In this document: in pieces, positions 1 to 64,000 of the stretch
How the letters are laid out: each line of letters starts with the position of its first letter
Position numbering within the stretch: position 1 is the first letter of the stretch
Virus record (IMG/VR): IMGVR_UViG_3300045988_161245
Location: 1-64,000 of that record
Reading direction: 5' to 3' (one strand)
Length of the DNA: 64,000 nt
Source: a virus
The notes under the pieces: generated by a model
Databases searched by the model: none
Told to the model about the DNA's origin: nothing
Seen by the model: only the letters and a program-made list of their open reading frames with translations
Program-made: the position numbers and the translations under genes

Positions 1-29
1 GTTTTTTTTTCATTCTTTAATTCTTCCAT
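1..29 (-). CDS. hypothetical protein, 5' end only (continues beyond left edge)
   Basis: ATG at 29-27 with GGAG 8 nt upstream; reads MEELKNEKK then leaves window. Confidence 0.3.
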
Positions 30-50
30 TATTTATCTCCGATAAAAAGT

Positions 51-440
51 TTATTTTATATCCTCAGTTACAATTTCACCATATCGCCATATAGCTACAC
101 AATCTGTAGTCTTACTTGTACAGCCATAGTCCCAAGCATATATTTTTCCGTCTTTATATTTTGCAAAGTAACGTAATACCCATTCGTCAATTTTATTTTC
201 TTTTACTCTAATCAACGTATCAACAGGCACATTAGACCAATCAACTTCTGGTTCTTCATATTCTTCGTCAAGCCATAATATTTGTAATGTTCTACAATCG
301 CTACATGATATACTACTACAATTAATATTATTTTGTTTGAGAATAATAGGTTTTATGATTTTATTACAAAGATTAATATCATTATTTCCATTTATGATAA
401 TGCTTTTAATTTCTTCTGCATATTTTTCTCTATTTTTCAT
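51..440 (-). CDS. hypothetical protein (129 aa)
   Basis: ORF track; packed co-directional minus-strand array; no motif recognised. Confidence 0.6.
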   Translation of the reverse strand: MKNREKYAEEIKSIIINGNNDINLCNKIIKPIILKQNNINCSSISCSDCRTLQILWLDEEYEEPEVDWSNVPVDTLIRVKENKIDEWVLRYFAKYKDGKIYAWDYGCTSKTTDCVAIWRYGEIVTEDIK

Positions 441-556
441 TTTCTATCATCCTTTTTTACTTTTCTCTTTTGTTTTTTCTTAATCCATACATCAATCTCA
501 GAATCTGAAATAGAATACATTTGCTTTAGCATTTCGATGCAGATCTGCATGTCCAT
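437..556 (-). CDS. small hypothetical protein (39 aa, below ORF-track cutoff)
   Basis: Hand-translated MDMQICIEMLKQ...; stop overlaps next start as ATGA; only a weak RBS. Confidence 0.3.
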   Translation of the reverse strand: MDMQICIEMLKQMYSISDSEIDVWIKKKQKRKVKKDDRK

Positions 557-577
557 GCTGCTACTTTACTTCCTATA

Positions 578-868
578 TTATTCATTATTTTTCTCATTTC
601 TTTCTAATTTTCTTCCACAATACGGACAGTATATAAAATTATCAATAGTTGAAGTTAGCTTAATTAACCCTTTTTCTTCTGCCTCTCTATATAACTTTAG
701 TTCTTTCAGCCATTTAATGAGTTGCCAATGTTGTATCTCTATTATTTTACAATTTGATTTTATATCATTATCAATAGAATCAACTGACTCAAAATTCATA
801 GCGCTACGTGCTCTTTCCACTATTTCTTCTTCATAAGCAATAGCTTCGTCTAGCGTTATTCTTAACAT
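578..868 (-). CDS. hypothetical protein with C-terminal CPYCG zinc-ribbon-like motif
   Basis: ORF track; packed array; YCPYCGRKL near C-terminus. Confidence 0.55.
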   Translation of the reverse strand: MLRITLDEAIAYEEEIVERARSAMNFESVDSIDNDIKSNCKIIEIQHWQLIKWLKELKLYREAEEKGLIKLTSTIDNFIYCPYCGRKLERNEKNNE

Positions 869-1083
869 TTTTTCTTCATCTCCTCCAACTTCTTCTCTAT
901 CGGATTAATAATCTCTTCCAATACCTGCTGCTCATAATTTTCTTTCCAGATTTTTTCTCTTTTCCAAAATGGAGCTTTTTTAACCTTGCCGATTAAATCA
1001 ATACACACCATGGCAGTTAGCATTCCCCAGCATCCATCGCAGGCTCTTTCATTGCACCAGTTTTCAAATTCTTTAAATTTCAT
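862..1083 (-). CDS. hypothetical protein (73 aa)
   Basis: Start moved to ATG 1083 (MKFKEF...), which has GGAGG upstream; track start 1149 would overlap the upstream gene by 77 nt. Confidence 0.55.
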   Translation of the reverse strand: MKFKEFENWCNERACDGCWGMLTAMVCIDLIGKVKKAPFWKREKIWKENYEQQVLEEIINPIEKKLEEMKKKC

Positions 1084-1660
1084 TTTTGAGTTCCTCCAAC
1101 TTATCCTCAGCTTTCTTATGGGTAAGGAATACGGTTTTACCAATTTCACTCATTGGAAAAGCTCCTGTTATTGAACCGGTATAGTTTTCGTAATAAAATA
1201 TAATTTCATCTTCTGTTCCTATATCTGGTTCTACATAGCTGTCACAATATCCATATGAAAATGCTTTTATTTCATACAATTCCTGATATCCAAAATCGTT
1301 ATCCAATACCATATCTCCAACCTTACACGGCAGCCTCACAAGCAAGCCATGTTTTTCTAAATCTTTGTATTCCTTCAATTCTTTCTGCATTATCGCTAAT
1401 TTAGCAAGCTCTAATCCAGTAAATGTACCGTTTTCTTTGAGCTCCTTTAATTCTTTTAAAGTGCCAATATCTTTGTAAGATTTTAATTCTTCAAGCCACT
1501 CTGCGATCTGTTCATATTCCTTTACATATTGATTGCATATATCTGCATGTAACTCATTTGCATCTTCTGAACCCATGTCTGCATTCTCGGCACTCCATTT
1601 ATAACGATTTGCAACTATCTTTGACTGTTTAATACCATCATCAATTAGAAATCTCTCCAT
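1073..1660 (-). CDS. hypothetical protein (195 aa)
   Basis: ORF track; packed co-directional array; no motif recognised. Confidence 0.6.
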   Translation of the reverse strand: MERFLIDDGIKQSKIVANRYKWSAENADMGSEDANELHADICNQYVKEYEQIAEWLEELKSYKDIGTLKELKELKENGTFTGLELAKLAIMQKELKEYKDLEKHGLLVRLPCKVGDMVLDNDFGYQELYEIKAFSYGYCDSYVEPDIGTEDEIIFYYENYTGSITGAFPMSEIGKTVFLTHKKAEDKLEELKNEI

Positions 1661-2023
1661 CTACTTCACCTCTTCCAATTGACTTTCTGTGGTATTTGCA
1701 AGTAATAACATTGATTCAATAACTTTATCTGTTAATGACATTCTGTCTTTGTTATTCGCAAAATACTTAACGTGAGCTATTGCTTCTCTAAGTTTCTTTT
1801 CATCTTCTATTACATCTGATGCTTCCCATAGTTTTGTATCGCTTTTATAAGTAATTATTTTATCATTATAAAAATTCAACACGTTGGGAATCGGAATATT
1901 AATAAGATTTAAGTTACGACTACTAGACCATGTAAATCTTTGTAATTTCGCCATTTTTAAAAGACTCTCGTATTCTTCCTGTGTTCTAACAAACACGCTC
2001 TTTCCTACTAAATCAATCATCAA
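1661..2023 (-). CDS. hypothetical protein (120 aa)
   Basis: ORF track; abuts upstream gene; no motif recognised. Confidence 0.6.
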   Translation of the reverse strand: MMIDLVGKSVFVRTQEEYESLLKMAKLQRFTWSSSRNLNLINIPIPNVLNFYNDKIITYKSDTKLWEASDVIEDEKKLREAIAHVKYFANNKDRMSLTDKVIESMLLLANTTESQLEEVK

Positions 2024-2327
2024 CTACACCACCTTTCACGATTTCAAGTGCCAATGCAATTGCCTGTTCCATACCTATGTATTTTTTTATCTCAGTGTTA
2101 TCTTTAAAAATAAGTGATAGTTCGGAATATATATCCTTTGTTTCTTCTAGCTGCTCAACAATTCTATTAACATCATAGGCTGTAGGCTGTTTCTGAATAG
2201 TTGTAATTGCAAGATGCGTAAACAAGTCCATTGGACTTATATCTTCTTCTGCAGCTTTCTGCTTTTCTTTATCCCAATACCATTTTGACATTTCTTCGAT
2301 TAATTTATCTGCATCGATCAGTCTCAT
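2013..2327 (-). CDS. hypothetical protein (104 aa)
   Basis: ORF track; overlapping stop/start with neighbours. Confidence 0.6.
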   Translation of the reverse strand: MRLIDADKLIEEMSKWYWDKEKQKAAEEDISPMDLFTHLAITTIQKQPTAYDVNRIVEQLEETKDIYSELSLIFKDNTEIKKYIGMEQAIALALEIVKGGVVDD

Positions 2328-2671
2328 ACCTTTACCTCATTATCATTTGGCATCTGGAATACTACAGTTTCTTTTAAAACATTTTGTGTTTTCGTATACA
2401 TTTTATCTACATCGTCTGATTCATTAACGAAAAGTGACATTGTTGTAAGACCGTTTGCAACAGTATGTGTGGTTTTATAATCGACATATCTTTTCTGTAT
2501 CATATCAAGCACTTTTATGGCTTTTGCTTCTGTAGAATATTTTCCAAGTGTATACGCGTCTTCAAAATCGTTATATACAATAGCAAAATCTTTACCAATT
2601 TTTTCCATGTAAATTGCAGTTAAATTATTAAAATTTAATAAAAATACTTTATCTTGACTTCTAATTAACAT
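2324..2671 (-). CDS. hypothetical protein (115 aa)
   Basis: ORF track; 4-nt overlaps with neighbours. Confidence 0.6.
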   Translation of the reverse strand: MLIRSQDKVFLLNFNNLTAIYMEKIGKDFAIVYNDFEDAYTLGKYSTEAKAIKVLDMIQKRYVDYKTTHTVANGLTTMSLFVNESDDVDKMYTKTQNVLKETVVFQMPNDNEVKV

Positions 2672-2958
2672 TTTGTGCTCTCCTTATCAAACTTACTCTT
2701 TAGCATATCTGCTTTAATCAATTCATAAATAATATCCAAGTATGTTCTTTTATCTCTGTATCTGCAATTTGGTTTTTTATGAATCCTCGGATCATCGTCT
2801 CTCCAAGCATTTACATCAAAATATTTATTACTCACGAAAAGCATTTTGGTTCCTCTGGCGACACAAATGTAATAGCATTCTGATTTTCCATACTCTCCTA
2901 CACATTTCTTAAAACCAAACTTTTCAAATTCTTTAGCCGGTACTGTTGGAATTAACAT
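2665..2958 (-). CDS. hypothetical protein (97 aa)
   Basis: ORF track; overlaps neighbours by a few nt. Confidence 0.6.
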   Translation of the reverse strand: MLIPTVPAKEFEKFGFKKCVGEYGKSECYYICVARGTKMLFVSNKYFDVNAWRDDDPRIHKKPNCRYRDKRTYLDIIYELIKADMLKSKFDKESTKC

Positions 2959-3215
2959 TTTGTATCCTCACTCCAATCAAGTTTCTGCCCACAATAAAAG
3001 CAGTATTTCATGTTATTGGAGCAGCTAAATTCAAAACCACATACAGGACATTCTCCACGTTTATATATTTCATTTCCATTAAAATCTATAACAGGACGCA
3101 TCTTTGATACTTTCTTCTCAGTTTGCTTATCAAGTGCTTCTGAAATAGTCTTTAATTGTTTAAGTAACTCTTCTTTTTGATTAACACCTGTTACTCCAAA
3201 ATTCATATCTACCAC
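2952..3215 (-). CDS. hypothetical zinc-ribbon protein (87 aa)
   Basis: CPVCG...CFYCG cysteine pairs; packed array. Confidence 0.6.
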   Translation of the reverse strand: MVDMNFGVTGVNQKEELLKQLKTISEALDKQTEKKVSKMRPVIDFNGNEIYKRGECPVCGFEFSCSNNMKYCFYCGQKLDWSEDTKC

Positions 3216-3562
3216 ATCACCTTTTCAACATTCTCAAATTCTGGAAATAAATTACCACTAACAACGTCATCCCAGTATGTGATTCCTTGTTCATGATCTC
3301 TCATCCAATTTATTAGCTCATGCAACGCATCAAAGAATTCTTCTTCATTATGTGCTTTATATGAAACTCCATATTCAAAGTCGTCATAGTCGCAAATACT
3401 TATATAGATTTCGTATGGACCATACCATTTTGAAATAGCATCTTTATATGCATGTAATGTTATAAATGGTCTTCCACAAATACCGGTATAATTATCAAGA
3501 AATATTGATGATTGTACAAAAAGTCTTTCGTATGTTTTTGATACAGATTTTTCAATTATCAA
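3209..3562 (-). CDS. hypothetical protein (117 aa)
   Basis: ORF track; packed array. Confidence 0.6.
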   Translation of the reverse strand: MIIEKSVSKTYERLFVQSSIFLDNYTGICGRPFITLHAYKDAISKWYGPYEIYISICDYDDFEYGVSYKAHNEEEFFDALHELINWMRDHEQGITYWDDVVSGNLFPEFENVEKVMW

Positions 3563-3572
3563 TTTTTATCAC

Positions 3573-3923
3573 CTACATTTTTTGAAAAGTAATCTCCATA
3601 CTTCCATCTTCTTTTTTAGTTACATTTGGACATTCGTCTTTTTCTAAAGTAATTTTTTTAACATCTCTTAAAACGCTATAATTAACAAAAAAGTCATTGC
3701 AAATAATCGTATAATCAGGAATAAAAATTTTATATTGATTTTCAGATATTTTATTTATGTAAAAATCGCAAATATTTTTTATTGGGCTAGAATCTTTTAC
3801 CAATACGTTAATTGAATTTAACAAAATATCTTTATCTTCCAAAATATACACTGAGCCATAAAAACTTTTCGATTTATAAATCACTTCTTTATATTCTTCT
3901 ATTTTCATTCCATTTTCTCCCAT
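3573..3923 (-). CDS. hypothetical protein (116 aa)
   Basis: ORF track; packed array. Confidence 0.55.
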   Translation of the reverse strand: MGENGMKIEEYKEVIYKSKSFYGSVYILEDKDILLNSINVLVKDSSPIKNICDFYINKISENQYKIFIPDYTIICNDFFVNYSVLRDVKKITLEKDECPNVTKKEDGSMEITFQKM

Positions 3924-3965
3924 AAAATGTTTCTTTTATCTTACATTTTAACCAGCTCATAAATC

Positions 3966-4433
3966 TTATCCTTCATACTCGGTAAACAAGTCTCCAAGAG
4001 ACATATTATTATATTTCGCAAGATCCATAGCACATGCAACAACATTTTTGGGTAACGAAGCACCAATTCCATCGCATAAGTATTCTGTAAGCGATTTATA
4101 TTCTTTACATGGCTCTTCTTCATATTCATCAGGTAAATAATAATCATCGTCCCAACAAATTAAACGTTTTTCATTTACAATTGCTCTAGCAGTTGGTTTT
4201 CCAAGAACACTTCCTGTACTTGATCTCCACCATGCGTCTTTACCAGCCAATTCAACAAATTCATCTTCAGAATAATCACAAATAATATCAAATATATTAT
4301 CGGTCATTGCCCAAACTTCATAATCAGTACCCTTATAAGTTCTTTCAAACATTCCGCCATCACATGGATATTCTATTCTTCTAAAAAATTTTTCCAAATT
4401 ATAACCTAGAATTTCTTTCATACTAATCACCAC
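3966..4433 (-). CDS. hypothetical protein (155 aa)
   Basis: ORF track; preferred over nested ORF 3941-4147 in another frame. Confidence 0.6.
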   Translation of the reverse strand: MVISMKEILGYNLEKFFRRIEYPCDGGMFERTYKGTDYEVWAMTDNIFDIICDYSEDEFVELAGKDAWWRSSTGSVLGKPTARAIVNEKRLICWDDDYYLPDEYEEEPCKEYKSLTEYLCDGIGASLPKNVVACAMDLAKYNNMSLGDLFTEYEG

Positions 4434-4678
4434 ACTCTATGAAATGCAAAATTATCTTCTTCACTCTTAAGTTCAGTACACTCACTATATCTGATAATCT
4501 GTTTACAATTTGGGCAGTGAATAGTACATTGCTCTGGTTTTGGATCTATACATCTTGGTACACAGCCCTCATGCTCCTGAAAAATAAATTTGGTTCCACA
4601 ATTTTTACATATACACCCATACTCTTTTTCTCCACCTTCTTTATAAAGATGATTATTTTTTGTCTGTACAATTTCCAT
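4427..4678 (-). CDS. hypothetical zinc-ribbon protein (83 aa)
   Basis: CKNCG...CPNCK cysteine pairs; packed array. Confidence 0.6.
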   Translation of the reverse strand: MEIVQTKNNHLYKEGGEKEYGCICKNCGTKFIFQEHEGCVPRCIDPKPEQCTIHCPNCKQIIRYSECTELKSEEDNFAFHRVW

Positions 4679-4683
4679 TTTAT

Positions 4684-5568
4684 TTACCTCGCTCCATTAA
4701 AATATTTTACAATCTGACTTCCAACCCAGCGTCCCATTGGAACGGCAACAGCATTACCAATCTGTCTATAAGCATCACTATCACTTCCACAAAATTCAAA
4801 CCAATCTGGAAAACCCTGTAGTCTTGCATACTCTCTGACTGTATATGGTCGGATTCTATTACCATCTTTAATTAATCTAGTTCCTCTATCTTTTGAATAG
4901 TGTGCTACACATGTTGGTGCAAGATCATCACATTCAGGATCAGAAACAATTGGTTTGTCTCTATAATTACCATTGATACGATTTAATACATACTGTGGAA
5001 TATTTACTTCACTGTCTTTTTGAATAATATCTTTCAAGCGTAAGGGAGTTTCGTCCGGATAATCCAGATTGATAAATGGCTTTTTGCTACCAATAAGAAT
5101 TAATCTCTTACGTTCTTGTGGTAGCCACATATTTGCGTTTACAGGACATTCGATTCTTACATAATAATCTGGTAACTTAGTCAGTGCCTCCATAACCACT
5201 TTAAATTTAATCATTCCAGGAACATTCTCAACTACATACATTTCTGGTTGTGCCAATGCAATATGTCTAAAGAAATGAAGAAATAAATCATCACCTGTTC
5301 TTGCGCCATTAATATCTGCAGCAGTTGAATATTTTGTACATGGAAAAGTTCCAATATACACATCTGCATCTTGCTGATCAAGAACTGTAATTTTAGTAAT
5401 ATCAGCTTCGTTAACCTTGTGCTTAAAATTTTTTCTTAACGTATCACAACATTTCTTATCAATTTCGTATGATTCAAGAATATTGATCCCTGCTTCTTCA
5501 ATTCCAAGATCCATTCCACCTGCACCACTAAAATAGCTTTTCGCTGTAATCTGCATTTTATTTTCCAT
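4684..5568 (-). CDS. DNA (cytosine-5)-methyltransferase
   Basis: Ordered C5-MTase motifs: FSGAGGMDLG (I), TFPCTKYS (IV, PC), VVENVPG (VI), QERKRLILIG (VIII), QIGNAVAVP (X). Confidence 0.9.
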   Translation of the reverse strand: MENKMQITAKSYFSGAGGMDLGIEEAGINILESYEIDKKCCDTLRKNFKHKVNEADITKITVLDQQDADVYIGTFPCTKYSTAADINGARTGDDLFLHFFRHIALAQPEMYVVENVPGMIKFKVVMEALTKLPDYYVRIECPVNANMWLPQERKRLILIGSKKPFINLDYPDETPLRLKDIIQKDSEVNIPQYVLNRINGNYRDKPIVSDPECDDLAPTCVAHYSKDRGTRLIKDGNRIRPYTVREYARLQGFPDWFEFCGSDSDAYRQIGNAVAVPMGRWVGSQIVKYFNGAR

Positions 5569-5640
5569 CCTTTATTGTTTTATATTGCTTACTTCTAATT
5601 TTCCAGATCTTTTAATCCAGATAAATTCCAGATTTTATCG

Positions 5641-5925
5641 TTACTCTACCGAATGACTTGCATTCACAATCTTCTTATAAATATCTTCGTATAAAACTCC
5701 ATCATCACCATTGTATGTATATTCTGCTAAAACAGCTGCGGCACGAGTACCTACGATGCACTTATAGTTCTGTAGCGTTTTACATGCCCAAACTACAAAT
5801 ACATCATCAACACCAATCGTCTGAATATCGTTTGGTCCTTTATTGGCATAACTACTCCTGTTGTACCATTCTACAAATTTATTTTTACATACGCTCTGAA
5901 AATGATTCATTGATTTAATCATCAT
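5641..5925 (-). CDS. hypothetical protein (94 aa)
   Basis: Start moved to ATGATG at 5925, which overlaps the upstream stop (ATGATGA); track start 5967 overlaps by 46 nt. Confidence 0.5.
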   Translation of the reverse strand: MMIKSMNHFQSVCKNKFVEWYNRSSYANKGPNDIQTIGVDDVFVVWACKTLQNYKCIVGTRAAAVLAEYTYNGDDGVLYEDIYKKIVNASHSVE

Positions 5926-6718
5926 ACTTTTTTGGTTCCTTTCAATCTTTCTTCTGCAATATTGCAATATTCTTTACTAATTTCGAATCCAATATAACTT
6001 CTACCAAGTTCAATTGAAGCTTTCGCAGTAGTTCCACTTCCAATAAACGGATCAAGAACTAAATCGCCAGGATTTGACCATGATATAATATGGTCTCTGG
6101 CCAACTGCTCTGGAAATACAGCAGGATGCCCTGATTTTCCACCGCCAACACTGTACGTAAATATATTATTATGTATTTTCTCTGGCTTTACTGTATACAA
6201 ATCTGTCGTCCTATCTCTACGACATTGATTGTCATCCATAACAGTTTTTCTGTCTCCCCAATTAAACACTTTCCCAGCATTTTTAGTTGGGACCTTTATT
6301 GGATTAAATGTATTTGGTTTACCCTTACTGACACAAACATATACTCAAAACATTGTTCATAACGATTATGGTTTTGCGGAATTGGATTTGCTTTTTCAAA
6401 AATCATAGTATCATGCAGCTTGAATCCCAATTTCATAAACTGTAATGCCTGTTTGAACGATGTTCCTGTTTCAGATCCATTCTTAGTTTTATCTCCTACA
6501 ACCCAAACCAAAACACCACCTGGTTTAGTTACACGAAATAGCTCGTAAGAAATTGCATCAAAATCAAATGAGTATCCATTATATTTTCTCAAGTCATCAT
6601 ATGGTGGGCTTGTTACTGTAAGATCAATTACATCTGAGTCAAGTTTTTTTAACCCAATAAGGCAGTCTTCATTATAAATTTTATTTATTTCTAACATTTT
6701 ATATCCGGAGCAAACCAT
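5922..6718 (-). pseudogene. beta-class (N4-C/N6-A) DNA methyltransferase interrupted by a single frameshift
   Basis: ORF 6296-6718 carries TSPPYDD (motif IV). ORF 5922-6269 carries DPFIGSGTT (motif I). The -1 frame around 6330-6333 reads continuously MFV(V)SKGKPNTFNPIKVPTKNAGKVFNWGDRK. Confidence 0.8.
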
Positions 6719-6752
6719 GATTTTATCGCTGCAGCAAATCTCACTACTCCTT

Positions 6753-7514
6753 TTATTTTCTTTTCAATAACAATTTTACATGTGTGTTATCATTAATATT
6801 GATTCCAAAGTCTTTTTCTACAATAGATTTTAAATATGGTAAACAATAAGTTTCAATATATGCAATTTCATAATCACTAGGAATCTTCTTTAATAATTCT
6901 TCTAAAGTAATTGGAAAATAATTTTCTTTTACTTCTCTATCCCAATTTTCTATATACTTATATTTCATAAGAAAATGTAGAAAGTTATTATTTCTCATAA
7001 GCGATCCCCAATTATGTTCAAAATCTCTAATTTGATTCTTATCTGCTGCATTTATTAATTTCCAATAATCTGTTATATTGGTAAATCTATAAACATTTTC
7101 AGAAATACACATATCACGAATTGAAACATAATCAAATCCAGATAAAAATACATTATCCCAGAACTCTTTAACTTCATCGGTACTACAATAGGAATATATT
7201 TCGTGAATTACACTTGATAAATTAAGTAAAGAATTTTTATTACAGATATCTTTTGGAAATATATTTGTATAATTAATATTTGATGTATCTACTGACTTAT
7301 TTCGTGCAATTTTAATCATTTCAGAATTATTGTCATATCCAATATAATTAATATCAGGAAGAACTTTATTCATTTCTCTAATTAAAGCTCCATCTGCACA
7401 TCCAAAATCCACAATATTTTTTACTTTTGAAATTTTATTCATAAAGAATAGCTTATCTTCACATGATTTTGCCATTCTGGACGTATATATACTAATATCT
7501 GAAATTTGATTCAT
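6753..7514 (-). CDS. class I SAM-dependent methyltransferase, substrate unknown
   Basis: VDFGCADGALIRE (motif I) followed by YIGYDNN and LSSVIHEIY; no DNA-MTase motif IV seen. Confidence 0.65.
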   Translation of the reverse strand: MNQISDISIYTSRMAKSCEDKLFFMNKISKVKNIVDFGCADGALIREMNKVLPDINYIGYDNNSEMIKIARNKSVDTSNINYTNIFPKDICNKNSLLNLSSVIHEIYSYCSTDEVKEFWDNVFLSGFDYVSIRDMCISENVYRFTNITDYWKLINAADKNQIRDFEHNWGSLMRNNNFLHFLMKYKYIENWDREVKENYFPITLEELLKKIPSDYEIAYIETYCLPYLKSIVEKDFGININDNTHVKLLLKRK

Positions 7515-7516
7515 AA

Positions 7517-8275
7517 TTATAATTGCTCCTTTATAGTCAAATACTTATCTTTGCCACTATATATAAATAACTTTTCAATAGCTTTTACTCTTTTTGTATT
7601 ATCAATAGTTCTTTTTACTTCTTGTTCCCAAATAGATTTCCAATCATCTGGCGCATTATGTTCACTAACAAGTACAATATTTCTTGTACTCATATCTTTA
7701 GCACAACTCCAGAAACGATCATAATCGAAATTTTTACTTGTTCCATATTGTTTTGTATTTTTATAAGGAATGTCACAGTACAACAAACATCCAGAAACAT
7801 TATTATAAAAATCTTCATAATCTCCATATTGAAATGAAATGTCTTTTAGATGTGGAATTTGTTCTAATAAATTTCTTTTTGCTTCATCATAATAATTTCG
7901 TTGTACTCCTGTTTTTGTAGTGATAATTCCACTATACCCACCATCAAAAAAACGACCGTTATAACTAGATAAAAATCCAACTGCACCAATATACCAATCT
8001 TGATACGTATTCAAATTATTATTAAAACATTCTCTTACTTCAGAATAATGCTCTTTATCAATAAAATCCGGCAACGTGTTAATTTTATTTAAATTATTGA
8101 ACATTGCGATAAGATATTTATGATTATCAGAAGCAATTTTGTTTTTACAACTTATTTTATCAATAATATTTGCTCCGCCCACAAATGGCTCTATATATGT
8201 ATCAATATTATTTTCATCAATATATCTCTGAATAATCGGAACAATATATTTCGCTATTCGAGATTTACTTCCCAT
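7517..8275 (-). CDS. Dam-like (D12 class) N6-adenine DNA methyltransferase
   Basis: MGSKSRIAKYI, EPFVGGANI (motif I) and CDIPY (DPPY variant) in alpha-class order; no Shine-Dalgarno sequence upstream. Confidence 0.8.
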   Translation of the reverse strand: MGSKSRIAKYIVPIIQRYIDENNIDTYIEPFVGGANIIDKISCKNKIASDNHKYLIAMFNNLNKINTLPDFIDKEHYSEVRECFNNNLNTYQDWYIGAVGFLSSYNGRFFDGGYSGIITTKTGVQRNYYDEAKRNLLEQIPHLKDISFQYGDYEDFYNNVSGCLLYCDIPYKNTKQYGTSKNFDYDRFWSCAKDMSTRNIVLVSEHNAPDDWKSIWEQEVKRTIDNTKRVKAIEKLFIYSGKDKYLTIKEQL

Positions 8276-8325
8276 ATATTTAATTTTTCTATACCAGAAA
8301 GTGACATGTCCTTAGTGCGCACCTA

Positions 8326-8340
8326 ACTTTTATCCTTTCT
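8326..8340 (-). repeat. leader motif copy 1 (plus-strand ACTTTTATCCTTTCT)
   Basis: Identical 15-mer recurs at 9287-9301 and as a 13/15 variant at 14917-14929, each in the 5' leader of an enzyme gene. Confidence 0.6.
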
Positions 8341-8382
8341 GATCATTTCATCAACATTACATCAATTATTTCCAAAACTTTC

Positions 8383-8625
8383 TCATACCATTTCTGGATT
8401 TTCTTTAAACATCTGTAAAAACTTCATTTCATCTTCTTTGCTAGTACACCACAGCTCCAGGTCTTCGCCGTGATTGCCGATCAGAGCGGAAACTGCTACA
8501 TACTGTGTCAATTTAGACTTGAGATTAAATTTATCTCCGTAAACGGATGTTAAAGTAACATTACCATTACACTCATCTACTACTTTAAGAAATGTTTCTA
8601 CATCTTTAATATTCTTAATTTTCAT
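8383..8625 (-). CDS. small protein with HPr/Crh-like sequence pattern lacking the His15 loop
   Basis: By eye, GNVTLTSVYGDKFNLKS...GEDLELWCTSKEDEMKFLQMF parallels HPr [15 protein letters not shown]...[13 protein letters not shown]; there is no HARPA active-site loop. Confidence 0.35.
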   Translation of the reverse strand: MKIKNIKDVETFLKVVDECNGNVTLTSVYGDKFNLKSKLTQYVAVSALIGNHGEDLELWCTSKEDEMKFLQMFKENPEMV

Positions 8626-8703
8626 TACACTTACCTATTTTCTCTCTATTCAATTTTCAAATAAAACGTGGATTTTCTGACAAGAATTTGCCAAATTAGA
8701 ATT

Positions 8704-9204
8704 CTATCTTACTAATGATTTTTCATAAAATTTTAACTCTTCTACAATTAAATCTCTTGGTAACAAATCTTTACAAAAATATGCAGTTGCAAATGGACTA
8801 CCTTTAATAACAATATCCATACTATCAGGTTTATGAAAACTAATCCTAGAATCAAAACTTAATAACTGTATTCCTTGCGTAAAGAATTTGAATCTTGTTT
8901 TACCCTGTAAAGAATTTAACGGTAAAAGAATTGCAAATGGCTTTTTAAATGAATATAATCTTTCCAACACCTTATCTTTACTAGAAAATGGAGGATTGGA
9001 AACAATCATATCCCATTTATTAGGCTCATACGTAAAAAAATCCTGACCATCTTTTAACGAACTTCTTACAACATTATATCCCTCTTCTTTTAATCTCCTA
9101 TAAAAAGCAGACCATTCTTCGTCAAAAGGACACCATATAATTTTATCCTTTGGAATATATTTCAAAATTGGATCTACAGCATAGAGGGGGGGTATATAAC
9201 TCAT
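8704..9204 (-). CDS. small NPPF-motif methyltransferase (putative N6-adenine)
   Basis: MIVSNPPFSSKD motif IV; 166 aa; sits in the MTase island; no Shine-Dalgarno sequence upstream. Confidence 0.6.
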   Translation of the reverse strand: MSYIPPLYAVDPILKYIPKDKIIWCPFDEEWSAFYRRLKEEGYNVVRSSLKDGQDFFTYEPNKWDMIVSNPPFSSKDKVLERLYSFKKPFAILLPLNSLQGKTRFKFFTQGIQLLSFDSRISFHKPDSMDIVIKGSPFATAYFCKDLLPRDLIVEELKFYEKSLVR

Positions 9205-9286
9205 TATTTTCTTTGTCTGATTGTAAATATCCTATATTTAACGCCATATAATTTCTTATTAAGTGCTACGTAGCTTATCTCATGAG

Positions 9287-9301
9287 ACTTTTATCCTTTC
9301 T
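9287..9301 (-). repeat. leader motif copy 2 (ACTTTTATCCTTTCT)
   Basis: Exact copy of 8326-8340 in the leader of the NPPF methyltransferase gene. Confidence 0.6.
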
Positions 9302-9343
9302 CATATTTTAATAGATAGTCACTGCGTCCAGTAACATATAAGC

Positions 9344-9637
9344 TTAGAAATGTAAACCTTCATCTTTTAACGGAATTTTTAATCCTTTAGTCAATGTTTG
9401 AATCATCTGAAGTACATCATTGTTATCATACACAGTAAACCAATCATCATCTCTGTATTCATCAATATTCCAATCAAAATCGAATACTTCTCCTTCGTAT
9501 GGAATTACTTCTGTTGCACCAAACAGACCATCTGTGACCATAAGATTTCTTTCATCGACTGCTGTAAATACAATTCCACCTTCAGGATATTCCTGCATTA
9601 ATTTCTTAAATTGATCTTTATAATATTCTTTCATCAT
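9344..9637 (-). CDS. hypothetical protein (97 aa)
   Basis: Start moved to ATG 9637, which overlaps the upstream stop (ATGATG); the track start overlaps by 70 nt. Confidence 0.5.
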   Translation of the reverse strand: MMKEYYKDQFKKLMQEYPEGGIVFTAVDERNLMVTDGLFGATEVIPYEGEVFDFDWNIDEYRDDDWFTVYDNNDVLQMIQTLTKGLKIPLKDEGLHF

Positions 9638-10023
9638 TCTACTCCATACGGTGTCCAATCTGGAGTCCAATCTGGTTTGTGTATAATTGCTCCACCTGGG
9701 CAATATACTTCATCAATATTGAAATCTGGTTTACAATCTGCTAATGCCCACGATAGACAATTAATCATTTTCATAACTTCGGCTTTACTGAACGCTGCAA
9801 ATAAATCACCTTCATCATAATCTGCTTGAATATTTAGATCATCAGTTGACCAATTAGTTTCTTTATCGGTTTTATTAACCCAATCAAAACCTGGGACCAA
9901 ATCTAAATTACAATTATTTCCAACTTTAATCTTAATTTCCCCATCTGTTATTTCAGGTGTATATCCTACATAAACAGTACCGGCTGGAGCCTCAAGCAAT
10001 TCTTTTTTAGTTAAAATTTTCAT
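9634..10023 (-). CDS. hypothetical protein (129 aa)
   Basis: ORF track; packed array. Confidence 0.6.
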   Translation of the reverse strand: MKILTKKELLEAPAGTVYVGYTPEITDGEIKIKVGNNCNLDLVPGFDWVNKTDKETNWSTDDLNIQADYDEGDLFAAFSKAEVMKMINCLSWALADCKPDFNIDEVYCPGGAIIHKPDWTPDWTPYGVE

Positions 10024-10056
10024 TTATTCTCTCCAATAAAAAACATATTTTATGTA

Positions 10057-10317
10057 TTACTGCATTGCCTCTTTCAGAATCTCTTCTGCATTCTCTTTCA
10101 TGTAATTGGCAGTCTTAATATACCCCTTGATATTGGTCTCGTGTGTAAATCCTCTATATTTTACTCTAGCAGGACACACGCTAATAATATTTCCATTTTC
10201 ATCCTGATCAATAGCAATGGACCAACCAAACACCTGTAAAATTGTATTTGCCATCCATAACATTCCGCTTTCCTGGAACTCTTTCCAACTTTTTTCTTTT
10301 ACTGCTGCGTCATTCAT
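10057..10317 (-). CDS. hypothetical protein (86 aa)
   Basis: ORF track; packed array. Confidence 0.6.
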   Translation of the reverse strand: MNDAAVKEKSWKEFQESGMLWMANTILQVFGWSIAIDQDENGNIISVCPARVKYRGFTHETNIKGYIKTANYMKENAEEILKEAMQ

Positions 10318-10582
10318 TTAAAATTATCTCCCTTACTTTATTAATATATTTTAATACATCGTCTTTACCCATTTGCTTCAATGTTATTCCATTTGGAATT
10401 ATTACAAAATTTGCAACGTCATCAAAGTTATTTATAATTGCATTGTAATATTTAAAAGCCACATCAATATCAATCTTATTACTATCAAAACTCAAAAGAA
10501 TTAGATCGTTTTTACCAGGATGTAATTTTTTAACTCTAAATAATAATTTATCCTCAACTTTTTTCTTCTGTCGTTTATTCAT
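10310..10582 (-). CDS. hypothetical protein (90 aa)
   Basis: ORF track; 8-nt overlaps on both sides. Confidence 0.6.
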   Translation of the reverse strand: MNKRQKKKVEDKLLFRVKKLHPGKNDLILLSFDSNKIDIDVAFKYYNAIINNFDDVANFVIIPNGITLKQMGKDDVLKYINKVREIILNE

Positions 10583-10787
10583 CTATTTTGTCTCCGTATT
10601 TAACAAATATACCAAAGCTCAGACCTGTCAGAAGTCCAAAGTCCCATTGAAGCCCAGGATCTTCTATAAATATAGGTAGAACTGTAAATAGTATCATAAA
10701 TAAAAATGAAAATAGTATAACTGCAGCCTCTTTATTCTTCATCTTCGTAATCCCATTTTTCATACTCATGTATTCTTCTTTTTTCAA
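10575..10787 (-). CDS. small membrane protein (start uncertain; may begin at ATG 10742)
   Basis: Hydrophobic AAVILFSFLFMILFTVLPIFI segment; the track start is TTG and overlaps ORF 10732-10860. Confidence 0.45.
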   Translation of the reverse strand: MKKEEYMSMKNGITKMKNKEAAVILFSFLFMILFTVLPIFIEDPGLQWDFGLLTGLSFGIFVKYGDKIDE

Positions 10788-10860
10788 TTACATAAGCTAA
10801 TACTGCACATACATAAGTGACAGTTGCAATTATAAAATTTAATTTAGTTCTATTTTTCAT
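10732..10860 (-). CDS. small membrane protein (42 aa, below ORF-track cutoff)
   Basis: Hand-translated MKNRTKLNFIIATVTYVCAVLAYVIEKRR...; GGAGG 9 nt upstream; start overlaps the upstream stop. Confidence 0.5.
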   Translation of the reverse strand: MKNRTKLNFIIATVTYVCAVLAYVIEKRRIHEYEKWDYEDEE

Positions 10861-11482
10861 TTATTTTTTCCTCCAATACTTTAATTGCTAATTTCAGTAC
10901 ATTAATATTCAATTGACCTTTACCATCTAAGTAATTACTTATATTGTTTATAGCTGCTTGTTCAGGTTTTTCTTTTAGCTTATTACCTGTTTTTACAATT
11001 TCATAAACTTGCTCAATATTATCTTTGGTCCATAAATCACTATCACACCATCTGTAATCACATCCATCCACTTTAATAGTTTTACATTCTTCACAGTTAG
11101 AACAATGATATGCCATATCTAAAAATTTGTTAAGAAATTCATGGGCAGTCATTTCTCGATCCGTATCTAATAAATCTCTAGCAGTATCTGTAGCACTTGC
11201 GCCAATCCAATTAATGCCATTATATTTAAAAGTTAATACAATAGGTCCATCATGTTCAATTAATGGATTGTATGCAGTCGCTAAATCCCCATCGTACCAT
11301 CTAATTCCTTGTTTTTCTGCCTCTTTTAAAATAGCAGCAGCCTCATCTTTTGTTGTACACAATACATTCTTCTCTTTTAAATCAATCATATTTTCCACCT
11401 CTTCACTTTTAATAGGACAATACAATAAATTATCTCCTGGACGAAGATATTGAAAATACTTATTAGTCAATATAATCATCAT
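10850..11482 (-). CDS. hypothetical protein (210 aa; alternative start ATG 11386 has GAGGTGG RBS)
   Basis: ORF track; Cys-rich centre (HCSNCEECK); start uncertain. Confidence 0.55.
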   Translation of the reverse strand: MMIILTNKYFQYLRPGDNLLYCPIKSEEVENMIDLKEKNVLCTTKDEAAAILKEAEKQGIRWYDGDLATAYNPLIEHDGPIVLTFKYNGINWIGASATDTARDLLDTDREMTAHEFLNKFLDMAYHCSNCEECKTIKVDGCDYRWCDSDLWTKDNIEQVYEIVKTGNKLKEKPEQAAINNISNYLDGKGQLNINVLKLAIKVLEEKINEK

Positions 11483-11675
11483 CCAATCTGTCAGGATTCA
11501 TGTTGCATTTAGGACATCTTAATATAAGATCTTCATCTTCGTCAGTATAATAGTTATCGCCATAAATACGACACTCTTCGCAATAGTCTAAAGCATCTTG
11601 ATATTCTTCAAAATCATAATCATAGTCTTCGTCTACATCGTATTCTTCTGTATTATCTTCTTCTAATTCACTCAT
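11463..11675 (-). CDS. highly acidic zinc-ribbon protein (70 aa)
   Basis: MSELEEDNTEEYDVDEDYDYDFEEYQDALDYCEECR...CPKCN; start moved to ATG 11675 to avoid a 47-nt overlap. Confidence 0.5.
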   Translation of the reverse strand: MSELEEDNTEEYDVDEDYDYDFEEYQDALDYCEECRIYGDNYYTDEDEDLILRCPKCNMNPDRLDDDYID

Positions 11676-11691
11676 AAAATCTTTAGTCCTT

Positions 11692-11895
11692 TTATTTTTT
11701 TGGCAAAGTTCTTTTTGATGCAAACTTAATAATTTCATCTGCTAAAATTTGGCAACATTGAGTTCCATTACAAGATGAAACAGTATAATATCCTGGTATA
11801 AAACTATCTGAAATTCTATATACTATATTGCACACTGTATTATAATTTTCTTTATACCAATTTAATTCTTTTTTCAGTTTTTCTAGTTCAGTCAT
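11692..11895 (-). CDS. hypothetical protein (67 aa)
   Basis: ORF track; GGAGG upstream of ATG 11895. Confidence 0.6.
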   Translation of the reverse strand: MTELEKLKKELNWYKENYNTVCNIVYRISDSFIPGYYTVSSCNGTQCCQILADEIIKFASKRTLPKK

Positions 11896-11939
11896 AATAT
11901 TCCTCCATAAAACAGTGTTTCTATTGGACTAATAATTTC

Positions 11940-11969
11940 TTGAAATATATGGTAAATGTGTGGTACAAT
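11940..11969 (+). promoter_or_regulatory. sigma-A-type promoter, TTGAAA-18 nt-TGgTACAAT
   Basis: -35 at 11940-11945 and extended -10 at 11961-11969, read directly; faces against the gene array. Confidence 0.55.
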
Positions 11970-12123
11970 ACCTGCTAAGGTGTTTGGGTATCCAACACAT
12001 ACCCAAGGGACTGGCAAAATCTAAAATCACCTATTGGAACCGCTAGGTGTTAAGGCGGATCAGCTCCTGCGCAAAATATTAGCTAGTAACTTGTTAATTT
12101 GCTATGTTTGAAAGGAGTTGCCT

Positions 12124-12207
12124 ATGTTAAAGGAATTATTTAACAGCTGGAGCTTAATCTTCAGTATTATAGGTATAGTATTTGGTATTATCGCCAAATT
12201 ACTATAA
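12124..12207 (+). CDS. 27-aa hydrophobic peptide (type I toxin-like)
   Basis: AGGAG at 12113-12117, 6 nt before the ATG; MLKELFNSWSLIFSIIGIVFGIIAKLL; the only plus-strand ORF with both an RBS and a promoter. Confidence 0.5.
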   Translation: MLKELFNSWSLIFSIIGIVFGIIAKLL

Positions 12208-12226
12208 TATAGGTGATTTCGCCAGC

Positions 12227-12243
12227 TGTGGTATCATACCACA
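12227..12243. promoter_or_regulatory. palindrome TGTGGTATCATACCACA: hairpin and/or back-to-back extended -10 boxes
   Basis: Read on the minus strand it gives TGTGGTATGAT, the same extended -10 seen at 45878-45888 and 43414-43422, and would fire antisense to the peptide ORF. Confidence 0.4.
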
Positions 12244-12266
12244 CAATTTACTTCTTCATTTATCTA

Positions 12267-12677
12267 TTATTTTGTTCTGATAAAAGTCTGATTCTGTAGG
12301 TCTACAATATATTCTTTTACATTTATTGTTTCATCTAAATTTTTAATATAGTCCTTTACATGAATAAGATTATTATCTTTCTCATCAATTTCAAATTGCG
12401 GTTTATTTAAATATAAGCCACAAATTTTATATTCCTTAAAATCTTTATAAATTAGTGTATAATTTTTAGAATCTTTAGATTTCGAAAAGAAAAGTGCTGT
12501 TTTATCGAAAATTGATTTATATGTGATTTCTCCAAGTTTACTTTCTTCCATAACTCGTTGAATGTCATTTATATCATCTCTGCATTTATTAAGTTCTTCT
12601 GGCATATTAGAAACCTTTCTTTCAAGCCTATTTAGTCTACAAACTAATTCTTCATATTTCTTCTTACTAATCCACAT
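12267..12677 (-). CDS. hypothetical protein (136 aa), last gene of the RNA-repair block
   Basis: ORF track; 4 nt downstream of the Pnkp-type gene. Confidence 0.6.
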   Translation of the reverse strand: MWISKKKYEELVCRLNRLERKVSNMPEELNKCRDDINDIQRVMEESKLGEITYKSIFDKTALFFSKSKDSKNYTLIYKDFKEYKICGLYLNKPQFEIDEKDNNLIHVKDYIKNLDETINVKEYIVDLQNQTFIRTK

Positions 12678-12681
12678 TATT

Positions 12682-14868
12682 CTATTTCTCCTTGTAAAAC
12701 ATTTTTCTTAAAGTAACAATATCTCTTGGCAACTCATCAGCTTTACCATTTTCAAACTGTTTCTTGCACCAAGCGTAAAATTCTTTTGCTACCGGCGTAG
12801 TCAACAATGATGTCCTGTTTGTATAACCTTTCTTTAAAGTCTCATGAGCAATACCACGCATAAACTTCCAGAAATTGTAATATGTAAGTTTCAGCTTAAC
12901 CATATATCCATTAGCATCTTCGATTACAAATCCTTCGATCTTATCACCTCTGTACTCATAATCTTCTTCTAAAACCTCAAAATACCAATCATAAAATTCC
13001 TGCCATGTAGATAACTCATAAGCCTGTTTCTTGATTGTTAGTCCAAGATCACGACCAACATGTGCCATATCCTCATAATTGTATTTCTGGAAATCCAAAG
13101 TATTGTATACAATATCAAGCAAAACCAACTTACTTTCTGGATAATCAATAATATGTGGATCATGCTCCATGTCGCAGCATTCGAATACAAAAGAGACATC
13201 GTTCTCCTTAATATACTTCTTCATCTTTTTAAGATTCTCTTCAGAAATTTTCGTATAAACCATATCTCTCAGCCACTCAGAGAATTCACCTTCAGGATCA
13301 GACTTGCTTGTAATAAATAAGTCATCTGTATATTCATTCCAGGAAACAATTCCCAAAAATCCATTTTCTTTAACATAGGCAGCTACTGGGAATTTTAATG
13401 TACGTTGTAGTGTATCAAATTTAGTCTCTTCACGCTCGTTAACAGAAAAGAACTTTTCGTATGCCCTGGCTACTACTTTATACTTCTCAGAAGTATCCAG
13501 AAACAGACCTCTCGCTCTAATTGTTTGTGCGTTCCATTTCTTTTCATAAAATGCTGCTGGCGTAAAATTGAACGAAGAGATATTACCAAACTGCTTTTCA
13601 GAAATATATTTGTTGTTCCTCAAAGAGATAATTGCATCAGCAACATTACTTCCTAATGTATCTTCTACTTTTTCAGGCTCTCTGAATACATTGTTCTTAA
13701 CCTCATAGGATATACTTCCACCAGGAACAATATCAATACATCTCAGACAGCCACCAAACTCAACCTGTCCTTCCAAATCGTATACTCTTGGATTAACATT
13801 AATATCAAATCCTTTAGTATTTCTATGACCAAAAATCTGATAAGTATGTTCATCAGTAGTGGTGATAAATGTATCAGCAACTTGCTCTACATCGTTATAT
13901 CTACCAATTCCATGAATCATTTGATCGGTTGCAACAAAAGTAAGATTTTGTGGGATTGTACTCAGACCACCGTGAGTAACAAGATATGTATTTCCATGAT
14001 ATGTATAATAGGCACACTGAGCAAATTTTCTACACAGCTGCCGAAGATCTTTCTTACTGAAACCGGCTTTATCTAATGCAGGTTTTGTAAATAATTCAAA
14101 TTCTTTTGAAAATGACTTCTTATCTTCGCTATATTTCCTTAGATGAATTTCGTGATTGCCCTCAAGCAAAAGTACGTTTGGTTTATCCTTAATGCTTAAG
14201 AGAAACTGAACCACTTCCGCATTTTCAATTCCTCTGTCAATATAGTCTCCGCAAAATATAAAGAAGTGATCGTCCTTGATACCGCCAATTGCGTTCAAAT
14301 ATTTCTGTAAAGCTGTATTACAACCATGTATATCTCCTACGTGATGAATCACTTTATATTCGGACAAATCAATCTTTTTCATAAACACTTTATCAAGTTC
14401 TTCCGGCTTAATTACTGTAATACCGGACGGAATTCCCTGTGTCTTAAACCTACTATACATCTTATCAATAACAGCTTCAGGTACCTGTTTCATTGCAGCA
14501 CGAAGACTATTTCTTTTCTTACATTCCTCGATTGAAACATCTGTAAAATCAACAAGAAAAATTCTGTATCTATACTCCTGACATAATTTCTTATATTTGT
14601 TCATTTCAGAAGTCTTGGAATTAGTTGCATCTATAACTGTAAATTCTCCACGCTGCATTCTAACTTCCAGTAAGCTAAATAACGTCTTCCAAACAGTACC
14701 ATCATTACTCTGTGTAATCTCTGTGTTACCATTTGCAGATAATACCGGACTCTGACAGAGTAAACGAATATCATCTGCACATAATGTATATGGTTTTAAC
14801 CCATTTTTCTCAATATAAGTGCTCTTGCCAACTCCTGGAGCACCACGAAGTAATAATAAAGTTCTCAT
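12682..14868 (-). CDS. pnkp: Pnkp-type RNA repair enzyme: polynucleotide kinase / metallophosphatase / RNA ligase-like adenylyltransferase
   Basis: GAPGVGKST P-loop; GDIHGC, GDYIDRG, GNHE and THGG phosphoesterase motifs; C-terminal KENGF (motif I Lys), IEGFVIED and VKLKL ligase motifs, in the bacterial Pnkp domain order. Confidence 0.85.
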   Translation of the reverse strand: MRTLLLLRGAPGVGKSTYIEKNGLKPYTLCADDIRLLCQSPVLSANGNTEITQSNDGTVWKTLFSLLEVRMQRGEFTVIDATNSKTSEMNKYKKLCQEYRYRIFLVDFTDVSIEECKKRNSLRAAMKQVPEAVIDKMYSRFKTQGIPSGITVIKPEELDKVFMKKIDLSEYKVIHHVGDIHGCNTALQKYLNAIGGIKDDHFFIFCGDYIDRGIENAEVVQFLLSIKDKPNVLLLEGNHEIHLRKYSEDKKSFSKEFELFTKPALDKAGFSKKDLRQLCRKFAQCAYYTYHGNTYLVTHGGLSTIPQNLTFVATDQMIHGIGRYNDVEQVADTFITTTDEHTYQIFGHRNTKGFDINVNPRVYDLEGQVEFGGCLRCIDIVPGGSISYEVKNNVFREPEKVEDTLGSNVADAIISLRNNKYISEKQFGNISSFNFTPAAFYEKKWNAQTIRARGLFLDTSEKYKVVARAYEKFFSVNEREETKFDTLQRTLKFPVAAYVKENGFLGIVSWNEYTDDLFITSKSDPEGEFSEWLRDMVYTKISEENLKKMKKYIKENDVSFVFECCDMEHDPHIIDYPESKLVLLDIVYNTLDFQKYNYEDMAHVGRDLGLTIKKQAYELSTWQEFYDWYFEVLEEDYEYRGDKIEGFVIEDANGYMVKLKLTYYNFWKFMRGIAHETLKKGYTNRTSLLTTPVAKEFYAWCKKQFENGKADELPRDIVTLRKMFYKEK

Positions 14869-14916
14869 CCTATCTTACCATCGTAAGAGCTGCGCGCAAT
14901 TATCCCTGGGACTCGA

Positions 14917-14929
14917 ACTTATCCTTTCT
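14917..14929 (-). repeat. leader motif copy 3 (ACTTATCCTTTCT)
   Basis: 13/15 variant of the 8326/9287 motif in the leader of the Pnkp-type gene. Confidence 0.5.
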
Positions 14930-14931
14930 TT

Positions 14932-15219
14932 TTATTCTCCTAACGTAATTTTTCTATATTCTTCCGGTGTAATTTCACCTTTTTGCAACTTAATCTCTAA
15001 ATCCAATTTATTACTTCTTAGATTTAGACCATTAAGCTCAGATAAATAGCCTCGGATCTCATCAATTGCATATTCATTGTTTATATGTTGTTTGCTCTGA
15101 TCAACCAATGTTTCTCCAATACAGGACCATGTATGATCATATTCTCTAATTAAATAAATCAAATCATCCCTTGTGAGCTTGTCTAAATTTTCTTTTACAT
15201 ACTCCGGGAAATCTTTCAT
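14932..15219 (-). CDS. hypothetical protein (95 aa)
   Basis: ORF track; between the Thg1-like and Pnkp-type genes. Confidence 0.6.
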   Translation of the reverse strand: MKDFPEYVKENLDKLTRDDLIYLIREYDHTWSCIGETLVDQSKQHINNEYAIDEIRGYLSELNGLNLRSNKLDLEIKLQKGEITPEEYRKITLGE

Positions 15220-15476
15220 AATAATTCACCTGTTGCTTTCTTAATATAATTTTTCTGACCTAATAACGGACACCAATTTGGAATTTTTGTATAATCTGGG
15301 ATAATGCTTATATTATCATTTTCATTTGCACCACAAACATACACATTTCCATGTAGTCCAAATTTCCAAAATAGACTTTCTGGACAATCATTGCAATGAC
15401 TTATTGTAAACGTAACTTCATTCATTTTATTATCTAACATCCTCTTTATCATCAACTTTTTCAAAATTGAAAACAA
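15216..15476 (-). CDS. hypothetical Cys-containing protein (86 aa)
   Basis: ORF track; HCNDCP...WCP; 4-nt overlap with the downstream gene. Confidence 0.55.
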   Translation of the reverse strand: MFSILKKLMIKRMLDNKMNEVTFTISHCNDCPESLFWKFGLHGNVYVCGANENDNISIIPDYTKIPNWCPLLGQKNYIKKATGELL

Positions 15477-15511
15477 GAAACTGCTTTTCTTTGTATACTT
15501 TCATTGCAATA

Positions 15512-16375
15512 TCACTCTCCAACGAATACTAAATCATCAATATAGCGGCGATCTTCGCCTTTAAAAATAGAAATATTCTTATCTACCACCCATTTGGTTC
15601 GTGTAATATCATCTTGGGCATATTCTTTTTTTACACAGCAGCTTCCACGCTTTTTATAAGTTATAGAATCGTTCCAGTTGATACCTTTTTCAGTTAATAA
15701 CATATTTAAAATATCATTACATGATTTATTGTGTAGCTCTTTATGTGAAAAATTTGCTTGTCCAACCATTTGAATAGAGTTGCGTGTGGCATCGAGTTGT
15801 CTCCAGTAGAAATAATTTGTCACTTCTTCTTTCGGAATGTTAAAACATCTTGAGTCAAACATTGCTCTGTTACACTTAGAATAATATTTATCATAATATT
15901 CGTCTTCTAATTTATCAAACATAGGATCTGCTTCTTCAGAACTAATTTCTTTATTAGTAATTTTTTCATTAATCTTTGCACATTTTTCTTGAAAACTAAA
16001 TTCAACATTATCATAAAAGAACTTATTAAAAGCTAAAGTTGCCATACTTGCTGATATAGAACAAAGTTTCTGTACTTCATAATCAAACCAAGCTGCAGTA
16101 TCTAATTTTTTATAATCAATAAGTAGTAAAGATATTTCGTCAGACTGAGTATATCCAAGTACACAGCCCTCTATATTTTCACATAAATATTTCATTGTAT
16201 CCTGCATTGTTTTAACTAAAATATCATCAAAAGGTTTATCAAATGAGCGACAAAATGTGTGAAATGCCCTACCATCAATCCTCAGTATAACTGGGCATCT
16301 TCGTATTAATTTTGTCTTTGGAATCTGCTCATAATAGTCTTTCATTCTTTTACCAAGATCATCATTTACTGGCAT
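15512..16375 (-). CDS. Thg1-like protein (tRNA-His guanylyltransferase family 3'-5' polymerase)
   Basis: ILRIDGRAFHTF, YTQSDEISLL, FDSRCFNIP and YWRQLDATRNS match Thg1 blocks VVRLDGRNFHRF, YGQSDEYSFV, FDGRVVVYP and SWRQADCHINN. Confidence 0.85.
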   Translation of the reverse strand: MPVNDDLGKRMKDYYEQIPKTKLIRRCPVILRIDGRAFHTFCRSFDKPFDDILVKTMQDTMKYLCENIEGCVLGYTQSDEISLLLIDYKKLDTAAWFDYEVQKLCSISASMATLAFNKFFYDNVEFSFQEKCAKINEKITNKEISSEEADPMFDKLEDEYYDKYYSKCNRAMFDSRCFNIPKEEVTNYFYWRQLDATRNSIQMVGQANFSHKELHNKSCNDILNMLLTEKGINWNDSITYKKRGSCCVKKEYAQDDITRTKWVVDKNISIFKGEDRRYIDDLVFVGE

Positions 16376-16390
16376 ATTATTTCTCCCTTC

Positions 16391-16600
16391 TTACATAGGA
16401 TATACATAGTGTTTCTTATCCATTGCTTCCAAATCTTCATCACTTTCGTTTCCATAAATCACTTCACTATATATACCAGAGTACGGAACAATCCACTGAA
16501 GACATATAACACAATTATCTTTTTGTGCAATATCCCTGGATGCAATGTAATCAAATAAATCTGGTCTCTTATCGCATAAGAAACTTCTAATTTCTTTCAT
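16391..16600 (-). CDS. hypothetical protein (69 aa)
   Basis: ORF track; packed array. Confidence 0.55.
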   Translation of the reverse strand: MKEIRSFLCDKRPDLFDYIASRDIAQKDNCVICLQWIVPYSGIYSEVIYGNESDEDLEAMDKKHYVYPM

Positions 16601-16608
16601 AGTTTATT

Positions 16609-16794
16609 TCACCTACATTTTTTATTATTTTCAAAGAACAATTTACATGCAACAACATCTGTTTTATCCATTGAACATAATGAATAATAACCGCACTTTT
16701 TATTTCCATAACGATCAAAACATATTGAAGAACCATGATTTTTTACTTTTGTTTTCTCACATTTTATGCATTTCTTACAATCTGTTTCACACAT
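16609..16794 (-). CDS. Cys-rich small protein (61 aa)
   Basis: ORF track; multiple CxxC pairs. Confidence 0.5.
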   Translation of the reverse strand: MCETDCKKCIKCEKTKVKNHGSSICFDRYGNKKCGYYSLCSMDKTDVVACKLFFENNKKCR

Positions 16795-16819
16795 AAATCC
16801 TCCACATAAAATATCGTTT

Positions 16820-17053
16820 TTATTCTGCCCTCATATTCCATTTTTCAATAGCTTCATTCTTTGCTTTGGAAATTTCTATAGTCTCATCACTATACGAAAT
16901 ATCTTTTGTAATCGTACTTCCTTTTGCGTGGCATCTATTACACATTACATAAAAGCTCATCCTTACAATTTTCTTCCATGGATCTTTGAATTTTGTTTTG
17001 TGTCCAACTTTTAGTTTATCGCTCCCACAAAAGGGACATTTTAACAGTTCCAT
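16820..17053 (-). CDS. Lar-family restriction alleviation-like protein
   Basis: LKCPFCGSDKL...VMCNRCHAKG...AIEKWNMRAE fits the Lar-family pattern CPFCG...C..C...AI..WN.R. Confidence 0.55.
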   Translation of the reverse strand: MELLKCPFCGSDKLKVGHKTKFKDPWKKIVRMSFYVMCNRCHAKGSTITKDISYSDETIEISKAKNEAIEKWNMRAE

Positions 17054-17635
17054 TTACTCACCAACCTTTTTGTCTGTACCATGAATTTCATTATATAAAG
17101 CAGTAAAATTTCTTAAATATTTATCTCTATATTTCTCATTTGTTCCAGTTTCAAGAAGTTTTATCATTAAATCAAATTCTTTATCAAACAATAAAAGAAA
17201 TGCAGGATAAAACGATAACCAATCCATTGCCAAACAATAGAATTCGCCATTCCGTTCAAATGCTGACTCATATCCAATTTTATGAAATAATGTCAGCATA
17301 GAATCTGTAGGTAAACTTTTTGAAAAATGTTCTTTTATCCATTTAATGTCTTTTTGTTGGTTGGTAATCTCTTCATATTTCCTTTTTAATTCGTCTATAA
17401 GATCAATATTTCCTTCTTCTACAAACTCTAACTGACTATCATCCCACCACGAAGAACTAGATCCATTTTCCATACTGAGAATCGAATATCCTCCATAGCA
17501 TTCTCCATTGCCATATTTTTCTCCATAAGAATATTCTATTACAAACAACTTACCAATATCTTTTCTTGATTCATTTAATGATCCATGCCAATATGTATCA
17601 ATCATTTTTACAATATTACCTGGTTTGAATTCCAT
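17054..17635 (-). CDS. hypothetical protein (193 aa)
   Basis: ORF track; abuts neighbours. Confidence 0.6.
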   Translation of the reverse strand: MEFKPGNIVKMIDTYWHGSLNESRKDIGKLFVIEYSYGEKYGNGECYGGYSILSMENGSSSSWWDDSQLEFVEEGNIDLIDELKRKYEEITNQQKDIKWIKEHFSKSLPTDSMLTLFHKIGYESAFERNGEFYCLAMDWLSFYPAFLLLFDKEFDLMIKLLETGTNEKYRDKYLRNFTALYNEIHGTDKKVGE

Positions 17636-17956
17636 TTACTCTACCATCATCCTTTCACCTATAAATTTTCTCACCTGCTTATTAATGTTTGCCGGATAAC
17701 TTTTTACAACATCATTCGGATCAATAAAAATCTCTTTAATATTATGATCATCATCCAAAAAGATGCTTCCTACTGTTCCACCAGGAACTCTAATGTAATA
17801 TGTCGCAGGATCTTCATCATCAAACAATATTAAGTCATTTATTACAATATAATGAAGTCGCTCATCTAACCCAGCTACTTGATCTAAAAACCATGTAATT
17901 TCACATGTCCATGCTTTACGTACTTCTCCACATACTTTTCTTCTCATTAATTCCAT
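17636..17956 (-). CDS. hypothetical protein (106 aa)
   Basis: ORF track; abuts neighbours. Confidence 0.6.
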   Translation of the reverse strand: MELMRRKVCGEVRKAWTCEITWFLDQVAGLDERLHYIVINDLILFDDEDPATYYIRVPGGTVGSIFLDDDHNIKEIFIDPNDVVKSYPANINKQVRKFIGERMMVE

Positions 17957-17959
17957 AAA

Positions 17960-18244
17960 TCATTCTCCATCATAAACTTGTAATGTTCCATCTGCGTTAT
18001 ATAGTGGTGTAATGCCGTATTGATTATAACCACTACATATAAAATATTTTACTTTTGTATCATTCGCATAAACAATTGTGTAATTACCATCACCCCATTT
18101 TACAATCTCCGTAAAATATCCATTCGACCTAGTTGCTCCATTCGCGGTGTTGGCACTTATAGCTTCCTGATATGTTGTTCCACATCCACTTGCTGACACA
18201 CAAATTAATCCAGCAGCAATCGCAGCTAAAATTTTCTTCTTCAT
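17960..18244 (-). CDS. predicted lipoprotein (94 aa)
   Basis: MKKKILAAIAAGLICVSASGC signal peptide with a lipobox cysteine. Confidence 0.65.
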   Translation of the reverse strand: MKKKILAAIAAGLICVSASGCGTTYQEAISANTANGATRSNGYFTEIVKWGDGNYTIVYANDTKVKYFICSGYNQYGITPLYNADGTLQVYDGE

Positions 18245-18513
18245 TCGATTCCCATCACTTTCTTATACAATTCAACTTCTTCATCTGTTGCAATATGTAA
18301 CCAATCTAACAAAGTTTCTTGACACCACGCATCTTTATATCCTGACACCATAACGATAAACGAATTATCATCGCTTTCCTGAGTAATACTTTGGTAACAT
18401 GCAATAGTACCAACTCTACCAAGTAAGGTTTCTGGTTTGCTTAAATCAACATCTTTATAATTTGTAATTACAAATTTTCCTGTATCAACAGGAAAATTTA
18501 CAGTAAACGCCAT
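18241..18513 (-). CDS. hypothetical protein (90 aa)
   Basis: Start moved to ATG 18513 (MAFTVNF...) with GGAG upstream; the track start overlaps the upstream gene by 98 nt. Confidence 0.55.
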   Translation of the reverse strand: MAFTVNFPVDTGKFVITNYKDVDLSKPETLLGRVGTIACYQSITQESDDNSFIVMVSGYKDAWCQETLLDWLHIATDEEVELYKKVMGIE

Positions 18514-18526
18514 AAAATCACTCCAA

Positions 18527-18757
18527 TCAAATTTTGCTTTTATTCTTTTTTTTAAACTCCAATAAATCTTCTTTCGTTTCAAATAAATAATCAAAAAATC
18601 GTCCAGCAGGTCTTCCATTATCATAATTTAACTCGGCCCATAATTTTGATCCAGTAATATAAATTTTTTCAATAGTACCAAATACAGGTCTTTCTGGCCA
18701 TCGCTCCCAAAACCAAACTTTATCGCCAACTTTAAAATTTTTACTATCCATAATCAA
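18527..18757 (-). CDS. hypothetical protein (76 aa), paralog of 18764-19141
   Basis: N-terminus SKNFKVGDKVWFW resembles DKNFLVGDTVWFY of the neighbouring gene. Confidence 0.6.
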   Translation of the reverse strand: MIMDSKNFKVGDKVWFWERWPERPVFGTIEKIYITGSKLWAELNYDNGRPAGRFFDYLFETKEDLLEFKKKNKSKI

Positions 18758-18763
18758 TGTCCT

Positions 18764-19141
18764 TTAAATTTTTACATCAAAAATTTCTTTTGCTCTTTCT
18801 TTAATAGCAATCTTCTTATCATTTAAATCTGCTACTGGCATGAATTCACAGTCTTCAATTACAGAATACATAAGTTCAACCAGCTCTTTCGCATCATGAA
18901 TATTATCTTTTATGCGTTTTACATTTGCTTTCTCTTCTTTTTCAATCCAAGCAATAAGTTCAAGATCGTCATGAAATATTTGAGAAATAGGCATTTTAGT
19001 TTCCATATGTCCATTTCTAATAAGTGCAAAAGGAATTTCATCTAAAATAAATATTTCTTTTATAATTCCCTTAGACATAAAATCGTGTTTTCTAATATAA
19101 AACCAAACAGTATCTCCAACCAAAAAATTTTTATCGCTCAT
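18764..19141 (-). CDS. hypothetical protein (125 aa), paralog of 18527-18757
   Basis: Start moved to ATG 19141 with GGAGG 6 nt upstream. Confidence 0.6.
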   Translation of the reverse strand: MSDKNFLVGDTVWFYIRKHDFMSKGIIKEIFILDEIPFALIRNGHMETKMPISQIFHDDLELIAWIEKEEKANVKRIKDNIHDAKELVELMYSVIEDCEFMPVADLNDKKIAIKERAKEIFDVKI

Positions 19142-19517
19142 AGTTTTCCTCCAAATCCCATATACCAATATTTTCTTCTCTGTATTCTTTAAATTCCGTC
19201 CCAAACCGTCCATATACCTTACCATCATCTTCTTTATATCTAATAAACTCTGCATAATCAGTAAGCAGTTTTGGACAATTATTCACGACCCATTCTCGTG
19301 TAGCAGTAATACAATAATTTGAAGACATATCAATTAATTCTCTAACTACACATAATCTGCTTTTCTTTACCCAAGTCTCATCATCAAATTTGATTTGTAA
19401 ATCATTTTTCATCCATAATCTAAACGGTTCATCGTCTGGATAGAATATTCCAGGAATCCAATTATTTAGTTCAAAATATATAATCTTATCCATCTTATTC
19501 CTCAATACAACATTCAA
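19131..19517 (-). CDS. hypothetical protein (128 aa)
   Basis: ORF track; packed array. Confidence 0.6.
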   Translation of the reverse strand: MNVVLRNKMDKIIYFELNNWIPGIFYPDDEPFRLWMKNDLQIKFDDETWVKKSRLCVVRELIDMSSNYCITATREWVVNNCPKLLTDYAEFIRYKEDDGKVYGRFGTEFKEYREENIGIWDLEENYER

Positions 19518-19845
19518 TATCCGGAAACTCTTCCGATTCCCATTCTACTCCGCAAGTTTCACATTTAAAACTTAATGAATTCCACCATTTCTCTCCTTGA
19601 AAAATATGTTTATACCAAGGCTTTTGAAATCCTAATCTTCGATGGCGAATACCATAAAATTGTCTTATGCCGGATAATTTTTTATGTTCTTTTATCGCAT
19701 CTAGTTCATCTTTAACTGTACAAAGTCTATTCTCTCCACAGCATGGACACACACTATTTCTTTTTATAATTGTATCCATCATTATTTTATTTGGATCACA
19801 TTTATCTGGAAATTTAGTTATTCTCATCATCATCATCCTCTTCAT
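19495..19845 (-). CDS. hypothetical zinc-ribbon protein (start among a run of ATGs, uncertain)
   Basis: CPCCG...CETCG pairs; the 5' end overlaps the upstream gene. Confidence 0.55.
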   Translation of the reverse strand: MKRMMMMRITKFPDKCDPNKIMMDTIIKRNSVCPCCGENRLCTVKDELDAIKEHKKLSGIRQFYGIRHRRLGFQKPWYKHIFQGEKWWNSLSFKCETCGVEWESEEFPDIECCIEE

Positions 19846-20116
19846 TATCTAAACCAATTAGCCAACAGAATTGATTTAATCCACCAATGTAAGCATTAAC
19901 TGCATCACCGTTCTCATGAATCTCATCCAGATATCCCCTGGCGATCACTCCGGCGTTAAAATAATATTCCGGCGTATGTTCTTTACTTTGAATTCTGTTT
20001 TCCAACTCTTTTATATCAGCTGACAAATCAATATCCTTTCGACCATAAATCAGCTTATCAAAGCGTTGGCACATAATTTTATAATGTACATCTGGACAGC
20101 CCATTTTTACCTCCAT
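19814..20116 (-). CDS. hypothetical protein with acidic tail (100 aa)
   Basis: ORF track; C-terminal EEDDDDENN. Confidence 0.55.
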   Translation of the reverse strand: MEVKMGCPDVHYKIMCQRFDKLIYGRKDIDLSADIKELENRIQSKEHTPEYYFNAGVIARGYLDEIHENGDAVNAYIGGLNQFCWLIGLDNEEDDDDENN

Positions 20117-20173
20117 ATTTTACAATTTAATTATAGGTATATACGCTAACATAAAACATATCTTTTACTGTTC

Positions 20174-20920
20174 TCACTCCAACCATTTGTTCTCTAAATA
20201 GCAAAAACCATATATAGCAGCTCCTGTCAACATAATCCATAATACCCAAAACAACCACATTGGAAAATGTGTTGTAACATATTTAAAAGTTTCATCTAGA
20301 TCCATATTGTTATAATATTTAGTATTATTTATGGTTTTATCTTTAAGATTTGTGAATATAGTCCCTTTATTAACTGCAGGAACACCATAGTATTTAAATC
20401 TTACATGGTAACCACCACTCAATGTATCAATATAGTCTTTCCCTGGAAATGGAATTTTACTGCTATCAAAATCAATTCCACAAAAATTAATCGTTTTACA
20501 ACTTTTATCTTCTTCTCCGGCATAATCCCAGGTCCAATATGTTTCTGTTCTTGTATGCTTTTTCCCTTTTGAGTCAGTAGTCGTAACAGTTCGAGTATGC
20601 ATATTATAATGTTCTTCTACTTTTCTAACATACATGTATCCTCCACCAATTTCCGGATATGTAACTGAATCTACAGCTTTCAGCTCCCCATAAACAAATG
20701 CATTACCGACATTTGTATCCATTCCATATTGGAACAGATCTGTATCATTATCTATTTGAATTGCCTTGTTATATTTAATATCAGATTCCTGTTGGCTCTC
20801 TGACCATTTCGTGCTGATCAGAAAGCCAAACATAATCATTAAGGCTGCGATTACAATACTTACAAGAATTTCTCTTTTAGTAATCGTAAAGTTCCGAAAC
20901 TTTATGTTTTTCATTTTCAA
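20174..20920 (-). CDS. membrane protein with N- and C-terminal TM helices (248 aa)
   Basis: ILVSIVIAALMIMFGFLI and MWLFWVLWIMLTGAAIYGFCY hydrophobic segments; last gene of the LemA/vWA/PurA-like operon. Confidence 0.6.
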   Translation of the reverse strand: MKMKNIKFRNFTITKREILVSIVIAALMIMFGFLISTKWSESQQESDIKYNKAIQIDNDTDLFQYGMDTNVGNAFVYGELKAVDSVTYPEIGGGYMYVRKVEEHYNMHTRTVTTTDSKGKKHTRTETYWTWDYAGEEDKSCKTINFCGIDFDSSKIPFPGKDYIDTLSGGYHVRFKYYGVPAVNKGTIFTNLKDKTINNTKYYNNMDLDETFKYVTTHFPMWLFWVLWIMLTGAAIYGFCYLENKWLE

Positions 20921-20957
20921 TCCTCAATTTCTCTACAATTTTTTCATAATATTCAGG

Positions 20958-21221
20958 TCATTCCTTTTCAAATTCTTCAAATGGTTTATACTTACAATTC
21001 TTAAAAACTTGAATCGCATTTTTGTAATTTTCGTAGCCTTCTTGTGTGTGAGGAAATATGCTTGGACTCAAAGATCCAAATTCAAAATCTTTACATTTTT
21101 CACATATACAAGGTGAAATTATGTAAATTTTATGACAATCATTTTCTTCTATTACTGCATAATATTTACCACAACCAAGTGTCACATAAAAATGCCTATC
21201 ACATTTTTGTTTCTTTTTCAT
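20958..21221 (-). CDS. Cys-rich small protein (87 aa)
   Basis: ORF track; packed array. Confidence 0.55.
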   Translation of the reverse strand: MKKKQKCDRHFYVTLGCGKYYAVIEENDCHKIYIISPCICEKCKDFEFGSLSPSIFPHTQEGYENYKNAIQVFKNCKYKPFEEFEKE

Positions 21222-21224
21222 AAA

Positions 21225-21809
21225 TTAATCCTCTCCAAACAAATCCTGTGGTGCATCCTGAAGGTTGTCACCAAAGTCTAATAGTTTATAATCCTGTTTC
21301 TCGTATCCAAGAAAATCAAGAAACGTACTCTGTGGGAACGCACGAACATAACCATTATAAATTTTTACCTGTTTATTATAATTTTCTCTATAATTTGCGA
21401 TTAAATTTTCAGTTGTTGCCAACTCATTCATAAGCTGTTTATAATTCTCATTGGATTTTAATTCCGGATATGCCTCAGATACTGCCTTAATAGAAGTTTT
21501 GATTTCTGCAGCTTTATCGTCATCAGATGAACGACCGTCCACGATTGCCTTTAATGTATCATATTCATGTTTATCATAATTCTTTACGCAATCAACCAGG
21601 TTACCAAGTGAATCTACTCTTCGCTTTTCCTGAATATTTATGTCAGATTTTGCAGTTAACACCTGTTCTTCCATATTAATAGCTCTATTTTTATAGCTCT
21701 GAACTCCAAAGACAGCCATGAGAGCTACAGCAATAATAATTGCAATTGCGATTAATACCACTTTCCAACCGGTACCTCTACTTTTCATTTTTATCTCCTT
21801 TACCAACAT
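21225..21809 (-). CDS. lemA: LemA family membrane protein
   Basis: N-terminal TM helix, then QEKRRVDSLGNLVDCVKNY...AYPELKSNENYKQLMNEL..TENLIANYRENYN..V..YN...R.FP, typical of LemA. Confidence 0.8.
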   Translation of the reverse strand: MLVKEIKMKSRGTGWKVVLIAIAIIIAVALMAVFGVQSYKNRAINMEEQVLTAKSDINIQEKRRVDSLGNLVDCVKNYDKHEYDTLKAIVDGRSSDDDKAAEIKTSIKAVSEAYPELKSNENYKQLMNELATTENLIANYRENYNKQVKIYNGYVRAFPQSTFLDFLGYEKQDYKLLDFGDNLQDAPQDLFGED

Positions 21810-22063
21810 ATTTCATTTGTATATGTAGAATTTGTTTTCTTATTTAAACCAGCAAATTTATTTATTATTGTTTCTAATTCGCAGTTTTCATCAAATGATA
21901 ACAAATTCTGTGTTAATATTTCTACTAATAGCCTTAATACATACTTAGTATCATCCACACTACAAGAAAATAGTTCAGGATCTTCTACAGATAAAAACAA
22001 TCTTGCGTACTGATCGGATGATGCTAAATTATATAATTCTCTTTTTAACTTTTCTTTATCCAT
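21800..22063 (-). CDS. hypothetical protein (87 aa)
   Basis: ORF track; overlaps both neighbours (translational coupling). Confidence 0.55.
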   Translation of the reverse strand: MDKEKLKRELYNLASSDQYARLFLSVEDPELFSCSVDDTKYVLRLLVEILTQNLLSFDENCELETIINKFAGLNKKTNSTYTNEICW

Positions 22064-23162
22064 CTTTATACCTCAAAATATCATTGTGTGTTTCACCATC
22101 TGATTTATAAATATTCCAGCCTGAGAATAACTTCCCAAATTTATCATCATCTATTCTAAATTCGTTGCAATGCGTAATAGTAATAGATCTTTCACACTCA
22201 AAATCTCCTACATCTGCTATAACTCTCTGATAAAGTTTATTTAAATCTAGTTTTCCATATCTCAAAGTATCCTGATGATGGTTTGGAACATTTGTCTTAT
22301 CATACATTTCGGCATTAATTTCGTCTTTATTGCATTCTGTTGGAAACGGACCAGCACCATGTCTGGTTAAATATGTACGTGTTACATAACATACTTCTAT
22401 ATTTAATTCATCATTCCAATTTACTCTTTCAATAATTTCTTTTGGATTTTTCAGACCTGTGTTAGATGGGGTAAGATGTGGAAAGTATTTTAGATTGTTC
22501 TGATCGAGTAATAACCCTTGAGCGGCTTCAAAAATAATGTGATCAAATATATTTAGAAAGCTTTCATCCCTGGTTGTCTCAATATGGTCATTCATAAAAT
22601 CTAAGTCTTCAAGAAAATGTTCGTATATTCCTTGGTCGTTAAATAATTTTTTCCAACTATCAGATAACACAATTCCTTCTTTTTCAAACTTCTCAAGGTA
22701 ATAATCTTTTACCTTATCAAAATCGGTAATGTCACTTTCATACCTCTTAATGGTTTCAAAAATTCCTAACCCACAACTGCCATGCTTTTGTTTTCCACGA
22801 TTTTCTTCAACAATATGATTTGCCATCATATCGTAAGGTGTTGAAACCATACAGTCTGAATGAACATAAACAATAGGAACTACACCTTTATTTATCAGTT
22901 CTTTAAATTCTTGAACGAAAATAAGTGGATTTACAATGAATTCTTTTGGCAAATATGTAACAGCCCCATTAAAAGTTCCAGAACCAAAATGATGAAAGAC
23001 ATGTCTGATTCCGTCCGGTGTCATTACGGTATGTCCTCTTTGACTTCCACCATTAGAACACACTACAATACTATTAGGTTTCTGTGAAAAGTAATCAGTC
23101 ATTAAACCTTTTCCTTCATCTCCTGCATTTGCACCAATCACAATCTTAATGTCTTTCATCAT
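22056..23162 (-). CDS. short adenylosuccinate synthetase (PurA/PurZ) family enzyme, substrate uncertain
   Basis: GANAGDEGKG, NGGSQRGHT, HHFGSG, GSCGLGI, EAAQGLLLD and TRHGAGPFPTE match PurA blocks; 368 aa; the canonical GxTTGRxRR loop is not recognisable. Confidence 0.75.
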   Translation of the reverse strand: MMKDIKIVIGANAGDEGKGLMTDYFSQKPNSIVVCSNGGSQRGHTVMTPDGIRHVFHHFGSGTFNGAVTYLPKEFIVNPLIFVQEFKELINKGVVPIVYVHSDCMVSTPYDMMANHIVEENRGKQKHGSCGLGIFETIKRYESDITDFDKVKDYYLEKFEKEGIVLSDSWKKLFNDQGIYEHFLEDLDFMNDHIETTRDESFLNIFDHIIFEAAQGLLLDQNNLKYFPHLTPSNTGLKNPKEIIERVNWNDELNIEVCYVTRTYLTRHGAGPFPTECNKDEINAEMYDKTNVPNHHQDTLRYGKLDLNKLYQRVIADVGDFECERSITITHCNEFRIDDDKFGKLFSGWNIYKSDGETHNDILRYKDG

Positions 23163-23181
23163 CTCAATCTCCTATTTTATT

Positions 23182-24081
23182 TTACCAAACAATTTCTCCG
23201 TTTTCATTTGTAATTACCTGATCAATAGCTGATACAGGTGCTATATAACTTTCATCCTTTTCTGCTGCACCAACAATAATATTTACGATGGTTTCTGTAA
23301 TGTTATCAAGATTTGCCTTTTTAAAATGTTCCTCATCAAGAATTGATTTAAAGGATTTTTCAATATTTTCTTCATCATAATTACGACCATGATTTACGTG
23401 AATATGATAAATATCAAATTTCTTAGTGGTCTCTTCAAATAATTCTGGAGTCTCCACATCTTTTTCAAGATTATCACCGAGGGCATCTACTAAACCAGAG
23501 CGTCTACCATGCATCGGAAGATACGGGTTTATTCTCTCATCGCCAATAGTAATAATAATTCCTCGTTTACCACGATTCCAGCAATCAAGCTTAGTATGAT
23601 GAAGTCCAAAATACCAGGCAGCTGTATAAGATTCATACATATTTCCACCACCGCCAAACTCAAAGTAAATTTTATCAAGTTGCTCTGCGATACGGATATC
23701 AGATTCAAACTGAGATACCTGAATAGGATAATAATCACAGCTTAAATCTCCAATACCCATAATCATAAACTCAACGTCTTTTATATTTTCATACAATTTT
23801 GTCATAATGCTATTGAGCTTCTTAGCTACCTCTACGGCAGCTTGTCCCATTGATCCAGTTACATCCAGGGCTAAAATCACTGGTAATGTATTTGGGTGAT
23901 CATCAGAATCACAACATTCTCTAATAACATCTTTTGGATCAAGTGCAGGATCTAAATCTCTTGCCTTAAACATTTCTTGATTAGAAACACTTGAAGTAAC
24001 AAATCCTAACTTATCAGTTGTAAGTCCTTTAGATGTTGAATAACTTCTAAAACTATCTGTATCCCATGTTCCACATCCCAT
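23182..24081 (-). CDS. von Willebrand factor A (vWA) domain protein
   Basis: VILALDVTGSMG MIDAS motif, later GGGGN and IIITIGDE. Confidence 0.7.
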   Translation of the reverse strand: MGCGTWDTDSFRSYSTSKGLTTDKLGFVTSSVSNQEMFKARDLDPALDPKDVIRECCDSDDHPNTLPVILALDVTGSMGQAAVEVAKKLNSIMTKLYENIKDVEFMIMGIGDLSCDYYPIQVSQFESDIRIAEQLDKIYFEFGGGGNMYESYTAAWYFGLHHTKLDCWNRGKRGIIITIGDERINPYLPMHGRRSGLVDALGDNLEKDVETPELFEETTKKFDIYHIHVNHGRNYDEENIEKSFKSILDEEHFKKANLDNITETIVNIIVGAAEKDESYIAPVSAIDQVITNENGEIVW

Positions 24082-24083
24082 AA

Positions 24084-24689
24084 TTATTCTTCCTCCTCTG
24101 CATCTACATTATCATCTTCATCTGTGTTATCTACGGTATCAAAATCAAACATTCCATCAAACATATCACTCATATTTCCACCCATCATCATAAACGGAAG
24201 CATTGAGTTCATATTACTCGCCGTTCCAGTAGAACCATTTCCATTCATCATCTGAGATAGCATCATATATTTGAAAATATTGTTCATTCCGTTTTTTCCC
24301 TTAGTAATATTACTTCCAAGTAAAGAAACAATCTTTCCATAAAAATATGTATTTCCCATAAATACGTGTCGTTCTGGAACAATATTCTCTACAGTAGAAT
24401 CTTCATAATTGATTGCAGTAATCATATTCTTCTCTACTTTAATAACACATTTAGGCTTTCCATTTGCAAATATAATATCACCTGCACTAACTTTGTTTGT
24501 TGGAATAATAAAGAAGAAATCCTGTCCAATATCAAATGCAAAATTGTCACAATTTGTAAGTCTACCAGTCTTCACATTATAACTTTTATAACCATTAGAT
24601 GTTTTTACTGCAATACCGCCACTCATAGAAAGTCTGCACATTCCGTTACCTACTTTACCAAACATACCGTTTAAAAAATTGTTCATCAT
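24084..24689 (-). CDS. hypothetical protein with Gly/Met-rich region and acidic tail (201 aa)
   Basis: ORF track; 2 nt upstream of the vWA gene; C-terminal DNTDEDDNVDAEEEE. Confidence 0.6.
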   Translation of the reverse strand: MMNNFLNGMFGKVGNGMCRLSMSGGIAVKTSNGYKSYNVKTGRLTNCDNFAFDIGQDFFFIIPTNKVSAGDIIFANGKPKCVIKVEKNMITAINYEDSTVENIVPERHVFMGNTYFYGKIVSLLGSNITKGKNGMNNIFKYMMLSQMMNGNGSTGTASNMNSMLPFMMMGGNMSDMFDGMFDFDTVDNTDEDDNVDAEEEE

Positions 24690-24743
24690 AATTATCTTTT
24701 CTCCTTTTTTTATTTATATATTTTTTATAATGCTTTTCAGCTA

Positions 24744-25367
24744 TTATTTACTTCCAATTTCTTTTTCATATTCTTCTTTTAATTTCTGTAAATCGTTTTC
24801 TTTATTTTTTATATCTGATTCCAGTTTACGAATTTTACCTTCAAATGCTCTAATTCTGTTTTTACGCTCTTTTTCCGCTTTGAGTCGTTCTTGCTCTTCT
24901 CTATATTCCTTCGAAAATTCATCATTCATTGCATCAACATTTTCTTGAGTAATCTCTCCATTCCCACTAGAAAGTAAATCTTTCATATATGTCTCTGCTG
25001 TACTATATGCTAATTCAAGATTTCTTTCTTTAAGAAAAATGTAAAATCGTATAAAGCGCCCTTTGTCATAAGAAACAAAATTGTATAATCCAATATTTTT
25101 TACACAGCATCTACAATAGTCACACTCTGGAACATTGTCTGAGAAATCTTCTCTTTCATACTTATTAGTATTATTAGAAAATTTAAATGAAATACCATAA
25201 TGATAAACAAGTTCATATTTGCTATAATCAATATCACTTTTTAATCTTTCAAGTGGCTCGATTTCACACCCTTTTATTGCACTATATTTATATGCTTCGT
25301 CTAAATCTTCTGTATATCCTATTAATTCATGATAATCATAATCATAGTCAATAAGCCCATATAACAT
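24744..25367 (-). CDS. hypothetical protein with C-terminal coiled-coil-like K/E-rich region (207 aa)
   Basis: Start moved to the second ATG (MLYGLIDY...), which has GGAGG 8 nt upstream. Confidence 0.55.
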   Translation of the reverse strand: MLYGLIDYDYDYHELIGYTEDLDEAYKYSAIKGCEIEPLERLKSDIDYSKYELVYHYGISFKFSNNTNKYEREDFSDNVPECDYCRCCVKNIGLYNFVSYDKGRFIRFYIFLKERNLELAYSTAETYMKDLLSSGNGEITQENVDAMNDEFSKEYREEQERLKAEKERKNRIRAFEGKIRKLESDIKNKENDLQKLKEEYEKEIGSK

Positions 25368-25523
25368 TTTCTTGCCCTCCATTTAATAAGTAATAAAAGT
25401 TCCGTTTGGTATATAATTTTCTCCTTTTTATGAATTTTTCTCAAAATTCCATTTTCGCAATCCCTTTATTTATAAGGGATTCACGAGGGTCATTTTCCCA
25501 ATAAAACTGTTGTTTTATCGTTG

Positions 25524-25775
25524 TCACTTTCCAAACAATTTTTCAATAAAACTTTTTTCAAAAACTTTTACAACCGAAACGCCATAATTGGTTTTCTCGT
25601 TTAATTCTCTTACTGCGTCATTTAATTCGGAATAATCTTTTATACTAATTGTTACTTTTCGATGAAAATCTATACAACACTTTTCTTTTATTACACGAAT
25701 ATTATTCGCCGCTAAAATCCCATAAAACCAACGCTTATCATTTGATATATCTATATATTGTAATACTGCTTTCAT
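25524..25775 (-). CDS. hypothetical protein (83 aa)
   Basis: ORF track; packed array. Confidence 0.55.
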   Translation of the reverse strand: MKAVLQYIDISNDKRWFYGILAANNIRVIKEKCCIDFHRKVTISIKDYSELNDAVRELNEKTNYGVSVVKVFEKSFIEKLFGK

Positions 25776-25792
25776 ATATCTCTACCTCTAAG

Positions 25793-27121
25793 TCAAATAT
25801 CCACATCGTTATATCTATATCTAGTAATGAATAATGATGTATTTGTCATTTCAAGCTCTCTCATTTTGCAATCAATATATTCTAATTCTTCGTAATAATA
25901 ATCAATATCATGTTTTAATCTATAGGTAATATTAAATTTAAATTCTTTATATTCATCAAGTTGTTTAACATTACTACACCATATGTATTCACTTTTCCTA
26001 TTATATGTAATTCTTTTTTCTTCTTGAACATTAATTAAATTCTTATAAAAATGAATATCATTTAATGTAAACGATTCAAAACCATAATATTCATCATTAT
26101 CGTTATGCATTACAAACTCGTAATTCCAATAATTTTCTCTATAATAGTCAATATTATTAATAAATTCTTCATATGGAATATTCATTCCACTATGCATATC
26201 GATTCCTATTAATCTATTAATATGTTCAACCGTTTTTTCTTTATCTAATGTGAGGCACTTATATTTTGCAAGACCTAATACATGCTGTATATATTGATGA
26301 TTGTTAGTTTCTGCAATAAGACCATATCTGGAATGATAATTTCCGCAAATATATTCAACTTTTCCTAAATATGTTTCCCTACATACGCCTCCGCCTTCTT
26401 CTTTATATTTTCTATTTTCATCATCATAATATGTTACTTTATGTTGTACTGTATTATTTTCACACCAAAATTCTATATGGCATAATGTATTACCTTTTGG
26501 ATCTAATGCTGTTGAAGAAAATTTTACATTTGAATCACAATCTAAATATTGATAAAACATTATCATTTCTTCATATGAATATCTTCGTTCATCACGAATT
26601 TTTTTCATTACAAAATTATCTTTTCTAATATCTTCTAAATATCTTATTTCTCTTTTAAGACTTGTTACTTCATTTTGTAATAATTTTATTTCATTTTCAG
26701 CAACCTCTTTACCACCATTAATGATTCTCACAGCACGTAAATACTCGTCATCGATTTCCTCCATTATGTCAAAACGATTATATTCTTCAATAAATTTAGC
26801 ACTATATTTAGACAAAAGCTCTTTATTGTATTTAATCCATTTAGGCTCAACAAAATCTAATCCACCCCATTCAGATACTTTTGCTTTATTATATCTAGGT
26901 TTATACCGTCTAATTAACTCACTCTCAACTACATCAGACATAATTCTATTTGCTAACTCACAATAATAAATATCTGAGTTATTTATCTCATTCCATCCTT
27001 CTTCTGGAATATTGTCACCTGGTCGTCCATGTCGATTTAGTCTTGAAGTAAGATCTGTATCGTTTTTACCAATATAAATAATTTCATCTTTATATACATA
27101 TTTATAAACATAATTGCCCAT
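25793..27121 (-). CDS. GIY-YIG family homing endonuclease-like protein
   Basis: N-terminal YVYKYVYKDEIIYIGK...R..RH...E...RYKPRYN; start set at ATG 27121 with AGGAG 9 nt upstream. Confidence 0.7.
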   Translation of the reverse strand: MGNYVYKYVYKDEIIYIGKNDTDLTSRLNRHGRPGDNIPEEGWNEINNSDIYYCELANRIMSDVVESELIRRYKPRYNKAKVSEWGGLDFVEPKWIKYNKELLSKYSAKFIEEYNRFDIMEEIDDEYLRAVRIINGGKEVAENEIKLLQNEVTSLKREIRYLEDIRKDNFVMKKIRDERRYSYEEMIMFYQYLDCDSNVKFSSTALDPKGNTLCHIEFWCENNTVQHKVTYYDDENRKYKEEGGGVCRETYLGKVEYICGNYHSRYGLIAETNNHQYIQHVLGLAKYKCLTLDKEKTVEHINRLIGIDMHSGMNIPYEEFINNIDYYRENYWNYEFVMHNDNDEYYGFESFTLNDIHFYKNLINVQEEKRITYNRKSEYIWCSNVKQLDEYKEFKFNITYRLKHDIDYYYEELEYIDCKMRELEMTNTSLFITRYRYNDVDI

Positions 27122-27270
27122 TTTATTTAACTCCTTTTCCGTATTCCAACAAGTCTTATCCATTCATCGTCCTTTAATTTATCCGGATATAGCATTTCAA
27201 AATGCTTGCGCAGGATAGATTGTTGGGTATTTTTCTCTTCTGAGTCTATAGTGATCATCTCCTTTTATAA

Positions 27271-28650
27271 CTAAGATATTTTCTGTTTTAAATATTCATC
27301 ATAAAACATCCATTGGCATTTAATATTTGTATTTGGAATTTTACCTGCACTATGACGTCCGTTTTTATTTCTACAACATTCATAAATAGATTTGTATTGT
27401 TTTATTCCACACCATTTTGCAGCTTCAACACCAGAGTTAAATAAATTCCCATTAGTTATACATATAATTTTTCTATCAGATACACTTTTATCATATATAA
27501 TCACCTTTCCATCTGCTCTTTTCCATCTAAACCCACCTGCCAGCCAATTATTTTTTATTGCTGTCGATATATTATGAATATTTAATAGTTTTTCAGTTTC
27601 ATTAATCCCACAGAATGTATTTAAATATTTTCCATCAGGGGTATATTGATTTATGTATATACTATTATTTTTTATAGCATTTATTTTTAACTTTTCTATT
27701 TTTTCACAATATATTTTTTCTTTAAAATCTATATTTATTTCTTTATTTAAAGAATGTTTTTTAGAATAGTTATAATATTCTTGTCTCGAAATTTGTATAA
27801 ATTTAAATCCTGCATGTATTTTTTTATCATCTATATATTTACGAATAGAAAAATGCGAAATATTTAATTCATTACTGCATTCTAATATACTTGCGTATAC
27901 ATTGATAATTTGTTCTTCTTTTAATTGTGCAACTGGATAACCATTATCACTTACACCAAATCCTCCGCTAGATACGTTATATCCGCATTCCGGATTTGTA
28001 GAATTATACACATCAATATAATATTTTTCTTTTTCAATCGCTTCCCTATAAGTTAAATTATCTTCTAATATCTTATGTTCAAAATTATTCCATCCATATT
28101 TTTTTATTGCGCTATAAAAGTATTTTTGTCTATTATATCCTTTTCCATTTTGGAATCTTTTACAAAAATTTTGATGTGTTATTCCTATATAAACTTTTTT
28201 GCTTGGAGAAATATGAATATATACTTTATAATCTTTTATCGACGAATTTAATCTTATTGAATTATCTTGTTTATATTTTGTTTTATTCCAACAGCCACAT
28301 GATTTTACATGACCACTTTTTAAATAACTAATTTTAGTTCTTTTAATTTTTTTACAGTCACATTCACACACCCATTCTTTTGTTTCAAAATCATAATATA
28401 AAGCAGTTAGCTTTCCAAATTTTTGACCAGATATATCTTCCCAATTCGGATGCAATTGTTTTATATTTCTGTACATTGCTGCCTCTCTAATTTGTTTATG
28501 TGAAGAATTTGGAAATATTTTCTCTAATTCACTCCAATTTCTAATTGGATAATATTTATATAATGCATCGATTTGTTCTTTACTAAATTTATTTGATTCT
28601 CTCAACTTTAAAAAAGGAAGTAATTGCAATTTTACCAGGCCCGACTCCAC
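27271..28650 (-). CDS. GIY-YIG homing endonuclease with N-terminal Cys-rich and C-terminal NUMOD-like DNA-binding modules
   Basis: YKVYIHISPSKKVYIGIT...RF..G...YFYSAIKKYGWNNFEHKILE...EKEKYYIDVYNS...GYNVSSGG; N-terminal GQKFGKLTAL...CECDC...SCGCW. Confidence 0.8.
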   Translation of the reverse strand: MESGLVKLQLLPFLKLRESNKFSKEQIDALYKYYPIRNWSELEKIFPNSSHKQIREAAMYRNIKQLHPNWEDISGQKFGKLTALYYDFETKEWVCECDCKKIKRTKISYLKSGHVKSCGCWNKTKYKQDNSIRLNSSIKDYKVYIHISPSKKVYIGITHQNFCKRFQNGKGYNRQKYFYSAIKKYGWNNFEHKILEDNLTYREAIEKEKYYIDVYNSTNPECGYNVSSGGFGVSDNGYPVAQLKEEQIINVYASILECSNELNISHFSIRKYIDDKKIHAGFKFIQISRQEYYNYSKKHSLNKEINIDFKEKIYCEKIEKLKINAIKNNSIYINQYTPDGKYLNTFCGINETEKLLNIHNISTAIKNNWLAGGFRWKRADGKVIIYDKSVSDRKIICITNGNLFNSGVEAAKWCGIKQYKSIYECCRNKNGRHSAGKIPNTNIKCQWMFYDEYLKQKIS

Positions 28651-28697
28651 TACCTCCCTCTTTAATTTATAAAATTATTCACCGATAAAACTCCAAT

Positions 28698-28898
28698 TTA
28701 ATCTTCATCCACACCAAGAAATTCTTTAAATAATCTAAGCATTTCTTTTTCTTCCGGAAAGAACATATCAATTCCCTTACCTTTAAGCCAATATTCAAAA
28801 TTACTTATCAGCTGTCCAAATCTCCAATCAGGAACATTGTCTTTCCATATACTTCCAAATTCATCACAAAATTTATCAATTCTCTTTGGATCTCTCAA
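28698..28898 (-). CDS. hypothetical protein (66 aa)
   Basis: ORF track; 4-nt overlap with the upstream gene. Confidence 0.55.
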   Translation of the reverse strand: MRDPKRIDKFCDEFGSIWKDNVPDWRFGQLISNFEYWLKGKGIDMFFPEEKEMLRLFKEFLGVDED

Positions 28899-29242
28899 TC
28901 GTTACCAAACTCCTCTCTTATAAATGTTCTCCATGCTTCTCTTGATACATAAGCTATATGTGGTTTATCAATTCTCTTTTTACAATCTTCTAATGTATTA
29001 AAATAATATGCGCAACTTAAATATGGAACATACTTACCATCAATACAGTAAATTTTATTTCCTTTATATTTTTCTACAAAATATTGAGCTTCCCATTTTT
29101 CTTTACATTCATTACTACAAACATAAATATTTTTATGGAACTTCGGCTCATAAGTCTTCGAGCAACCTTTGTAAAATGCTGGCATCTCTTTTCCACACAC
29201 TATACATATACTTACTGAACTAATCATCCCATCTATATCCAA
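28895..29242 (-). CDS. Cys-rich hypothetical protein (115 aa)
   Basis: ORF track; packed array. Confidence 0.55.
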   Translation of the reverse strand: MDIDGMISSVSICIVCGKEMPAFYKGCSKTYEPKFHKNIYVCSNECKEKWEAQYFVEKYKGNKIYCIDGKYVPYLSCAYYFNTLEDCKKRIDKPHIAYVSREAWRTFIREEFGND

Positions 29243-29243
29243 T

Positions 29244-29456
29244 CTACATTCTATGATATTTTCTATAAAATTGACAAAATCCTTTGTTTGTCTTTTTTTG
29301 AAGTAGTTTCATCTTTCCATTCTCAAAATCAGGTATCTTCATCTGCATCCAATATTCATGTTTTCGCTTATCAAGATCCGACTTATACTCTTCTTCATTT
29401 TCATATTCAACACATTCTTCTTCGTACCAAATTTTCTTAGAACTAATTAATCTCAT
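29244..29456 (-). CDS. hypothetical protein (70 aa)
   Basis: ORF track; GGAGG 9 nt upstream of ATG 29456. Confidence 0.55.
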   Translation of the reverse strand: MRLISSKKIWYEEECVEYENEEEYKSDLDKRKHEYWMQMKIPDFENGKMKLLQKKTNKGFCQFYRKYHRM

Positions 29457-29461
29457 CTTTT

Positions 29462-29614
29462 CTACCTCCCTAACATCATTAAGATAATTGCAGCAATCAA
29501 AAATATATGAGATATAATTAAATAAATCGCCCTAAGTTTTATTTCTGTACTTTTTACATTATTTTCCATATAGAAAATAACAAAACTAATAATTGCACAC
29601 GCTATAGATCTCAT
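29462..29614 (-). CDS. small membrane protein (50 aa, below ORF-track cutoff)
   Basis: Hand-translated MRSIACAIISFVIFYME...IYLIISHIFLIAAIILMMLGR; ATGA overlap with the upstream ORF. Confidence 0.45.
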   Translation of the reverse strand: MRSIACAIISFVIFYMENNVKSTEIKLRAIYLIISHIFLIAAIILMMLGR

Positions 29615-29775
29615 CTTCTACCTCCAAAAAACATTTCATCCATCAGCATAAATGCCAACGGTACCACCATCGTAGTTAAACAATAATATTGCTTTGTGGC
29701 TGCCACAGATATTGCGGTAACAATACTGCAACAGATCCACATCATTATGTATACAATTGCACGATTCTTCTTCAT
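29611..29775 (-). CDS. small membrane protein (54 aa, below ORF-track cutoff)
   Basis: Hand-translated MKKNRAIVYIMMWICCSIVTAISVAAT...; TAATG overlap with the upstream gene. Confidence 0.45.
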   Translation of the reverse strand: MKKNRAIVYIMMWICCSIVTAISVAATKQYYCLTTMVVPLAFMLMDEMFFGGRR

Positions 29776-30083
29776 TAGTGATACCTCAAATACTCAGATA
29801 AATTAAATAATTCATTTACTTTTTTCTCAAACTTTTTTACATTTAATAATGTTTTCAGTTGATCATCAGATAATTTTGTACATCTTTTCAACTCATCAAT
29901 TACCATCTGCATATTTTTTATCTCATTATTTTTAGAATCAAGTTCCCTTTGCATACTATGTATTTTGTCGTATAATTCAAATTTTACTGAATTCAGTTCA
30001 TGGTTTAATTCTCTGATTTGCTTTCTGAACTCAGCTCTTTCTTTTTCAAATGCTTTATCTTTTGCAGATAATTGTTTCTTCAT
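29775..30083 (-). CDS. coiled-coil-like protein (102 aa)
   Basis: ORF track; K/E/L-rich heptad-like sequence; 4-nt overlap with the ATPase gene. Confidence 0.55.
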   Translation of the reverse strand: MKKQLSAKDKAFEKERAEFRKQIRELNHELNSVKFELYDKIHSMQRELDSKNNEIKNMQMVIDELKRCTKLSDDQLKTLLNVKKFEKKVNELFNLSEYLRYH

Positions 30084-31039
30084 ACTAAATCATCCTCATT
30101 TGGGATCTGGAACACCTGGTCCTGATAATAGATAATCTTTGGTGGTTCGCCATCAATAATTTCCATCCTCTGTTTCGCTTGAACTTTGCTTTCTAACATT
30201 GTAAGAACCTTATCGATACTTTCCTGTTTGCTAAAACTTCCGGCAGGAATCTTATCGAAGTACAACACATATTTTTGTTTACCACCTTCAGTTTTTCTTT
30301 CTGAATAAACATCTGTTACATTAGCCAGATTAATAAATCTTTTTTCGTTCTGTGCTTTTATAAACATATTCATTCCTCCTTTCTTAACTCCATATCTTTT
30401 GTCTTTAATTTCCCTTGACTTGCAAATGAACTTTGAGTATTCGTCATAATTTTCAAATGTTCTGTACTTGCAGTTATAAACATCAAAACACAGTTCTTCA
30501 TTTGCAAACTCGTAAGCATTTGTTGAAACTATAATATAAATTTCAACTCCCTTTGACTTACAATCTTCTTCTATTATTGAAAACAGTTTGTTCTTAATTT
30601 CTTTAATTCCATCAATACTCAATCCACTATCTGCAGCATCAAAGAAAACCCATAGTTCCTTATTCTCTTTTGTCAATACACTTGTTACCGCTCTACCAAT
30701 TTTTGCAGCATAGTTTCCAATATTCATCAAAATATTTTCACCCTCGCTTGACATTACTGCAGTAGCTAAAAATGAAAAATCTCCTGTATATCCAGCCCAA
30801 CTTCGTGCGTTCTCTCCACCATCAAAAAGATTATTGAAACTTGTATATGTAATTTTTTCATTGTCCAACAGCCTTTTTAATTGTTGAATCAATGTTGTTT
30901 TACCAGATCCATTACATCCAACCAGGACTGTTAATCCAGAGTTAATTTCTATATTTGCCTTCCGGTATAATATTTGATCTTCTTCCCAATAGTTTCGGAT
31001 AATTTTAAATTTCCTGCTCAATACATTACATCCTTTCAA
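30080..31039 (-). CDS. ABC/SMC-like P-loop ATPase with degenerate Walker B and H-loop
   Basis: VGCNGSGKTT (Walker A), MSSEGEN (signature-like), WVFFDAADSGLS (Walker B-like with no Glu), IIVSTNAYE (H-loop position is Asn). Confidence 0.6.
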   Translation of the reverse strand: MKGCNVLSRKFKIIRNYWEEDQILYRKANIEINSGLTVLVGCNGSGKTTLIQQLKRLLDNEKITYTSFNNLFDGGENARSWAGYTGDFSFLATAVMSSEGENILMNIGNYAAKIGRAVTSVLTKENKELWVFFDAADSGLSIDGIKEIKNKLFSIIEEDCKSKGVEIYIIVSTNAYEFANEELCFDVYNCKYRTFENYDEYSKFICKSREIKDKRYGVKKGGMNMFIKAQNEKRFINLANVTDVYSERKTEGGKQKYVLYFDKIPAGSFSKQESIDKVLTMLESKVQAKQRMEIIDGEPPKIIYYQDQVFQIPNEDDLV

Positions 31040-31766
31040 ATTGACTCATTAAGTCGTCTGTTAACTCGTTCGTGTATTTAATATTAATATTCTGAGGATT
31101 CTGTATACTCTCTGACACTGCAACCATTCGCTCATATAATTTAGAGGATGTATTATTAGATATGATCATTTGTACAACGGCTAACTCGTTTTTAATTTGC
31201 CTTCTTTTTTTCCTTATCTCAAATAACTTCATTCTCTCCTTATATGCCATGGATGCATTTGGACGTTCATTATTCTCAATAACATGTAAGAAAACATCCT
31301 GCGCTTGATCTATTAGACTTAATTTCTTATAGAGATATTCCATTCGCTCTCTTGCTTCCTCTTTAATTCCATTGCAGCTATGTAATTTCTTGAGCCAATT
31401 ATCTATGTTATTGTTATGAGCTTCTTCTTTGATAATTGGTTTATTCTCAATTTTTTTCTCTTGCTTGACTTCTGGTTTCGCTTCTACGATCAGATTTTCT
31501 TTCAACTCTGTATAACATCCGGTTTTCTTTGCATGTTCAGCTGCTCTTTGAAGTATTTGTTCTTGTTTAATCTCGCATTCCGTTTTTCCTTCAATTAATG
31601 GCTCAATTTCAAACTTATACTTTTTTAGATTGTTTGGAGGATTTTTAATGAGATTTTTCGCCTTTTGCTCTTCAAAAGTTTTTGCACATATTTTGGGACC
31701 AAGTTTTATTTTGCTTTTTCTATCAAAATGAACATATTGATCACCACATCTAATTAAACAACTCAC
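31026..31766 (-). CDS. hypothetical protein (246 aa; GTG start)
   Basis: ORF track; 14-nt overlap with the ATPase gene; begins directly after the IS right-end repeat. Confidence 0.5.
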   Translation of the reverse strand: MSCLIRCGDQYVHFDRKSKIKLGPKICAKTFEEQKAKNLIKNPPNNLKKYKFEIEPLIEGKTECEIKQEQILQRAAEHAKKTGCYTELKENLIVEAKPEVKQEKKIENKPIIKEEAHNNNIDNWLKKLHSCNGIKEEARERMEYLYKKLSLIDQAQDVFLHVIENNERPNASMAYKERMKLFEIRKKRRQIKNELAVVQMIISNNTSSKLYERMVAVSESIQNPQNINIKYTNELTDDLMSQFERM

Positions 31767-31793
31767 ATATTCTCACCTGCCTTATTTGAACCT

Positions 31794-31820
31794 CTCATCA
31801 CTAAAGTTACGAGATTCTTG
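31794..31820. repeat. element-end repeat (CTCATCACTAAAGTTACGAGATTCTTG)
   Basis: About 21/27 identical to 33051-33078, in the same orientation. Confidence 0.55.
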
Positions 31821-31892
31821 GGAACTTCCTACTACTGCAAGAATATTAACCAAGCTAACCCGATAGTTCCTACCGTTCTTGTTTTATAGTTT

Positions 31893-32996
31893 CTAAGCTA
31901 CTTTTAACATTTTCACTCCTTCATTTAGAATGTTAATTGCAGCATTTATATCACGATCATGATGCGTTCCACATTGTGGACAATCCCATTCACGAACTAA
32001 TAAATCTTTAGTCTGTTTATTTATATATCCGCACACATTGCAAGTCTGTGAACTTGCGAAGAATTTATCCACTTTTATAACATCTCTTCCGTACCAATCG
32101 GCTTTATATGTGAGCTGTCGTACAAATTCAGACCATGAAACATCAGCAATAGACCTTGCAAGCCTATGATTTTTAATCATGTTTTTTACTTGTAAATCTT
32201 CAATACAGATCACATCGTTGTTCCTGATAATCTCAGTAGATAATTTTTGTAGAAAATCTTTGCGCTGATTTGCAATATGCTCATGAAGTCTGGCAACTTT
32301 AATTCTTGCTTTATTACGATTTGAACCACCTTTCGATTTTCGAGATAGTTTTCTTTGCAATTTAGCAAGCTTGCATAATGACTTCCTAAGATATCTTGGA
32401 TTTTCAATCATTTCACCATCAGAAGTAATACAAAATTCTTTAATTCCAAGATCAATCCCAATTGAACTTCCAATCTTTTCTAATGGTTTTATATCTACGT
32501 CAGTACAACAGAGTGATACGAAATATTTTCCACTAGGCTCTTGTGATACAGTTGCATTAAGTATCCTGCCTTGTGGTATCAACTTGTTTTTCGTTTTTAC
32601 CATTCCAAGTTTAGGTAACTTAATATACTTATTACAATACTGAATATTCCCATTTACACATTTTGACTTATATGAATATCTATGTGTTTTCTTTGATTTA
32701 AATTTCGGATATCCTGTATGTTCTTTGAAGAATTTTTGATAAGCCGAATCTAAGTCTCTAAGCGAAGATTGAAGAGCAGTGGAATCAACTTCTTTAAGCC
32801 ATTTCAATTCAGTTTTAAGTTTTTTCATATCATTTGCACATTGCGCATATGCAAAAGTCTCTTTATTCTTTTCGTATATCTCAATTCTTTTTGCAAGATA
32901 TGTATTATATACAAATCTACAGTAACCAAATGTTTTGGCAATAATCTCTCTTTGTTTCTTGTTTGGATATATTCTATATTTGTAAGCTTTTTCCAC
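31893..32996 (-). CDS. tnpB: TnpB (IS605 OrfB family RNA-guided endonuclease)
   Basis: [11 protein letters not shown]-terminus; GIDLGIKEF (RuvC-I D), [10 protein letters not shown] (E), CNVCG...CPQCG zinc finger, [11 protein letters not shown] (RuvC-III D). Confidence 0.9.
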
Positions 32997-33050
32997 TATA
33001 CTTCACCTCACTTTCATATATTTATATATTCTCTCTGTCAAACGATTCAT

Positions 33051-33078
33051 CTCACGACTAAAGTCACGATTATTCTTG
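33051..33078. repeat. element-end repeat (CTCACGACTAAAGTCACGATTATTCTTG)
   Basis: Partner of 31794-31820. Confidence 0.55.
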
Positions 33079-33090
33079 TTTGAAGCGCAA

Positions 33091-33127
33091 TAAAAATAGA
33101 GTGCCAAGTTTAATTACCTGACACTCT
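33091..33127 (-). terminator. rho-independent terminator after gene 33157-33375
   Basis: 11-bp stem (AGAGUGUCAGG/CUUGGCACUCU with 2 G-U pairs), 8-nt loop, then AUUUUUAUU on the minus strand. Confidence 0.6.
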
Positions 33128-33156
33128 ACTCTTCTTATTTAATACTTAATTTATTC

Positions 33157-33375
33157 TTATTTTCTATTCTGTCTTCTCTGTTTCTGTCTTTCTTTGCGAA
33201 TTCTGTTTTTAGCTTTCTGATTTTTACGAATCTGTTCTGCCTTTTCTAATTCTGCATCCTCCTGTAAAAATGTCTGCACCATATTTTTAAGATACTTAAT
33301 GTATTTATCAAGTGCAATACCGGTATTCTTATGTAATAAATATTTTGCAGTTATTTTTGCTTCAAAAGAACTCAT
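33157..33375 (-). CDS. basic C-terminal protein; ORF is open a further 78 codons upstream (to 33609) without ATG/GTG/TTG
   Basis: ORF track for MSSFEAK...; the hand-translated upstream extension ANVLNIKIGFTGGHEQTLVPKKVYH... contains no stop. Confidence 0.45.
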   Translation of the reverse strand: MSSFEAKITAKYLLHKNTGIALDKYIKYLKNMVQTFLQEDAELEKAEQIRKNQKAKNRIRKERQKQRRQNRK

Positions 33376-33596
33376 ATCAGACTCAAACGGAAAACTAAAT
33401 CTTTTATAAATTGCCTTGGCAACAATAATATTGAATGCTACACTTGGATCATACTTATCATCTGCAATTGGTTTTGCTTTAATTTTTCCAACGCTATCTC
33501 CAAAATCAATTACAATTGTACTTGTTGTCGAATCGTGATAAACCTTTTTAGGAACTAAAGTTTGTTCGTGTCCACCTGTAAATCCAATTTTTATAT

Positions 33597-33953
33597 TTAA
33601 TACATTCGCTTACTTTCGTATTTCTCTTTAATCTGCTGCTCCAATGGTTTCTTTTCATATTCGTTTTTCTGCATAATCTTATCCTCACTTTTCTTTTCAT
33701 CGTATAATTTTAAATATTTTTCATTTACAATCTGTCCATAACCATCTTTACACATTCCATTACAATCATGTCCACCAATATTTTCTTCAAATGCAACTTT
33801 ATAAGACATACTTCCATTGTCCCAACTGGTACAAGCACCACATATTGTTCCAACCAAATTAAAAAGATCTTTTTTTGCACTAATACATGGATATTCCATC
33901 TCCTCTTTATGTGCAGTTATAATAACTTTATCTCCAATTTGAAATTTACCCAT
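33597..33953 (-). CDS. hypothetical protein (118 aa)
   Basis: ORF track; packed array. Confidence 0.6.
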   Translation of the reverse strand: MGKFQIGDKVIITAHKEEMEYPCISAKKDLFNLVGTICGACTSWDNGSMSYKVAFEENIGGHDCNGMCKDGYGQIVNEKYLKLYDEKKSEDKIMQKNEYEKKPLEQQIKEKYESKRMY

Positions 33954-33970
33954 AAAATTCTCCTTTTCTT

Positions 33971-34378
33971 TTATAATCCGTAATCTTCCAGATCAATATA
34001 CTTCAGCGAATCCACTACTCTCTGGTTCAAAAACCAGTTGGTCCAAGGATTGTCTGCCCAATATTTTGCATCATAAACTTCTTTATTCCATTTATATACA
34101 TTTTGAATTACATTTGCCTTGGAAACATCTTCATATTCACTTGAAATAATCTGACATTGCTTTATAAGTGATTCATACTCAATTTGCTTTGAATGTACTT
34201 TCTTTTCGGTGTTACACTGTTCTATAGCTATAGTTGGAATACAAAGAACTAAGCCGGTTATAGATAATATTATTAGTGCTGCGCATATAATATCAATATA
34301 GATTTCAGAACTTCTTTCACATGCAATAAGAACAAAAGCAATAAGTAACATAATGACCAATATTAATATAATAATCAT
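33971..34378 (-). CDS. membrane protein (135 aa)
   Basis: Two N-terminal hydrophobic segments (IIILILVIMLLIAFVLIA, ICAALIILSITGLVLCIPTIAI). Confidence 0.6.
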   Translation of the reverse strand: MIIILILVIMLLIAFVLIACERSSEIYIDIICAALIILSITGLVLCIPTIAIEQCNTEKKVHSKQIEYESLIKQCQIISSEYEDVSKANVIQNVYKWNKEVYDAKYWADNPWTNWFLNQRVVDSLKYIDLEDYGL

Positions 34379-34421
34379 AATTTAATATCCTTTCCGTTTT
34401 ATTCTTCATCAGGTTTTAAAA

Positions 34422-34646
34422 TCATTCCACATTCTCCCACTTGCAGAGCACAGATTTTCCTGTGCTCAGTTCATCAAGTTCACTTTTCTTAATATAATTC
34501 CATGCATAATACTTCTTACCACAAACCAAACACTCCATAGTCTCAAGTCTCATCGGAAAACCGCTCTGATCGAACTGGATCACATTTGATTTTGCTACAA
34601 TTACACTTTTAGGATGTCTGCAAAATATAGCCATATTTATCACCAC
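34422..34646 (-). CDS. hypothetical protein (74 aa)
   Basis: ORF track; CLVCGKKY motif. Confidence 0.55.
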   Translation of the reverse strand: MVINMAIFCRHPKSVIVAKSNVIQFDQSGFPMRLETMECLVCGKKYYAWNYIKKSELDELSTGKSVLCKWENVE

Positions 34647-34651
34647 CTGCC

Positions 34652-36253
34652 TTACGCTGTCTTATTTTCTTTATATGTCAAATATGAATTAAAATCTTCT
34701 TTCATATCATCGAGAAGTTTCTGTACATCATTCTCTGGTTTTGTACACTGGAAAGCGTAATCTTTAAACCAATTAAGAGCATCTGTATTTGTATCGTTGT
34801 CATATGTATATTTTACGAATCCTACCATTGCAGGAACGTATTTTGCCTTGAGAAGTGTAGTACCGGCTGGAAGCTCCAGACTCCATTCATTCACTTCATC
34901 AAGATACAGATCCACATCTTCAATATTATCTTCTGTATATTCATCAGCAGTGATAAATTCCTGAATTGCCTTATCAGAGAAATTTGTCTTTCCACATACT
35001 GCCATAAGTGTCTGTGCAGCAATACGATCAATATCACTTCCCATTGGAATACCAAGTGCTTCCATTAACTCTGTGTTCTCAAACTTTGTTGCAAATGCAT
35101 CAAATCTGTCTGTTGTCTCAAAAGATTCAACAATATCTTCCTTATTAATAGAAAAGAAATCCATCATAAGAGATTCAAGATACTCTAATTTGCCAAAGAT
35201 TGTATTTCTGTTCTTTGTAGATTTATTTCCCTTAATTTCATCGAAAGATTCTCCATTAATTTTGGTTTCTCTTAACCCACCAATAAATGCCTCTAAAAAC
35301 TCTTTAAACTTAGAATCATCCATTTCAAGTTTTGAGAATTTATCGAATAAAGCAATCCACATTGGCGCATCTTTTTTCTCAAAAAGTTTTGAAAGTTCAT
35401 CGTTGTCTTCAACTAATGCATACATTCTTCCAAGATAGTTATCGAGAAGATTAAACTGTTCTTTTTCACCATTTGTTTCCACATACAAAGCATTTTTCTC
35501 TGCATTACTTTTCCATTCATCTTTAAAAAAGATAATCATTACAGTATCAAGCATTACTCTCTCTGGATCACTGTTCTTTTCAGAAGCTCCATGATAACAC
35601 GGAAGCTCTTTAAAGAATGGATTGGAACTCATAATTTCTTTTGTCCATTTTGCAGTCTGTTCCATATATGTAACGGATTTCTGATTTTTATTCATACTCT
35701 TCTGATTGTTATATCTTCGAATATGATAACCCATTCTACTTTCTGTACAGTTTGAATGCTCTACATAAATTACTTTGTAATTATTAAATCTTTCCTTAAG
35801 CTCCATAGGAAGATCTTTATAACGTTTTCCACGAAGATCAAACTCTAACTCTTCCATAATTGGATAGCCATCTTCATCTTTAACTACATTTCCGTTTTCA
35901 TCCTTTTTTGCTGACTCGTATGGAACAATGTAATTTTCAAGATTTTTCCCAAGAGCAAACACATTATTATAGAAATTATTCCATGTTTCAAATCTGTTTC
36001 CACCATCTACAATCCACTTTTGAGATGGTTTGCCTTCTCGAATTTCTTCACAGATTTTTACTGGATCAATATCTTCACCTTGTACAGTTGTTACAATTGC
36101 CTGGTCACGAATCTGATTATTCCACTGAGTAGATTTTCTCTGCAGCCAAAAGTCTCTTCTAATTTCACCTCTATCCAACTTACCAAGAAGAGTCTTAAGA
36201 AATTTCTGATCTCTTACCATTTTTTCGTTTTTGTTTGGTCTGATACATAACAT
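34652..36253 (-). CDS. DUF262/ParB-like nuclease-domain protein (533 aa)
   Basis: N-terminal LQRKSTQW...IVTTVQGEDIDPV...WIVDGGNRFETW fits the DUF262 pattern (QR..vW ... DGqQR..T); no His-Me/DUF1524 motif seen at the C-terminus. Confidence 0.5.
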   Translation of the reverse strand: MLCIRPNKNEKMVRDQKFLKTLLGKLDRGEIRRDFWLQRKSTQWNNQIRDQAIVTTVQGEDIDPVKICEEIREGKPSQKWIVDGGNRFETWNNFYNNVFALGKNLENYIVPYESAKKDENGNVVKDEDGYPIMEELEFDLRGKRYKDLPMELKERFNNYKVIYVEHSNCTESRMGYHIRRYNNQKSMNKNQKSVTYMEQTAKWTKEIMSSNPFFKELPCYHGASEKNSDPERVMLDTVMIIFFKDEWKSNAEKNALYVETNGEKEQFNLLDNYLGRMYALVEDNDELSKLFEKKDAPMWIALFDKFSKLEMDDSKFKEFLEAFIGGLRETKINGESFDEIKGNKSTKNRNTIFGKLEYLESLMMDFFSINKEDIVESFETTDRFDAFATKFENTELMEALGIPMGSDIDRIAAQTLMAVCGKTNFSDKAIQEFITADEYTEDNIEDVDLYLDEVNEWSLELPAGTTLLKAKYVPAMVGFVKYTYDNDTNTDALNWFKDYAFQCTKPENDVQKLLDDMKEDFNSYLTYKENKTA

Positions 36254-36255
36254 AA

Positions 36256-36945
36256 TTAGTCTTCCTCCAATGCTAATCTAAATTCTGAAGTTCTCATATC
36301 GGTTACATAATCAAAATACTGTTTGTTAGTAAGTTGCAATCTCTCTTGAATCTCATTTGGTTTATAACCATCAATCATCAGAGAAACTATTTTCTTTTGT
36401 GTTTTATTGAGTTTGTTAATACATGCTTCTAATTTTGATGCTTTTTTATTCGAAAAAATAATGTCTTCAACATCTTTTTCACATTGAATTGTGTCTGCAT
36501 ATGTAATATCTGAATCAGAGTCTATTTTGTCATAGATACTGACAGTTTTTACTCTCACGCTTTTTTTGACTTTTTCGCCATTTTCATCACGTTTTTCAGG
36601 GTCCCAATTTCCGTCACCACCACGCTTAAGAGAATTAATTCCATAAATATAGCTGATAAATTTCTTTTGCATATACGGATAAACATATGCTCTAAACGGT
36701 CCTGTAGTTGGATCATAAGACTCCAGGCAAAATGTGATAATATATCCTGCTAAAGATTCAAAATCATCTCTGTAATAATCTGGAATATCATTCCAAATTA
36801 TATGAAGTATCTGGTTGCAAAGTTTTTTAAGCTCCTTTCCTTTGTCTTTGTAGAAAAAGTCAACTATGTTATTGACCTCATCTTCTGTAAGTTTCTCATT
36901 CTTACTCCATTTCTCTGATCCCATAATTTTCATTCTGCCACTCAA
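36256..36945 (-). CDS. sigma-70 family-like transcription factor (TTG start; 5' end uncertain)
   Basis: Region-2-like FESLAGYIITFCLESYDP..GPFRAYVYPYMQKKF and region-4-like LNKTQKKIVSLMIDGYKPNEIQERLQLT; the frame stays open upstream to 37098. Confidence 0.5.
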   Translation of the reverse strand: MSGRMKIMGSEKWSKNEKLTEDEVNNIVDFFYKDKGKELKKLCNQILHIIWNDIPDYYRDDFESLAGYIITFCLESYDPTTGPFRAYVYPYMQKKFISYIYGINSLKRGGDGNWDPEKRDENGEKVKKSVRVKTVSIYDKIDSDSDITYADTIQCEKDVEDIIFSNKKASKLEACINKLNKTQKKIVSLMIDGYKPNEIQERLQLTNKQYFDYVTDMRTSEFRLALEED

Positions 36946-37114
36946 AATATGAACAAAATATCCATATCGAGAATTGAAATCCTCACGGATATTTCTTACT
37001 GCTTCATTGTATATGCTTTCATGGTTATTTAACTCACTACTCGCAGATCCTTGTATACTCCACAGTCGTAAATTCCCGACTAAGCCATCGGTACATACTT
37101 ACTTTTGCTTTTAT

Positions 37115-38287
37115 TTATGCAATTTCGTAAGCTATCGCATCTCTTAAATTAAGTGCTGCATTATAATCTCTATCAGCATAATATCCACATTCGCAAATAT
37201 ATTCTCTGTCAGAAAGTTTTAAATCTTTCTTAATACATCCACATTCGTGACATAATTTGCTTGATGGAAACCACCGATCCACAATTCTTAATTCGATTCC
37301 TAATTCTTTGCATTTTTCAATAAGCTTTAATCTGAACTCATAAAACTTCTGTGATGCAACTGCTTTAGAGAGATGTTTATTCTTCATCATTCCTTTTATA
37401 TTAAGATCTTCAATAGTTATATAAGATGGTTTGGTTTTCACTATCTCTGTTATTGTTTTATTAATATAATCGGTTCGAATATTAGTTATTCTTTGATAAA
37501 TTTTCTGTACCTTTAAAACTTGTTTTTGAATATTCTGTTTAGTAGCTGCTCCTTTATTGTTTTTGTTTCGTTGTTTATAACTTTCGTATTTTCTCGAAAG
37601 ACAACGTTGTTCTCTTTTTAATTTCTTTTTTAGCTTTTTAAATTTTTTTGTTTTATTAATATTTTTCTTTACAGTACCATCGCTTATTACTGCAAATTCC
37701 TTTATACCTAGATCAATTCCTAAACCAAAATCATTTAAAATAGCTTTATCTTGTTCTGGAACATCAACTAAAACAGAAATATAATATCTTTCTGCTTTCA
37801 TAGATATAGTTCCACTTTTAATTACTAATCCTGATTTAGTTGTTGGAATATAACCATTTTCTTTAAGCCTGACCCAACCTAATGTAGGAACTTTTATACG
37901 ATGCCTTTCACACCATATAACCGACTTACTATCGGTTTTTACAAAATACATTTTTACATCAGATTTGTTTTTCTTTTTAAATTTGGGGAATTTACTTTGA
38001 TTTTTGAAGAATCGTTTAAAAGATTTGTCTGCATTCATTATGCTTTGCTTGACAGATTTGGAGCTTACTTCTTTTATCCATAGATAATTAGGATTTTCTT
38101 TTAGGAATACATTATTTAACCATTTAGAAAAATCCATTCCTGAAACAAATATTTTTTCTTTTTTATACATCTCTATATTATGTGCAATATAGAAATTATA
38201 AATGTATCTACATGTCCCAATAGTTTTATTTATTATTTGTTTCTGCTCCAATGTCGGATTTATCTCCGTTTTGAAGCTTTTTAGCAT
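37115..38287 (-). CDS. tnpB: TnpB (RNA-guided endonuclease, IS607-associated type)
   Basis: KTEINPTLEQKQ N-terminus; [24 protein letters not shown]...CECG zinc finger, ADRDYNAALNL; GGAGG upstream of ATG 38287. Confidence 0.9.
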   Translation of the reverse strand: MLKSFKTEINPTLEQKQIINKTIGTCRYIYNFYIAHNIEMYKKEKIFVSGMDFSKWLNNVFLKENPNYLWIKEVSSKSVKQSIMNADKSFKRFFKNQSKFPKFKKKNKSDVKMYFVKTDSKSVIWCERHRIKVPTLGWVRLKENGYIPTTKSGLVIKSGTISMKAERYYISVLVDVPEQDKAILNDFGLGIDLGIKEFAVISDGTVKKNINKTKKFKKLKKKLKREQRCLSRKYESYKQRNKNNKGAATKQNIQKQVLKVQKIYQRITNIRTDYINKTITEIVKTKPSYITIEDLNIKGMMKNKHLSKAVASQKFYEFRLKLIEKCKELGIELRIVDRWFPSSKLCHECGCIKKDLKLSDREYICECGYYADRDYNAALNLRDAIAYEIA

Positions 38288-38480
38288 TCACGTCCTCCTT
38301 ATTTTGATTTACACCTTTAAATTGCAAATAATGTTCATAAGTATAATATCTTCTATTAGTAGGAGTACGATTTGCTATTAAGATTCCTGCTCTATCCCAA
38401 CGCTGCAATGTTTTTACAGATACATTTAACAATTCAGCAAATTCTCTTGGTTTATAGTTAGTGATATTTTTTGTGTTCAT
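38226..38480 (-). CDS. MerR/excisionase-type HTH protein (truncated IS607 TnpA N-terminal domain or Xis-like)
   Basis: YKPREFAELLNVSVKTLQRWDRAGIL HTH; 84 aa; AAGGAGG upstream; overlaps the tnpB start by 62 nt. Confidence 0.6.
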   Translation of the reverse strand: MNTKNITNYKPREFAELLNVSVKTLQRWDRAGILIANRTPTNRRYYTYEHYLQFKGVNQNKEDVNAKKLQNGDKSDIGAETNNK

Positions 38481-38503
38481 AATATCGTCCTCCTTATGAA
38501 CAC

Positions 38504-38532
38504 ATTATAACACTTTTGTACACATTTATCTA
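38504..38532 (-). promoter_or_regulatory. promoter with extended -10 (TGTTATAAT) for the HTH-tnpB unit
   Basis: TGTTATAAT read on the minus strand at 38512-38504; weak -35. Confidence 0.4.
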
Positions 38533-38719
38533 CATTTTTTTCATTCTCCCTTTACATTTGAATTTTGCGTATACTAAATACACTATTCGCTTCTAAAAAG
38601 AGAATGAAATTATTCTTAAAAAGATAACAATTCCATTTTTAGCAAATAGCATATTTAATATACAGTTATACTCACGGAATTTCTCTTACAGAATGGCAAG
38701 AGATTAGAATTGGAAAATA

Positions 38720-38748
38720 TTGACATTTCCATTGAATTGCTACATAAT
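38720..38748 (+). promoter_or_regulatory. promoter TTGACA-17 nt-CATAAT
   Basis: Consensus -35 at 38720-38725 and -10 at 38743-38748; no ORF with an RBS follows before the terminator. Confidence 0.5.
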
Positions 38749-38774
38749 ATGTATGTATCCATCCGTGGGTACAG

Positions 38775-38830
38775 AAAACCCTGTCCTATCAGCTGACGGT
38801 CGCCAAACTTTCTGCTGGTAGGGCATTTTT
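38775..38830. terminator. bidirectional rho-independent terminator
   Basis: CCCT(bulge)ATCAGC ... GCTGGTAGGG stem flanked by AAAA on the left and ATTTTT on the right, giving a U-run on either strand. Confidence 0.45.
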
Positions 38831-38859
38831 CTTTATAAGATCAATGTCGATTAAAAATC

Positions 38860-38873
38860 AGAACATTTGTTCT
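38860..38873. promoter_or_regulatory. LexA (Cheo) box-like palindrome AGAACATTTGTTCT
   Basis: GAAC-N4-GTTC core, just downstream of the minus-strand TGGTATAAT box. Confidence 0.55.
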
Positions 38874-38885
38874 TTTATGTATTTG

Positions 38886-38894
38886 ATTATACCA
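38886..38894 (-). promoter_or_regulatory. extended -10 promoter element TGGTATAAT
   Basis: Read directly on the minus strand; flanked by the two LexA-box-like palindromes. Confidence 0.5.
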
Positions 38895-38916
38895 CTTTAT
38901 CGTACCAATAAAAAGG

Positions 38917-38922
38917 TATAAT
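38917..38922 (+). promoter_or_regulatory. possible divergent -10 box TATAAT
   Basis: Mirror image of the 38886-38894 box; the LexA box begins 11 nt downstream; poor -35. Confidence 0.3.
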
Positions 38923-38932
38923 TTAACATTTT

Positions 38933-38946
38933 CGAACTTTTGTTCG
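38933..38946. promoter_or_regulatory. LexA (Cheo) box CGAACTTTTGTTCG
   Basis: Full match to the Gram-positive SOS-box core CGAAC-N4-GTTCG; followed by a direct repeat TTGTTCGAT x2. Confidence 0.65.
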
Positions 38947-38958
38947 ATTTTTGTTCGA

Positions 38959-39219
38959 TCAGAATAGAATAACAATAGAGCTACATGGAGAAAATTTGAA
39001 TTTCCCTTTGATTCCATGTAGCTCTATCTTCCTGATATATTCAGAATCGCTATAAGTAATAGTCTTTGCATTCTGAATATTTTTCTCCACCCTCCTCTTG
39101 CCAATTTTTTTAGATTTTGAAGATATACCTTTTTTCTTGTTATAGTACATTGCACAAACTTTACTTCCTACAATCCCTTTTATAAGTTCCATTGCCTCCA
39201 CCTTATTTAATTCGCACAT
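38959..39219 (-). CDS. very basic 86-aa ORF downstream of the toxin gene (doubtful)
   Basis: ORF track; overlaps mazF by 13 nt, but its last ~22 codons are encoded by the terminator hairpin. Confidence 0.3.
   Translation of the reverse strand: MCELNKVEAMELIKGIVGSKVCAMYYNKKKGISSKSKKIGKRRVEKNIQNAKTITYSDSEYIRKIELHGIKGKFKFSPCSSIVILF
38976..39026 (-). terminator. terminator hairpin of the toxin unit
   Basis: Perfect 14-bp inverted repeat TAGAGCTACATGGA/TCCATGTAGCTCTA with a 23-nt loop, followed by a T-rich tract on the minus strand. Confidence 0.55.
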
Positions 39220-39647
39220 ACAGTCCCCTCCTTAACAAGTTTACAGAAAAGCTGTGTAATCTTGGTCCATAATGGATTTCCATATCTACTTTTTCCAGTA
39301 AGATTAGCCATATATGTTCCAATAATTCCATCTTTATCTGCGGTATTATCTACTACACCAATTTTCTGTTTAATACGCTGCTTTGAGATCTGTGTAATAG
39401 TCTCCCCTAATACCATTGAATCAAATCGTAATCCATTCGCATTATTCTTCCTAATTATGTAATGGGTTGGCTGATTTGCTTTCTTAAGTTCCTTTGTAAG
39501 CGCCATTACAAGAACAGTTGGACTGTGAATGTTGCCGGTATCATTTTGAATGATTATCACAGGTCGTATACCTTTCTGCTCAGATCCTATGGTTCCTTTA
39601 CTAGAAAGATCAGCGTAAACAATATCAAACTGTTTGTATTCGTCCAC
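39207..39647 (-). CDS. mazF: MazF/EndoA (PemK family) endoribonuclease toxin with C-terminal extension
   Basis: FDIVYADLS..GSEQKGIRPVIIIQNDTGNIHSPTVLVMALT...QPTHYII...DSMVLGETITQISKQR parallels B. subtilis EndoA; GTG start. Confidence 0.85.
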   Translation of the reverse strand: MDEYKQFDIVYADLSSKGTIGSEQKGIRPVIIIQNDTGNIHSPTVLVMALTKELKKANQPTHYIIRKNNANGLRFDSMVLGETITQISKQRIKQKIGVVDNTADKDGIIGTYMANLTGKSRYGNPLWTKITQLFCKLVKEGTVCAN

Positions 39648-39672
39648 TACTTCTCACTTCCTTTCGTTTTTA

Positions 39673-39704
39673 GTATAAAAAAGACACCACATAATGTGAT
39701 GTCT
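39673..39704 (-). terminator. rho-independent terminator upstream of the toxin unit
   Basis: 10-bp stem AGACAUCACA/UGUGGUGUCU followed by UUUUUUAUA on the minus strand. Confidence 0.65.
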
Positions 39705-39723
39705 AAGTATAATCATTATATTT

Positions 39724-40050
39724 TCATTCTGTTTCTGCAATATCATAATCAGATCCTGCAACAAACTCTCCATCTTCATCTGAATCAAAATACTCTAATG
39801 CATATTCTTCAATATCATACATTCCATTCGATTCTTGATAACTGCATTTGTATTTTTTCAATGCATCTAAAGCCTTTTCTTTCTCATCTTCATTCCATCG
39901 AGAAATCTCTTCTGCATCAGAATCATTTCCCCATATTGTATCACCAGGCTCAAAATTTTTATATTCCCTTGTCGTAAGGAATGCCGTTCCTTTTAACAAC
40001 CTAATTGTATTATAGTAACTCATAATTTCCTCTCCTTTATCAAGTCTCAT
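39724..40050 (-). CDS. acidic hypothetical protein (108 aa)
   Basis: ORF track; ATGA overlap with the upstream gene. Confidence 0.6.
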   Translation of the reverse strand: MRLDKGEEIMSYYNTIRLLKGTAFLTTREYKNFEPGDTIWGNDSDAEEISRWNEDEKEKALDALKKYKCSYQESNGMYDIEEYALEYFDSDEDGEFVAGSDYDIAETE

Positions 40051-40292
40051 CCAATCGGTGGTTTATCCAGCATGTGCCATTCCCAATCAATTGGAATTAC
40101 TTCATCTGCCGTTTCCATTACTGCACAATCCTTATCACAACCATCTTGTACACAAGAACAAGCCATTTTTGTCTTCTTCATTTCACCAGGATAACCGTCA
40201 TACTGAACCAACCATAGTCCTCTATAATGCATTCGCTTGCAAAGTCCATATTCATATTCATATTTTGTTTGCCTTATTGGTGGCTCTTCCAT
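40047..40292 (-). CDS. Cys-rich hypothetical protein (81 aa)
   Basis: ORF track; packed array. Confidence 0.55.
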   Translation of the reverse strand: MEEPPIRQTKYEYEYGLCKRMHYRGLWLVQYDGYPGEMKKTKMACSCVQDGCDKDCAVMETADEVIPIDWEWHMLDKPPIG

Positions 40293-40313
40293 AGCGTTAT
40301 CTCCTTTGCTCTG

Positions 40314-40910
40314 TTAAAATAGTATTCTGTCTTTTTTATCAGAATACAGGTGATATTCAGGTTCATTATATATAAATGGGTCGCCATATTCATTATAAGA
40401 CACTAACGTTGCAAACCTAAATTTACTTTCATCTGGTGAGTATTTACGTTCCCAATCTATGGTTTCTACCTGTTCTTTAAATACCATTTTTTTATATAAT
40501 TCACTTTTAAGGGCAGCCATTATAAATTCATCATTGAAAATCACATTATTATTATGTTTATCCAAATATGTAAAATTCTTTTTTATTACAATAGGATGAA
40601 ACACATCATATATTATTTCATACACTTGATAAACAAATATATTATTTAGTGTATTTTTATAAAAATTTTCATATTCCTCAAATGTTCTGACAGGTTTTCC
40701 ACTCATGCACCACTTATGAAATTCATTAAATACTTTGTGAGCTTCACATTTCATTTTAAAAAGATAAATTTCATATTTATCTTCTGCCGGCAAAAGCCCA
40801 TCAACGACTGCTAATAAAATATTTTCTTTATCTTTCTCGGTTAACTTGTTCTTTTCAACTATGCATTTATCGTATATAGTCATCAGCTGTTCTAAGTATT
40901 CTGCTTTCAC
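40314..40910 (-). CDS. hypothetical protein (198 aa)
   Basis: ORF track. Confidence 0.6.
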   Translation of the reverse strand: MKAEYLEQLMTIYDKCIVEKNKLTEKDKENILLAVVDGLLPAEDKYEIYLFKMKCEAHKVFNEFHKWCMSGKPVRTFEEYENFYKNTLNNIFVYQVYEIIYDVFHPIVIKKNFTYLDKHNNNVIFNDEFIMAALKSELYKKMVFKEQVETIDWERKYSPDESKFRFATLVSYNEYGDPFIYNEPEYHLYSDKKDRILF

Positions 40911-40978
40911 GAACTAATACCTCCGATTAAATATCTGTTTTATTAATCAATCTGCATCAATAATTTCTACCGTAGTTC

Positions 40979-41209
40979 TTAATATTTGCGATTTTTCTTG
41001 ATAATTCTAAAAAACAATGTATATATTTCTCCGTCCTCATCTTCTACTGAAATTTTTCGGTTTCTTAAAATTTCAGAAATGTTTCCAACGCCATTCCAAA
41101 TTTTACCAATAGGATATGTGTCTCCAATATGCATATCATGCCCTAACTGAATGCAATATGCATATTCTGCTAATATGCCAGATGTGTATTCATCATATAA
41201 TGTTCTCAT
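40979..41209 (-). CDS. hypothetical protein (76 aa)
   Basis: Start moved to ATG 41209 with GGAGG 6 nt upstream; the track start overlaps the upstream gene by 134 nt. Confidence 0.55.
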   Translation of the reverse strand: MRTLYDEYTSGILAEYAYCIQLGHDMHIGDTYPIGKIWNGVGNISEILRNRKISVEDEDGEIYTLFFRIIKKNRKY

Positions 41210-41222
41210 ATGTCGCCTCCGT

Positions 41223-41447
41223 TCAAAATATATATGTCGCAACCCATCTCTTCGCACTTGCAAGAGATTTACATTCCGCCAATTTTGTATTACAGTTCTT
41301 TCCACTGTATACTCCAAACTTCTCACCTTCATCGTCGATCCAAACGAATCTTCCATAATCCGGATGATTTATTTCAGCAGCCCATTGAGTTGGATTTCCG
41401 TTGTCATCGTCACACTCGTGAACTATGTTCCATTTTAATCTTGCCAT
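41223..41447 (-). CDS. hypothetical protein (74 aa)
   Basis: ORF track; packed array. Confidence 0.55.
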   Translation of the reverse strand: MARLKWNIVHECDDDNGNPTQWAAEINHPDYGRFVWIDDEGEKFGVYSGKNCNTKLAECKSLASAKRWVATYIF

Positions 41448-41478
41448 CTTATATCTCCCTTCAAATCGTCATTTTATA

Positions 41479-41658
41479 TTATAATTTTTCCACAGAGTCT
41501 CCACTAACTTCATCTAGCCATTTAAGCCAATCTTCATAATTACTTGGATATTTCTCTGGATTTATATTTATGTCATTTAATAGATAAGCCATTTGCTCTG
41601 TTTTAAATTCCCTTATAGCTTGAGATTTTGTATTGATTCTTCCATATTCGTCTATCAT
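41479..41658 (-). CDS. hypothetical protein (59 aa, below ORF-track cutoff)
   Basis: Hand-translated MIDEYGRINTKSQAIREF...; AGGAG 8 nt upstream. Confidence 0.5.
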   Translation of the reverse strand: MIDEYGRINTKSQAIREFKTEQMAYLLNDININPEKYPSNYEDWLKWLDEVSGDSVEKL

Positions 41659-41669
41659 TTTATATCTCC

Positions 41670-41921
41670 TTAAAACATATCAATTACCACATGATACGGA
41701 TCAATGGTCTCAGCAGTAATCCAAAAGTTCCCTTCTGGCTGTATTAACTCATTACAATTTTGGTTATACAATTGAAAGTTGTCGCTAAGAAAATGTACCG
41801 GTATAACCAATGTTCCTGCAGAAACCATTGTGATTGACTTTTCTGTAAGTTTATATTTGTGCTGTCTTTTGCTTCCAATTCGTTCTACAACGACACCAGC
41901 CCTATTTGACTTTAAATACAT
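41670..41921 (-). CDS. hypothetical protein (83 aa)
   Basis: ORF track. Confidence 0.55.
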   Translation of the reverse strand: MYLKSNRAGVVVERIGSKRQHKYKLTEKSITMVSAGTLVIPVHFLSDNFQLYNQNCNELIQPEGNFWITAETIDPYHVVIDMF

Positions 41922-41939
41922 TTTCTACCTCCATAGAAG

Positions 41940-42545
41940 TTATAAAATACTATCTTGTATATACTTTTGATTTTCATTTGCATTAATTAATTTGCCAGCA
42001 ATATTTGTTTTCTTTATATTTTCTTTTACATTTTCCATATATTCATAAACATAATCTTGTGCTAAACTTATTTTATCTTCAGACACGCCATAATTAACAC
42101 AAAATCTAGTACCAAAGTCATCTATACCTATTTCTGAAAAATCTTTATTTCCACCATCGCTTACTTCTGTATGCTCAAATAACTGTTCAAATAATATTTT
42201 TTTCAAATATCTATTAACAGGATCAATAAAATAATATGAATCAATAATATGGCTTCCTTCTAACTTAAACCACTCTCTATATTTACTTTCTTTTATAAGA
42301 CCGTTAATATAATTTTTATTAAAATATTGCTCGAATTTTTGAATACAATGTATCATTCTGTTTTCTACAATACTTTTTTTTAGTTCAATTTTTTCATCAT
42401 TATTTAAATTTTCATACTTCAGTTTTATAATCGACCAAATCAAATATTCTAAATCATTAAAAGAAATCTCTTCGTTATTATCTAATTTAAAAAACAAATC
42501 CCAAAATTCATAATTATTTTTCAATTTTAATAATTCCGATTCCAT
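41940..42545 (-). CDS. hypothetical protein (201 aa)
   Basis: Start moved to ATG 42545 (MESELL...) with GAGG 7 nt upstream. Confidence 0.55.
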   Translation of the reverse strand: MESELLKLKNNYEFWDLFFKLDNNEEISFNDLEYLIWSIIKLKYENLNNDEKIELKKSIVENRMIHCIQKFEQYFNKNYINGLIKESKYREWFKLEGSHIIDSYYFIDPVNRYLKKILFEQLFEHTEVSDGGNKDFSEIGIDDFGTRFCVNYGVSEDKISLAQDYVYEYMENVKENIKKTNIAGKLINANENQKYIQDSIL

Positions 42546-42571
42546 ATTTCTACCTCTGTAAAAGTTAAATT

Positions 42572-42760
42572 TTACTCCCATACCTCATCATTATCTGCTA
42601 ATTCAGCATCAAAAGAAAAAGTGGTTATCCCTGTTTTCTCTTTTACTATTTCAATAGCTTCTTTATAATCATTTGCCTTTACAATGTAAATATAACTTGA
42701 TACATCATCCTCGTATTTTGGGACATCCTTAACGACATATAATTGTTTCATATTCAACAC
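42572..42760 (-). CDS. hypothetical protein (62 aa)
   Basis: ORF track. Confidence 0.55.
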   Translation of the reverse strand: MLNMKQLYVVKDVPKYEDDVSSYIYIVKANDYKEAIEIVKEKTGITTFSFDAELADNDEVWE

Positions 42761-42772
42761 CTCTGTTTCATA

Positions 42773-43006
42773 TTATTCAATATAACATGCAATATCCATC
42801 CCACTTCCACTATAATCATAATTATATGGAAAACTTATCATATTATCCTCAGTTTCAACCTCATAATGAAGTCCATCTTCTTGTTTTACATTCCACGTTT
42901 TGTATTTTTCCTTATCTGAAAAATACCATTCAGCTCCAACGCATTCAACATATACTTTGATTCCGTTCTCTAATTTTTGCACATCTGACAATTCTATTTT
43001 TTTCAT
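42773..43006 (-). CDS. hypothetical protein (77 aa)
   Basis: ORF track; 4-nt overlap with the upstream gene. Confidence 0.55.
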   Translation of the reverse strand: MKKIELSDVQKLENGIKVYVECVGAEWYFSDKEKYKTWNVKQEDGLHYEVETEDNMISFPYNYDYSGSGMDIACYIE

Positions 43007-43365
43007 TTAACATCCCTTTCAAATTTAGACCAATCAACACCAGAATATTTATCTTCAAGTTTTAACATTTTTTTTCTCATATCTGCAACTTTATCAAACT
43101 CGTATCTTTCGTCTCTCTGTGATTGATCAGGATATCTTTTTATTAAAAGAATACCTTTTTTCTTCCCATCTTTATAGGTTCGTCCTAATATTATAAAATT
43201 CTTCTGTTGCTCCCAGTTGTCAATTAAAGCAATTCTTTCTTTTGCACGTTTTTCGAATTCTATAATCTCTAGTTTCTGTTGCTCTATGTCTTGATTAAAT
43301 TTTTCTAAATACTTCTCAAGATCGTTTTTAGTATAAACATATCTATCGTACTGTTCGTAGTTCAT
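43003..43365 (-). CDS. hypothetical protein (120 aa)
   Basis: ORF track; preceded by a TGGTATGAT extended -10 at 43414-43422. Confidence 0.6.
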   Translation of the reverse strand: MNYEQYDRYVYTKNDLEKYLEKFNQDIEQQKLEIIEFEKRAKERIALIDNWEQQKNFIILGRTYKDGKKKGILLIKRYPDQSQRDERYEFDKVADMRKKMLKLEDKYSGVDWSKFERDVK

Positions 43366-43413
43366 TTAACCACTTCCTCTAAAACTTTGATTTTACCAAC
43401 TTGAATTACTTCC

Positions 43414-43442
43414 ATCATACCATAATTTCCCTTACATTGCCA
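43414..43442 (-). promoter_or_regulatory. promoter with extended -10 TGGTATGAT
   Basis: Same motif as at 45878-45886 and 12233-12241; weak -35 (TGGCAA). Confidence 0.4.
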
Positions 43443-43650
43443 TACCGCATCTCTTGCAAGTGTCACGAAATGTTTTCCAGTTCATATTGCCAATCGGAGC
43501 TATTACCAACTCCGATCTGCCTTTCTTCTTATATATATTATGATTATTTGTCCTGACTATGTACCACCCATTTGCATTGAATATCTTTTCAACCTGGCGT
43601 GGTTTTAAGTCTCCCTTGTTTCTTAATATATCATCTAAACTTTTGCTCAT
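43432..43650 (-). CDS. HicA-like small protein (possible mRNA interferase toxin)
   Basis: KIFNANGWYIVRTNNHNIYKKKGRSELVIAP...CKRCG fits the HicA pattern G...R..gsH......gr...v.P; abuts the integrase stop. Confidence 0.45.
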   Translation of the reverse strand: MSKSLDDILRNKGDLKPRQVEKIFNANGWYIVRTNNHNIYKKKGRSELVIAPIGNMNWKTFRDTCKRCGMAM

Positions 43651-44673
43651 TTAATCATCTCCATATAAATCTTCTACTGCGTCAGCAATTTCTCTTCTCT
43701 GCTGAACTGTATCATCCAAATATTTCTGTGTTGCTGCTAAACTCTTTTGTCCAAGTAATTGCTGTACCGCTCTAGCATTACCGGTTTTTAAATAATAATT
43801 CGTTCCGGTTGAACTACGCATTGTATGTGGGACAATTCTTTTTTCTTTATTAATGTCACCGGCATATGCTCTTAGTATCCTTCCAACTGTTTTTTGAGAA
43901 ATTCTACCAGACTTATTTGAAATAAATAGCGCAGGACTTTCTACTCCATTTTCTCTAACATATTCATTTCGCTTCTGAACCCAACTTTGAAGTATCTTAA
44001 TTGTACCATCACTGAGGCGGACATGCCTTGGTTTATTTCCCTTTTCAATAACACTCAAAGACTTGTCTTCCCAATTAATATCATCAATATTAATTGATAT
44101 TATTGCAGAAACACGCAGAGCCTTGTGGAATCCAAGGTTAATTATAGCTTCGTCTCTCTCATTCCACTGAGAAAGATATAATCTACTTCTTTTAGTGTTT
44201 CCGGAAGATACATTTTTTTCAATCTCTTTTACCTCATCAACATCTAGGTATACTTTTTTCTTCATTCTCTCATTACTTGGAGTTTTAATTTTTCTCATTG
44301 GATTTTTACTGATATGATCCCCATCTTCCAAAAACTTAAAAAAGCAATTTAAAGAAAAATATCTAATATATTTATAAGAATCAGAAATTTTTCCATTTTT
44401 CATAATTATATGATTATCATCGTCTACAATATACTTTCTTATAGTTTCTATATTTAATCTTCCAATATCATCTATAGTTTCCGTTGGATATCCAGAATCT
44501 TTTAGATAATGTACTAACCTTATTACATTATTGATATAATTTAATCGTGTCTTTGCTGTTTTATCATCTGCAATCATAAATACATTAAACAATTCCATGT
44601 ATTCTGGTTCATTTTTTAGGAGCCGATTAATGTTATTTATATACTTAACTTCAATCTCCATTCTACCTATCAT
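43651..44673 (-). CDS. int: tyrosine recombinase / phage integrase (XerC/D-like)
   Basis: N-terminal SAM-like domain; HKALRVSAI (R), HTMRSSTGT (H-x-x-R), LGQKSLAATQKYL (catalytic Y). Confidence 0.85.
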   Translation of the reverse strand: MIGRMEIEVKYINNINRLLKNEPEYMELFNVFMIADDKTAKTRLNYINNVIRLVHYLKDSGYPTETIDDIGRLNIETIRKYIVDDDNHIIMKNGKISDSYKYIRYFSLNCFFKFLEDGDHISKNPMRKIKTPSNERMKKKVYLDVDEVKEIEKNVSSGNTKRSRLYLSQWNERDEAIINLGFHKALRVSAIISINIDDINWEDKSLSVIEKGNKPRHVRLSDGTIKILQSWVQKRNEYVRENGVESPALFISNKSGRISQKTVGRILRAYAGDINKEKRIVPHTMRSSTGTNYYLKTGNARAVQQLLGQKSLAATQKYLDDTVQQRREIADAVEDLYGDD

Positions 44674-44688
44674 TTATATCACCTCACT

Positions 44689-44997
44689 TTATATTACCAA
44701 TTTGCTTATTCCCTGGTAGTTCATATGATAATCCAATATTTTTTCTTTCATATCTACAATCATATCTTCTAATTCATCATCAATTTCATCCTCTTTATAT
44801 TTTTTCAAAATATCATTTGCTACATCAGCAATTTCTTCCCATTCACAAAGCGTTTCTTCGTTAACACTTGTAGGACGAAATGTTGTTCGCATTTGTAGTT
44901 CCAGTAATCTATCCTTTACACATTCACACATTCTTATGATGAAAGCTTTATTTGTGCATTCTGAATTGGCAGCATGTAATAATTTTATATTCTTCAT
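44689..44997 (-). CDS. hypothetical protein (102 aa)
   Basis: ORF track. Confidence 0.55.
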   Translation of the reverse strand: MKNIKLLHAANSECTNKAFIIRMCECVKDRLLELQMRTTFRPTSVNEETLCEWEEIADVANDILKKYKEDEIDDELEDMIVDMKEKILDYHMNYQGISKLVI

Positions 44998-45021
44998 TTC
45001 GCTTATACCTCCGGTTTTCTT

Positions 45022-45057
45022 AAATACAAAAACAGCCTACATTTATGTAAGCTGTTT
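45022..45057 (-). terminator. rho-independent terminator after gene 45070-45831
   Basis: About 12-bp stem AAACAGCUUACA/UGUAGGCUGUUU followed by UUGUAUUUA. Confidence 0.6.
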
Positions 45058-45069
45058 CTATTATAAATA

Positions 45070-45831
45070 TTATTTTTTATTATATGGAAGTCCATGTGTG
45101 GCTCTATAATATCGCTCTGCTGCAAATTGCCTTTGTTTATAATCTTTATAAACGTCACAAAGATACCAAACCCAAATTAATACAATAAAAGGTGCAAATA
45201 TTGTAATAAGAAGTATTCCGGATACAACAAGTAATCCTAATCCTATTTTAATCTGATCGGTTGTGAAAATAGGAATATTTGTATAACAATCTGGGTTACA
45301 AAATTCCGCTGGTTTTCCTGTTCCATCCGTTGACAATACACCGGCTTCTATAGCTGCTTTCCTCAAAGCTTCATTGTATTTTTTCTGCTTCTTTTCCTCT
45401 ACATATTTTTCGTAGTCAATTTTACATTTTTCAGTTGGGAACCAATAATCATCTGTTGTTGATGGAGCATATGCATGTATAGGTGGTTTAGTCTTTTTCC
45501 CATCGTATACAAGATAACCTGCATCTATGTATGGTTGTGCATTTTTTACAAATAAAAGTTCCTTAAAAAACTCTTTTTCTTCATTTGTCATAACACCTTT
45601 ATTGAATTCTAAACATTCATGTTTTAAAATGTCCATCTCATAGTCGTCTGTTGTGCAGCCATAAATAAGCCTAAACTTTGAGTACCCAAACTCTCTTTTT
45701 TTACCTTTTTCAAACATTTCTGCAAATTGTTCTAGTTGAGATGCTAATATTTTCTTATTACTACTCAAGAAATCATCAGAATCGTAAAAAAAGATATGAT
45801 CAAACCGATCATCATTTGCATAATGTGACAT
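45070..45831 (-). CDS. membrane-anchored protein (253 aa, C-terminal TM helix)
   Basis: IGLGLLVVSGILLITIFAPFIVLIWVWYL near the C-terminus. Confidence 0.6.
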   Translation of the reverse strand: MSHYANDDRFDHIFFYDSDDFLSSNKKILASQLEQFAEMFEKGKKREFGYSKFRLIYGCTTDDYEMDILKHECLEFNKGVMTNEEKEFFKELLFVKNAQPYIDAGYLVYDGKKTKPPIHAYAPSTTDDYWFPTEKCKIDYEKYVEEKKQKKYNEALRKAAIEAGVLSTDGTGKPAEFCNPDCYTNIPIFTTDQIKIGLGLLVVSGILLITIFAPFIVLIWVWYLCDVYKDYKQRQFAAERYYRATHGLPYNKK

Positions 45832-45877
45832 TTTCTTTCCTCCATTCCAATTATTTCACGTACAGTTAATTTCTTAA

Positions 45878-45906
45878 ATCATACCACATTTATCTCATAT
45901 TGTCAG
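45878..45906 (-). promoter_or_regulatory. promoter CTGACA-17 nt-TGgTATGAT
   Basis: -35 at 45906-45901 and extended -10 at 45886-45878, read on the minus strand. Confidence 0.55.
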
Positions 45907-45930
45907 TAGATTTCTCTTGTAAAATCCAAC

Positions 45931-45965
45931 TTTTACAAAAGCGACCAGAAATTAATCTGATCGCT
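45931..45965 (-). terminator. rho-independent terminator
   Basis: 9-bp stem AGCGAUCAG/CUGGUCGCU followed by UUUUGUAAAA. Confidence 0.55.
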
Positions 45966-45968
45966 TAT

Positions 45969-46085
45969 CTACTCGTTTTTAGGTTTCAATCCCATTCGCT
46001 GCCGAATCACATCTTCTTCAATCATATCTGTGTTTGCCTTAATAGTCCATCCATCAACTTCTATGATAATATCTATGTCATCCAT
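45969..46085 (-). CDS. small hypothetical protein (38 aa, below ORF-track cutoff)
   Basis: Hand-translated MDDIDIIIEVDGWTIKANTD...; GAGG upstream; followed directly by a terminator. Confidence 0.4.
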   Translation of the reverse strand: MDDIDIIIEVDGWTIKANTDMIEEDVIRQRMGLKPKNE

Positions 46086-46088
46086 GTA

Positions 46089-46358
46089 TTAATCCTCGCT
46101 AAAATTATTACTCCACATAACACTTCCTGTATTATTGCAATTAAGCTCTATTTTATATTTCTCTTTGAACCATAATTTTAACCAATCGAAAAATTCTTTT
46201 GTTGGGTTGACAATAAAACTATCAACGCAATTCATACTTGGAAGTGTAATTTCCATTGAACTTATAATCATATCATCAACAAATTTATATCTAAATGGAC
46301 AACCTTTAATAGCTAATTCAATATTTAGGTTCATTACCATTTCCTTTGTAATCTTCAT
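46089..46358 (-). CDS. hypothetical protein (89 aa)
   Basis: ORF track. Confidence 0.55.
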   Translation of the reverse strand: MKITKEMVMNLNIELAIKGCPFRYKFVDDMIISSMEITLPSMNCVDSFIVNPTKEFFDWLKLWFKEKYKIELNCNNTGSVMWSNNFSED

Positions 46359-46394
46359 TTAATCATCTCCATTCTTCACCTTGAAAGCAATTTT

Positions 46395-46790
46395 TCAACT
46401 ATTCATTTTCCATTTTTTAATATTAAACAATTCTTTTAGGATAACTTTTTTAATGTCAAATATTCCGTTCTCCCAAACATCCATCTCTCCGTATTCATTA
46501 AATCCAGATGTGCGGATTTCTCCATTATCCATGCAGTTAATACATTTCAAAATATCACAGTGTCCAGTTCTTGCTCCCCATAACCTAACAGAATCTAATA
46601 CAACTTCAGAGTATGTGGTTATAATCAAATCTTCATTTGCTTTAAAATACGTATCACATAATTTCAAAATTTTTTCAGATAGTTTATAAGGATGTAATGT
46701 GCTTTGTTCTGGAAAATACTTTACATGTTCATAATTCCCTGCAAGATATAAACTTCCATTTCGTTGACCTGTAACAATGATTATTTCCAT
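46395..46790 (-). CDS. P-loop-less fragment resembling the C-terminal third of an ABC-type (AAA_21/DUF3696-like) ATPase
   Basis: YFPEQSTLHP (degenerate Walker B-LHP), DLIITTYSEVVLD (H-loop with Tyr for His), GEMDVWENGIFD tail; no Walker A. Confidence 0.4.
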   Translation of the reverse strand: MEIIIVTGQRNGSLYLAGNYEHVKYFPEQSTLHPYKLSEKILKLCDTYFKANEDLIITTYSEVVLDSVRLWGARTGHCDILKCINCMDNGEIRTSGFNEYGEMDVWENGIFDIKKVILKELFNIKKWKMNS

Positions 46791-46811
46791 TATGTCACCT
46801 CTTTAAAACTC

Positions 46812-46991
46812 TCATTTTATGTCATTCAAAAACGTTAAGTCTAGATTTTTAATTTCTGCATTAAATCCATTTTCACATCTTTGTATTGAAACATTCTGTT
46901 CAATAGTTTCCCATAACTTTTTATTTTTGCGTATTGTTTCCTTTGATGGACGAAATATTGAGTTATATTCTATGTATATTGAGTTATTCAT
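46812..46991 (-). CDS. hypothetical protein (59 aa, below ORF-track cutoff)
   Basis: Hand-translated MNNSIYIEYNSIFRPSKETIRK...; start overlaps the upstream stop. Confidence 0.45.
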   Translation of the reverse strand: MNNSIYIEYNSIFRPSKETIRKNKKLWETIEQNVSIQRCENGFNAEIKNLDLTFLNDIK

Positions 46992-47463
46992 CTTTACCCC
47001 AGTAAGTCTTTACAAATCCCTGTTCTGGATCTCTATAACTTCTACCTTCACATTCTTCATAAGCTCTGTTATAGGATGCCGAAACAAGTTTTAATGGGAA
47101 TTTCAATTTATCAATATCTTTATCATCGCATCCAATACAAATTCCTTTACATCTATTTGATTGTTTACATGTATTTCCATATTTTATGATTTCTTCCATT
47201 GTTTTTGGATAATGCCCACATTCATACGAATAATCCATACCATCACAACCATTCCAATATGCCAGAATCCCATATAGATCTGCTTCATTTTCTGTCCCAT
47301 GAAAAACATGTCCATAATCATAGTATGTATCTTTGATAAATCCGCCACCAAATTCCTTTGGAATAAGTATCTTGTAGCGATCTCCTTTAGTGAGATTACT
47401 TCTCTTTGTAGTTCTATCTGCTCTTAACCAACTAAAGCTTCCCATTATTCTGCCTCCGCTCAT
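46984..47463 (-). CDS. hypothetical protein (159 aa)
   Basis: ORF track; ATGA overlap with the upstream gene. Confidence 0.6.
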   Translation of the reverse strand: MSGGRIMGSFSWLRADRTTKRSNLTKGDRYKILIPKEFGGGFIKDTYYDYGHVFHGTENEADLYGILAYWNGCDGMDYSYECGHYPKTMEEIIKYGNTCKQSNRCKGICIGCDDKDIDKLKFPLKLVSASYNRAYEECEGRSYRDPEQGFVKTYWGKDE

Positions 47464-47663
47464 TTTATACTATTGTAATCATTAATCAATTTTCTTGTAT
47501 ACTCGATCATGGAAATAATTTTAAGATTTCCCTTAGCCAGATTCTCATTAAGCCATGCGTGAAAATTATTTTCTTTTATATTTAGTATTTGTAGGTAAAA
47601 TATTTTTAATTTCTCTTCTGTGAAAACAGCACCATCAAAAGTACGTTTATAATAATTTTCCAT
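47460..47663 (-). CDS. hypothetical protein (67 aa)
   Basis: ORF track. Confidence 0.55.
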   Translation of the reverse strand: MENYYKRTFDGAVFTEEKLKIFYLQILNIKENNFHAWLNENLAKGNLKIISMIEYTRKLINDYNSIK

Positions 47664-47684
47664 TCTTAATTCTTAATACCTCCA

Positions 47685-48203
47685 TCATTTTACTGGTTCA
47701 ATGACAATTTTGTTTGCGACATATCTTCTCTCTCCCGGTTTAATATTCCAGTTTTCATCAAATATACCATCAAGTATCTGCTGTTGAAAATAATATTTAC
47801 ACATGCCAGCGTATCCTAAATGTGGTGTTGTTAAAAGTATTTCATCTCCGTACTGGACATTATATGACAAAGCCTCAATGTTTTCCATGTTCTTAGCTTC
47901 GTATTCATCAATCTCGTCCTGGATAGCATCATAATCAACTGTGCCATATCCAATACGATTTCCGTCTTCGTTCTCATAAAGCTGATAAAAAAGCCCTTCA
48001 ACATCAGCTTTTTCTATTTCTTCACTTAGCTCTCTAAAATTGTCTCCATCTATGCAACATTCAAATCTGCCTTCCCAGGGATGATCTACAAAGAATCCGA
48101 GCTGAACACCAACCCCATCATGTGGAGCATTTGGATTATATCTTTCATCCTCACTTGTAACAATCATCACATATTTTTTATTATTATTTCGCTTGTCAAC
48201 CAT
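47685..48203 (-). CDS. hypothetical protein (172 aa)
   Basis: Start set at ATG 48203 with GGAGG 8 nt upstream. Confidence 0.6.
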   Translation of the reverse strand: MVDKRNNNKKYVMIVTSEDERYNPNAPHDGVGVQLGFFVDHPWEGRFECCIDGDNFRELSEEIEKADVEGLFYQLYENEDGNRIGYGTVDYDAIQDEIDEYEAKNMENIEALSYNVQYGDEILLTTPHLGYAGMCKYYFQQQILDGIFDENWNIKPGERRYVANKIVIEPVK

Positions 48204-48205
48204 AA

Positions 48206-48418
48206 TCACACCTCCGAATCAAAAATTTCTTTTATCTGGTCCTCTGTTAATACCCCATCAAATAGTTCCCTTACTGTCCAGTTCTTAGAACTACGTCCTG
48301 TGTAGAAATCTGCATATTTAATACAATTACATGCCAATTTAATAAGTTGATCTCCATCGGATCTTTCCGATGTTGTGTTACTTTTCAAATAGCCAATTAC
48401 CTTATCAAGCCGGTCCAT
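48206..48418 (-). CDS. hypothetical protein (70 aa)
   Basis: Start moved to ATG 48418 (MDRLDKV...) with GAGG 8 nt upstream. Confidence 0.5.
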   Translation of the reverse strand: MDRLDKVIGYLKSNTTSERSDGDQLIKLACNCIKYADFYTGRSSKNWTVRELFDGVLTEDQIKEIFDSEV

Positions 48419-48428
48419 TTTACTTACC

Positions 48429-48749
48429 TCACTCATCTTTGTATTTGAAAAACTTCTCTTTCTGATCATATATTCGTTCCTGGATATCACTTATACCTTT
48501 AATTAAATTTTCATATTTATCATCCAGAAATTCTTGTGCTTTTGATGCAACCAGCTCATCAATAGAATCCTCAATTCTCTTTGCAACTACTGAAAAGTCC
48601 AATTCAATTCCGCCAACTTCAAATTTTACCGGATATGTTCCATCTTTCTCACTTTTAGCCATTTTTAAAATTTTATCATTATCTCCCTTAATCGCGGCGC
48701 AAATTAACCAAAGTTCCATATCGCCATGTTTAGGTTTATAATTCGTCAT
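48429..48749 (-). CDS. hypothetical protein (106 aa)
   Basis: Start set at ATG 48749 with GGAG 9 nt upstream. Confidence 0.55.
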   Translation of the reverse strand: MTNYKPKHGDMELWLICAAIKGDNDKILKMAKSEKDGTYPVKFEVGGIELDFSVVAKRIEDSIDELVASKAQEFLDDKYENLIKGISDIQERIYDQKEKFFKYKDE

Positions 48750-48761
48750 ATTTATCACTCC

Positions 48762-48890
48762 TTATGCAATTTTTTTTAATACGTGTCTAATACTTACTTC
48801 CGTTCTTCCCATCTCTGCAGCAATTTCTTTTGTATTTAATCCACGGTGCTTCATATGTTTTATCCTAACAATTTCATTGTCCGTAAACCT
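48762..48890 (-). CDS. HTH module (42 codons) in frame with, and separated by one TAA from, gene 48891-49325
   Basis: Hand-translated RFTDNEIVRIKHMKHRGLNTKEIAAEMGRTEVSIRHVLKKIA; resembles the N-terminal repeat of the upstream ORF. Confidence 0.4.
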   Translation of the reverse strand, partial: RFTDNEIVRIKHMKHRGLNTKEIAAEMGRTEVSIRHVLKKIA

Positions 48891-49325
48891 TTACCCATGA
48901 CGTTTTGTTTTATATCTCGCTTGCTCAAATTCAACCCAACGTGGTTCTGGAAGAATGGAACATAAATCATAACCAGACCAATTGATTATACTTCGGTGAG
49001 TATCTGCCCATTTCCAAAATTGCTCTGGATCTATCTGATATCTTGTACGGTTTGGCTCTTTTACCTTGATTGCCGGAAGATTGAATTTTTCCACCCATCT
49101 TTTTACCGCTCTCTCATTCGTACTAAAGCATCTTCCAAGCACTCTAGCACTCAGATACCCATCATAATATGTATTGATTCCCATTCTAGCAGCTTTCTTC
49201 CGAACAGATTCAACTGTTCGATTGAGAGCTTTTGCAGTTCGCTTGTTAGGCTGTCGCAAATAATATTTATTCATATATTTCTCTTCTTCAGCTGTCCAAT
49301 ATCTTTTGTCCATTTCAGCCTCCAT
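48891..49325 (-). CDS. DNA-binding protein with Myb/sigma-region-4-like HTH (144 aa)
   Basis: YWTAEEEKYMNKYY...TAKALNRTVESVRKKAARMG. Confidence 0.55.
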   Translation of the reverse strand: MEAEMDKRYWTAEEEKYMNKYYLRQPNKRTAKALNRTVESVRKKAARMGINTYYDGYLSARVLGRCFSTNERAVKRWVEKFNLPAIKVKEPNRTRYQIDPEQFWKWADTHRSIINWSGYDLCSILPEPRWVEFEQARYKTKRHG

Positions 49326-49342
49326 AAAAAGTTGATTTCATA

Positions 49343-49528
49343 TTAATCTTCTACACATATACACAAATCTTCATACCAATTTGTTCCAAAGCTCACCACA
49401 TTGTACTTAGAATATAATTCCATGGCTTTTTTAACAGATCCTGAAAATATTTCCTTTCTATTGTATATTTTTACTGTTCCAAAAGAACCATTTTGTAATG
49501 AAAGCAAATCTCCAACTGTCGTTCCCAT
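49343..49528 (-). CDS. hypothetical protein (61 aa)
   Basis: ORF track. Confidence 0.5.
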   Translation of the reverse strand: MGTTVGDLLSLQNGSFGTVKIYNRKEIFSGSVKKAMELYSKYNVVSFGTNWYEDLCICVED

Positions 49529-49555
49529 TTTTGCTACCTCCGTAAAAACTCGATT

Positions 49556-49930
49556 TTATCTTTCTGAAATATATTTCTGAATATAATCATCTGCTTCTTT
49601 TTCTGTCATCATTTCAGTAGTTGAAGCGCTGCCATCTGTCATTTCTTCAAAAATACATTCCGCAATAATCTGATCAGAATAATCATCATAAATTTCTCTT
49701 AATGATTCAATAGAATCGTAATATCCAGAAATATTACATTCCTTTTCATACTCTGTATAATCATCGAGATCGACCAAAGCAGTTTTTACTGTATATTTTT
49801 TATCCGGATATCCAGGATCTCCCTTACAAATATCTAACCATACCTTTTCTATGAAACTATATGTTCCATCTGAATTTATCTTAGAATATTGACTGCTATC
49901 TGAATCTGTACAAACCCATTCTTCTCTCAT
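49556..49930 (-). CDS. acidic hypothetical protein (124 aa)
   Basis: ORF track. Confidence 0.6.
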   Translation of the reverse strand: MREEWVCTDSDSSQYSKINSDGTYSFIEKVWLDICKGDPGYPDKKYTVKTALVDLDDYTEYEKECNISGYYDSIESLREIYDDYSDQIIAECIFEEMTDGSASTTEMMTEKEADDYIQKYISER

Positions 49931-49943
49931 TTAATCACCTTTT

Positions 49944-50159
49944 TCAAATTACATCCCATAACATTTTCATATCTGGATGGCTATAACCAATGTAAGCAAG
50001 TGCCTGGTTAATTCCTTGGGCATAGCTTTGTTTCTGATCGGCAAACCTCATCTGTGTAGCAGATATATTGGTTCGCTTAAAAACATCTTGCGCTTCTCTT
50101 CCGTTCCTAATTCCTTCCCACATAAGTTTGTGACATTTTTGTTTTTCCAATTCAGTCAT
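49944..50159 (-). CDS. hypothetical protein (71 aa)
   Basis: ORF track. Confidence 0.55.
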   Translation of the reverse strand: MTELEKQKCHKLMWEGIRNGREAQDVFKRTNISATQMRFADQKQSYAQGINQALAYIGYSHPDMKMLWDVI

Positions 50160-50171
50160 ACTTTAATTACC

Positions 50172-50453
50172 TCACCATTCATATGTTTTAAATCCATTCT
50201 CAATCGGACCATCGGAATCAAGACAGATCCAATCTACTCCACATCCAATTGCAAAAGCAATTATTGTTTCAATATCTTCCGGAAGATTCATTTCTTCATA
50301 ATCAAAATCATCTGGCACATAAACAAAATATCCACCAGTTTTTTCATACACACATAATCCCTCAGTCGGTTCTTTTACTTGCCCTATTAACCATTTGTCT
50401 GTTTCTTTTGAAATATGCGCTGTACTCAGTGTCCACATTTTTGCAATTTCCAT
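50172..50453 (-). CDS. hypothetical protein (93 aa)
   Basis: ORF track. Confidence 0.6.
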   Translation of the reverse strand: MEIAKMWTLSTAHISKETDKWLIGQVKEPTEGLCVYEKTGGYFVYVPDDFDYEEMNLPEDIETIIAFAIGCGVDWICLDSDGPIENGFKTYEW

Positions 50454-50455
50454 TG

Positions 50456-50782
50456 TTAACCCTCCTTTAATCCAAGTTTTGCAAAGAAATCGTCAACCAT
50501 CTTATCTGATTCTTCTGCTTTTCTCTTTTCTTTTTCAAGTGCATTGTAAATGTCTTTAATTACGTCATTTTGATATCTGTAATCCAGTGACTCTGAATTT
50601 CCATTGTCAGAAAAGTGTGTTTCATACAAGGGTATGCAGCTTCTTCCAATCCGAACGCATTCTACATTATTCCAATAACCACATCGTGTATAATCAATTT
50701 CAAATCCTACTTTCTGAAGCTTTTTCATAAAAGTGTCATTTACTTTCCGGTCCTTTTTTAAATACTCAATTGTCTCTTTCAT
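50456..50782 (-). CDS. hypothetical protein (108 aa)
   Basis: ORF track. Confidence 0.6.
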   Translation of the reverse strand: MKETIEYLKKDRKVNDTFMKKLQKVGFEIDYTRCGYWNNVECVRIGRSCIPLYETHFSDNGNSESLDYRYQNDVIKDIYNALEKEKRKAEESDKMVDDFFAKLGLKEG

Positions 50783-50797
50783 CTATATCTTCTCCTT

Positions 50798-50974
50798 TCA
50801 AATAATTCCGTTCTCACGAAATTCATTTACCAATCCATATCGTTTTGCCTTTGTACTAAAAAACTCCTGCCATTGGAGTAATTCCGACCAGGAGTAATTG
50901 TTGTTTCCAAAATCCGACTGCCAATCTGCAGCCAGATCACGTATTTTATTTTTCGCTTGCTGATATTTAGTCAT
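50798..50974 (-). CDS. hypothetical protein (58 aa)
   Basis: Start moved to ATG 50974 (MTKYQQAK...); the track start overlaps the upstream gene by 110 nt. Confidence 0.5.
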   Translation of the reverse strand: MTKYQQAKNKIRDLAADWQSDFGNNNYSWSELLQWQEFFSTKAKRYGLVNEFRENGII

Positions 50975-51527
50975 CGCTATCACGCTCCAAGTATCTATTA
51001 ATCTTCTCATATAGCTGGTCGCAAAGAGAAAGAATTCCATAGGTTCCATTATCATCGTCATCGTCATAAACCTCATCTGAAGCCTGTGCTGCTAAATCTG
51101 CAACTCTGGATAATAAATCTTTCATTTCTTCTGTTACAAACAAATCGTCCATAGGAAATCTATATTCTTTAAAAAACTGCTCCTTATCATCGTACCCTTC
51201 CATAAAATCATTAATATCAGGAGTTTGCCAATCAACATAATTAAATAAATCTTCTGCAATATTTTCATGCCCATTGCATTCTTTTATAAAGTCGTTTGTT
51301 GTATAACACCGACCCATAACGCTATCAATTTCATAACTTTTGACAATACTCTTATTAACTGGGATATCAACTAAAGAAAGATCAGAAATATAACAAATAT
51401 CATCTCCAATAATGCCAGGAAGAAATTTTCCTTTATAGATTAGACAATCCTGTCCATCTGTAAATTCGAATATATCCTCTAATTTCACACCGGCTTTTAA
51501 TTCTTTCCGCAATTCGTCTCTCGTCAT
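50967..51527 (-). CDS. acidic hypothetical protein (186 aa)
   Basis: Start moved to ATG 51527 with GGAGG 5 nt upstream. Confidence 0.6.
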   Translation of the reverse strand: MTRDELRKELKAGVKLEDIFEFTDGQDCLIYKGKFLPGIIGDDICYISDLSLVDIPVNKSIVKSYEIDSVMGRCYTTNDFIKECNGHENIAEDLFNYVDWQTPDINDFMEGYDDKEQFFKEYRFPMDDLFVTEEMKDLLSRVADLAAQASDEVYDDDDDNGTYGILSLCDQLYEKINRYLERDSDD

Positions 51528-51543
51528 AATAACCTCCAAATAA

Positions 51544-51864
51544 TCACTGTGTAATATAAACAACTTTCCCAGATTTTAATTGAATAAAATTGTCATTTAC
51601 AAAAAGGTCTTCTTCTAATTTTTCAAAATTAAAATATTCTTCGTTTTCTTTACTTACAAGTCCCAATGAATATGCTGTTTCTATAGCAGCAGTACTATAA
51701 TCTTCATATACCGCATTAATACTTTGAATCTCATTTCCGTATTCATCTAATAATTCGCAACATTCTTCGTCAGACAAATCATAGTCATCCTGAATTTCTC
51801 CAATAATACTATTTTTTAATGCTGTTTTCTGATTAATATATTTTTTATATAAATCACTAAACAT
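51544..51864 (-). CDS. acidic hypothetical protein (106 aa)
   Basis: Start moved to ATG 51864 with GGAGG 7 nt upstream. Confidence 0.6.
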   Translation of the reverse strand: MFSDLYKKYINQKTALKNSIIGEIQDDYDLSDEECCELLDEYGNEIQSINAVYEDYSTAAIETAYSLGLVSKENEEYFNFEKLEEDLFVNDNFIQLKSGKVVYITQ

Positions 51865-51897
51865 ATAATTACCTCCAATCAAATACGACTTTTATTT

Positions 51898-52326
51898 CTA
51901 CATAAACATTAGATATTCTTCATATGTAACTTCTGGGATTATATTTATTAAAAATTTTATTAACTCTTCTCCATTATATTTGGATTTTGCATAATCAATA
52001 ATATTTTCTAATACATCCCAGTTCCAATGTGTATCAATTACTCCTGGAAATTCTTCCTTTATATAATCTAGTAATCCATCTTTATCAATTGATTTATTTG
52101 TTGATTTGCTGTTTTGTGATATAACCCTAAATGCCCTTGCTTCTCCAGGATGTTCTGTTTCAAATCTACCATTTCTAAATAATCGTTGCATATGTCTATG
52201 TACGACTGATGTACTACTAAGCCCAACTCCCTTTCCGATTTCTCTTATTGTTGGAGCGTAACCATGCTCATCTATGTAAGACTTACAAAAATCATATATT
52301 TTTTCTGTTGTTTTATAATATTTCAT
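51898..52326 (-). CDS. LexA-like DNA-binding-domain protein lacking the S24 peptidase domain
   Basis: HGYAPTIREIGKGVGLSSTSVVHRHMQRL...ARAFRVI parallels LexA [29 protein letters not shown]...PRAIEIL; no GDSM/Ser-Lys dyad in the 70-aa tail. Confidence 0.7.
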   Translation of the reverse strand: MKYYKTTEKIYDFCKSYIDEHGYAPTIREIGKGVGLSSTSVVHRHMQRLFRNGRFETEHPGEARAFRVISQNSKSTNKSIDKDGLLDYIKEEFPGVIDTHWNWDVLENIIDYAKSKYNGEELIKFLINIIPEVTYEEYLMFM

Positions 52327-52440
52327 ATCTCACACCTCCAGACTATCTAATCTGCCATAATTCATAATCTTCAAGCAGCTCTTTCAAATTTGTATTCTCT
52401 GTATATTATTCTACTCCAATCATTCACTTTATATTATAAT

Positions 52441-52677
52441 TTATTTATACCAATAATCTTTATCTGTTTTAGAATCAGCACTTTCAACACAGTATTCTGT
52501 ACCATTCACAATTATATATTCTCTAATGAGGTTTTCTAACTCATCTCCATCATCGTCAACTGCATCTTCAAATTGTTCAATATTAAATACTTCTCTTGTT
52601 TCTGTGTTTACCTTACAGCTGCTAAGTAATTCGAAACCACCATCCCAAACTGAAATAAATGTTGCGTCCTTAACCAT
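52441..52677 (-). CDS. hypothetical protein (78 aa)
   Basis: ORF track. Confidence 0.55.
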   Translation of the reverse strand: MVKDATFISVWDGGFELLSSCKVNTETREVFNIEQFEDAVDDDGDELENLIREYIIVNGTEYCVESADSKTDKDYWYK

Positions 52678-52694
52678 ATTATCCTCCTTTCAAA

Positions 52695-52844
52695 TCATCG
52701 TTTTATCGGTTCATATTCTGTAATACTTGCCTTTATTGCTTCTTTTTCACTCATTCCATATACCTCGATTTTCCACCATTTCCAGGCGGTTCGACTATCT
52801 TCTTGATTTGTCCGTTTTAAATATTCTTCATAGCTCTCAAACAT
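52695..52844 (-). CDS. hypothetical protein (49 aa, below ORF-track cutoff)
   Basis: Hand-translated MFESYEEYLKRTNQEDSRTAWKWW...; AGGAG 7 nt upstream. Confidence 0.45.
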   Translation of the reverse strand: MFESYEEYLKRTNQEDSRTAWKWWKIEVYGMSEKEAIKASITEYEPIKR

Positions 52845-52855
52845 AACAATCTCCT

Positions 52856-53188
52856 TTATTCGTGAAATTCTTTATAATCATCACATAGGTCCACAATTGT
52901 TTCTGACAGAGAAGCCGCTGAATTAATTCCTTTTCCAAAATAACCATCAATTAATTCATCATTGCATCCATCTTTATTACTGTATAATTTTATAATATGT
53001 GCCCAACATCCGCCCTCGTCTGCATCAATTTCAAACTGAATTGTCATATATACTTCTTTATTAAATATATTATATACCTCTATTTCGCTTGAAAAACTTG
53101 AAGGCATATTGCCTGATCCGTCCCACAAATCCGGATTATGCTCCTTTATAAATTTATCTGCTATTTCTCTTGCAACTTCTTTTGTCAC
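52856..53188 (-). CDS. hypothetical protein (110 aa)
   Basis: ORF track. Confidence 0.6.
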   Translation of the reverse strand: MTKEVAREIADKFIKEHNPDLWDGSGNMPSSFSSEIEVYNIFNKEVYMTIQFEIDADEGGCWAHIIKLYSNKDGCNDELIDGYFGKGINSAASLSETIVDLCDDYKEFHE

Positions 53189-53213
53189 AATCTCACCTCA
53201 ATTATTTTAAAAT

Positions 53214-53600
53214 TTAATTTGGTAATGAAATAATTTCAGGTGTAATAACTAATGCTTGTCTACCATCAACCATTTCAATATGCATTTCTGAAACGTTAGA
53301 AGGAGTAACAGAATCATTTTCCAAAATGCTATTTATCATAATAGGCAAATTAATTCCTTGTAAGTATTTTGTATGTCCGCCTACATCATCTAGCATTATT
53401 GAAAAAGATTTTGAACCTGTGCATTTTTGTCTATTTCTCATAGATTCTATATCATTGTAAAATCTATCTATTTTATTCCAAGCTTCCGTCATACTTTTTG
53501 AATCAGATATATCTTCTGTAACAGAAGAAGCTAACATTTTAATTTCTTTCATAAACTCTACTGCCAATCCAACGTTCATTTCTCTTTGTTTTTTAGTCAT
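53214..53600 (-). CDS. hypothetical protein (128 aa)
   Basis: ORF track. Confidence 0.6.
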   Translation of the reverse strand: MTKKQREMNVGLAVEFMKEIKMLASSVTEDISDSKSMTEAWNKIDRFYNDIESMRNRQKCTGSKSFSIMLDDVGGHTKYLQGINLPIMINSILENDSVTPSNVSEMHIEMVDGRQALVITPEIISLPN

Positions 53601-53636
53601 AACATTTTCCTCACTTTCTCTTATAAAATTCTTGTT

Positions 53637-53888
53637 TTATTTATCTTTATATTTCAGTGGGTATTTTTCAAAATCTAAATATTTCTGATTGTAAACGCAT
53701 GGTATGTATTCTCTAAAATCATCGTAGTACCACGCTTTCCATAATTTAGTTCCTGGCTTTGAAAGTTCTCTTACTGCCTCTTTAAATGAGTCGTATAAAC
53801 CCATGCTATATACTTCCATATTTTCTTTTGTGCGGTCTAATATTTTCTTTGAGACACGTTTTGCAAAATCAGTTTCATCAAAAGTCAT
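53637..53888 (-). CDS. hypothetical protein (83 aa)
   Basis: Start moved to ATG 53888 with GAGGTG upstream. Confidence 0.55.
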   Translation of the reverse strand: MTFDETDFAKRVSKKILDRTKENMEVYSMGLYDSFKEAVRELSKPGTKLWKAWYYDDFREYIPCVYNQKYLDFEKYPLKYKDK

Positions 53889-53901
53889 ATTTTCACCTCG
53901 C

Positions 53902-54276
53902 TTAACACATAAAATCCATCTTCTCGGCAAAATTCCTCAATGCTTTTTCTTTGTATTCTTCATTATGTACAAGATCAATCACTCCTGGAATACCAGATGT
54001 TCCATTTCTTTTCGCTTCTAGCCACATGTAAACATTTTCCTCAACATCACAATCATTGTATAAATTCCAAAATTCTTTACTAAGACTTTTAGCTAAATCT
54101 TCCTCTGTCTCAGGAGTTTCAACTGTAATATAAAAACACCAGTCTTCACATTCAGGGTTATCTCCGTCCACAAGCAATTCTATTTCTTCATTTTTATCCT
54201 CACTAATCTCAAATGAAAAATCAGTTCCTTTAGATAATTTTTCTAAACTATTAACTATCTGATCAATCGTCATCAT
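53902..54276 (-). CDS. acidic hypothetical protein (124 aa)
   Basis: Start moved to ATG 54276 with GGAG 9 nt upstream. Confidence 0.55.
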   Translation of the reverse strand: MMTIDQIVNSLEKLSKGTDFSFEISEDKNEEIELLVDGDNPECEDWCFYITVETPETEEDLAKSLSKEFWNLYNDCDVEENVYMWLEAKRNGTSGIPGVIDLVHNEEYKEKALRNFAEKMDFMC

Positions 54277-54305
54277 AACTTTAGTCTCCCTTCTAAACAA
54301 AATTG

Positions 54306-54530
54306 CTATTTTATTTCCATAAGCAGCTTTCCAATTTCCTTTGCTTCACCAATAGTACAAATTGCAGTTGCCTTACTATCTTTGCTTCCATTCTTTCTTG
54401 TAAAGTGATTTACCATATAAACTTTATCCGGCATTACTTTACCATCTACTATGTAGTGACCAATCTCAACAATTTTGTCTCCGATTTTTCCAAGATCCTG
54501 TACTTTTGTGTAAACGAATTCCTTTGCCAT
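54306..54530 (-). CDS. hypothetical protein (74 aa)
   Basis: ORF track; preferred over antisense ORF 54303-54716. Confidence 0.55.
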   Translation of the reverse strand: MAKEFVYTKVQDLGKIGDKIVEIGHYIVDGKVMPDKVYMVNHFTRKNGSKDSKATAICTIGEAKEIGKLLMEIK

Positions 54531-54541
54531 AGTTCTGCCCC

Positions 54542-54760
54542 CTATCTAATCACTATTTTGAATCCATATTTTTCAGCAAGTTCTTTATTAATAACGATTC
54601 CTTTATCGAAAGTTTTTCCTGCATCAAAATTTTCAACATTTACCAATGCTTTTGTTTTACCACACATATCATCAAAAATTCCAACTGCAATTCCATTATT
54701 GAGTGAGGTTTTATAACTCCATGGCTCAAGCTCTTCACCGGTCCATAAACACTGCTTCAT
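54542..54760 (-). CDS. hypothetical protein (72 aa)
   Basis: ORF track. Confidence 0.55.
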   Translation of the reverse strand: MKQCLWTGEELEPWSYKTSLNNGIAVGIFDDMCGKTKALVNVENFDAGKTFDKGIVINKELAEKYGFKIVIR

Positions 54761-54786
54761 AAAATACCTCCGACCAAATATCTCTT

Positions 54787-54957
54787 TTATTTGTCTATAC
54801 TGTTTTTCTTTCCATTGCTAGAAATATGAGTATTAACTTCAATAGTGGCAACCTCTCCATCTTTAAGATTTGAAAACATAGTTATTTCTTCTTTTTTAGG
54901 ACCTAATATTTTTGTAATTTTTACAACTACGTTTTCATTATATATTTTAAAATTCAT
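54787..54957 (-). CDS. hypothetical protein (56 aa, below ORF-track cutoff)
   Basis: Hand-translated MNFKIYNENVVVKITKILGPKKEE...; GAGG about 12 nt upstream. Confidence 0.4.
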   Translation of the reverse strand: MNFKIYNENVVVKITKILGPKKEEITMFSNLKDGEVATIEVNTHISSNGKKNSIDK

Positions 54958-55051
54958 ACTTTATTTACCTCAAAATTTTAAGTCAAATTAATTTTCACCC
55001 ATCTCCATTCTTCTGTCTGTTTGACTATCATTCGTTGTGGTTTTTCTCATT

Positions 55052-55315
55052 TTAATTACCTCTCGTGATTTCTTTCATACATTTATCCAAGTAATCATCA
55101 AATTCTGTATCTGTAAATTCAAAGAACATTTGTTTTACAGCATCTTTATCCTTACTTCTCTTATAAATATTAAAAATATCTTGTGAGAAACCTGAGATTT
55201 CATTATCTACATTTGATAACAAATCAGCCAAAATTGTGTCTGAATCAATAATTATACCTTCAGGAGTACTGGTATTTAACAGCTCTACTTGCCTAATCTT
55301 TTCTCTTGTCGTCAT
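55052..55315 (-). CDS. hypothetical protein (87 aa)
   Basis: Start moved to ATG 55315 with AGGAGGTG upstream. Confidence 0.55.
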   Translation of the reverse strand: MTTREKIRQVELLNTSTPEGIIIDSDTILADLLSNVDNEISGFSQDIFNIYKRSKDKDAVKQMFFEFTDTEFDDYLDKCMKEITRGN

Positions 55316-55317
55316 AA

Positions 55318-55722
55318 TCAGCACACCTCCTCGTATTTTGTACAAACCGTGTACACTGTTCTCTTCAAGATTTTATATCGAGTTACATCGTATTTCTCTT
55401 CTGACAGCTCATGCAAACGTTTCATCAATCTCTCTTCACATAACATTTTGTTAAGTGTAGCTTTTCCGCTTGGCACATATCCAGATCCATATCTAAATAT
55501 GTATGCCTGATATTCTTCGTCTTCTTCGTAAGAATCAAATTCTGTAAATCCATCAAGATTTACACCGGACTGATTGAGCCAGTTAAATTCATTATCAAAA
55601 TCTTCAAGAATATCATCTACACTATAATCGTCATCGTCTATGTAAGTGTGACCTGCTGCATCTTTTAAAATTCCCTTGTCAACATCGCAAAATGCTAATA
55701 TCTTCATTTTCTGTACCTCCAT
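55318..55722 (-). CDS. acidic hypothetical protein (134 aa)
   Basis: ORF track; TAATG overlap with the upstream small ORF. Confidence 0.6.
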   Translation of the reverse strand: MEVQKMKILAFCDVDKGILKDAAGHTYIDDDDYSVDDILEDFDNEFNWLNQSGVNLDGFTEFDSYEEDEEYQAYIFRYGSGYVPSGKATLNKMLCEERLMKRLHELSEEKYDVTRYKILKRTVYTVCTKYEEVC

Positions 55723-55901
55723 TATTCTGCACTTGCAATTACTGTATTGTGAATAAAATCGTCACTAACATAGTTTGATAATTCTTCATACGCAAGGCAT
55801 CTTTGATCAATATTTAAACTATCAGTGTCTATATCAAAATTCATTGGAATAATAATTCTTATTCCATTCTTATTGTTGTAAAATTCAACTTTAGTAATCA
55901 T
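55722..55901 (-). CDS. hypothetical protein (59 aa, below ORF-track cutoff)
   Basis: Hand-translated MITKVEFYNNKNGIRIIIPMNFDID... Confidence 0.45.
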   Translation of the reverse strand: MITKVEFYNNKNGIRIIIPMNFDIDTDSLNIDQRCLAYEELSNYVSDDFIHNTVIASAE

Positions 55902-55915
55902 TTCTCTTTCACCAC

Positions 55916-56245
55916 CTACCGTAATTCAAGTCCCATACTATAAACCATTTCTTTTGCTATTTCCTTTGTTACGTCTCTATGAGCTAGTTTTTTGTCATCT
56001 TCGTCTAAATATGCTGTCGTCACATTGAAATCTAAATCAGATTCTAATAGATATTCAATAAACTCTTTATTTTGTGTTGTGACCACAGGTGGGTTGTCAG
56101 ATTTAAGATCTTCTATAAGGATTTTAAATTCTGTATAGTGCTCTTTGCCTGGATAGTAAACAACATCTGAATACTCATCAATGTCTGGCAACATTTCTTT
56201 AATATACTTTCTAATTGCTTCTGGCTTTCCTAAGAGTAAAAGCAT
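55916..56245 (-). CDS. hypothetical protein (109 aa)
   Basis: ORF track. Confidence 0.6.
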   Translation of the reverse strand: MLLLLGKPEAIRKYIKEMLPDIDEYSDVVYYPGKEHYTEFKILIEDLKSDNPPVVTTQNKEFIEYLLESDLDFNVTTAYLDEDDKKLAHRDVTKEIAKEMVYSMGLELR

Positions 56246-56271
56246 ATTTTTACCTCCATCAAATCTACATT

Positions 56272-56571
56272 TTATTTTGAAGTTACTGCCACAATCACTA
56301 CCTCACAATAAGATTTAATTTCTCCTAACATTTTCGTTGCACTCGAATAATCAGTAAAGCTGATTGTTTTCTTTCTAATATCATTCATCCACCGAACTAC
56401 AATGTTTTCTGCACTATCCTTTTCCTCTTTTTCTTGCTTTAAATCAACTTTTAATGTTGTATCTGATAGATTTGTTGAGAACAATAAAAACTCAGGATTC
56501 CCACTCAAACAATTTTTTAAATCATTAAACTGTTTATCAGTTACGTTAATCATATGAGTAATTTCTGCCAT
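56272..56571 (-). CDS. hypothetical protein (99 aa)
   Basis: ORF track. Confidence 0.6.
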   Translation of the reverse strand: MAEITHMINVTDKQFNDLKNCLSGNPEFLLFSTNLSDTTLKVDLKQEKEEKDSAENIVVRWMNDIRKKTISFTDYSSATKMLGEIKSYCEVVIVAVTSK

Positions 56572-56574
56572 TTT

Positions 56575-56931
56575 TCAGTTTCCTTTCTGTATAACAGTTT
56601 TGATACAGTTCTCAATCTGGTCATTCTCACTTAAGTTACAGTCATAAATTCTTTGAAACAATATAACAACTTCTTCAGCTTCTTCCCAACTGATGTCATA
56701 ACCCCAATCATCTGCACGATTCAATACATCATCAACTTTACCTTCGAAAACTTTTTTCTTATAAAACATATAACCTAATGAAACGAACCCTTCCATTCCG
56801 GTAAAACCATGTCTATAGTTAGTTGTTTCCATCCACTTATTAAGTTCATCCAACTCCATTACTAAATCTTCTTTTGTCTTACCAAGCTTGTTTAATAACT
56901 CATCAAGAGTACTATCTAATGTTTTGTTCAT
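56575..56931 (-). CDS. hypothetical protein (118 aa)
   Basis: ORF track. Confidence 0.6.
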   Translation of the reverse strand: MNKTLDSTLDELLNKLGKTKEDLVMELDELNKWMETTNYRHGFTGMEGFVSLGYMFYKKKVFEGKVDDVLNRADDWGYDISWEEAEEVVILFQRIYDCNLSENDQIENCIKTVIQKGN

Positions 56932-57311
56932 TACGGTTCCTCCACAATAAATTTTAATTTCATATAATCTGTTTCTTCTGGATCAACATCCATCTCATTA
57001 CATAAATATTCCCAACTGTAATCTGACATTGCTGCCTTACCTATTTCGATTTCTTTTACTGCAGGAGTAAACCATGCTTCACATCTGATGTATTGTAAAA
57101 TTTCATGAGTATCACACTCATTTGCAATCCGAACCGCAGTTCTAACAATTGACTGGCAAAACTCTTCTGTCATCAACCCATTTCTTCTTACAGTTTTTAT
57201 ATCATCTTCTGTAATGGATTTTAAATTTTCAATTCCCTTGTCAAGCATATAATAAATAATCATCATCTCTGCGCTTCCACTGCGACTTAAAATTTCTTTC
57301 ATTTTGTTCAT
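56931..57311 (-). CDS. hypothetical protein (126 aa)
   Basis: ORF track; 1-nt overlap with the downstream gene. Confidence 0.6.
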   Translation of the reverse strand: MNKMKEILSRSGSAEMMIIYYMLDKGIENLKSITEDDIKTVRRNGLMTEEFCQSIVRTAVRIANECDTHEILQYIRCEAWFTPAVKEIEIGKAAMSDYSWEYLCNEMDVDPEETDYMKLKFIVEEP

Positions 57312-57374
57312 TCTCTCTTACCTCCATTTTTTGTACTAAAAAAGACAATTGGTAATATTTACTTCCCAGTTGCC

Positions 57375-58238
57375 TTATGCTACATTCTCAAATTTTTCAA
57401 ACAGTTGTTCTGATATTCCATACTCTTTGACGATTTCTTCAATCAAATCATCGCCCCATTTGTCACTATAAAATCCCCAGCAAGATTCTTTATCGGTCCA
57501 ACTATCATCATCCTCTGGATTTCCCTCTCCATCATATTCTTCAGTAATAATTCCGTATACTTCATTCTGAAGATACATATCATACTCTTTTACTTCGCCT
57601 TCCATCCATTTGTAAGCAGTTTCTTTCCAATTTCTCTTAATATCTGCACCAGTTCCTAATACAGTATTTTTATCAGTATAAATCCAACCAACTTGACCAG
57701 AATCCCACCGATCAGAAAATCCACAACAATTCATTGTAATTCCACTATGATCGTATAAATATAATGGAAGTGCAATAATATTTGCATGTTTCTCTAATAG
57801 ATACCATTTATCTTTGCGTGATAGACAATCAATAATATCGTCCACCAACCAGGTAATATCTTCATTTTCTTCATAAACCTGATATTTTGCATTTTTAATC
57901 GACTGAATTGTTAAATAATACGAGACCCATAACTCCCACATTTTGCTTCTTCTATTATAAGTTAATTTTACATCATTTGAAGCTTTACCATTCTTAACGA
58001 AATTAATTATTGATTTTTCGCTTACATTTTCACGTAATAAATCTGACAAGAATTGATCTGAATCACTATAATTATTTTCTTCATAATCACCCAAATTGTA
58101 ATATCTATGCCAACACATCATTTTACCTACATGTCCATCGAAATCTGTTCTCGGATTAAGAGGACTGCTATCATCCTCTATATGTAACCGAATAATTTTC
58201 CCTTCGGATTTTTTGTAATATCTATACTCTTTTTCCAT
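57375..58238 (-). CDS. hypothetical protein (287 aa)
   Basis: ORF track; conserved-looking LYLYDHSGITM...RWDSGQVGWIY block of unknown function. Confidence 0.65.
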   Translation of the reverse strand: MEKEYRYYKKSEGKIIRLHIEDDSSPLNPRTDFDGHVGKMMCWHRYYNLGDYEENNYSDSDQFLSDLLRENVSEKSIINFVKNGKASNDVKLTYNRRSKMWELWVSYYLTIQSIKNAKYQVYEENEDITWLVDDIIDCLSRKDKWYLLEKHANIIALPLYLYDHSGITMNCCGFSDRWDSGQVGWIYTDKNTVLGTGADIKRNWKETAYKWMEGEVKEYDMYLQNEVYGIITEEYDGEGNPEDDDSWTDKESCWGFYSDKWGDDLIEEIVKEYGISEQLFEKFENVA

Positions 58239-58253
58239 TGTAAAACCTCCCTT

Positions 58254-58451
58254 TTACCGGCTCCATTCTCCAACTTTATTTCCATTGATGTCTATTAAAA
58301 CTCCTGATTCACAGCCATACTCAAGCTTATCAATAACTTCTCTTAAGATTCTGGAAATTTCTTCTGCCTCACAGTATTTGTCATAAGCTTTATCATCATT
58401 ATATTCATCGTGAAAAGCTGCATTACCTGTATTAATTGTAAGTTTAAACAT
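58254..58451 (-). CDS. hypothetical protein (65 aa)
   Basis: ORF track. Confidence 0.55.
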   Translation of the reverse strand: MFKLTINTGNAAFHDEYNDDKAYDKYCEAEEISRILREVIDKLEYGCESGVLIDINGNKVGEWSR

Positions 58452-58468
58452 ATTTTTATCCTCCGTTC

Positions 58469-59203
58469 TTATAAATAATAACTATCAACTTGCTTCTGAA
58501 GCTCTTCCTTAACAATTTCTACCTGTTTATTTGTTAAATCACTCCATCTATAACCAAGTGCATCCAGTGTGTCGTCTGCTTCACCTGTAATACAGGCTTC
58601 ATGATTTGCCAATTCGTAGGAAATCATTTCTCTAAACTTATCCAGATCTTCCCTGAGTTTTCTATACTCATTTTCAATATTACTCATATATTTCGCTTGC
58701 TCATTTATAATTTCTTCACTTTTTACATAGCAGAATGAAAACTGATCATAAAATGGATAAAATTTCTTTTGTCTGTCAAATTCTCTCTGTGCTTCATCAC
58801 CTATACCGAAGATTGATAAATAATCATATCTCATTATCCAGTAGTCTCTGATGAAATGATCTTTCCGCGTGTATTCATCATAGTCTTTTATATGCTCTAA
58901 TAATTCATCTTCTGTGAACAGTATCTCATTTAACTTTTTAATATAATATTCTTTTAATGCTTCATTACCTTTTTCTTTTACTAACCATTCATTGTGCAAC
59001 TCATAGTCATTAGCATAATGAATATGTCTTTTATTTTTGAATACAAGAATTGATTTTCCAAAATATCCACCAAAATCAACTAAAAAACAATCATGACCTT
59101 TAATATTTAAAGTTTCGATTGCCATTTCCTTTGCCTGGTCATATGTCAAATTTTCAATATCATAAATTGTGTAATCTTTATTTGCGCTTATCATATTAAC
59201 CAT
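58469..59203 (-). CDS. hypothetical protein (244 aa)
   Basis: ORF track. Confidence 0.65.
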   Translation of the reverse strand: MVNMISANKDYTIYDIENLTYDQAKEMAIETLNIKGHDCFLVDFGGYFGKSILVFKNKRHIHYANDYELHNEWLVKEKGNEALKEYYIKKLNEILFTEDELLEHIKDYDEYTRKDHFIRDYWIMRYDYLSIFGIGDEAQREFDRQKKFYPFYDQFSFCYVKSEEIINEQAKYMSNIENEYRKLREDLDKFREMISYELANHEACITGEADDTLDALGYRWSDLTNKQVEIVKEELQKQVDSYYL

Positions 59204-59212
59204 TCACCATCC

Positions 59213-59467
59213 TTATCTTATATAATAAATGCACACTAAAATTCCCCTAAGAGCATACTTACACTGTTCTGCAGTCATGTATCCAATAAGACTTTCTTCG
59301 TTATTTTTTATGTGAAACTGATTTCCGCCATCTATAGAAATGACAACTGAAATATTTTTATTTCGACTATGTAGGATTTCAAGATATTTATCTATTGCTT
59401 CACAATTTCTTTTTTCTTCTTTACTTAGATATCCTAAAATATCATAGTCCCATTTGATGTACTTCAT
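59213..59467 (-). CDS. hypothetical protein (84 aa)
   Basis: ORF track. Confidence 0.55.
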   Translation of the reverse strand: MKYIKWDYDILGYLSKEEKRNCEAIDKYLEILHSRNKNISVVISIDGGNQFHIKNNEESLIGYMTAEQCKYALRGILVCIYYIR

Positions 59468-59805
59468 TACTCATCAACCTTCCCAATAATTATGTACATT
59501 CGATCCAACTTGTCTGCGGTTCCATCCTCATGCTCAAAAATGGCAATCGCATCATTTGTTTCGCTTACTGCAAGACCTTCAAATCTCCATTCTTCAGACC
59601 ATTTATAAACAGCTTCTGCCTGACAATTCCAAATAGCAGCAAAGCAACTTGATGATGTATATGGAAATCCAAATATATCCTCAACGGTTCTTCCGTTGCC
59701 ATGAGTGATTTTAAGGTTTGACAACCTCCATATATTAAATTGTCTGCATAACTCTCTCGATGTTCTTTCAACATCATTCCATTCTTTCTTTAATTTTATC
59801 ATCAT
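59467..59805 (-). CDS. hypothetical protein (112 aa)
   Basis: ORF track; GGAGG upstream of ATG 59805; preferred over nested ORF 59565-59777. Confidence 0.6.
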   Translation of the reverse strand: MMIKLKKEWNDVERTSRELCRQFNIWRLSNLKITHGNGRTVEDIFGFPYTSSSCFAAIWNCQAEAVYKWSEEWRFEGLAVSETNDAIAIFEHEDGTADKLDRMYIIIGKVDE

Positions 59806-59817
59806 GTCGTACCTCCA

Positions 59818-59976
59818 TCACTCATCTACATTCCAGCGTTTACACCGAACATTACTTTTATTAAACTCATGTCCAGGTTTTGCTACCGGAATGCGTTTTA
59901 CATTATTGATTTCCTTCTGCTTCTTTTTAGGTAACTTTTTAAATTCCTCAGTTGCCATATTTTCTAATTTAGTCAT
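59818..59976 (-). CDS. basic hypothetical protein (52 aa, below ORF-track cutoff)
   Basis: Hand-translated MTKLENMATEEFKKLPKKKQKE...; AGGAG 7 nt upstream. Confidence 0.5.
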   Translation of the reverse strand: MTKLENMATEEFKKLPKKKQKEINNVKRIPVAKPGHEFNKSNVRCKRWNVDE

Positions 59977-59988
59977 TTATTCTCTCCT

Positions 59989-60240
59989 TTACGCAATTGG
60001 ATATAATCTACTCAATATTTTGTAAATTACTGCATCCTGGTCCATGTACTCAAATCTATATCCGTAATCATTATTATACTTTTGCACTGACTGACCAACG
60101 ACACTGGCAAGTTTAAATTTAATAAAGTGATATTGTGAACCAGTTTTTGCTTTTCCAACTATCTCATCCACTTGATCGCAAAATGGTTTTATGCTTGTTA
60201 CATAACAGTATAGTTCTTTCGCTTCTACTGTCATTTCCAT
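59989..60240 (-). CDS. hypothetical protein (83 aa)
   Basis: ORF track. Confidence 0.55.
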   Translation of the reverse strand: MEMTVEAKELYCYVTSIKPFCDQVDEIVGKAKTGSQYHFIKFKLASVVGQSVQKYNNDYGYRFEYMDQDAVIYKILSRLYPIA

Positions 60241-60248
60241 TACTCCTT

Positions 60249-60488
60249 TCAGTCAAAAATATGTTCTGATAAAATTTCTTCCGTACCCATTTCATCAATC
60301 TCATTTCCTAATGCTTCTGTAAAACATGCAGCATCTTTATATCCTGCCTCTTTTAATAAATCAGCAACAAAGAACACTGTACGTTCAACTTCCATTCTAG
60401 TTTCAAGTTTTAAAAAATTTTTTCTTCTATGTTTTTCTATAACTTTTTTTAACTGTTTCGCTACCATTTTCTTACTCCTTTTATTCAA
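60249..60488 (-). CDS. hypothetical protein (79 aa)
   Basis: ORF track. Confidence 0.55.
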   Translation of the reverse strand: MNKRSKKMVAKQLKKVIEKHRRKNFLKLETRMEVERTVFFVADLLKEAGYKDAACFTEALGNEIDEMGTEEILSEHIFD

Positions 60489-60853
60489 AATTCATACATC
60501 AGTAATAACCATTCTTCTTCTGTCAAGACATCTGCCTCATCAGACATAAGAGCATCTAATATATTTTCATGCTTTTCACAGAATTCTTTTATAACGTCTT
60601 CTCTAATATCGTCATAAGAAAAGAACAATTCTTTCTGCTCACTTTTACCAAACAATAATTCCTGACATTCTGGACAATACCCAGTTTTTAAAAATTCCCT
60701 TACTGTTGGACTTGTGTTTGAAAGGGCATTCTGAATCAAGCTTCCATATGCAATATATTTTTTGTACTGATCATATTCAACTTCTGTCAATTTGACAAAA
60801 TGTGTTTTACCGCACATTGGGCATTCTTTTTTTACAATTTTTGAATATTTCAT
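60485..60853 (-). CDS. zinc-ribbon hypothetical protein (122 aa)
   Basis: CPMCG...CPECQ pairs. Confidence 0.6.
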   Translation of the reverse strand: MKYSKIVKKECPMCGKTHFVKLTEVEYDQYKKYIAYGSLIQNALSNTSPTVREFLKTGYCPECQELLFGKSEQKELFFSYDDIREDVIKEFCEKHENILDALMSDEADVLTEEEWLLLMYEF

Positions 60854-60882
60854 TTTTCTTCTCCGATCAAATACGAATTTTA

Positions 60883-61038
60883 TTATTCAACCTCAATCAT
60901 TATTTGTTTTTTTCCTTCATTTTCATTTTCAAAAGAAAAACAATATTCATATGGTTCGCCGGTGTGTCTATCAAAAATAACTATTTCTGCATCCGGATCG
61001 TAATGCATTAAAGATTTGACTAACTGATCTACTGTCAT
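60883..61038 (-). CDS. hypothetical protein (51 aa, below ORF-track cutoff)
   Basis: Hand-translated MTVDQLVKSLMHYDPDAEIVIFDRHTGEPYE... Confidence 0.45.
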   Translation of the reverse strand: MTVDQLVKSLMHYDPDAEIVIFDRHTGEPYEYCFSFENENEGKKQIMIEVE

Positions 61039-61055
61039 AATTTTCAACTTCCTTT

Positions 61056-61487
61056 CTAATTTGCATGATCATAACTATAACCATTTTCTGCCACATATTT
61101 ATCAAGAGCTTCAAACATATCTCTTTCAAGCTGCTCTGCCCAATTGTCTGATTCCCAATTTACATTAATATCATGATCGACATAATCATCAGACCTCCAA
61201 TCATTTTCATTATCTCCACACTTAATACAGGCAAAGTAATCAATAATTGGACGTTTATCACCAGGATGTTTTCCAACCTGTTCATATGTCATTAAATTTA
61301 CCTCAATGTCTACATAACCGATTTCAAGAATAGCAATTCCTCTTTCCGGATCACCACTCTCATATAACCCTTTCATATAGTTGTTTCGAATATCTTCAAT
61401 ATCGTTTTCAATTCCATTTAATGCAAAGTTATAATCAGATCTCTGTCTTGCTTCCTCAAACGTCATAGTCTTCGTCTCCTTACCCAA
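61056..61487 (-). CDS. hypothetical protein (143 aa)
   Basis: ORF track. Confidence 0.6.
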   Translation of the reverse strand: MGKETKTMTFEEARQRSDYNFALNGIENDIEDIRNNYMKGLYESGDPERGIAILEIGYVDIEVNLMTYEQVGKHPGDKRPIIDYFACIKCGDNENDWRSDDYVDHDINVNWESDNWAEQLERDMFEALDKYVAENGYSYDHAN

Positions 61488-61848
61488 AATTGAACTGAGG
61501 ATTATCTTTTCGCTGAATACATTCTCTTAACCACTGTTTTACTTCCTCATTCCAATAGCACAGTCCGTTTGTGAACGTTCCACAAGAATAAATAATTAAT
61601 CCGTCTTTTTCAATCTGTTCAACCCAGTAACGGTATCTTTCATCATCCCTTGATGAAATACAAGAACTATCTAAATGCAATTCTTTATCATTTTTATCAT
61701 CAGGATTAACAAAAAACATAGAACCTTCATATTTCCCTTTTACCATTCCAAATAGCCAATCTGCAATTTCCTCTAACGAAGAGAATATTTTAACTTCTTG
61801 GGTTCCACCATAGCCGTAACGATATTTTTCATATTTTACCTTATACAT
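61480..61848 (-). CDS. hypothetical protein (122 aa)
   Basis: ORF track. Confidence 0.6.
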   Translation of the reverse strand: MYKVKYEKYRYGYGGTQEVKIFSSLEEIADWLFGMVKGKYEGSMFFVNPDDKNDKELHLDSSCISSRDDERYRYWVEQIEKDGLIIYSCGTFTNGLCYWNEEVKQWLRECIQRKDNPQFNFG

Positions 61849-61875
61849 ATTTTATCTCCTTATAAAATGCGGATT

Positions 61876-62043
61876 TTATAGTTCTGTTACATCACACCAA
61901 CTGTCGCAGCAATTCTCTGGACCATCTTCTTTGCCCTCCTGGATTCTATATCTGAGAATATCTTCTGCTTCTTCTGGTGAGTTGGCTTCGATTTCATAAT
62001 TCTCTTCATAGGTTTCATGGTAAGTTACACTATACTTTTTCAT
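61876..62043 (-). CDS. hypothetical protein (55 aa, below ORF-track cutoff), paralog of 62045-62224
   Basis: Hand-translated MKKYSVTYHETYEENYEIEANSPEEAEDIL... Confidence 0.45.
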   Translation of the reverse strand: MKKYSVTYHETYEENYEIEANSPEEAEDILRYRIQEGKEDGPENCCDSWCDVTEL

Positions 62044-62044
62044 T

Positions 62045-62224
62045 TTAATTTTCCTTTCTTGCTCTTAAAATTTCTGACGCAATATATTCGGTTCCCACAT
62101 AAGTGGCTGGTTCATCATTCTCATATGATTTATTTCTAGAAATTTCTTTTGCTTCTTCCGGATCATCTGCATCAACAACAGAGTAACGCTCGTAAACTTT
62201 TCTTTCGAGTACTATATATTGCAT
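62045..62224 (-). CDS. hypothetical protein (59 aa, below ORF-track cutoff), paralog of 61876-62043
   Basis: Hand-translated MQYIVLERKVYERYSVVDADDPEEAKEISR... Confidence 0.45.
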   Translation of the reverse strand: MQYIVLERKVYERYSVVDADDPEEAKEISRNKSYENDEPATYVGTEYIASEILRARKEN

Positions 62225-62258
62225 GTAAAATTCCCCCTTAAAATTTCCGTTTTATTGT

Positions 62259-62444
62259 TTAAAAGTTTAAGCAGATAATTTCCTTAATCTGTTCGATTAC
62301 TCTTTTATGCTCTGATACCATAAGCATCACAGCAAATTCGCTCCTATCTTTAATATCTGCATACTGTTTAATATCTGGTTCACAATATGTTTCACTATAT
62401 TCAGTTAATAAATCCATCAACTGAATTAGATCTTCTTTACTCAT
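62259..62444 (-). CDS. hypothetical protein (61 aa)
   Basis: Start moved to ATG 62444, an ATGA overlap with the upstream stop. Confidence 0.5.
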   Translation of the reverse strand: MSKEDLIQLMDLLTEYSETYCEPDIKQYADIKDRSEFAVMLMVSEHKRVIEQIKEIICLNF

Positions 62445-63166
62445 GCAATTACTTCCCATTCTTCGTTTTTCTCTTCACGCTTTCCTTTAAAAATCTGACC
62501 TTTATAGTATCTAAACATGTATTCCCAAATCCTTGGAATGGATAAAAGCTTTTGCTTTATAATTTCAATTTCTCTTCCACCATGATCCGCTTCATATTTT
62601 TCTAAAGCCCAATCAATGTTTTCATATACATCTAAAAGTCTACAGTAGATATGATTTTTATATCTGTTTTCCCTTTGAATCTTTAAATGTTTTTCACATT
62701 CCTCGTATGTATCAAACACATCATCAGGATAATAATCATTGTGCTCACCATATCCAAGTGGATAGCCATGCGCTTTTTTAACTATTCTATAAAAACCATG
62801 GTCAATTTCTGCTTCAATAAATTTATCAACTATTGGAGCAATCACTAATAAACCATTGTCAAACAACTCCTGTATTCTTTTTGTATCTTTTACATTGACA
62901 GTTCCAAATTCTGCAACATATTTTTCATATTTCCATTGGTCAATAGATTCTTCCCAAAGTCTTGTGTTATAGGTCCAGTCTTTAGGTAACTTTTTGAACT
63001 CAATTTCTGATTCAAATTCATCAAACGGAATTCCATTAATCAACCGAACTTCTGGTGTTCTGAGCCTTTTTACAACATGTGTACATGTGCTTTTATAGCT
63101 GTATGCACCAAAAATAACCATATCATTTTCTATGAAATAACAGATCTGGTTTTCTTTCATTTCCAT
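62441..63166 (-). CDS. hypothetical protein (241 aa)
   Basis: ORF track. Confidence 0.65.
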   Translation of the reverse strand: MEMKENQICYFIENDMVIFGAYSYKSTCTHVVKRLRTPEVRLINGIPFDEFESEIEFKKLPKDWTYNTRLWEESIDQWKYEKYVAEFGTVNVKDTKRIQELFDNGLLVIAPIVDKFIEAEIDHGFYRIVKKAHGYPLGYGEHNDYYPDDVFDTYEECEKHLKIQRENRYKNHIYCRLLDVYENIDWALEKYEADHGGREIEIIKQKLLSIPRIWEYMFRYYKGQIFKGKREEKNEEWEVIA

Positions 63167-63408
63167 TACCCCTCCGTCAAACTATCAAGTGCAAACATAA
63201 ATGCTGCAACCTCTCTATCACTTGTAATAAAATCGCCTCTATAATTTGCAAATTTTCCAACAAAATCTCCATGATCATTTAAGAATTTGTCTCCGGCTTC
63301 TACTGCTTCATTAAAACCTGCAACTTGATCTCGATTTTTATACAAAAAATCATATTCTTCATCAAATTTCTTTTTAAACATTTCAATATCTACATTAAAT
63401 TCTCTCAT
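63166..63408 (-). CDS. hypothetical protein (80 aa)
   Basis: ORF track. Confidence 0.55.
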   Translation of the reverse strand: MREFNVDIEMFKKKFDEEYDFLYKNRDQVAGFNEAVEAGDKFLNDHGDFVGKFANYRGDFITSDREVAAFMFALDSLTEG

Positions 63409-63423
63409 TTTCCCCTTACCTCA

Positions 63424-63657
63424 CTAAACCACATAGAAATATGATTTTTTGATTTCCGGTGCATATTTGTAAAAACCTACGCAGTCAAGACCAACAAATC
63501 TCTTACTGGTCATTTTATCTTTCTCTTCCTGGGTAAGAAGTCTGTCAATAGTAACACGGATGGCGCTACGACCATCCATCAACCGAACATCTTTAAAATC
63601 TACAGTGTCACATTTAACACTGTTTGGAAGTAACTCAATTAATTTTTCAATACACAT
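63424..63657 (-). CDS. hypothetical protein (77 aa)
   Basis: Start moved to ATG 63657 with GGAGG upstream. Confidence 0.55.
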   Translation of the reverse strand: MCIEKLIELLPNSVKCDTVDFKDVRLMDGRSAIRVTIDRLLTQEEKDKMTSKRFVGLDCVGFYKYAPEIKKSYFYVV

Positions 63658-63658
63658 A

Positions 63659-63808
63659 TTATTTATCCTCCGTTTCTCTTGCTTCTTTTTGTTTACCACG
63701 TTCTCTAATATGTTCTACCATCCAATCAGCAGAACCATTTCGCTTACAAGTCCTAGCAAATCGTTCATAGAACGGAAGATCTTTCCATCTCGGTTTATTT
63801 TTCTTCAT
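63659..63808 (-). CDS. basic hypothetical protein (49 aa; shorter model of track ORF 63659-63910)
   Basis: ATG 63808 (MKKNKPRWKDLPFYERF...) with GGAG 10 nt upstream; the upstream part of the track ORF conflicts with a better-supported ORF. Confidence 0.4.
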   Translation of the reverse strand: MKKNKPRWKDLPFYERFARTCKRNGSADWMVEHIRERGKQKEARETEDK

Positions 63809-63917
63809 TTTTTCTTGCTCCATCATCTTTTTTGTCATCAGTTTCGTAAGCACATTTTGAACCTGGCAATTTACAAGAACATGATTCATAAGTGCATGTA
63901 CATTCATCACATTTCAT
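63795..63917 (-). CDS. Cys-rich small protein (40 aa, below ORF-track cutoff)
   Basis: Hand-translated MKCDECTCTYESCSCKLPGSKCAYE...; strong GGAGGTAAGG RBS. Confidence 0.4.
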   Translation of the reverse strand: MKCDECTCTYESCSCKLPGSKCAYETDDKKDDGARKNEEK

Positions 63918-63934
63918 TTACCTTACCTCCGTTT

Positions 63935-64000
63935 TTAATTCATCAGCGTATTATATGCTTCATCCAATGAGCAACTTAACCCAATCATTAACATCATACA
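63935..64000 (-). CDS. hypothetical protein, 3' end only (enters from right edge)
   Basis: Open frame from the window edge to TAA at 63935-63937. Confidence 0.3.
   Translation of the reverse strand, partial: CMMLMIGLSCSLDEAYNTLMN

Follow-up and report, generated by a model that had tools for sequence, protein, structure and literature searches.

The window, that is, the whole stretch of 64,000 nucleotides of viral DNA analysed here, encodes a fused polynucleotide kinase-metallophosphoesterase-RNA ligase and, in the same block, a Thg1-like protein (TLP). The two are probably separate RNA-end enzymes of a phage accessory region, a self-sufficient heal-and-seal enzyme and a TLP, whose pairing is optional and does not amount to an obligate two-part machine. 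In the proposed scheme, the kinase of the fusion would phosphorylate 5'-OH ends, its lambda/CthPnkp-type metallophosphoesterase would strip 2',3'-cyclic or 3' phosphates and its Rnl1/Trl1-type ligase would seal the break via a lysyl-AMP intermediate on K500, without the need for a Hen1-like or small-ORF partner, the likeliest substrates being tRNAs nicked by host RNases (anticodon nucleases, toxin/defence RNases). The TLP would add nucleotides in the 3'-5' direction onto tRNA 5' ends, templated by the 3' strand of the acceptor stem, and would therefore rebuild 5'-truncated tRNAs or add G-1 to tRNA-His. We know of no defence nuclease that truncates tRNA 5' ends, and hence the repair substrate of the TLP is hypothetical. 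Phages of this group appear to gather tRNA-maintenance genes in one region, including the fusion, the TLP, RlaP, the CCA-adding enzyme and tRNA arrays, and this would be the reason why the fusion and the TLP are neighbours.

Organization of the locus

The first-pass annotation had described a block of five ORFs between positions 12267 and 16375, and an ORF check of the window recovered all five on the minus strand at exactly its coordinates, with all the motifs it quoted. The features of the locus are as follows.

12267..12677, minus strand: 136-aa ORF whose start lies 4 nt past the end of the fusion; no family match above threshold
12682..14868, minus strand: predicted trifunctional RNA heal-and-seal fusion, 728 aa (Pfam and PHROGs)
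12685..13611, minus strand: ligase module of the fusion, about residues 420-728 (Pfam RNA_lig_T4_1, PF09511, E 2.2e-41; KENG 500, EGFV 645, KLK 658)
13684..14376, minus strand: binuclear metallophosphoesterase module, about residues 165-395 (Pfam Metallophos, E 1.8e-15; GDIHG 178, GDYIDRG 207, GNHE 237, HGG 299, GHR 347)
14389..14868, minus strand: kinase module, about residues 1-160 (Pfam AAA_33 over 4-142, E 3.6e-19; GAPGVGKS 9 with P-loop G9-S16, DDIR 32 with D32/D33 and R35)
14932..15219, minus strand: 95-aa ORF between the TLP and the fusion
15216..15476, minus strand: 86-aa Cys-rich ORF that begins with TTG and shares 4 nt with the 95-aa ORF
15512..16375, minus strand: TLP, 287 aa (Pfam Thg1 and BtTLP match)
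15872..16015, minus strand: insertion of the TLP, about residues 121-168, in the gap between two BtTLP-matched stretches; predicted helical hairpin
16820..17053, minus strand: Lar-like restriction-alleviation protein (PF14354, E 4.7e-12; phrog_599)

The genes of the block are co-directional and tightly packed (4-63 nt apart, with a single 4-nt overlap), two small ORFs indeed lie between the two enzymes, and no terminator-like site was detected on the minus strand from 11500 to 18000. Neither tRNA genes nor an identifiable tRNA nuclease target were seen in the 64-kb window.

A kinase-phosphatase-ligase fusion with an Rnl1/Trl1-type ligase

Profile-HMM and structure searches returned significant matches for Thg1, kinase, metallophosphatase and RNA ligase, and the motif and profile matches of the fusion and the TLP far exceed chance. 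The order of kinase, metallophosphoesterase and ligase in the fusion, proposed from its motifs, was borne out: a P-loop polynucleotide kinase is followed by a lambda-type metallophosphoesterase and an ATP-dependent RNA ligase. At full length the protein belongs to phrog_8238 ('RNA ligase'; E 3.9e-222), whose members include Staphylococcus phage Twort ORF008, proteins of SPbeta-like Bacillus phages and Brochothrix phage A9 gp147. These cultured-phage members are collinear with it, with 38-46% identity across 99-100% of the protein and the same three-domain order, and sequence divergence is the sole difference. At least 3844 homologues carry the identical three-domain set; across thousands of them the modules are invariably joined in this order, and the catalytic motifs of ligase and kinase are all invariant. 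Within its own clade, a gut-metagenome lineage, identity is 86-96%.

The identification of this protein as a bacterial Pnkp-type enzyme held for its kinase-phosphatase half, to which the resemblance is limited. Like C. thermocellum Pnkp (TIGR04075; ligase clade Rnl4), it has an N-terminal P-loop kinase, which matches the CthPnkp kinase-domain structures 4gp6/4jst (E about 1.7e-7), then a lambda-type binuclear metallophosphoesterase, and an overall order of kinase, phosphatase and ligase. The phosphatase module matches the lambda phosphatase structure 1g5b, as well as NinI-like Ser/Thr phosphatase families and PP1/PP2A/calcineurin structures. The C-terminal ligase, however, comes from another clade. 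The NCBIfam model bacter_Pnkp aligns to kinase and phosphatase only, over model positions 9-324 of 851 and scoring 72 bits where the cutoff is 750, and a ligase-domain profile searched against the PDB matched no Pnkp ligase-domain structure, only Trl1-LIG (4.5e-28 to 2e-17, spanning the adenylyltransferase and C-terminal parts) and T4 Rnl1 (1.7e-9, adenylyltransferase part). On these grounds the identity 'Pnkp without Hen1' was rejected. Hen1 is absent from the neighbourhood, as had been noted, and since the ligase is of the Rnl1/Trl1 type rather than the Hen1-dependent Pnkp type, there is no missing Hen1-type partner to explain; T4 Rnl1 and Trl1-LIG work without one (PMC6379707). The AF2 model of the fusion is poor in the ligase part, and the fold assignment of this module thus rests on sequence profiles.

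The closest solved structures to the ligase module are the fungal/plant Trl1 ligase domain (Rnl6 clade) and T4 Rnl1, with motifs I (K500), III (E563), IV (E645) and V (K658/K660) kept. In fungal Trl1, the triad His227/Arg334/Arg337 recognises the 2'-phosphate end (PMC6379707, PMC11404444), and H572/K668/R671 of the phage ligase align with it. These putative counterparts are a new detail; the first Arg is replaced by Lys (K668), and any dependence of the fusion on a 2'-PO4 is putative. The domains come in the opposite order to those of Trl1, in which ligase is followed by kinase and cyclic phosphodiesterase, and the healing phosphoesterase also differs, being a metallophosphoesterase in the fusion, a 2H cyclic phosphodiesterase in Trl1 and a HAD phosphatase in T4 Pnkp. 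The predicted 5' phosphorylation, 3' dephosphorylation and sealing are the viral steps carried out on PrrC anticodon nuclease damage by T4 Pnkp and Rnl1, which are two proteins with a HAD-type phosphatase, whereas here a single polypeptide with a metallophosphoesterase would suffice. The same three virus-encoded steps are found in the trifunctional ligase-kinase-phosphatase ORF86 of baculovirus. T4 Rnl1 can also seal ends healed by the CthPnkp kinase-phosphatase, whose phosphatase, of the same clade as that of the fusion, heals RNA 2',3'-cyclic phosphate ends (PMC1920235).

The Thg1-like protein and its insertion

The neighbouring gene proved to be a genuine Thg1-family member with an extra segment, as first proposed. 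It matches Pfam Thg1 (E 1.1e-28), phrog_4717 (E 2e-88) and, in two stretches on either side of the insertion, BtTLP (4kgk, E 7e-63); its AF2 model (pLDDT 79.8) has 4kgm as top Foldseek match (E 2e-21, TM 0.83, 38% identity). The motifs RIDG (32-35), SDE (78-80) and YWRQ (190) are present, and the catalytic carboxylates D34, D79 and E80 correspond to D30/D75/E76 of BtTLP (PMC3701042), this D/D/E set being kept in BtTLP (4KGK/4KGM) and phrog_4717. From these matches and the model, the protein is predicted to be a bacterial-type, templated 3'-5' nucleotidyltransferase nearest to the TLP of Bacillus thuringiensis, which repairs 5'-truncated tRNAs of many kinds and prefers them (PMC3701042). Unlike BtTLP, it has about 45 extra residues (QEKCAK...YYSKC, 129-168), modelled as a helical hairpin with helices 98-140 and 146-165 at pLDDT near 90. 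The insertion is shared across a large clade of gut-phage TLPs, 263-305 aa long, varies widely in length and sequence among relatives and is missing from the TLP of phage PMBT8. TLP homologues occur in 161 cultured-phage records. Genes related to those of the block are also carried by cultivable phages of Fusobacterium and Staphylococcus.

Facultative linkage and the small flanking ORFs

The coupling of fusion and TLP proposed earlier is real as linkage but facultative, with the TLP as an optional cassette. Counting a TLP when on the same strand and within 10 kb, 17 of 117 fusion loci have one (16/82 from IMG/VR and 1/35 from GTDB), on either side of the fusion, the distance between the two taking about nine different values. 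Over the same 10-kb range, about 85% of fusion loci lack a TLP and about 87% of TLP loci lack a fusion. In close relatives (89-93% identity) the TLP is absent or its slot is taken by another gene, a PcfJ-like gene in L003. At the same time, the exact arrangement of the window recurs widely: a 93%-identical TLP (P0127) is found on at least 294 contigs, with an identical TLP-to-fusion arrangement in six of the six places listed. In other lineages the fusion is paired with RlaP or the CCA-adding enzyme in place of the TLP; both adjoin it in a 66%-identity lineage, and both adjoin the TLP in other loci. tRNA genes were present in 45 of the 209 loci retrieved. Should accessory genes just tend to group together, some of this proximity could be coincidental.

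The suggestion that a small flanking ORF substitutes for Hen1 was not sustained, these ORFs being patchy or clade-confined and the ligase not of a Hen1-dependent type. The 95-aa ORF occurs in certain close relatives (L003, L024, L014-16, L023), whether or not they have a TLP, and is absent from L011-13 and L017, where the fusion persists. The 86-aa ORF, whose sole match is weak and covers part of a model for anaerobic ribonucleotide reductase (E 8e-4), has a similarly patchy distribution, and both are missing from some 89-93% identical relatives still carrying the fusion. The 136-aa ORF, with a weak coiled-coil-like match at its N-terminus, always lies 5-8 nt downstream of the fusion or overlaps it in relatives of at least 89% identity; it was not detected in more distant lineages and has no homology to the ORFs that follow the fusion in phages Twort and Goe11. 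By gene content, no small flanking ORF thus appears conserved with the fusion past the closest clade. The class I methyltransferase at 6753-7514, put forward as a candidate RNA 3'-end enzyme, gave no Hen1 signal and is embedded in a DNA methylase cluster.

Alternative explanations

A possible but rather doubtful alternative is that the TLP serves in tRNA maturation, adding G-1 templated by C73 onto phage or host tRNA-His without an encoded G-1, the proximity of the ligase reflecting a shared tRNA-metabolism neighbourhood. The family is named tRNA-His guanylyltransferase in databases, templated addition by bacterial TLPs fits G-1 opposite C73 (PMC3701042), and in the lineage of L137, L138 and L140 the fusion-RlaP-TLP cluster lies about 7.5 kb from a tRNA array (19 in L137, 26 in L140) whose tRNA-His carries T at position -1 and C at position 73 and hence lacks an encoded G-1. 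This tRNA-His evidence comes, however, from one lineage only, and neither the window nor, in the close relatives scanned, the region up to 10 kb from the pair contains a tRNA gene. The preference of BtTLP, the closest characterised relative, for 5'-truncated tRNAs of many kinds also argues against it, as does the loss of the TLP within the clade, which would be unexpected if a phage tRNA depended on it, unless that tRNA also varies. It is improbable that the fusion acts mainly outside tRNA, on phage mRNA, on DNA ends in replication/recombination or as a protein phosphatase of the lambda/NinI type. The phosphatase matches described above and the annotation of some deposited homologues as 'serine/threonine protein phosphatase' or 'polynucleotide kinase' would fit such a role, but the invariant joining of the three modules, the invariant ligase and kinase motifs, the recurrence, as neighbours, of tRNA genes and of the tRNA enzymes RlaP, CCA-adding enzyme and TLP, and the RNA-end healing by the related CthPnkp phosphatase speak against it.

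The original model of an obligate coupled operon, in which a Hen1-less Pnkp-type enzyme with a small-ORF replacement partner joins the TLP in countering a single host tRNase, is highly improbable and largely failed the comparative tests of gene content. The tight packing without a terminator-like site and the constant position of the 136-aa ORF in the closest clade are consistent with it, and the kinase could provide the 5'-monophosphate needed by the TLP, as proposed for Thg1 in PMC2904730. It is countered by the ligase type, by the patchy presence of the 95-aa and 86-aa ORFs, by the confinement of the 136-aa ORF to its clade and by the many fusion loci without a TLP. Two separate enzymes with optional pairing remain the preferred reading, within which a kinase-to-TLP hand-off may still occur.

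Relation to earlier predictions and genomic setting

The first-pass annotation had treated the combination as uncharacterised, and the literature searched indeed held no experimental test of end repair combined with Thg1, no experimental work on the fusion, the TLP or any close relative and no characterised phrog_8238 member. As an idea it is not new, since the repair set was published as a computational prediction in 2010 and 2021, and both proteins are known phage gene families. Anantharaman, Iyer & Aravind 2010 (PMC2904730) finds Thg1 genes next to polynucleotide kinase genes, in some cases with RNA ligase as well, predicts tRNA repair and mentions that a phage Thg1 may serve in repair 'against host defenses'. 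Iyer et al. 2021 (PMC7824862) describes phage repair sets in which Rnl1/Rnl2/RtcB ligases are combined with kinases, phosphatases, RlaP and the CCA-adding enzyme, and in which Thg1 occurs sporadically. In the text covered, these papers touch on calcineurin-like phosphatases only briefly and do not describe a kinase-metallophosphatase-Trl1-like fusion beside a TLP in gut phages.

The counter-defence setting assumed for the block is consistent with its surroundings, as it likely lies amid counter-defence genes: a Lar homologue, kept upstream of the fusion in close relatives, and DNA methylases are found on its flanks. The relatives are 130-230 kb in size, with more distant ones on Lachnospiraceae contigs, and the block is probably part of an early, counter-defence accessory region of a large gut phage.

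Domain architecture of the kinase-phosphatase-ligase fusion

All genes of the region lie on the minus strand of the window, whose G+C content is about 31%, and the five ORFs that the first-pass annotation had grouped as an RNA repair block were found at the following positions, with all the motifs quoted for them present in a motif check.

12267-12677 (-): 136-aa ORF
12682-14868 (-): 728-aa kinase-metallophosphoesterase-ligase protein (the fusion)
14932-15219 (-): 95-aa ORF
15216-15476 (-): 86-aa ORF
15512-16375 (-): 287-aa Thg1-like protein (TLP)

Pfam searches revealed three domains in the fusion, in the order kinase, phosphatase and ligase.

Residues 4-142: AAA_33 kinase, E 3.6e-19
Residues 174-313: Metallophos, E 1.8e-15
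Residues 452-664: RNA_lig_T4_1, E 2.2e-41

The protein is collinear over its full length with phrog_8238 ('RNA ligase'; E 3.9e-222, residues 1-727 against profile positions 1-732 of 737). The kinase contains a P-loop and a DDxR motif (D32/D33-R35) and resembles the C. thermocellum Pnkp kinase structures 4gp6 and 4jst in a search of PDB sequences (E about 1.7e-7). The phosphatase is a binuclear metallophosphoesterase of the lambda-phosphatase type, which matches lambda phosphatase 1g5b and related enzymes in the PDB and carries the motifs GDIHG, GDYIDRG, GNHE, HGG and GHR. The ligase contains the nucleotidyltransferase motifs I, III, IV and V in the form of K500 (KENG), E563, E645 (EGFV) and K658/K660, and these residues, the P-loop, D32/D33-R35 and the phosphatase motifs are invariant among relatives. 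The family comprises at least 3844 proteins at E <= 1e-10, every one with the same three domains. Homologues occur in 231 cultured-phage records (113 full length), from Twort-like and other Staphylococcus phages and from SPbeta-like Bacillus, Brochothrix, Lactobacillus and Fusobacterium phages. No cultured phage matched the block in a DNA search at near identity, and the exact fusion protein sequence was absent from the assembly index upon identity look-up. One homologue of 905 aa (P0061, 89% identical over 60% of the fusion query) contains extra NUMOD1, NUMOD4 and HNH_3 domains, suggesting that a homing endonuclease may have been inserted in, or fused to, the fusion gene.

The first-pass annotation regarded the fusion as a Pnkp-type enzyme, which is borne out for the kinase-phosphatase half but not for the ligase half. 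Bacterial Pnkp, as described by the model TIGR04075, has an N-terminal P-loop kinase and a central metallophosphoesterase in common with the fusion. However, the alignment is confined to these two modules (model positions 9-324 of 851), the whole-protein score of 72.2 bits lies below the curated cutoff of 750, the Rnl4-type C-terminal ligase of bacterial Pnkp is not found in the fusion, and the PDB matches of the ligase half are to Trl1 and Rnl1. Whereas a Hen1 methyltransferase gene adjoins in the Pnkp-Hen1 system, the block in the window contains no methyltransferase, in agreement with the earlier observation that no Hen1-like gene is adjacent. As in T4-type tRNA repair by Pnkp and Rnl1, the kinase, 3'-phosphatase and ligase are all phage-encoded, with their motifs intact in the fusion; T4, however, has a HAD (DxDxT) phosphatase on the kinase and a separate ligase, whereas the window phage has a metallophosphoesterase and all three modules in one polypeptide. 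The chemistry proposed for the fusion has a precedent, since T4 Rnl1 readily seals tRNA ends that the kinase-phosphatase of CthPnkp has healed (PMC1920235).

Affiliation of the ligase module

An AlphaFold model of the whole fusion reached a mean pLDDT of 57.6, with values below 50 in the ligase part, based on a shallow alignment of 21 sequences that were all at least 65% identical. This poor model was kept out of the fold search, and the relationships of the ligase were established by domain-profile search of PDB sequences. The ligase scores 142.6 bits against PF09511 (Pfam gathering threshold 28.3), and when this domain alone was searched against all PDB sequences with an E-value limit of 10, only fungal Trl1 ligase domains were matched. 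A profile built from 11 family members, including those of Twort and an SPbeta-like phage, matched Trl1-LIG over the whole module with E-values of 4.5e-28 to 2e-17 and T4 Rnl1 at 1.7e-9 in the adenylyltransferase part, and matched none of the Pnkp/Hen1-system structures among PDB sequences. In the clade nomenclature of Banerjee et al. (PMC6379707), Pnkp-C/Hen1-N correspond to Rnl4, T4 Rnl1 to Rnl1 and Trl1-LIG to Rnl6. Thus, the C-terminal third of the fusion is, as judged by sequence, a ligase of another kind than that of Pnkp, namely of the Rnl1/Trl1 type. Ligases of this type do not need a Hen1-like subunit for sealing (PMC6379707), and hence the absence of Hen1 calls for no explanation.

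The profile alignment extends into the C-domain of Trl1-LIG, up to residue 353 of 384 and 394 of 407, a part where the AF2 confidence is low. In this alignment, H572, K668 and R671 of the fusion correspond to CthTrl1 His227, Arg334 and Arg337, with the first Arg replaced by Lys, and an alignment of 11 diverse family members, those of Twort and Goe11 among them, shows no variation at any of the three positions. In CthTrl1 this triad binds a sulfate mimic of the terminal 2'-PO4, and its mutants adenylylate RNA 60- to 580-fold more slowly (PMC6379707, PMC11404444). Since Banerjee et al. describe the His-Arg-Arg triad as unique to the Trl1 clade (PMC6379707), its counterpart suggests that the phage ligase is Trl1-like beyond the general fold. 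Sealing by Trl1-LIG requires a 3'-OH,2'-PO4 end (PMC11404444), and a 2'-PO4 product is obtained with the CthPnkp phosphoesterase when a His is mutated to Asp (PMC1920235). The fusion retains the equivalent His as H181, which speaks weakly against a 2'-PO4 requirement in its ligase.

We consider it rather unlikely that the ligase is a viral Trl1-type (Rnl6) member that seals 3'-OH,2'-PO4 ends, with an optional TLP extending the kit to 5'-truncated tRNAs against host tRNases. If this were true, a eukaryote-like tRNA ligation chemistry leaving a junction 2'-PO4 would operate in Firmicutes phages, and the Trl1-like phage ligase could be a source of substrates for bacterial Tpt1/KptA enzymes, for which, to our knowledge, no substrates are known. 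No Tpt1/KptA, RlaP or CCA-adding enzyme was found by Pfam among the 40 window ORFs scanned, and Tpt1/KptA was likewise absent from the Pfam neighbourhoods of the relatives examined. The Trl1-like features may be of interest to RNA-ligase enzymologists.

The Thg1-like protein

The assignment of 15512-16375 to the Thg1-like family, with an extra segment, is confirmed by Pfam, by PHROGs and by both sequence and fold matches to the Bacillus thuringiensis TLP (BtTLP). The protein matches Pfam Thg1 (PF04446) with E 1.1e-28 and 100.2 bits (threshold 29.2) and phrog_4717 with E 2e-88. Its closest solved relative is BtTLP 4KGK (E 7e-63; matched stretches at residues 5-120 and 163-285), and matches to eukaryotic Thg1 are weaker (about 1e-8 for human and Candida, 3.5e-10 for yeast), placing it nearer to the bacterial TLP. 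D34, D79 and E80 align with the essential BtTLP carboxylates D30, D75 and E76 (PMC3701042) and are invariant in 30 relatives. The AF2 model (pLDDT 79.8) has a Thg1 fold, and the top 32 Foldseek matches in the PDB are all Thg1/TLP structures, with 4kgm as the best (E 2e-21, target-normalised TM 0.83).

The extra segment, at about residues 121-168, consists in the AF2 model of one lengthened and one added helix that form a hairpin (helices 98-140 and 146-165). No other part of the protein is as variable in length and sequence among relatives, and the segment is missing from BtTLP and from the TLP of Staphylococcus phage PMBT8. It is not specific to the window but marks a clade, being shared by a very large number of gut-metagenome TLPs with lengths of 263-305 aa. 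TLP homologues are present in 161 cultured-phage records, and related genes are carried by cultured Fusobacterium, Staphylococcus and Bacillus phages. Phage TLPs offer a tractable route to the old question of what bacterial-type Thg1-like proteins do in vivo.

Genomic linkage of the fusion and the TLP

The coupling of the two genes envisaged in the first-pass annotation holds as a linkage above the base rate, but not as a fixed operon. Among 82 IMG/VR loci seeded with the fusion, 16 contain a TLP within 10 kb on the same strand, at spacings of -0.65/-0.83, +0.8, +1.9, +2.0/+2.6 (with RlaP between), +3.8, +3.9, +7.8, +8.1 and +9.3 kb; RlaP is found in 8/82 and a CCA-adding enzyme in 2/82 of these loci. 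On GTDB contigs with fusion relatives, nearly all from Lachnospiraceae, with Acetatifactor muris and Coprococcus aceti represented by isolates, a TLP is nearby in only 1 of 35. Conversely, 10 of 80 TLP-seeded loci have the fusion within 10 kb, and several others have RlaP, with or without a CCA-adding enzyme, adjoining the TLP. A lineage with 66% identity has RlaP, the CCA-adding enzyme and the fusion in succession, and tRNA genes occur in 45 of the 209 fetched loci, in some as large arrays. Judged from counts by organism name, the cultured-phage lists of the two families have few entries in common, chiefly Fusobacterium phages and perhaps one Staphylococcus group; in Fnu1 and PMBT8, no fusion was found within 12 kb of the TLP by tblastn or annotation. 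Against a TLP base rate of 161 in 50,697 cultured-phage records, the raw counts place the linkage well above that rate, and it recurs in varied arrangements. The association is nevertheless a minority and optional one within a loose tRNA-maintenance neighbourhood, and part of the proximity may reflect mere clustering of accessory genes.

The same optional character is observed among close relatives. The order in the window is 69-aa ORF, TLP, 86-aa ORF, 95-aa ORF, fusion and 136-aa ORF, and it is shared by four of nine IMG/VR contigs whose fusion is 89-96% identical, the other five having no TLP within 10 kb. At the same time, a 93%-identical TLP is present on at least 294 contigs, with the same arrangement in all six places shown, so that the TLP-containing form of the clade is widespread. 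Contigs of about 213-227 kb are available for this clade. In an ENA relative with 90% identity (L003), a PcfJ-like gene (374 aa) and a 165-aa ORF occupy the TLP slot at 7046-8664, and PcfJ-like genes recur near TLPs or fusions at other loci. The TLP slot acts like a place of exchange between accessory genes.

The small flanking ORFs were earlier suggested as possible partners in the place of Hen1. This idea is not sustained, as the ORFs are patchy or clade-limited and the ligase type works without Hen1. The 136-aa ORF lies 4-8 nt downstream of the fusion, or overlaps it, throughout the clade of at least 89% identity, was undetectable outside this clade in the loci examined, and shows no sequence similarity to the downstream neighbours of the Twort and Goe11 fusion genes. 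The 95-aa and 86-aa ORFs are found both at loci with the TLP and at loci lacking it, and some close relatives have the fusion but neither of these two ORFs. None of the three gave a match above threshold in Pfam, PHROGs, NCBIfam or PADLOC, and a role as a conserved partner was rejected, while that of a required partner is unsupported for any of them. In Twort, the small ORF104 (L208 8255-8626) overlaps the last 11 nt of the fusion gene, as in the clade of the window (L003 12210-12635), although the two small proteins share no sequence similarity; a translationally coupled ORF 3' of the fusion thus recurs with unrelated sequence in Twort and in the window's clade.

Proposed function and precedents

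In the best-supported reading, the fusion would act as a self-contained heal-and-seal enzyme on RNA, most plausibly on nicked tRNAs, at breaks that leave 5'-OH and 2',3'-cyclic or 3'-phosphate ends, and the TLP would lengthen tRNA 5' ends in a templated manner, with both the substrates and the adversary inferred. The context supports a role in counter-defence: a Lar-like restriction-alleviation gene and several DNA methylases lie nearby, an association with other enzymes that restore tRNA ends is seen repeatedly, and the block consists of small genes that run in one direction and are for the most part unassigned. The main rival reading applies to the TLP, which could add G-1 opposite C73 of tRNA-His. 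In a lineage represented by the loci L137, L138 and L140, the fusion, RlaP and TLP are adjacent and a tRNA array is nearby (19 genes in L137, 26 in L140). Its tRNA-His (2050-2121 in L137, also in L138 and L140) has T at -1 (U) and C at 73 with CCA not encoded, and hence G-1 is not genome-encoded in this lineage. However, the case for tRNA-His comes from that lineage, and the window itself contains no tRNA gene in 64 kb. This G-1-less tRNA-His near a related TLP and the triad in the ligase are the two leads most worth pursuing. If heal-and-seal repair with 5' extension is the right reading, large human-gut phages of a very common group are equipped with a compact set of tRNA-mending enzymes, which implies that their hosts, probably Lachnospiraceae, regularly confront them with tRNA-cleaving immunity or toxins.

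The pairing was presented in the first-pass annotation as uncharacterised. The literature searched contained no experiments on a phage TLP or on the fusion, the survey of Burroughs and Aravind (2016) lying outside its reach, but the pairing had been predicted in 2010 and 2021. According to Anantharaman, Iyer and Aravind (2010; PMC2904730), bacterial Thg1 most persistently neighbours polynucleotide kinase and sometimes RNA ligase, the 5' phosphate for a proposed tRNA repair would come from the kinase, and one phage Thg1 might serve repair 'against host defenses'. Phage RNA-repair repertoires compiled by Iyer et al. in 2021 include ligases, kinases, phosphatases (a few of them calcineurin-like), RlaP, the CCA-adding enzyme and sporadic Thg1 (PMC7824862). 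No concept is changed here, since the fusion and the TLP both belong to catalogued phage families and the idea of a repair kit was already published.

Other genes of the window and host range

The window also contains a cluster of methyltransferase genes, of which one encodes a C5 cytosine methylase, one a D12 N6-adenine methylase and one, about 5 kb from the block, a generic class I SAM methyltransferase, and the remaining two ORFs weakly resemble DNA methylases. On the other side of the block lies a short adenylosuccinate-synthetase homologue.

4684-5568 (-), 6296-6718 (-), 6753-7514 (-), 7517-8275 (-), 8704-9204 (-): methyltransferase cluster
22056-23162 (-): adenylosuccinate-synthetase homologue, 368 aa (also at L038 7685-8776 and in L213-L218)

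The class I methyltransferase (6753-7514) had been put forward as a candidate for modifying RNA 3' ends. Identity as Hen1 is not upheld, with generic SAM-methyltransferase matches only, no NCBIfam Hen1 match and no PDB match; in the relatives L214-L218 it remains beside the DNA methylases. The adenylosuccinate-synthetase homologue is conserved in the phage group, a few kb from the TLP. It scores 94-106 bits with PurA models, below their cutoffs, and 36.5 bits with PurZ against a cutoff of 300, and a PurZ-like role in 2-aminoadenine DNA is not supported, as the PurZ score is far below cutoff and the PurA models score higher. The 299-aa and 201-aa ORFs beside it have no family match.

Two TnpB/IS605 OrfB-type genes at 31893-32996 (-) and 37115-38287 (-), at most 6 kb apart and within the phage region, contain HTH_OrfB_IS605, OrfB_IS605 and Cas12f1-like TNB domains. 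An ABC/AAA_15-type ATPase at 30080-31039 (-), overlapped by an upstream ORF at 31026-31766 (-), weakly matches AriA (PARIS), GajA and PtuA in its N-terminal part only (best E 4e-9); the two genes could constitute a phage-borne defence or exclusion pair, and some PARIS/GajA/PtuA-type systems target tRNA. The product of 21225-21809 (-) is LemA-like, with an NCBIfam MamQ match below cutoff and Pfam LemA at the equivalent position in relatives, and the 533-aa protein of 34652-36253 (-) shows a weak NsnA match in PADLOC (E 2e-5).

A tyrosine integrase is encoded at 43651-44673 (-), and fusion relatives with 57-65% identity (L173-L207) reside on contigs of Lachnospiraceae isolates and MAGs, among them Acetatifactor muris and Coprococcus aceti. 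Together these suggest that the phage is temperate or lives in some other association with its host, and that its hosts fall within Lachnospiraceae; for the window phage itself, the host of which is uncultured, the contigs of these more distant relatives provide a hint at the family level that its host may belong to Lachnospiraceae.

What the first reader, a model, noticed from the sequence alone, without database searches (positions are those of the whole stretch)
20174..24689. Short PurA/PurZ-family enzyme with an unrecognisable aspartate loop, embedded in a vWA / LemA / membrane-protein operon
Seen in the sequence: ORF 22056-23162 (368 aa) keeps the PurA fingerprints GDEGKG, GGSQRGHT, EAAQGLLLD and TRHGAGPFPTE. 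It is about 60 aa shorter than bacterial PurA, a size typical of archaeal PurA and of the phage PurZ enzymes that make 2-aminoadenine (Z) DNA. Where PurA carries the basic loop GxTTGRxRR that binds L-aspartate, I can only read NVPNHHQDTLRYG, so the amine substrate may differ. The P-loop Asp is retained. My unverified recollection is that PurZ has Ser at that position, which would argue against a textbook PurZ. No DatZ/MazZ/DpoZ-like genes are visible in the window.

The gene sits in a seven-gene, translationally coupled unit: 24084-24689 (Gly/Met-rich with an acidic tail), vWA (DVTGSMG), the PurA-like gene, an 87-aa ORF, LemA, a Cys-rich 87-aa ORF, and a two-TM 248-aa protein.

Inference: this is not a nucleotide-metabolism context. 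Possible roles are synthesis of a modified purine nucleotide, rescue of IMP/dIMP produced by deaminase-type defences, or production of a signalling or decoy nucleotide.
Basis: partly seen in the sequence, partly recalled or inferred. Interest (0 to 1): 0.7.

Follow-up and report, generated by a model that had tools for sequence, protein, structure and literature searches.

The report
Third-clade PurA-like enzyme with vWA partner
This phage gene resembles the enzyme that starts AMP synthesis, but it belongs to an uncharacterised third branch of that family with a rebuilt active site, is always paired with a vWA protein, and also occurs as a cassette in many bacteria.

Summary
ORF 22056-23162 has the adenylosuccinate-synthetase fold but is neither PurA nor PurZ. 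It scores far below the curated cut-offs of both and sits in its own clade (200/200 bootstraps).

Across 144 non-redundant members:
- The phosphoryl-transfer residues are kept (P-loop, Asp13, His41, Gln224).
- All aspartate-binding arginines and Arg143 are lost.
- New near-invariant residues appear: Gln38, Cys129, His273, Asn298, Gln301.

The seven-gene "operon" is two units.
- The real unit is a trio: g201 (Met/Gly-rich), a MIDAS-type vWA protein and the PurA-like enzyme. The vWA gene lies upstream of the enzyme in 89/89 phage loci and in 77/80 genome loci.
- LemA, the Cys-rich ORF and TM248 form a separate inserted cassette.

In other lineages a J-domain pseudokinase replaces g201. In bacterial chromosomes the cassette often lies beside an NrtR-type (ADP-ribose-sensing) regulator gene.

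Function is unresolved. My best inference is that the enzyme uses NTP to activate a 6-oxopurine compound and joins it to an amine other than free aspartate, with help from its partner proteins. The role is probably linked to NAD/ADP-ribose stress or counter-defence. I found no paper describing this system.

The parts
24084..24689 (-). g201, first gene of the conserved trio. It has a strongly conserved N-terminal domain of about 125 aa, a Met/Gly/Asn-rich low-complexity region (about 19% Met in the last 70 aa) and an acidic tail (...MFDFD...EEEE). No known family. Probable adaptor or chaperone-like partner.
   Evidence: ORF. No Pfam, PHROG or PADLOC hit. Found upstream of the vWA gene in 83/89 phage loci and in 36 of the 45 close genome loci L092-L136. 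Remote homologues lie in the same position in Vibrio phage Va1 and Rhizobium phage Y65 (hhalign probability 93.8%, E 1.7e-7). Conservation and composition. 4,331 homologues, none named.
23182..24081 (-). vWA-fold protein with a MIDAS-type motif (D73-x-T75-x-S77) and family motifs QFESDIRIAEQL, GGGGNxxESY and TIGDE. Its extreme N-terminus, M-G-x-G-x-[W/Y/F], is conserved. Obligate partner of the PurA-like enzyme.
   Evidence: phrog_2971, E 4e-75. AF2 model plus Foldseek hits to vWA and integrin I-like domains. Alignment A5. 1,482 representatives at 50% identity, mostly stand-alone proteins of about 280-330 aa. 122/126 full-length representatives start with MG. Upstream of the PurA-like gene in 89/89 phage loci, and directly followed by the PurA-like gene in 77/80 genome loci. 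Start codon preceded by GAGGAGG.
22056..23162 (-). PurA-like enzyme, a member of a third clade of the adenylosuccinate-synthetase superfamily. It keeps the P-loop (GDEGKG) with Asp13, Lys16, His41, Gln224 and Thr239. It has lost Arg131, Arg143 and Arg303-305. It has gained family-invariant Gln38, Cys129, His273, Asn298 and Gln301. The guanine-specificity Asp333 is Asn here.
   Evidence: Pfam PF00709 partial match. NCBIfam: 105.7 bits against a PurA cut-off of 402, and 36.5 against a PurZ cut-off of 300. Alignment. Residue census of 144 members. Tree with 200/200 support. Foldseek.
21800..22063 (-). 87-aa ORF overlapping the end of the PurA-like gene by 8 nt. It is a lineage-specific appendage and not part of the conserved module.
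   Evidence: ORF. Homologues found only in L010, L011 and L061. No family hits.
21225..21809 (-). LemA-family membrane protein. First gene of a separate two-gene cassette (LemA + TM248) that is inserted here.
   Evidence: PF04011, E 1e-29; phrog_1383. Found in 18/89 phage loci, always with TM248. It lies upstream of the trio (starting 3.7-6.9 kb upstream of the PurA-like start) in all but L061, which shares the window's arrangement. Absent from L010, L011 and L012.
20958..21221 (-). Cys-rich 87-aa ORF between LemA and TM248. Orphan.
   Evidence: ORF. A homologue was found only in L061, whose PurA-like gene is 96% identical to the window's. No family hits.
20174..20920 (-). Protein of 248 aa with two transmembrane segments (phrog_3886). 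Constant partner of the LemA gene. Function unknown.
   Evidence: phrog_3886, E 4e-87. Co-occurs with LemA in the same 18 loci.

Best explanation
Window 22056-24689 encodes a conserved three-protein module: g201, a MIDAS-type vWA protein, and a PurA-fold enzyme that is the catalytic subunit.

Shown:
- The enzyme belongs to a third, monophyletic clade of the adenylosuccinate-synthetase superfamily, distinct from PurA and from PurZ/PurZ0.
- It keeps the residues that transfer the gamma-phosphate of an NTP to the 6-oxo group of a purine: the P-loop, Asp13, Lys16, His41 and Gln224.
- Every arginine that binds L-aspartate is gone (Arg131, Arg303, Arg304, Arg305).
- The contacts to the nucleotide's 5'-phosphate and ribose have changed to new near-invariant residues (Asn38 to Gln, Thr129 to Cys, Val273 to His), and Arg143 is lost. 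PurA, PurZ and PurZ0 all keep these contacts.

Inferred:
- The enzyme still performs phosphoryl activation followed by amine displacement.
- It probably acts on a 6-oxopurine compound that is not plain IMP, and it uses an amine that is not free L-aspartate. Candidates are ammonia, another small amine, or a protein amino group.
- The vWA partner (a Mg2+-dependent peptide binder) and an exchangeable adaptor deliver or control the second substrate. The adaptor is the Met/Gly-rich g201 here and a J-domain pseudokinase in other lineages.
- Bacterial copies of the cassette often sit beside an NrtR-type ADP-ribose-sensing repressor, and three phage or phage-like lineages place it near NAD or ADP-ribose genes. 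The physiological setting is therefore probably NAD/ADP-ribose stress. In phages that would mean counter-defence or metabolic takeover.

LemA, the Cys-rich ORF and TM248 (20174-21809) are an unrelated cassette inserted downstream.
For: Clade identity:
- Neighbour-joining tree of 30 taxa with 200 bootstraps: this family 200/200, PurZ+PurZ0 200/200, PurA plus the megaphage copy 180/200.
- NCBIfam scores are far below the curated cut-offs for PurA and PurZ.
- A PurZ query and the PurA-like query recover separate phage sets that share only one megaphage.

Active site (144 non-redundant members):
- Kept: Asp13 141/141, His41 143, Gln224 144, Thr239 144.
- Lost: Arg303 deleted in 144; Arg131 is hydrophobic; Arg305 is Leu/Ile/Phe; Arg143 is not conserved.
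- New: Gln38 142, Cys129 139, His273 144, Asn298 143, Gln301 144.
- PurA, PurZ and PurZ0 all keep Asn38, Thr129, Arg143 and Val273.

Partnership:
- The vWA gene lies upstream of the enzyme in 89/89 phage loci and is followed by it in 77/80 genome loci, the three exceptions being at contig ends.
- In the GenBank phage collection, 220 records have the vWA gene and 236 match the enzyme. The excess sampled at the weak end of the ranking consists of host PurA fragments, bacterial contigs and a megaphage PurA.
- vWA fold and MIDAS motif.

Adaptors:
- g201 in 83/89 phage loci, plus remote homologues in Va1 and Y65.
- J-domain-like pseudokinase in Tonenili, L087, L090 and 25 of the 35 distant genome loci. 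The HPD motif is at least 90% conserved and the kinase motifs are degenerate.

NAD/ADP-ribose link:
- A Nudix-family neighbour occurs in 18/35 distant genome loci. Of 7 tested, 6 have NUDIX plus the NrtR winged-helix domain and one is an NMNAT-Nudix fusion.
- NADAR domain protein next to the module in Va1.
- Nampt-like and NMNAT/Nudix genes 4-5 kb upstream in Rhizobium phage Y65.
- Literature precedent for Nudix-HTH regulators as ADP-ribose sensors and vWA domains as peptide-binding chaperones in conflict systems (PMC9503650).

Cellular occurrence: the flanks of the distant loci are housekeeping genes.

Separate LemA cassette.
Against: - There is no biochemical or genetic evidence. Both substrates are unknown.
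- One arginine (Arg306) is conserved in the shortened loop and might still bind aspartate.
- The AF2 models are only moderate (pLDDT 67 and 71) and the active-site loops are low-confidence, so no geometry could be checked.
- No complex could be modelled.
- The window itself has no NAD-related gene, and the NrtR link comes only from distant bacterial copies.
- NrtR-family regulators can respond to other ligands. The same Pfam hits include the AraR-type winged helix.
- The J-domain assignment rests on weak Pfam scores below the curated threshold (E 1e-4 to 0.04) plus the conserved HPD motif.
- No hit in PADLOC, and no paper supports a counter-defence role.
Confidence: 0.4

Rival explanations
1. 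It is an ordinary auxiliary metabolic gene: a working adenylosuccinate synthetase (IMP + GTP + L-aspartate) that boosts AMP supply during infection. On this reading the divergent loop still binds aspartate, perhaps through the retained Arg306 or with help from the Mg2+ site of the vWA protein.
For: The fold and all phosphoryl-transfer residues are kept. Arg306 is conserved in 142/144 members and Asn295 in 144/144. Public records annotate these genes as adenylosuccinate synthetase.
Against: - Arg131, Arg303, Arg304 and Arg305 are all lost, as is Arg143, and PROSITE-type signature 2 (GI[GR]PxYxxKxxR) is missing.
- According to PMC8342488, Arg303 contacts both the aspartate and the O2' of IMP.
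- Scores are 94-106 bits against equivalog cut-offs of 395-402.
- The family forms a separate clade with 200/200 support, while a true phage PurA (megaphage LR756501) groups with cellular PurA.
- An obligate vWA partner is unexplained for a housekeeping-type enzyme.
Confidence: 0.12
2. It is a PurZ or PurZ0-type enzyme that makes the precursor of 2-aminoadenine (Z) for a Z-genome. This is what the PHROG and RefSeq label '2-aminooxy adenylosuccinate synthetase' implies.
For: Best PHROG is phrog_1211, which carries the PurZ label. The protein is short like PurZ.
Against: - Asp13 is kept in 141/141 members, whereas all 147 phage PurZ sequences have Ser.
- NCBIfam PurZ model: 36.5 bits against a cut-off of 300.
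- PurZ+PurZ0 form a separate clade with 200/200 support.
- tblastn of the window protein finds E. coli purA but not phiVC8 purZ.
- No YfbR/DatZ, MazG, DUF550, dUTPase or DNA polymerase A family appears among 71 other window ORFs.
Confidence: 0.02
3. The protein no longer works as a ligase. It is an NTPase switch or assembly factor, as many SIMIBI-class P-loop proteins are. It would work with the vWA protein and a chaperone-type adaptor to fold, load with metal or remodel a target protein. The new Cys129/His273 pair would form a metal or regulatory site, and the purine site would be allosteric.
For: - Both alternative adaptors look chaperone-like: a Met/Gly-rich tail, or a J-domain with a conserved HPD motif.
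- vWA domains are described as Mg2+-dependent peptide-binding chaperones in conflict systems (PMC9503650).
- vWA plus NTPase pairs are a known design (own knowledge: MoxR-vWA systems and the Mg and Co chelatases).
- New invariant Cys and His residues.
Against: The residues specific to 6-oxopurine activation are invariant (Asp13 as base, His41, Gln224), as is the phosphate ligand Thr239. That is not expected for a pure switch. No metal-binding motif was tested, and the active-site geometry could not be checked.
Confidence: 0.15
4. The module is a defence or exclusion system rather than a counter-defence. When an NrtR-type sensor or the vWA/adaptor pair detects infection, the enzyme depletes GTP or IMP or makes a toxic purine analogue. 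Temperate phages such as this one would carry it to exclude competitors.
For: - It is a self-contained cassette found in variable chromosomal contexts across phyla.
- It has a repressor-type neighbour predicted to sense ADP-ribose.
- The window comes from a temperate phage, with an integrase and a LexA-like repressor.
- The kinase-like partner in Tonenili resembles kinases of defence systems, though only weakly.
Against: - No PADLOC match for any cassette protein.
- The flanks are housekeeping genes rather than defence islands.
- The module is conserved in more than 200 Mycobacterium myoviruses (Bixzunavirus) and in large Rhizobium and Vibrio phages. By my own knowledge these are strictly lytic, which I did not test here. 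A host-protective role fits such phages poorly.
Confidence: 0.12
5. One reading: all seven genes (20174-24689) form one functional operon that couples the enzyme to LemA and membrane proteins.
For: The genes are contiguous, on the same strand, overlapping or nearly so, and no terminator-like site was found in 19500-26000. They are probably co-transcribed in this phage.
Against: - LemA and TM248 are absent from 71/89 related loci. Where present they lie elsewhere, upstream of the trio.
- The Cys-rich ORF was found in 1 locus and the 87-aa ORF in 3.
- L010 joins the 87-aa ORF directly to the homologue of window 19814-20116, which marks 20174-21809 as an insertion.
- No LemA or TM248 match lies within 5 kb of the PurA-like gene in Va1, Y65 or Tonenili.
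Confidence: 0.03

Closest known systems
PurA, adenylosuccinate synthetase (EC 6.3.4.4; Pfam PF00709, TIGR00184)
   Same: - Same fold: Foldseek E 7e-12 to Bacillus anthracis PurA.
- Same P-loop GDEGKG with catalytic Asp13, and the same Lys16, His41, Gln224, Thr239 and Asn295.
- The chemistry is probably the same type: NTP-dependent phosphorylation of a purine 6-oxo group followed by displacement by an amine.
   Different: - Separate clade with 200/200 support.
- Only profile positions 1-306 of 416 match.
- Lacks Arg131, Arg143 and Arg303-305, and lacks signature 2.
- Asn38 is Gln, Thr129 is Cys, Val273 is His, Thr301 is Gln.
- Asp333 is Asn in 105/144 members.
- Lacks the C-terminal insert of bacterial PurA.
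- Always encoded next to a vWA protein.
PurZ / PurZ0 (succino-amino-deoxyadenylate synthase of Z-genome phages; NF038379)
   Same: A phage-borne, short member of the same superfamily. The PHROG and RefSeq labels place this protein there.
   Different: - PurZ and PurZ0 have Ser instead of Asp13.
- They keep Asn38, Thr129, Arg143 and Val273, and phiVC8 PurZ keeps a recognisable Thr/Arg-rich aspartate loop (TTVTKKVRR).
- They use aspartate.
- They travel with DatZ/MazZ/DpoZ or DutZ/DmtZ.
- They occur in a different set of phages.

None of this holds here.
ARG-centred conflict systems with Nudix-HTH (NrtR-like) or WYL regulators and vWA chaperones, as predicted by Iyer, Burroughs, Anantharaman and Aravind 2022 (PMC9503650, section 3.8)
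   Same: An NrtR-type regulator predicted to sense ADP-ribose, combined with a stand-alone vWA 'peptide-binding chaperone' and an enzymatic effector, in a compact cassette.
   Different: The effector in those systems is an ADP-ribosylglycohydrolase with phosphatases. The paper mentions no PurA-like enzyme, J-domain pseudokinase or Met/Gly-rich protein. The window's phage copy has no NrtR gene.
NAD+ reconstitution pathways of phages (NARP1, NARP2, NARP3)
   Same: Phage accessory modules built from repurposed nucleotide-metabolism enzymes with altered substrate specificity. This module lies near NAD-salvage genes in Rhizobium phage Y65 and in locus L148.
   Different: The enzymes differ: an ADPR-recycling pathway (NARP1), a nicotinamide-to-NMN-to-NAD+ pathway (NARP2), and PnuC plus NadR (NARP3; PMC13464706). 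None uses a PurA-fold enzyme or a vWA protein. There is no evidence that this module makes NAD+.
vWA plus NTPase machines (MoxR-vWA systems; Mg and Co chelatases BchI/BchD and CobS/CobT). This comparison rests on my own knowledge.
   Same: A MIDAS-type vWA protein encoded next to, and presumably working with, a P-loop NTPase.
   Different: The NTPase in those machines is an AAA+ protein, not a PurA-fold enzyme. The vWA protein here is a distinct family with no Pfam hit.

Membership tests
PurA (adenylosuccinate synthetase) | Reaches the curated whole-protein score of the equivalog models | tested here: not met
   NF002223: 105.7 bits against a cut-off of 402. TIGR00184: 94.4 against 395.55. The Pfam family-level model PF00709 is passed (127.7 against 27), but only over profile positions 1-306 of 416.
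PurA (adenylosuccinate synthetase) | P-loop GDEGKG with catalytic Asp13, plus His41 and Gln224 | tested here: met
   Asp13 141/141, His41 143/144, Gln224 144/144. Window sequence.
PurA (adenylosuccinate synthetase) | L-aspartate site: Thr300-Thr301-Gly-Arg303-x-Arg305, plus Arg131 | tested here: not met
   Arg303 is deleted in 144/144 members. Arg304 is Thr/Ser, Arg305 is Leu/Ile/Phe, Thr301 is Gln in 144/144, and Arg131 is hydrophobic.
PurA (adenylosuccinate synthetase) | IMP 5'-phosphate ligands Asn38, Thr129, Thr239 and Arg143 (from the other subunit), and signature 2, GI[GR]PxYxxKxxR | tested here: not met
   Only Thr239 is kept. Asn38 is Gln (142 members), Thr129 is Cys (139), Arg143 is not conserved, and the window reads GIFETIKRYESD. 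PurA, PurZ and PurZ0 all keep these four residues.
PurA (adenylosuccinate synthetase) | Guanine specificity motif (T)KLD with Asp333 | tested here: not met
   The window has THCN. Across the family, position 333 is Asn in 105, Asp in 36 and Lys in 3; position 331 is His in 123 and Cys in 18.
PurA (adenylosuccinate synthetase) | Groups with cellular PurA in a phylogeny | tested here: not met
   The family is monophyletic in 200/200 bootstraps and separate from PurA.
PurA (adenylosuccinate synthetase) | Catalyses IMP + GTP + L-aspartate to adenylosuccinate | not testable with these tools
   Needs an enzyme assay or purA complementation.
PurZ / PurZ0 | Ser (rarely Gly) in place of Asp13 | tested here: not met
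   Asp in the window protein and in 141/141 members. Ser in phiVC8, Acinetobacter phage 53, Wayne and Archimedes, and in all 147 phage PurZ sequences per PMC12884076.
PurZ / PurZ0 | Reaches the curated score of NF038379 | tested here: not met
   36.5 bits against a cut-off of 300.
PurZ / PurZ0 | Genomic company of DatZ/MazZ (or DUF550)/DpoZ, or of DutZ/DmtZ | tested here: not met
   Among 71 other window ORFs of at least 90 aa, no HD/YfbR-like, MazG, DUF550, dUTPase or DNA polymerase A family was found at E <= 1e-4. Only the 64-kb window was examined.
PurZ / PurZ0 | Groups with the PurZ clade | tested here: not met
   PurZ+PurZ0 form their own clade with 200/200 support. The phage sets recovered by the two queries share only one megaphage.
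vWA domain (partner protein 23182-24081) | vWA (Rossmann-like alpha/beta) fold | tested here: met
   The AF2 model (pLDDT 67, pTM 0.70) gives 19 PDB matches at E <= 1e-3, all vWA, integrin I-like or VWF-A domains. There is no Pfam hit.
vWA domain (partner protein 23182-24081) | MIDAS motif DxSxS plus downstream Thr and Asp ligands | tested here: inconclusive
   D73-V-T75-G-S77 is present and conserved (D73 and S77 invariant in the diverse alignment A5). GGGGNxxES and TIGDE could supply the other ligands, but the model was too weak to check the geometry.
LemA (21225-21809) | Passes the Pfam PF04011 gathering score | tested here: met
   103.6 bits against 26.2, E 1e-29.
Known anti-phage defence systems (PADLOC-DB v2) | Any protein of the module matches a catalogued system | tested here: not met
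   No relevant hits for the window proteins or for the bacterial cassette proteins of L150 and L161.

The most novel reading that the evidence does not exclude
The enzyme does not use a free amino acid at all. It activates a 6-oxopurine nucleotide and joins it to a protein amino group. The most attractive candidate is the free N-terminal glycine of its own vWA partner: M-G-x-G-x-[W/Y/F] is conserved in 122/126 diverse family members, and residues 1-6 are low-confidence in the model, consistent with a flexible tail. The product would be a covalent N6-(protein)-adenylate, a kind of protein-nucleotide conjugate not described before. The J-domain or Met/Gly-rich adaptor would recruit chaperones or targets, and in bacteria the whole system would be switched on by ADP-ribose through NrtR.
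Probability: 0.1. Interest if true: 0.92.

Novelty: new variant of a known kind. Interest (0 to 1): 0.68.

Why it matters
1. **Annotation.** More than 200 GenBank phage records match this family. PMC12884076 counts 481 phage PF00709 homologues, of which only 147 are PurZ. Family members are labelled "adenylosuccinate synthetase" or, in RefSeq and PHROGs, "2-aminooxy adenylosuccinate synthetase", which means PurZ. Both labels are probably wrong for this clade, and the PurZ label falsely predicts Z-genomes.

2. **Enzymology.** The clade shows a new, strongly selected active-site solution in a textbook enzyme fold (Gln38, Cys129, His273, Asn298, Gln301, with no aspartate-binding arginines). That points to new purine chemistry.

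3. **System.** The strict pairing with a vWA protein, and with a chaperone-type adaptor, defines a compact cassette that no paper in the searched library describes. It is found in large phages of Firmicutes, Actinobacteria and Proteobacteria and in bacterial chromosomes of several phyla. In bacteria it often sits next to a gene for an NrtR-type regulator, a family known to sense ADP-ribose. It may therefore be a missing piece of the NAD/ADP-ribose conflict between phages and hosts.

4. **Tractability.** Mycobacterium smegmatis cluster C phages carry the module and are genetically tractable (my own knowledge).

Tried and rejected
- **Plain PurA or PurZ:** rejected on curated scores, residues and phylogeny.
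- **Seven-gene operon:** rejected as a conserved unit.
- **Sequence search of the vWA profile against the PDB:** nothing useful.
- **PADLOC:** no match for the window proteins or the bacterial cassette.
- **g201 against the J-pseudokinase family:** no relationship (hhalign probability 0.5%).
- **J-kinase homologue in the window:** none.
- **NARP3:** considered as an identity for the module, but it is PnuC + NadR.
- **Literature searches** on PurA-like/phage, adenylosuccinate/vWA/phage, anti-defence, NrtR/vWA/NADAR, and vWA/J domain/pseudokinase found no description of the module. A preprint mentioning adenylosuccinate synthetase in modified-base operons linked to PUA-like domains concerns a different context.
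- **Listeria, Staphylococcus and Salmonella "phage" hits without a vWA gene:** the ones sampled are host PurA fragments or bacterial contigs.
- **Promoter and terminator scan:** uninformative. There were no terminators, and promoter-like hits were below the shuffle expectation.
- **AF2 models:** too weak in the active-site loops to judge geometry.
- **First tree attempt:** timed out and was redone with a faster distance method.
- **Fusion proteins that might reveal partners:** none obvious among the top 150 vWA representatives.

Full report
**1. Observation**

The genes are tightly packed. There is a 2-nt gap between g201 and the vWA gene, a 19-nt gap between the vWA gene and the PurA-like gene, an 8-nt overlap of the PurA-like gene with the 87-aa ORF, and a 10-nt overlap of that ORF with LemA. 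The vWA and PurA-like starts are each preceded by a strong Shine-Dalgarno sequence. No terminator-like site was found in 19500-26000, and promoter-like hits were below the shuffle expectation.

The window has about 31% G+C, and 106 of its 115 non-overlapping ORFs of at least 70 aa are on one strand. A Pfam census of 71 other ORFs shows an integrase, a LexA-like repressor, several DNA methylases, two TnpB/IS605 elements and an RNA-repair set (Rnl1-type ligase, Thg1, a PNK-like kinase and a phosphoesterase). There are no nucleotide-pool genes of the Z-genome type and no NAD-salvage genes. This is an accessory region of a large temperate phage. Two named homologues of the vWA protein come from Lachnospiraceae (Anaerobutyricum, Mediterraneibacter), and related contigs are 90-215 kb long.

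**2. What the PurA-like protein is**

- Pfam PF00709 matches, but only over profile positions 1-306 of 416.
- The best PHROG is phrog_1211, which carries the PurZ label.
- Against the PDB, the best sequence and fold matches are bacterial PurA. PurZ, PurZ0 and archaeal PurA score lower.
- NCBIfam's curated models reject both assignments: 105.7 bits against a PurA cut-off of 402, and 36.5 bits against a PurZ cut-off of 300.

I collected 144 non-redundant family members from phage and genome loci and aligned them to E. coli PurA.

- Kept: Asp13 (141/141), Lys16, His41 (143), Gln224 (144), Thr239 (144), Asn295 (144).
- Lost: Arg131 (hydrophobic), Arg143 (not conserved), Arg303 (deleted in all), Arg304 (Thr/Ser), Arg305 (Leu/Ile/Phe).
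- New and near-invariant: Gln38 (142), Cys129 (139), His273 (144), Asn298 (143), Gln301 (144).
- The guanine-specificity Asp333 is Asn in 105 members and Asp in 36.

This is a remodelled site under purifying selection, not decay.

A neighbour-joining tree (30 taxa, 387 columns, 200 bootstraps) gives three clean groups: this family (200/200), PurZ+PurZ0 (200/200), and PurA plus a megaphage PurA (180/200). The same analysis shows that Asn38, Thr129, Arg143 and Val273 are shared by PurA, PurZ and PurZ0 and are changed only in this family. By established knowledge of PurA structures, these residues contact the 5'-phosphate and ribose of the nucleotide. So both the aspartate site and the nucleotide-tail site have been rebuilt.

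PurZ has Ser at position 13, and PMC12884076 reports Ser in all 147 phage PurZ sequences. That paper counts 481 phage PF00709 homologues and uses the non-PurZ, non-PurA ones only as an outgroup, without characterising them.

**3. The real unit**

tblastn of the seven window proteins against 89 related phage loci shows the following.

- The vWA gene lies upstream of the enzyme gene, on the same strand, in 89/89 loci. In six of them it sits 0.8-1 kb further upstream than usual.
- g201 is present in 83/89.
- LemA and TM248 are present in only 18/89, always together. They lie upstream of the trio (starting 3.7-6.9 kb upstream of the PurA-like start) in all but L061, which shares the window's arrangement.
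- The 87-aa ORF is present in 3 loci and the Cys-rich ORF in 1.
- In L010 (85% identical enzyme), the 87-aa ORF is followed directly by the homologue of window gene 19814-20116. So 20174-21809 is an insertion.

In the GenBank phage collection, 220 records match the vWA protein and 236 match the enzyme. The same groups appear in both sets: 201 Mycobacterium cluster C phages, 10 Rhizobium phages and 6 Vibrio phages. The extra enzyme hits I sampled at the weak end of the ranking are host PurA fragments, bacterial contigs or a true megaphage PurA. A PurZ query recovers a different set of 201 phages.

**4. The partners**

*The vWA protein.* It has no Pfam hit, but its AF2 model (pLDDT 67, pTM 0.70) matches vWA and integrin I-like domains. 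It carries a conserved D-x-T-x-S MIDAS-type motif and strong family motifs. The family is large: 1,482 representatives at 50% identity, and most of the 150 listed are stand-alone proteins of about 280-330 aa. Its extreme N-terminus is remarkably conserved. 122 of 126 full-length representatives begin with Met-Gly, with consensus M-G-x-G-x-[W/Y/F].

*g201.* It has a near-invariant N-terminal domain of about 125 aa, a tail with 19-24% Met, and an acidic or F-D-D/N end. Remote homologues occupy the same position in Vibrio phage Va1 (an unannotated ORF) and Rhizobium phage Y65 (hhalign probability 93.8%).

*The alternative adaptor.* In Mycobacterium phage Tonenili and in loci L087 and L090, the gene in front of the vWA gene encodes a different protein of about 340 aa. 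The three copies are homologous to one another. It has a J-domain-like start (HPD at least 90% conserved; Pfam DnaJ is weak) and a kinase-like core whose catalytic motifs are degenerate in most members.

So there are two variants of one module:
- Variant A: g201 + vWA + enzyme. This is the window's version.
- Variant B: J-pseudokinase + vWA + enzyme.

**5. The module outside phages**

A scan of one genome per GTDB species with the vWA profile gave at least 587 relatives. In 77 of the 80 loci kept, the PurA-like gene directly follows the vWA gene, and the three exceptions are at contig ends. The 45 closer loci are mostly variant A and are probably phage or prophage contigs.

The 35 distant loci come from Firmicutes, Alpha- and Gammaproteobacteria, Acidobacteria, cyanobacteria and others. 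Most of them (25) are variant B. Their flanks are ordinary housekeeping genes: GerA, pyruvate kinase, RNase R, EPSP synthase, SmpB, penicillin-binding proteins and FeoB. I counted 157 different families with no recurring context. One locus lies in a 3.3-Mb chromosome. The cassette is therefore also cellular and behaves like an island.

A fourth gene recurs in 18 of the 35 distant loci, usually upstream of the J-pseudokinase gene and often divergent from it.
- Six of the seven copies tested have a NUDIX domain plus the NrtR winged-helix domain. NCBIfam's nearest model is the ADP-ribose-responsive repressor.
- The seventh is an NMN adenylyltransferase-Nudix fusion.

Other NAD/ADP-ribose links:
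- Va1 has a NADAR domain protein just upstream of its module (E 1e-48).
- Rhizobium phage Y65 has Nampt-like and NMNAT/Nudix genes 4-5 kb upstream.

PMC9503650 predicts that Nudix-HTH regulators sense ADP-ribose in conflict systems, and it describes vWA domains there as Mg2+-dependent peptide-binding chaperones. It mentions no PurA-like enzyme. No cassette protein matches PADLOC.

**6. Mechanism: shown and inferred**

Shown:
- The fold, the retained phosphoryl-transfer residues, the lost aspartate and phosphate ligands, and the new invariant residues.
- The strict gene linkage to the vWA protein and the two exchangeable adaptors.
- The occurrence in cellular genomes and the NrtR-type neighbour.

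Inferred:
- The enzyme still phosphorylates a purine 6-oxo group with an NTP and lets an amine displace the phosphate.
- The purine compound is probably not plain IMP, and the amine is not free L-aspartate.
- The vWA protein and the adaptor present or gate the second substrate. The J-domain and the Met/Gly-rich tail both hint at a link to Hsp70-type chaperones.
- The setting is NAD/ADP-ribose stress, which for a phage would mean counter-defence or takeover.

I put 0.4 on this package. The structural and evolutionary part is close to certain, and the functional part is weak.

Rivals:
- A working PurA-type auxiliary gene: 0.12
- An NTPase switch or assembly factor: 0.15
- A defence or exclusion system: 0.12
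- PurZ: 0.02
- The seven-gene operon: 0.03

The most novel reading that the evidence does not exclude is that a protein amine is the nucleophile, most attractively the conserved N-terminal glycine of the vWA partner. That would give a covalent protein-adenylate (about 0.1).

**7. Novelty**

"PurA-like" genes of cluster C mycobacteriophages have long been annotated. But I found no paper that describes the loss of the aspartate site, the remodelled nucleotide site, the obligate vWA partner, the adaptors or the bacterial cassette. I rate it a new variant of a known kind, an adenylosuccinate-synthetase-superfamily enzyme with new specificity inside a new three-protein module. It could turn out to be categorically new.

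A practical consequence: the label "2-aminooxy adenylosuccinate synthetase" on these genes in RefSeq and PHROGs is misleading.

Noticed in passing
L014, L015, L036, L063 (vWA start about -1934/-1935 relative to the PurA-like start, against about -896 normally; -2544/-2554 is the g201 start), L058 (-1684), and L116 (genome locus): In several related loci about 0.8-1 kb of extra DNA separates the vWA gene from the PurA-like gene (in L116 only about 0.24 kb). This may be a mobile insertion such as a homing endonuclease.
   Followed up: no
Cluster C mycobacteriophages such as Nappy, Shaqnato and Cane17 (hits H84-H99): In a subset of these phages the vWA match covers only residues 1-174, and the gap to the PurA-like gene is about 1.5 kb. 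The vWA gene may be split or interrupted, for example by an intein or inserted gene.
   Followed up: no
L030:6069-6983: One gut-phage locus has a vWA gene whose first 55 or so residues are replaced by unrelated sequence, so there is no MGxGxW start. It also lacks g201. This could be a natural test case for the role of the N-terminus.
   Followed up: no
L001:8384-9892 (Vibrio phage Va1): A Ro60-like protein (TROVE domain, E 2e-17, plus weak sub-threshold matches to the Ro60 vWA domain) lies 2.3 kb downstream of the module. From memory, cluster C mycobacteriophages also encode a Ro homologue.
   Followed up: partly
L090:8234-10116: A DUF7192 protein and an AAA_5 (MoxR/CobS-like) ATPase lie directly downstream of the PurA-like gene in this variant-B viral contig. 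AAA_5 ATPases often partner with vWA proteins.
   Followed up: partly
L002:3655-3972 (Rhizobium phage Y65 gp017): A small HIRAN-domain protein (E 3e-7) sits between the g201-like gene and the vWA gene.
   Followed up: partly
L137:7213-9480: A fusion of a HemN-like radical-SAM domain with NUDIX and the NrtR winged helix lies about 0.9 kb downstream of the PurA-like gene, with one 298-aa ORF in between.
   Followed up: partly
L152, L162, L167 (Alphaproteobacteria-type loci): In these loci the vWA and PurA-like genes are preceded by SGNH/GDSL-like hydrolase genes (weak Pfam GDSL matches for the two L167 copies tested; two in tandem in L162 and L167, one homologue seen in L152) and a two-component system, instead of a J-pseudokinase. 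This may be a third variant of the cassette.
   Followed up: partly
L177 (uncultured megaphage LR756501.1, 735 kb): This megaphage carries a fully canonical PurA with all key residues intact, and it groups with cellular PurA. It is a true PurA auxiliary gene and contrasts with the family studied here.
   Followed up: yes
window:25793-27163 and 27271-28650 (minus strand): Two ORFs of about 457 aa just upstream of the unit contain GIY-YIG-like motifs by eye (for example ...IIYIGKNDTDLTSRLNRH and ...KVYIGITHQNFCKRFQNG). They may be homing endonucleases. No GIY-YIG family appeared in the bulk Pfam scan.
   Followed up: no
window, whole 64 kb: The window holds two TnpB/IS605-type elements (OrfB_IS605 plus the Cas12f1-like TNB domain), four or five DNA methyltransferases, and an RNA-repair set (T4 Rnl1-type ligase, Thg1, AAA_33/KTI12 kinase-like protein, calcineurin-like phosphoesterase). 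The bulk scan gives only family counts, so their positions were not mapped. GC skew is strongly negative throughout, and 106 of 115 non-overlapping ORFs of at least 70 aa are on the minus strand.
   Followed up: partly
RefSeq and PHROG annotation of relatives: RefSeq records and phrog_1211 label this non-PurZ clade '2-aminooxy adenylosuccinate synthetase'. The g201-like ORF of Va1 (L001:3252-3965) is unannotated in GenBank.
   Followed up: yes
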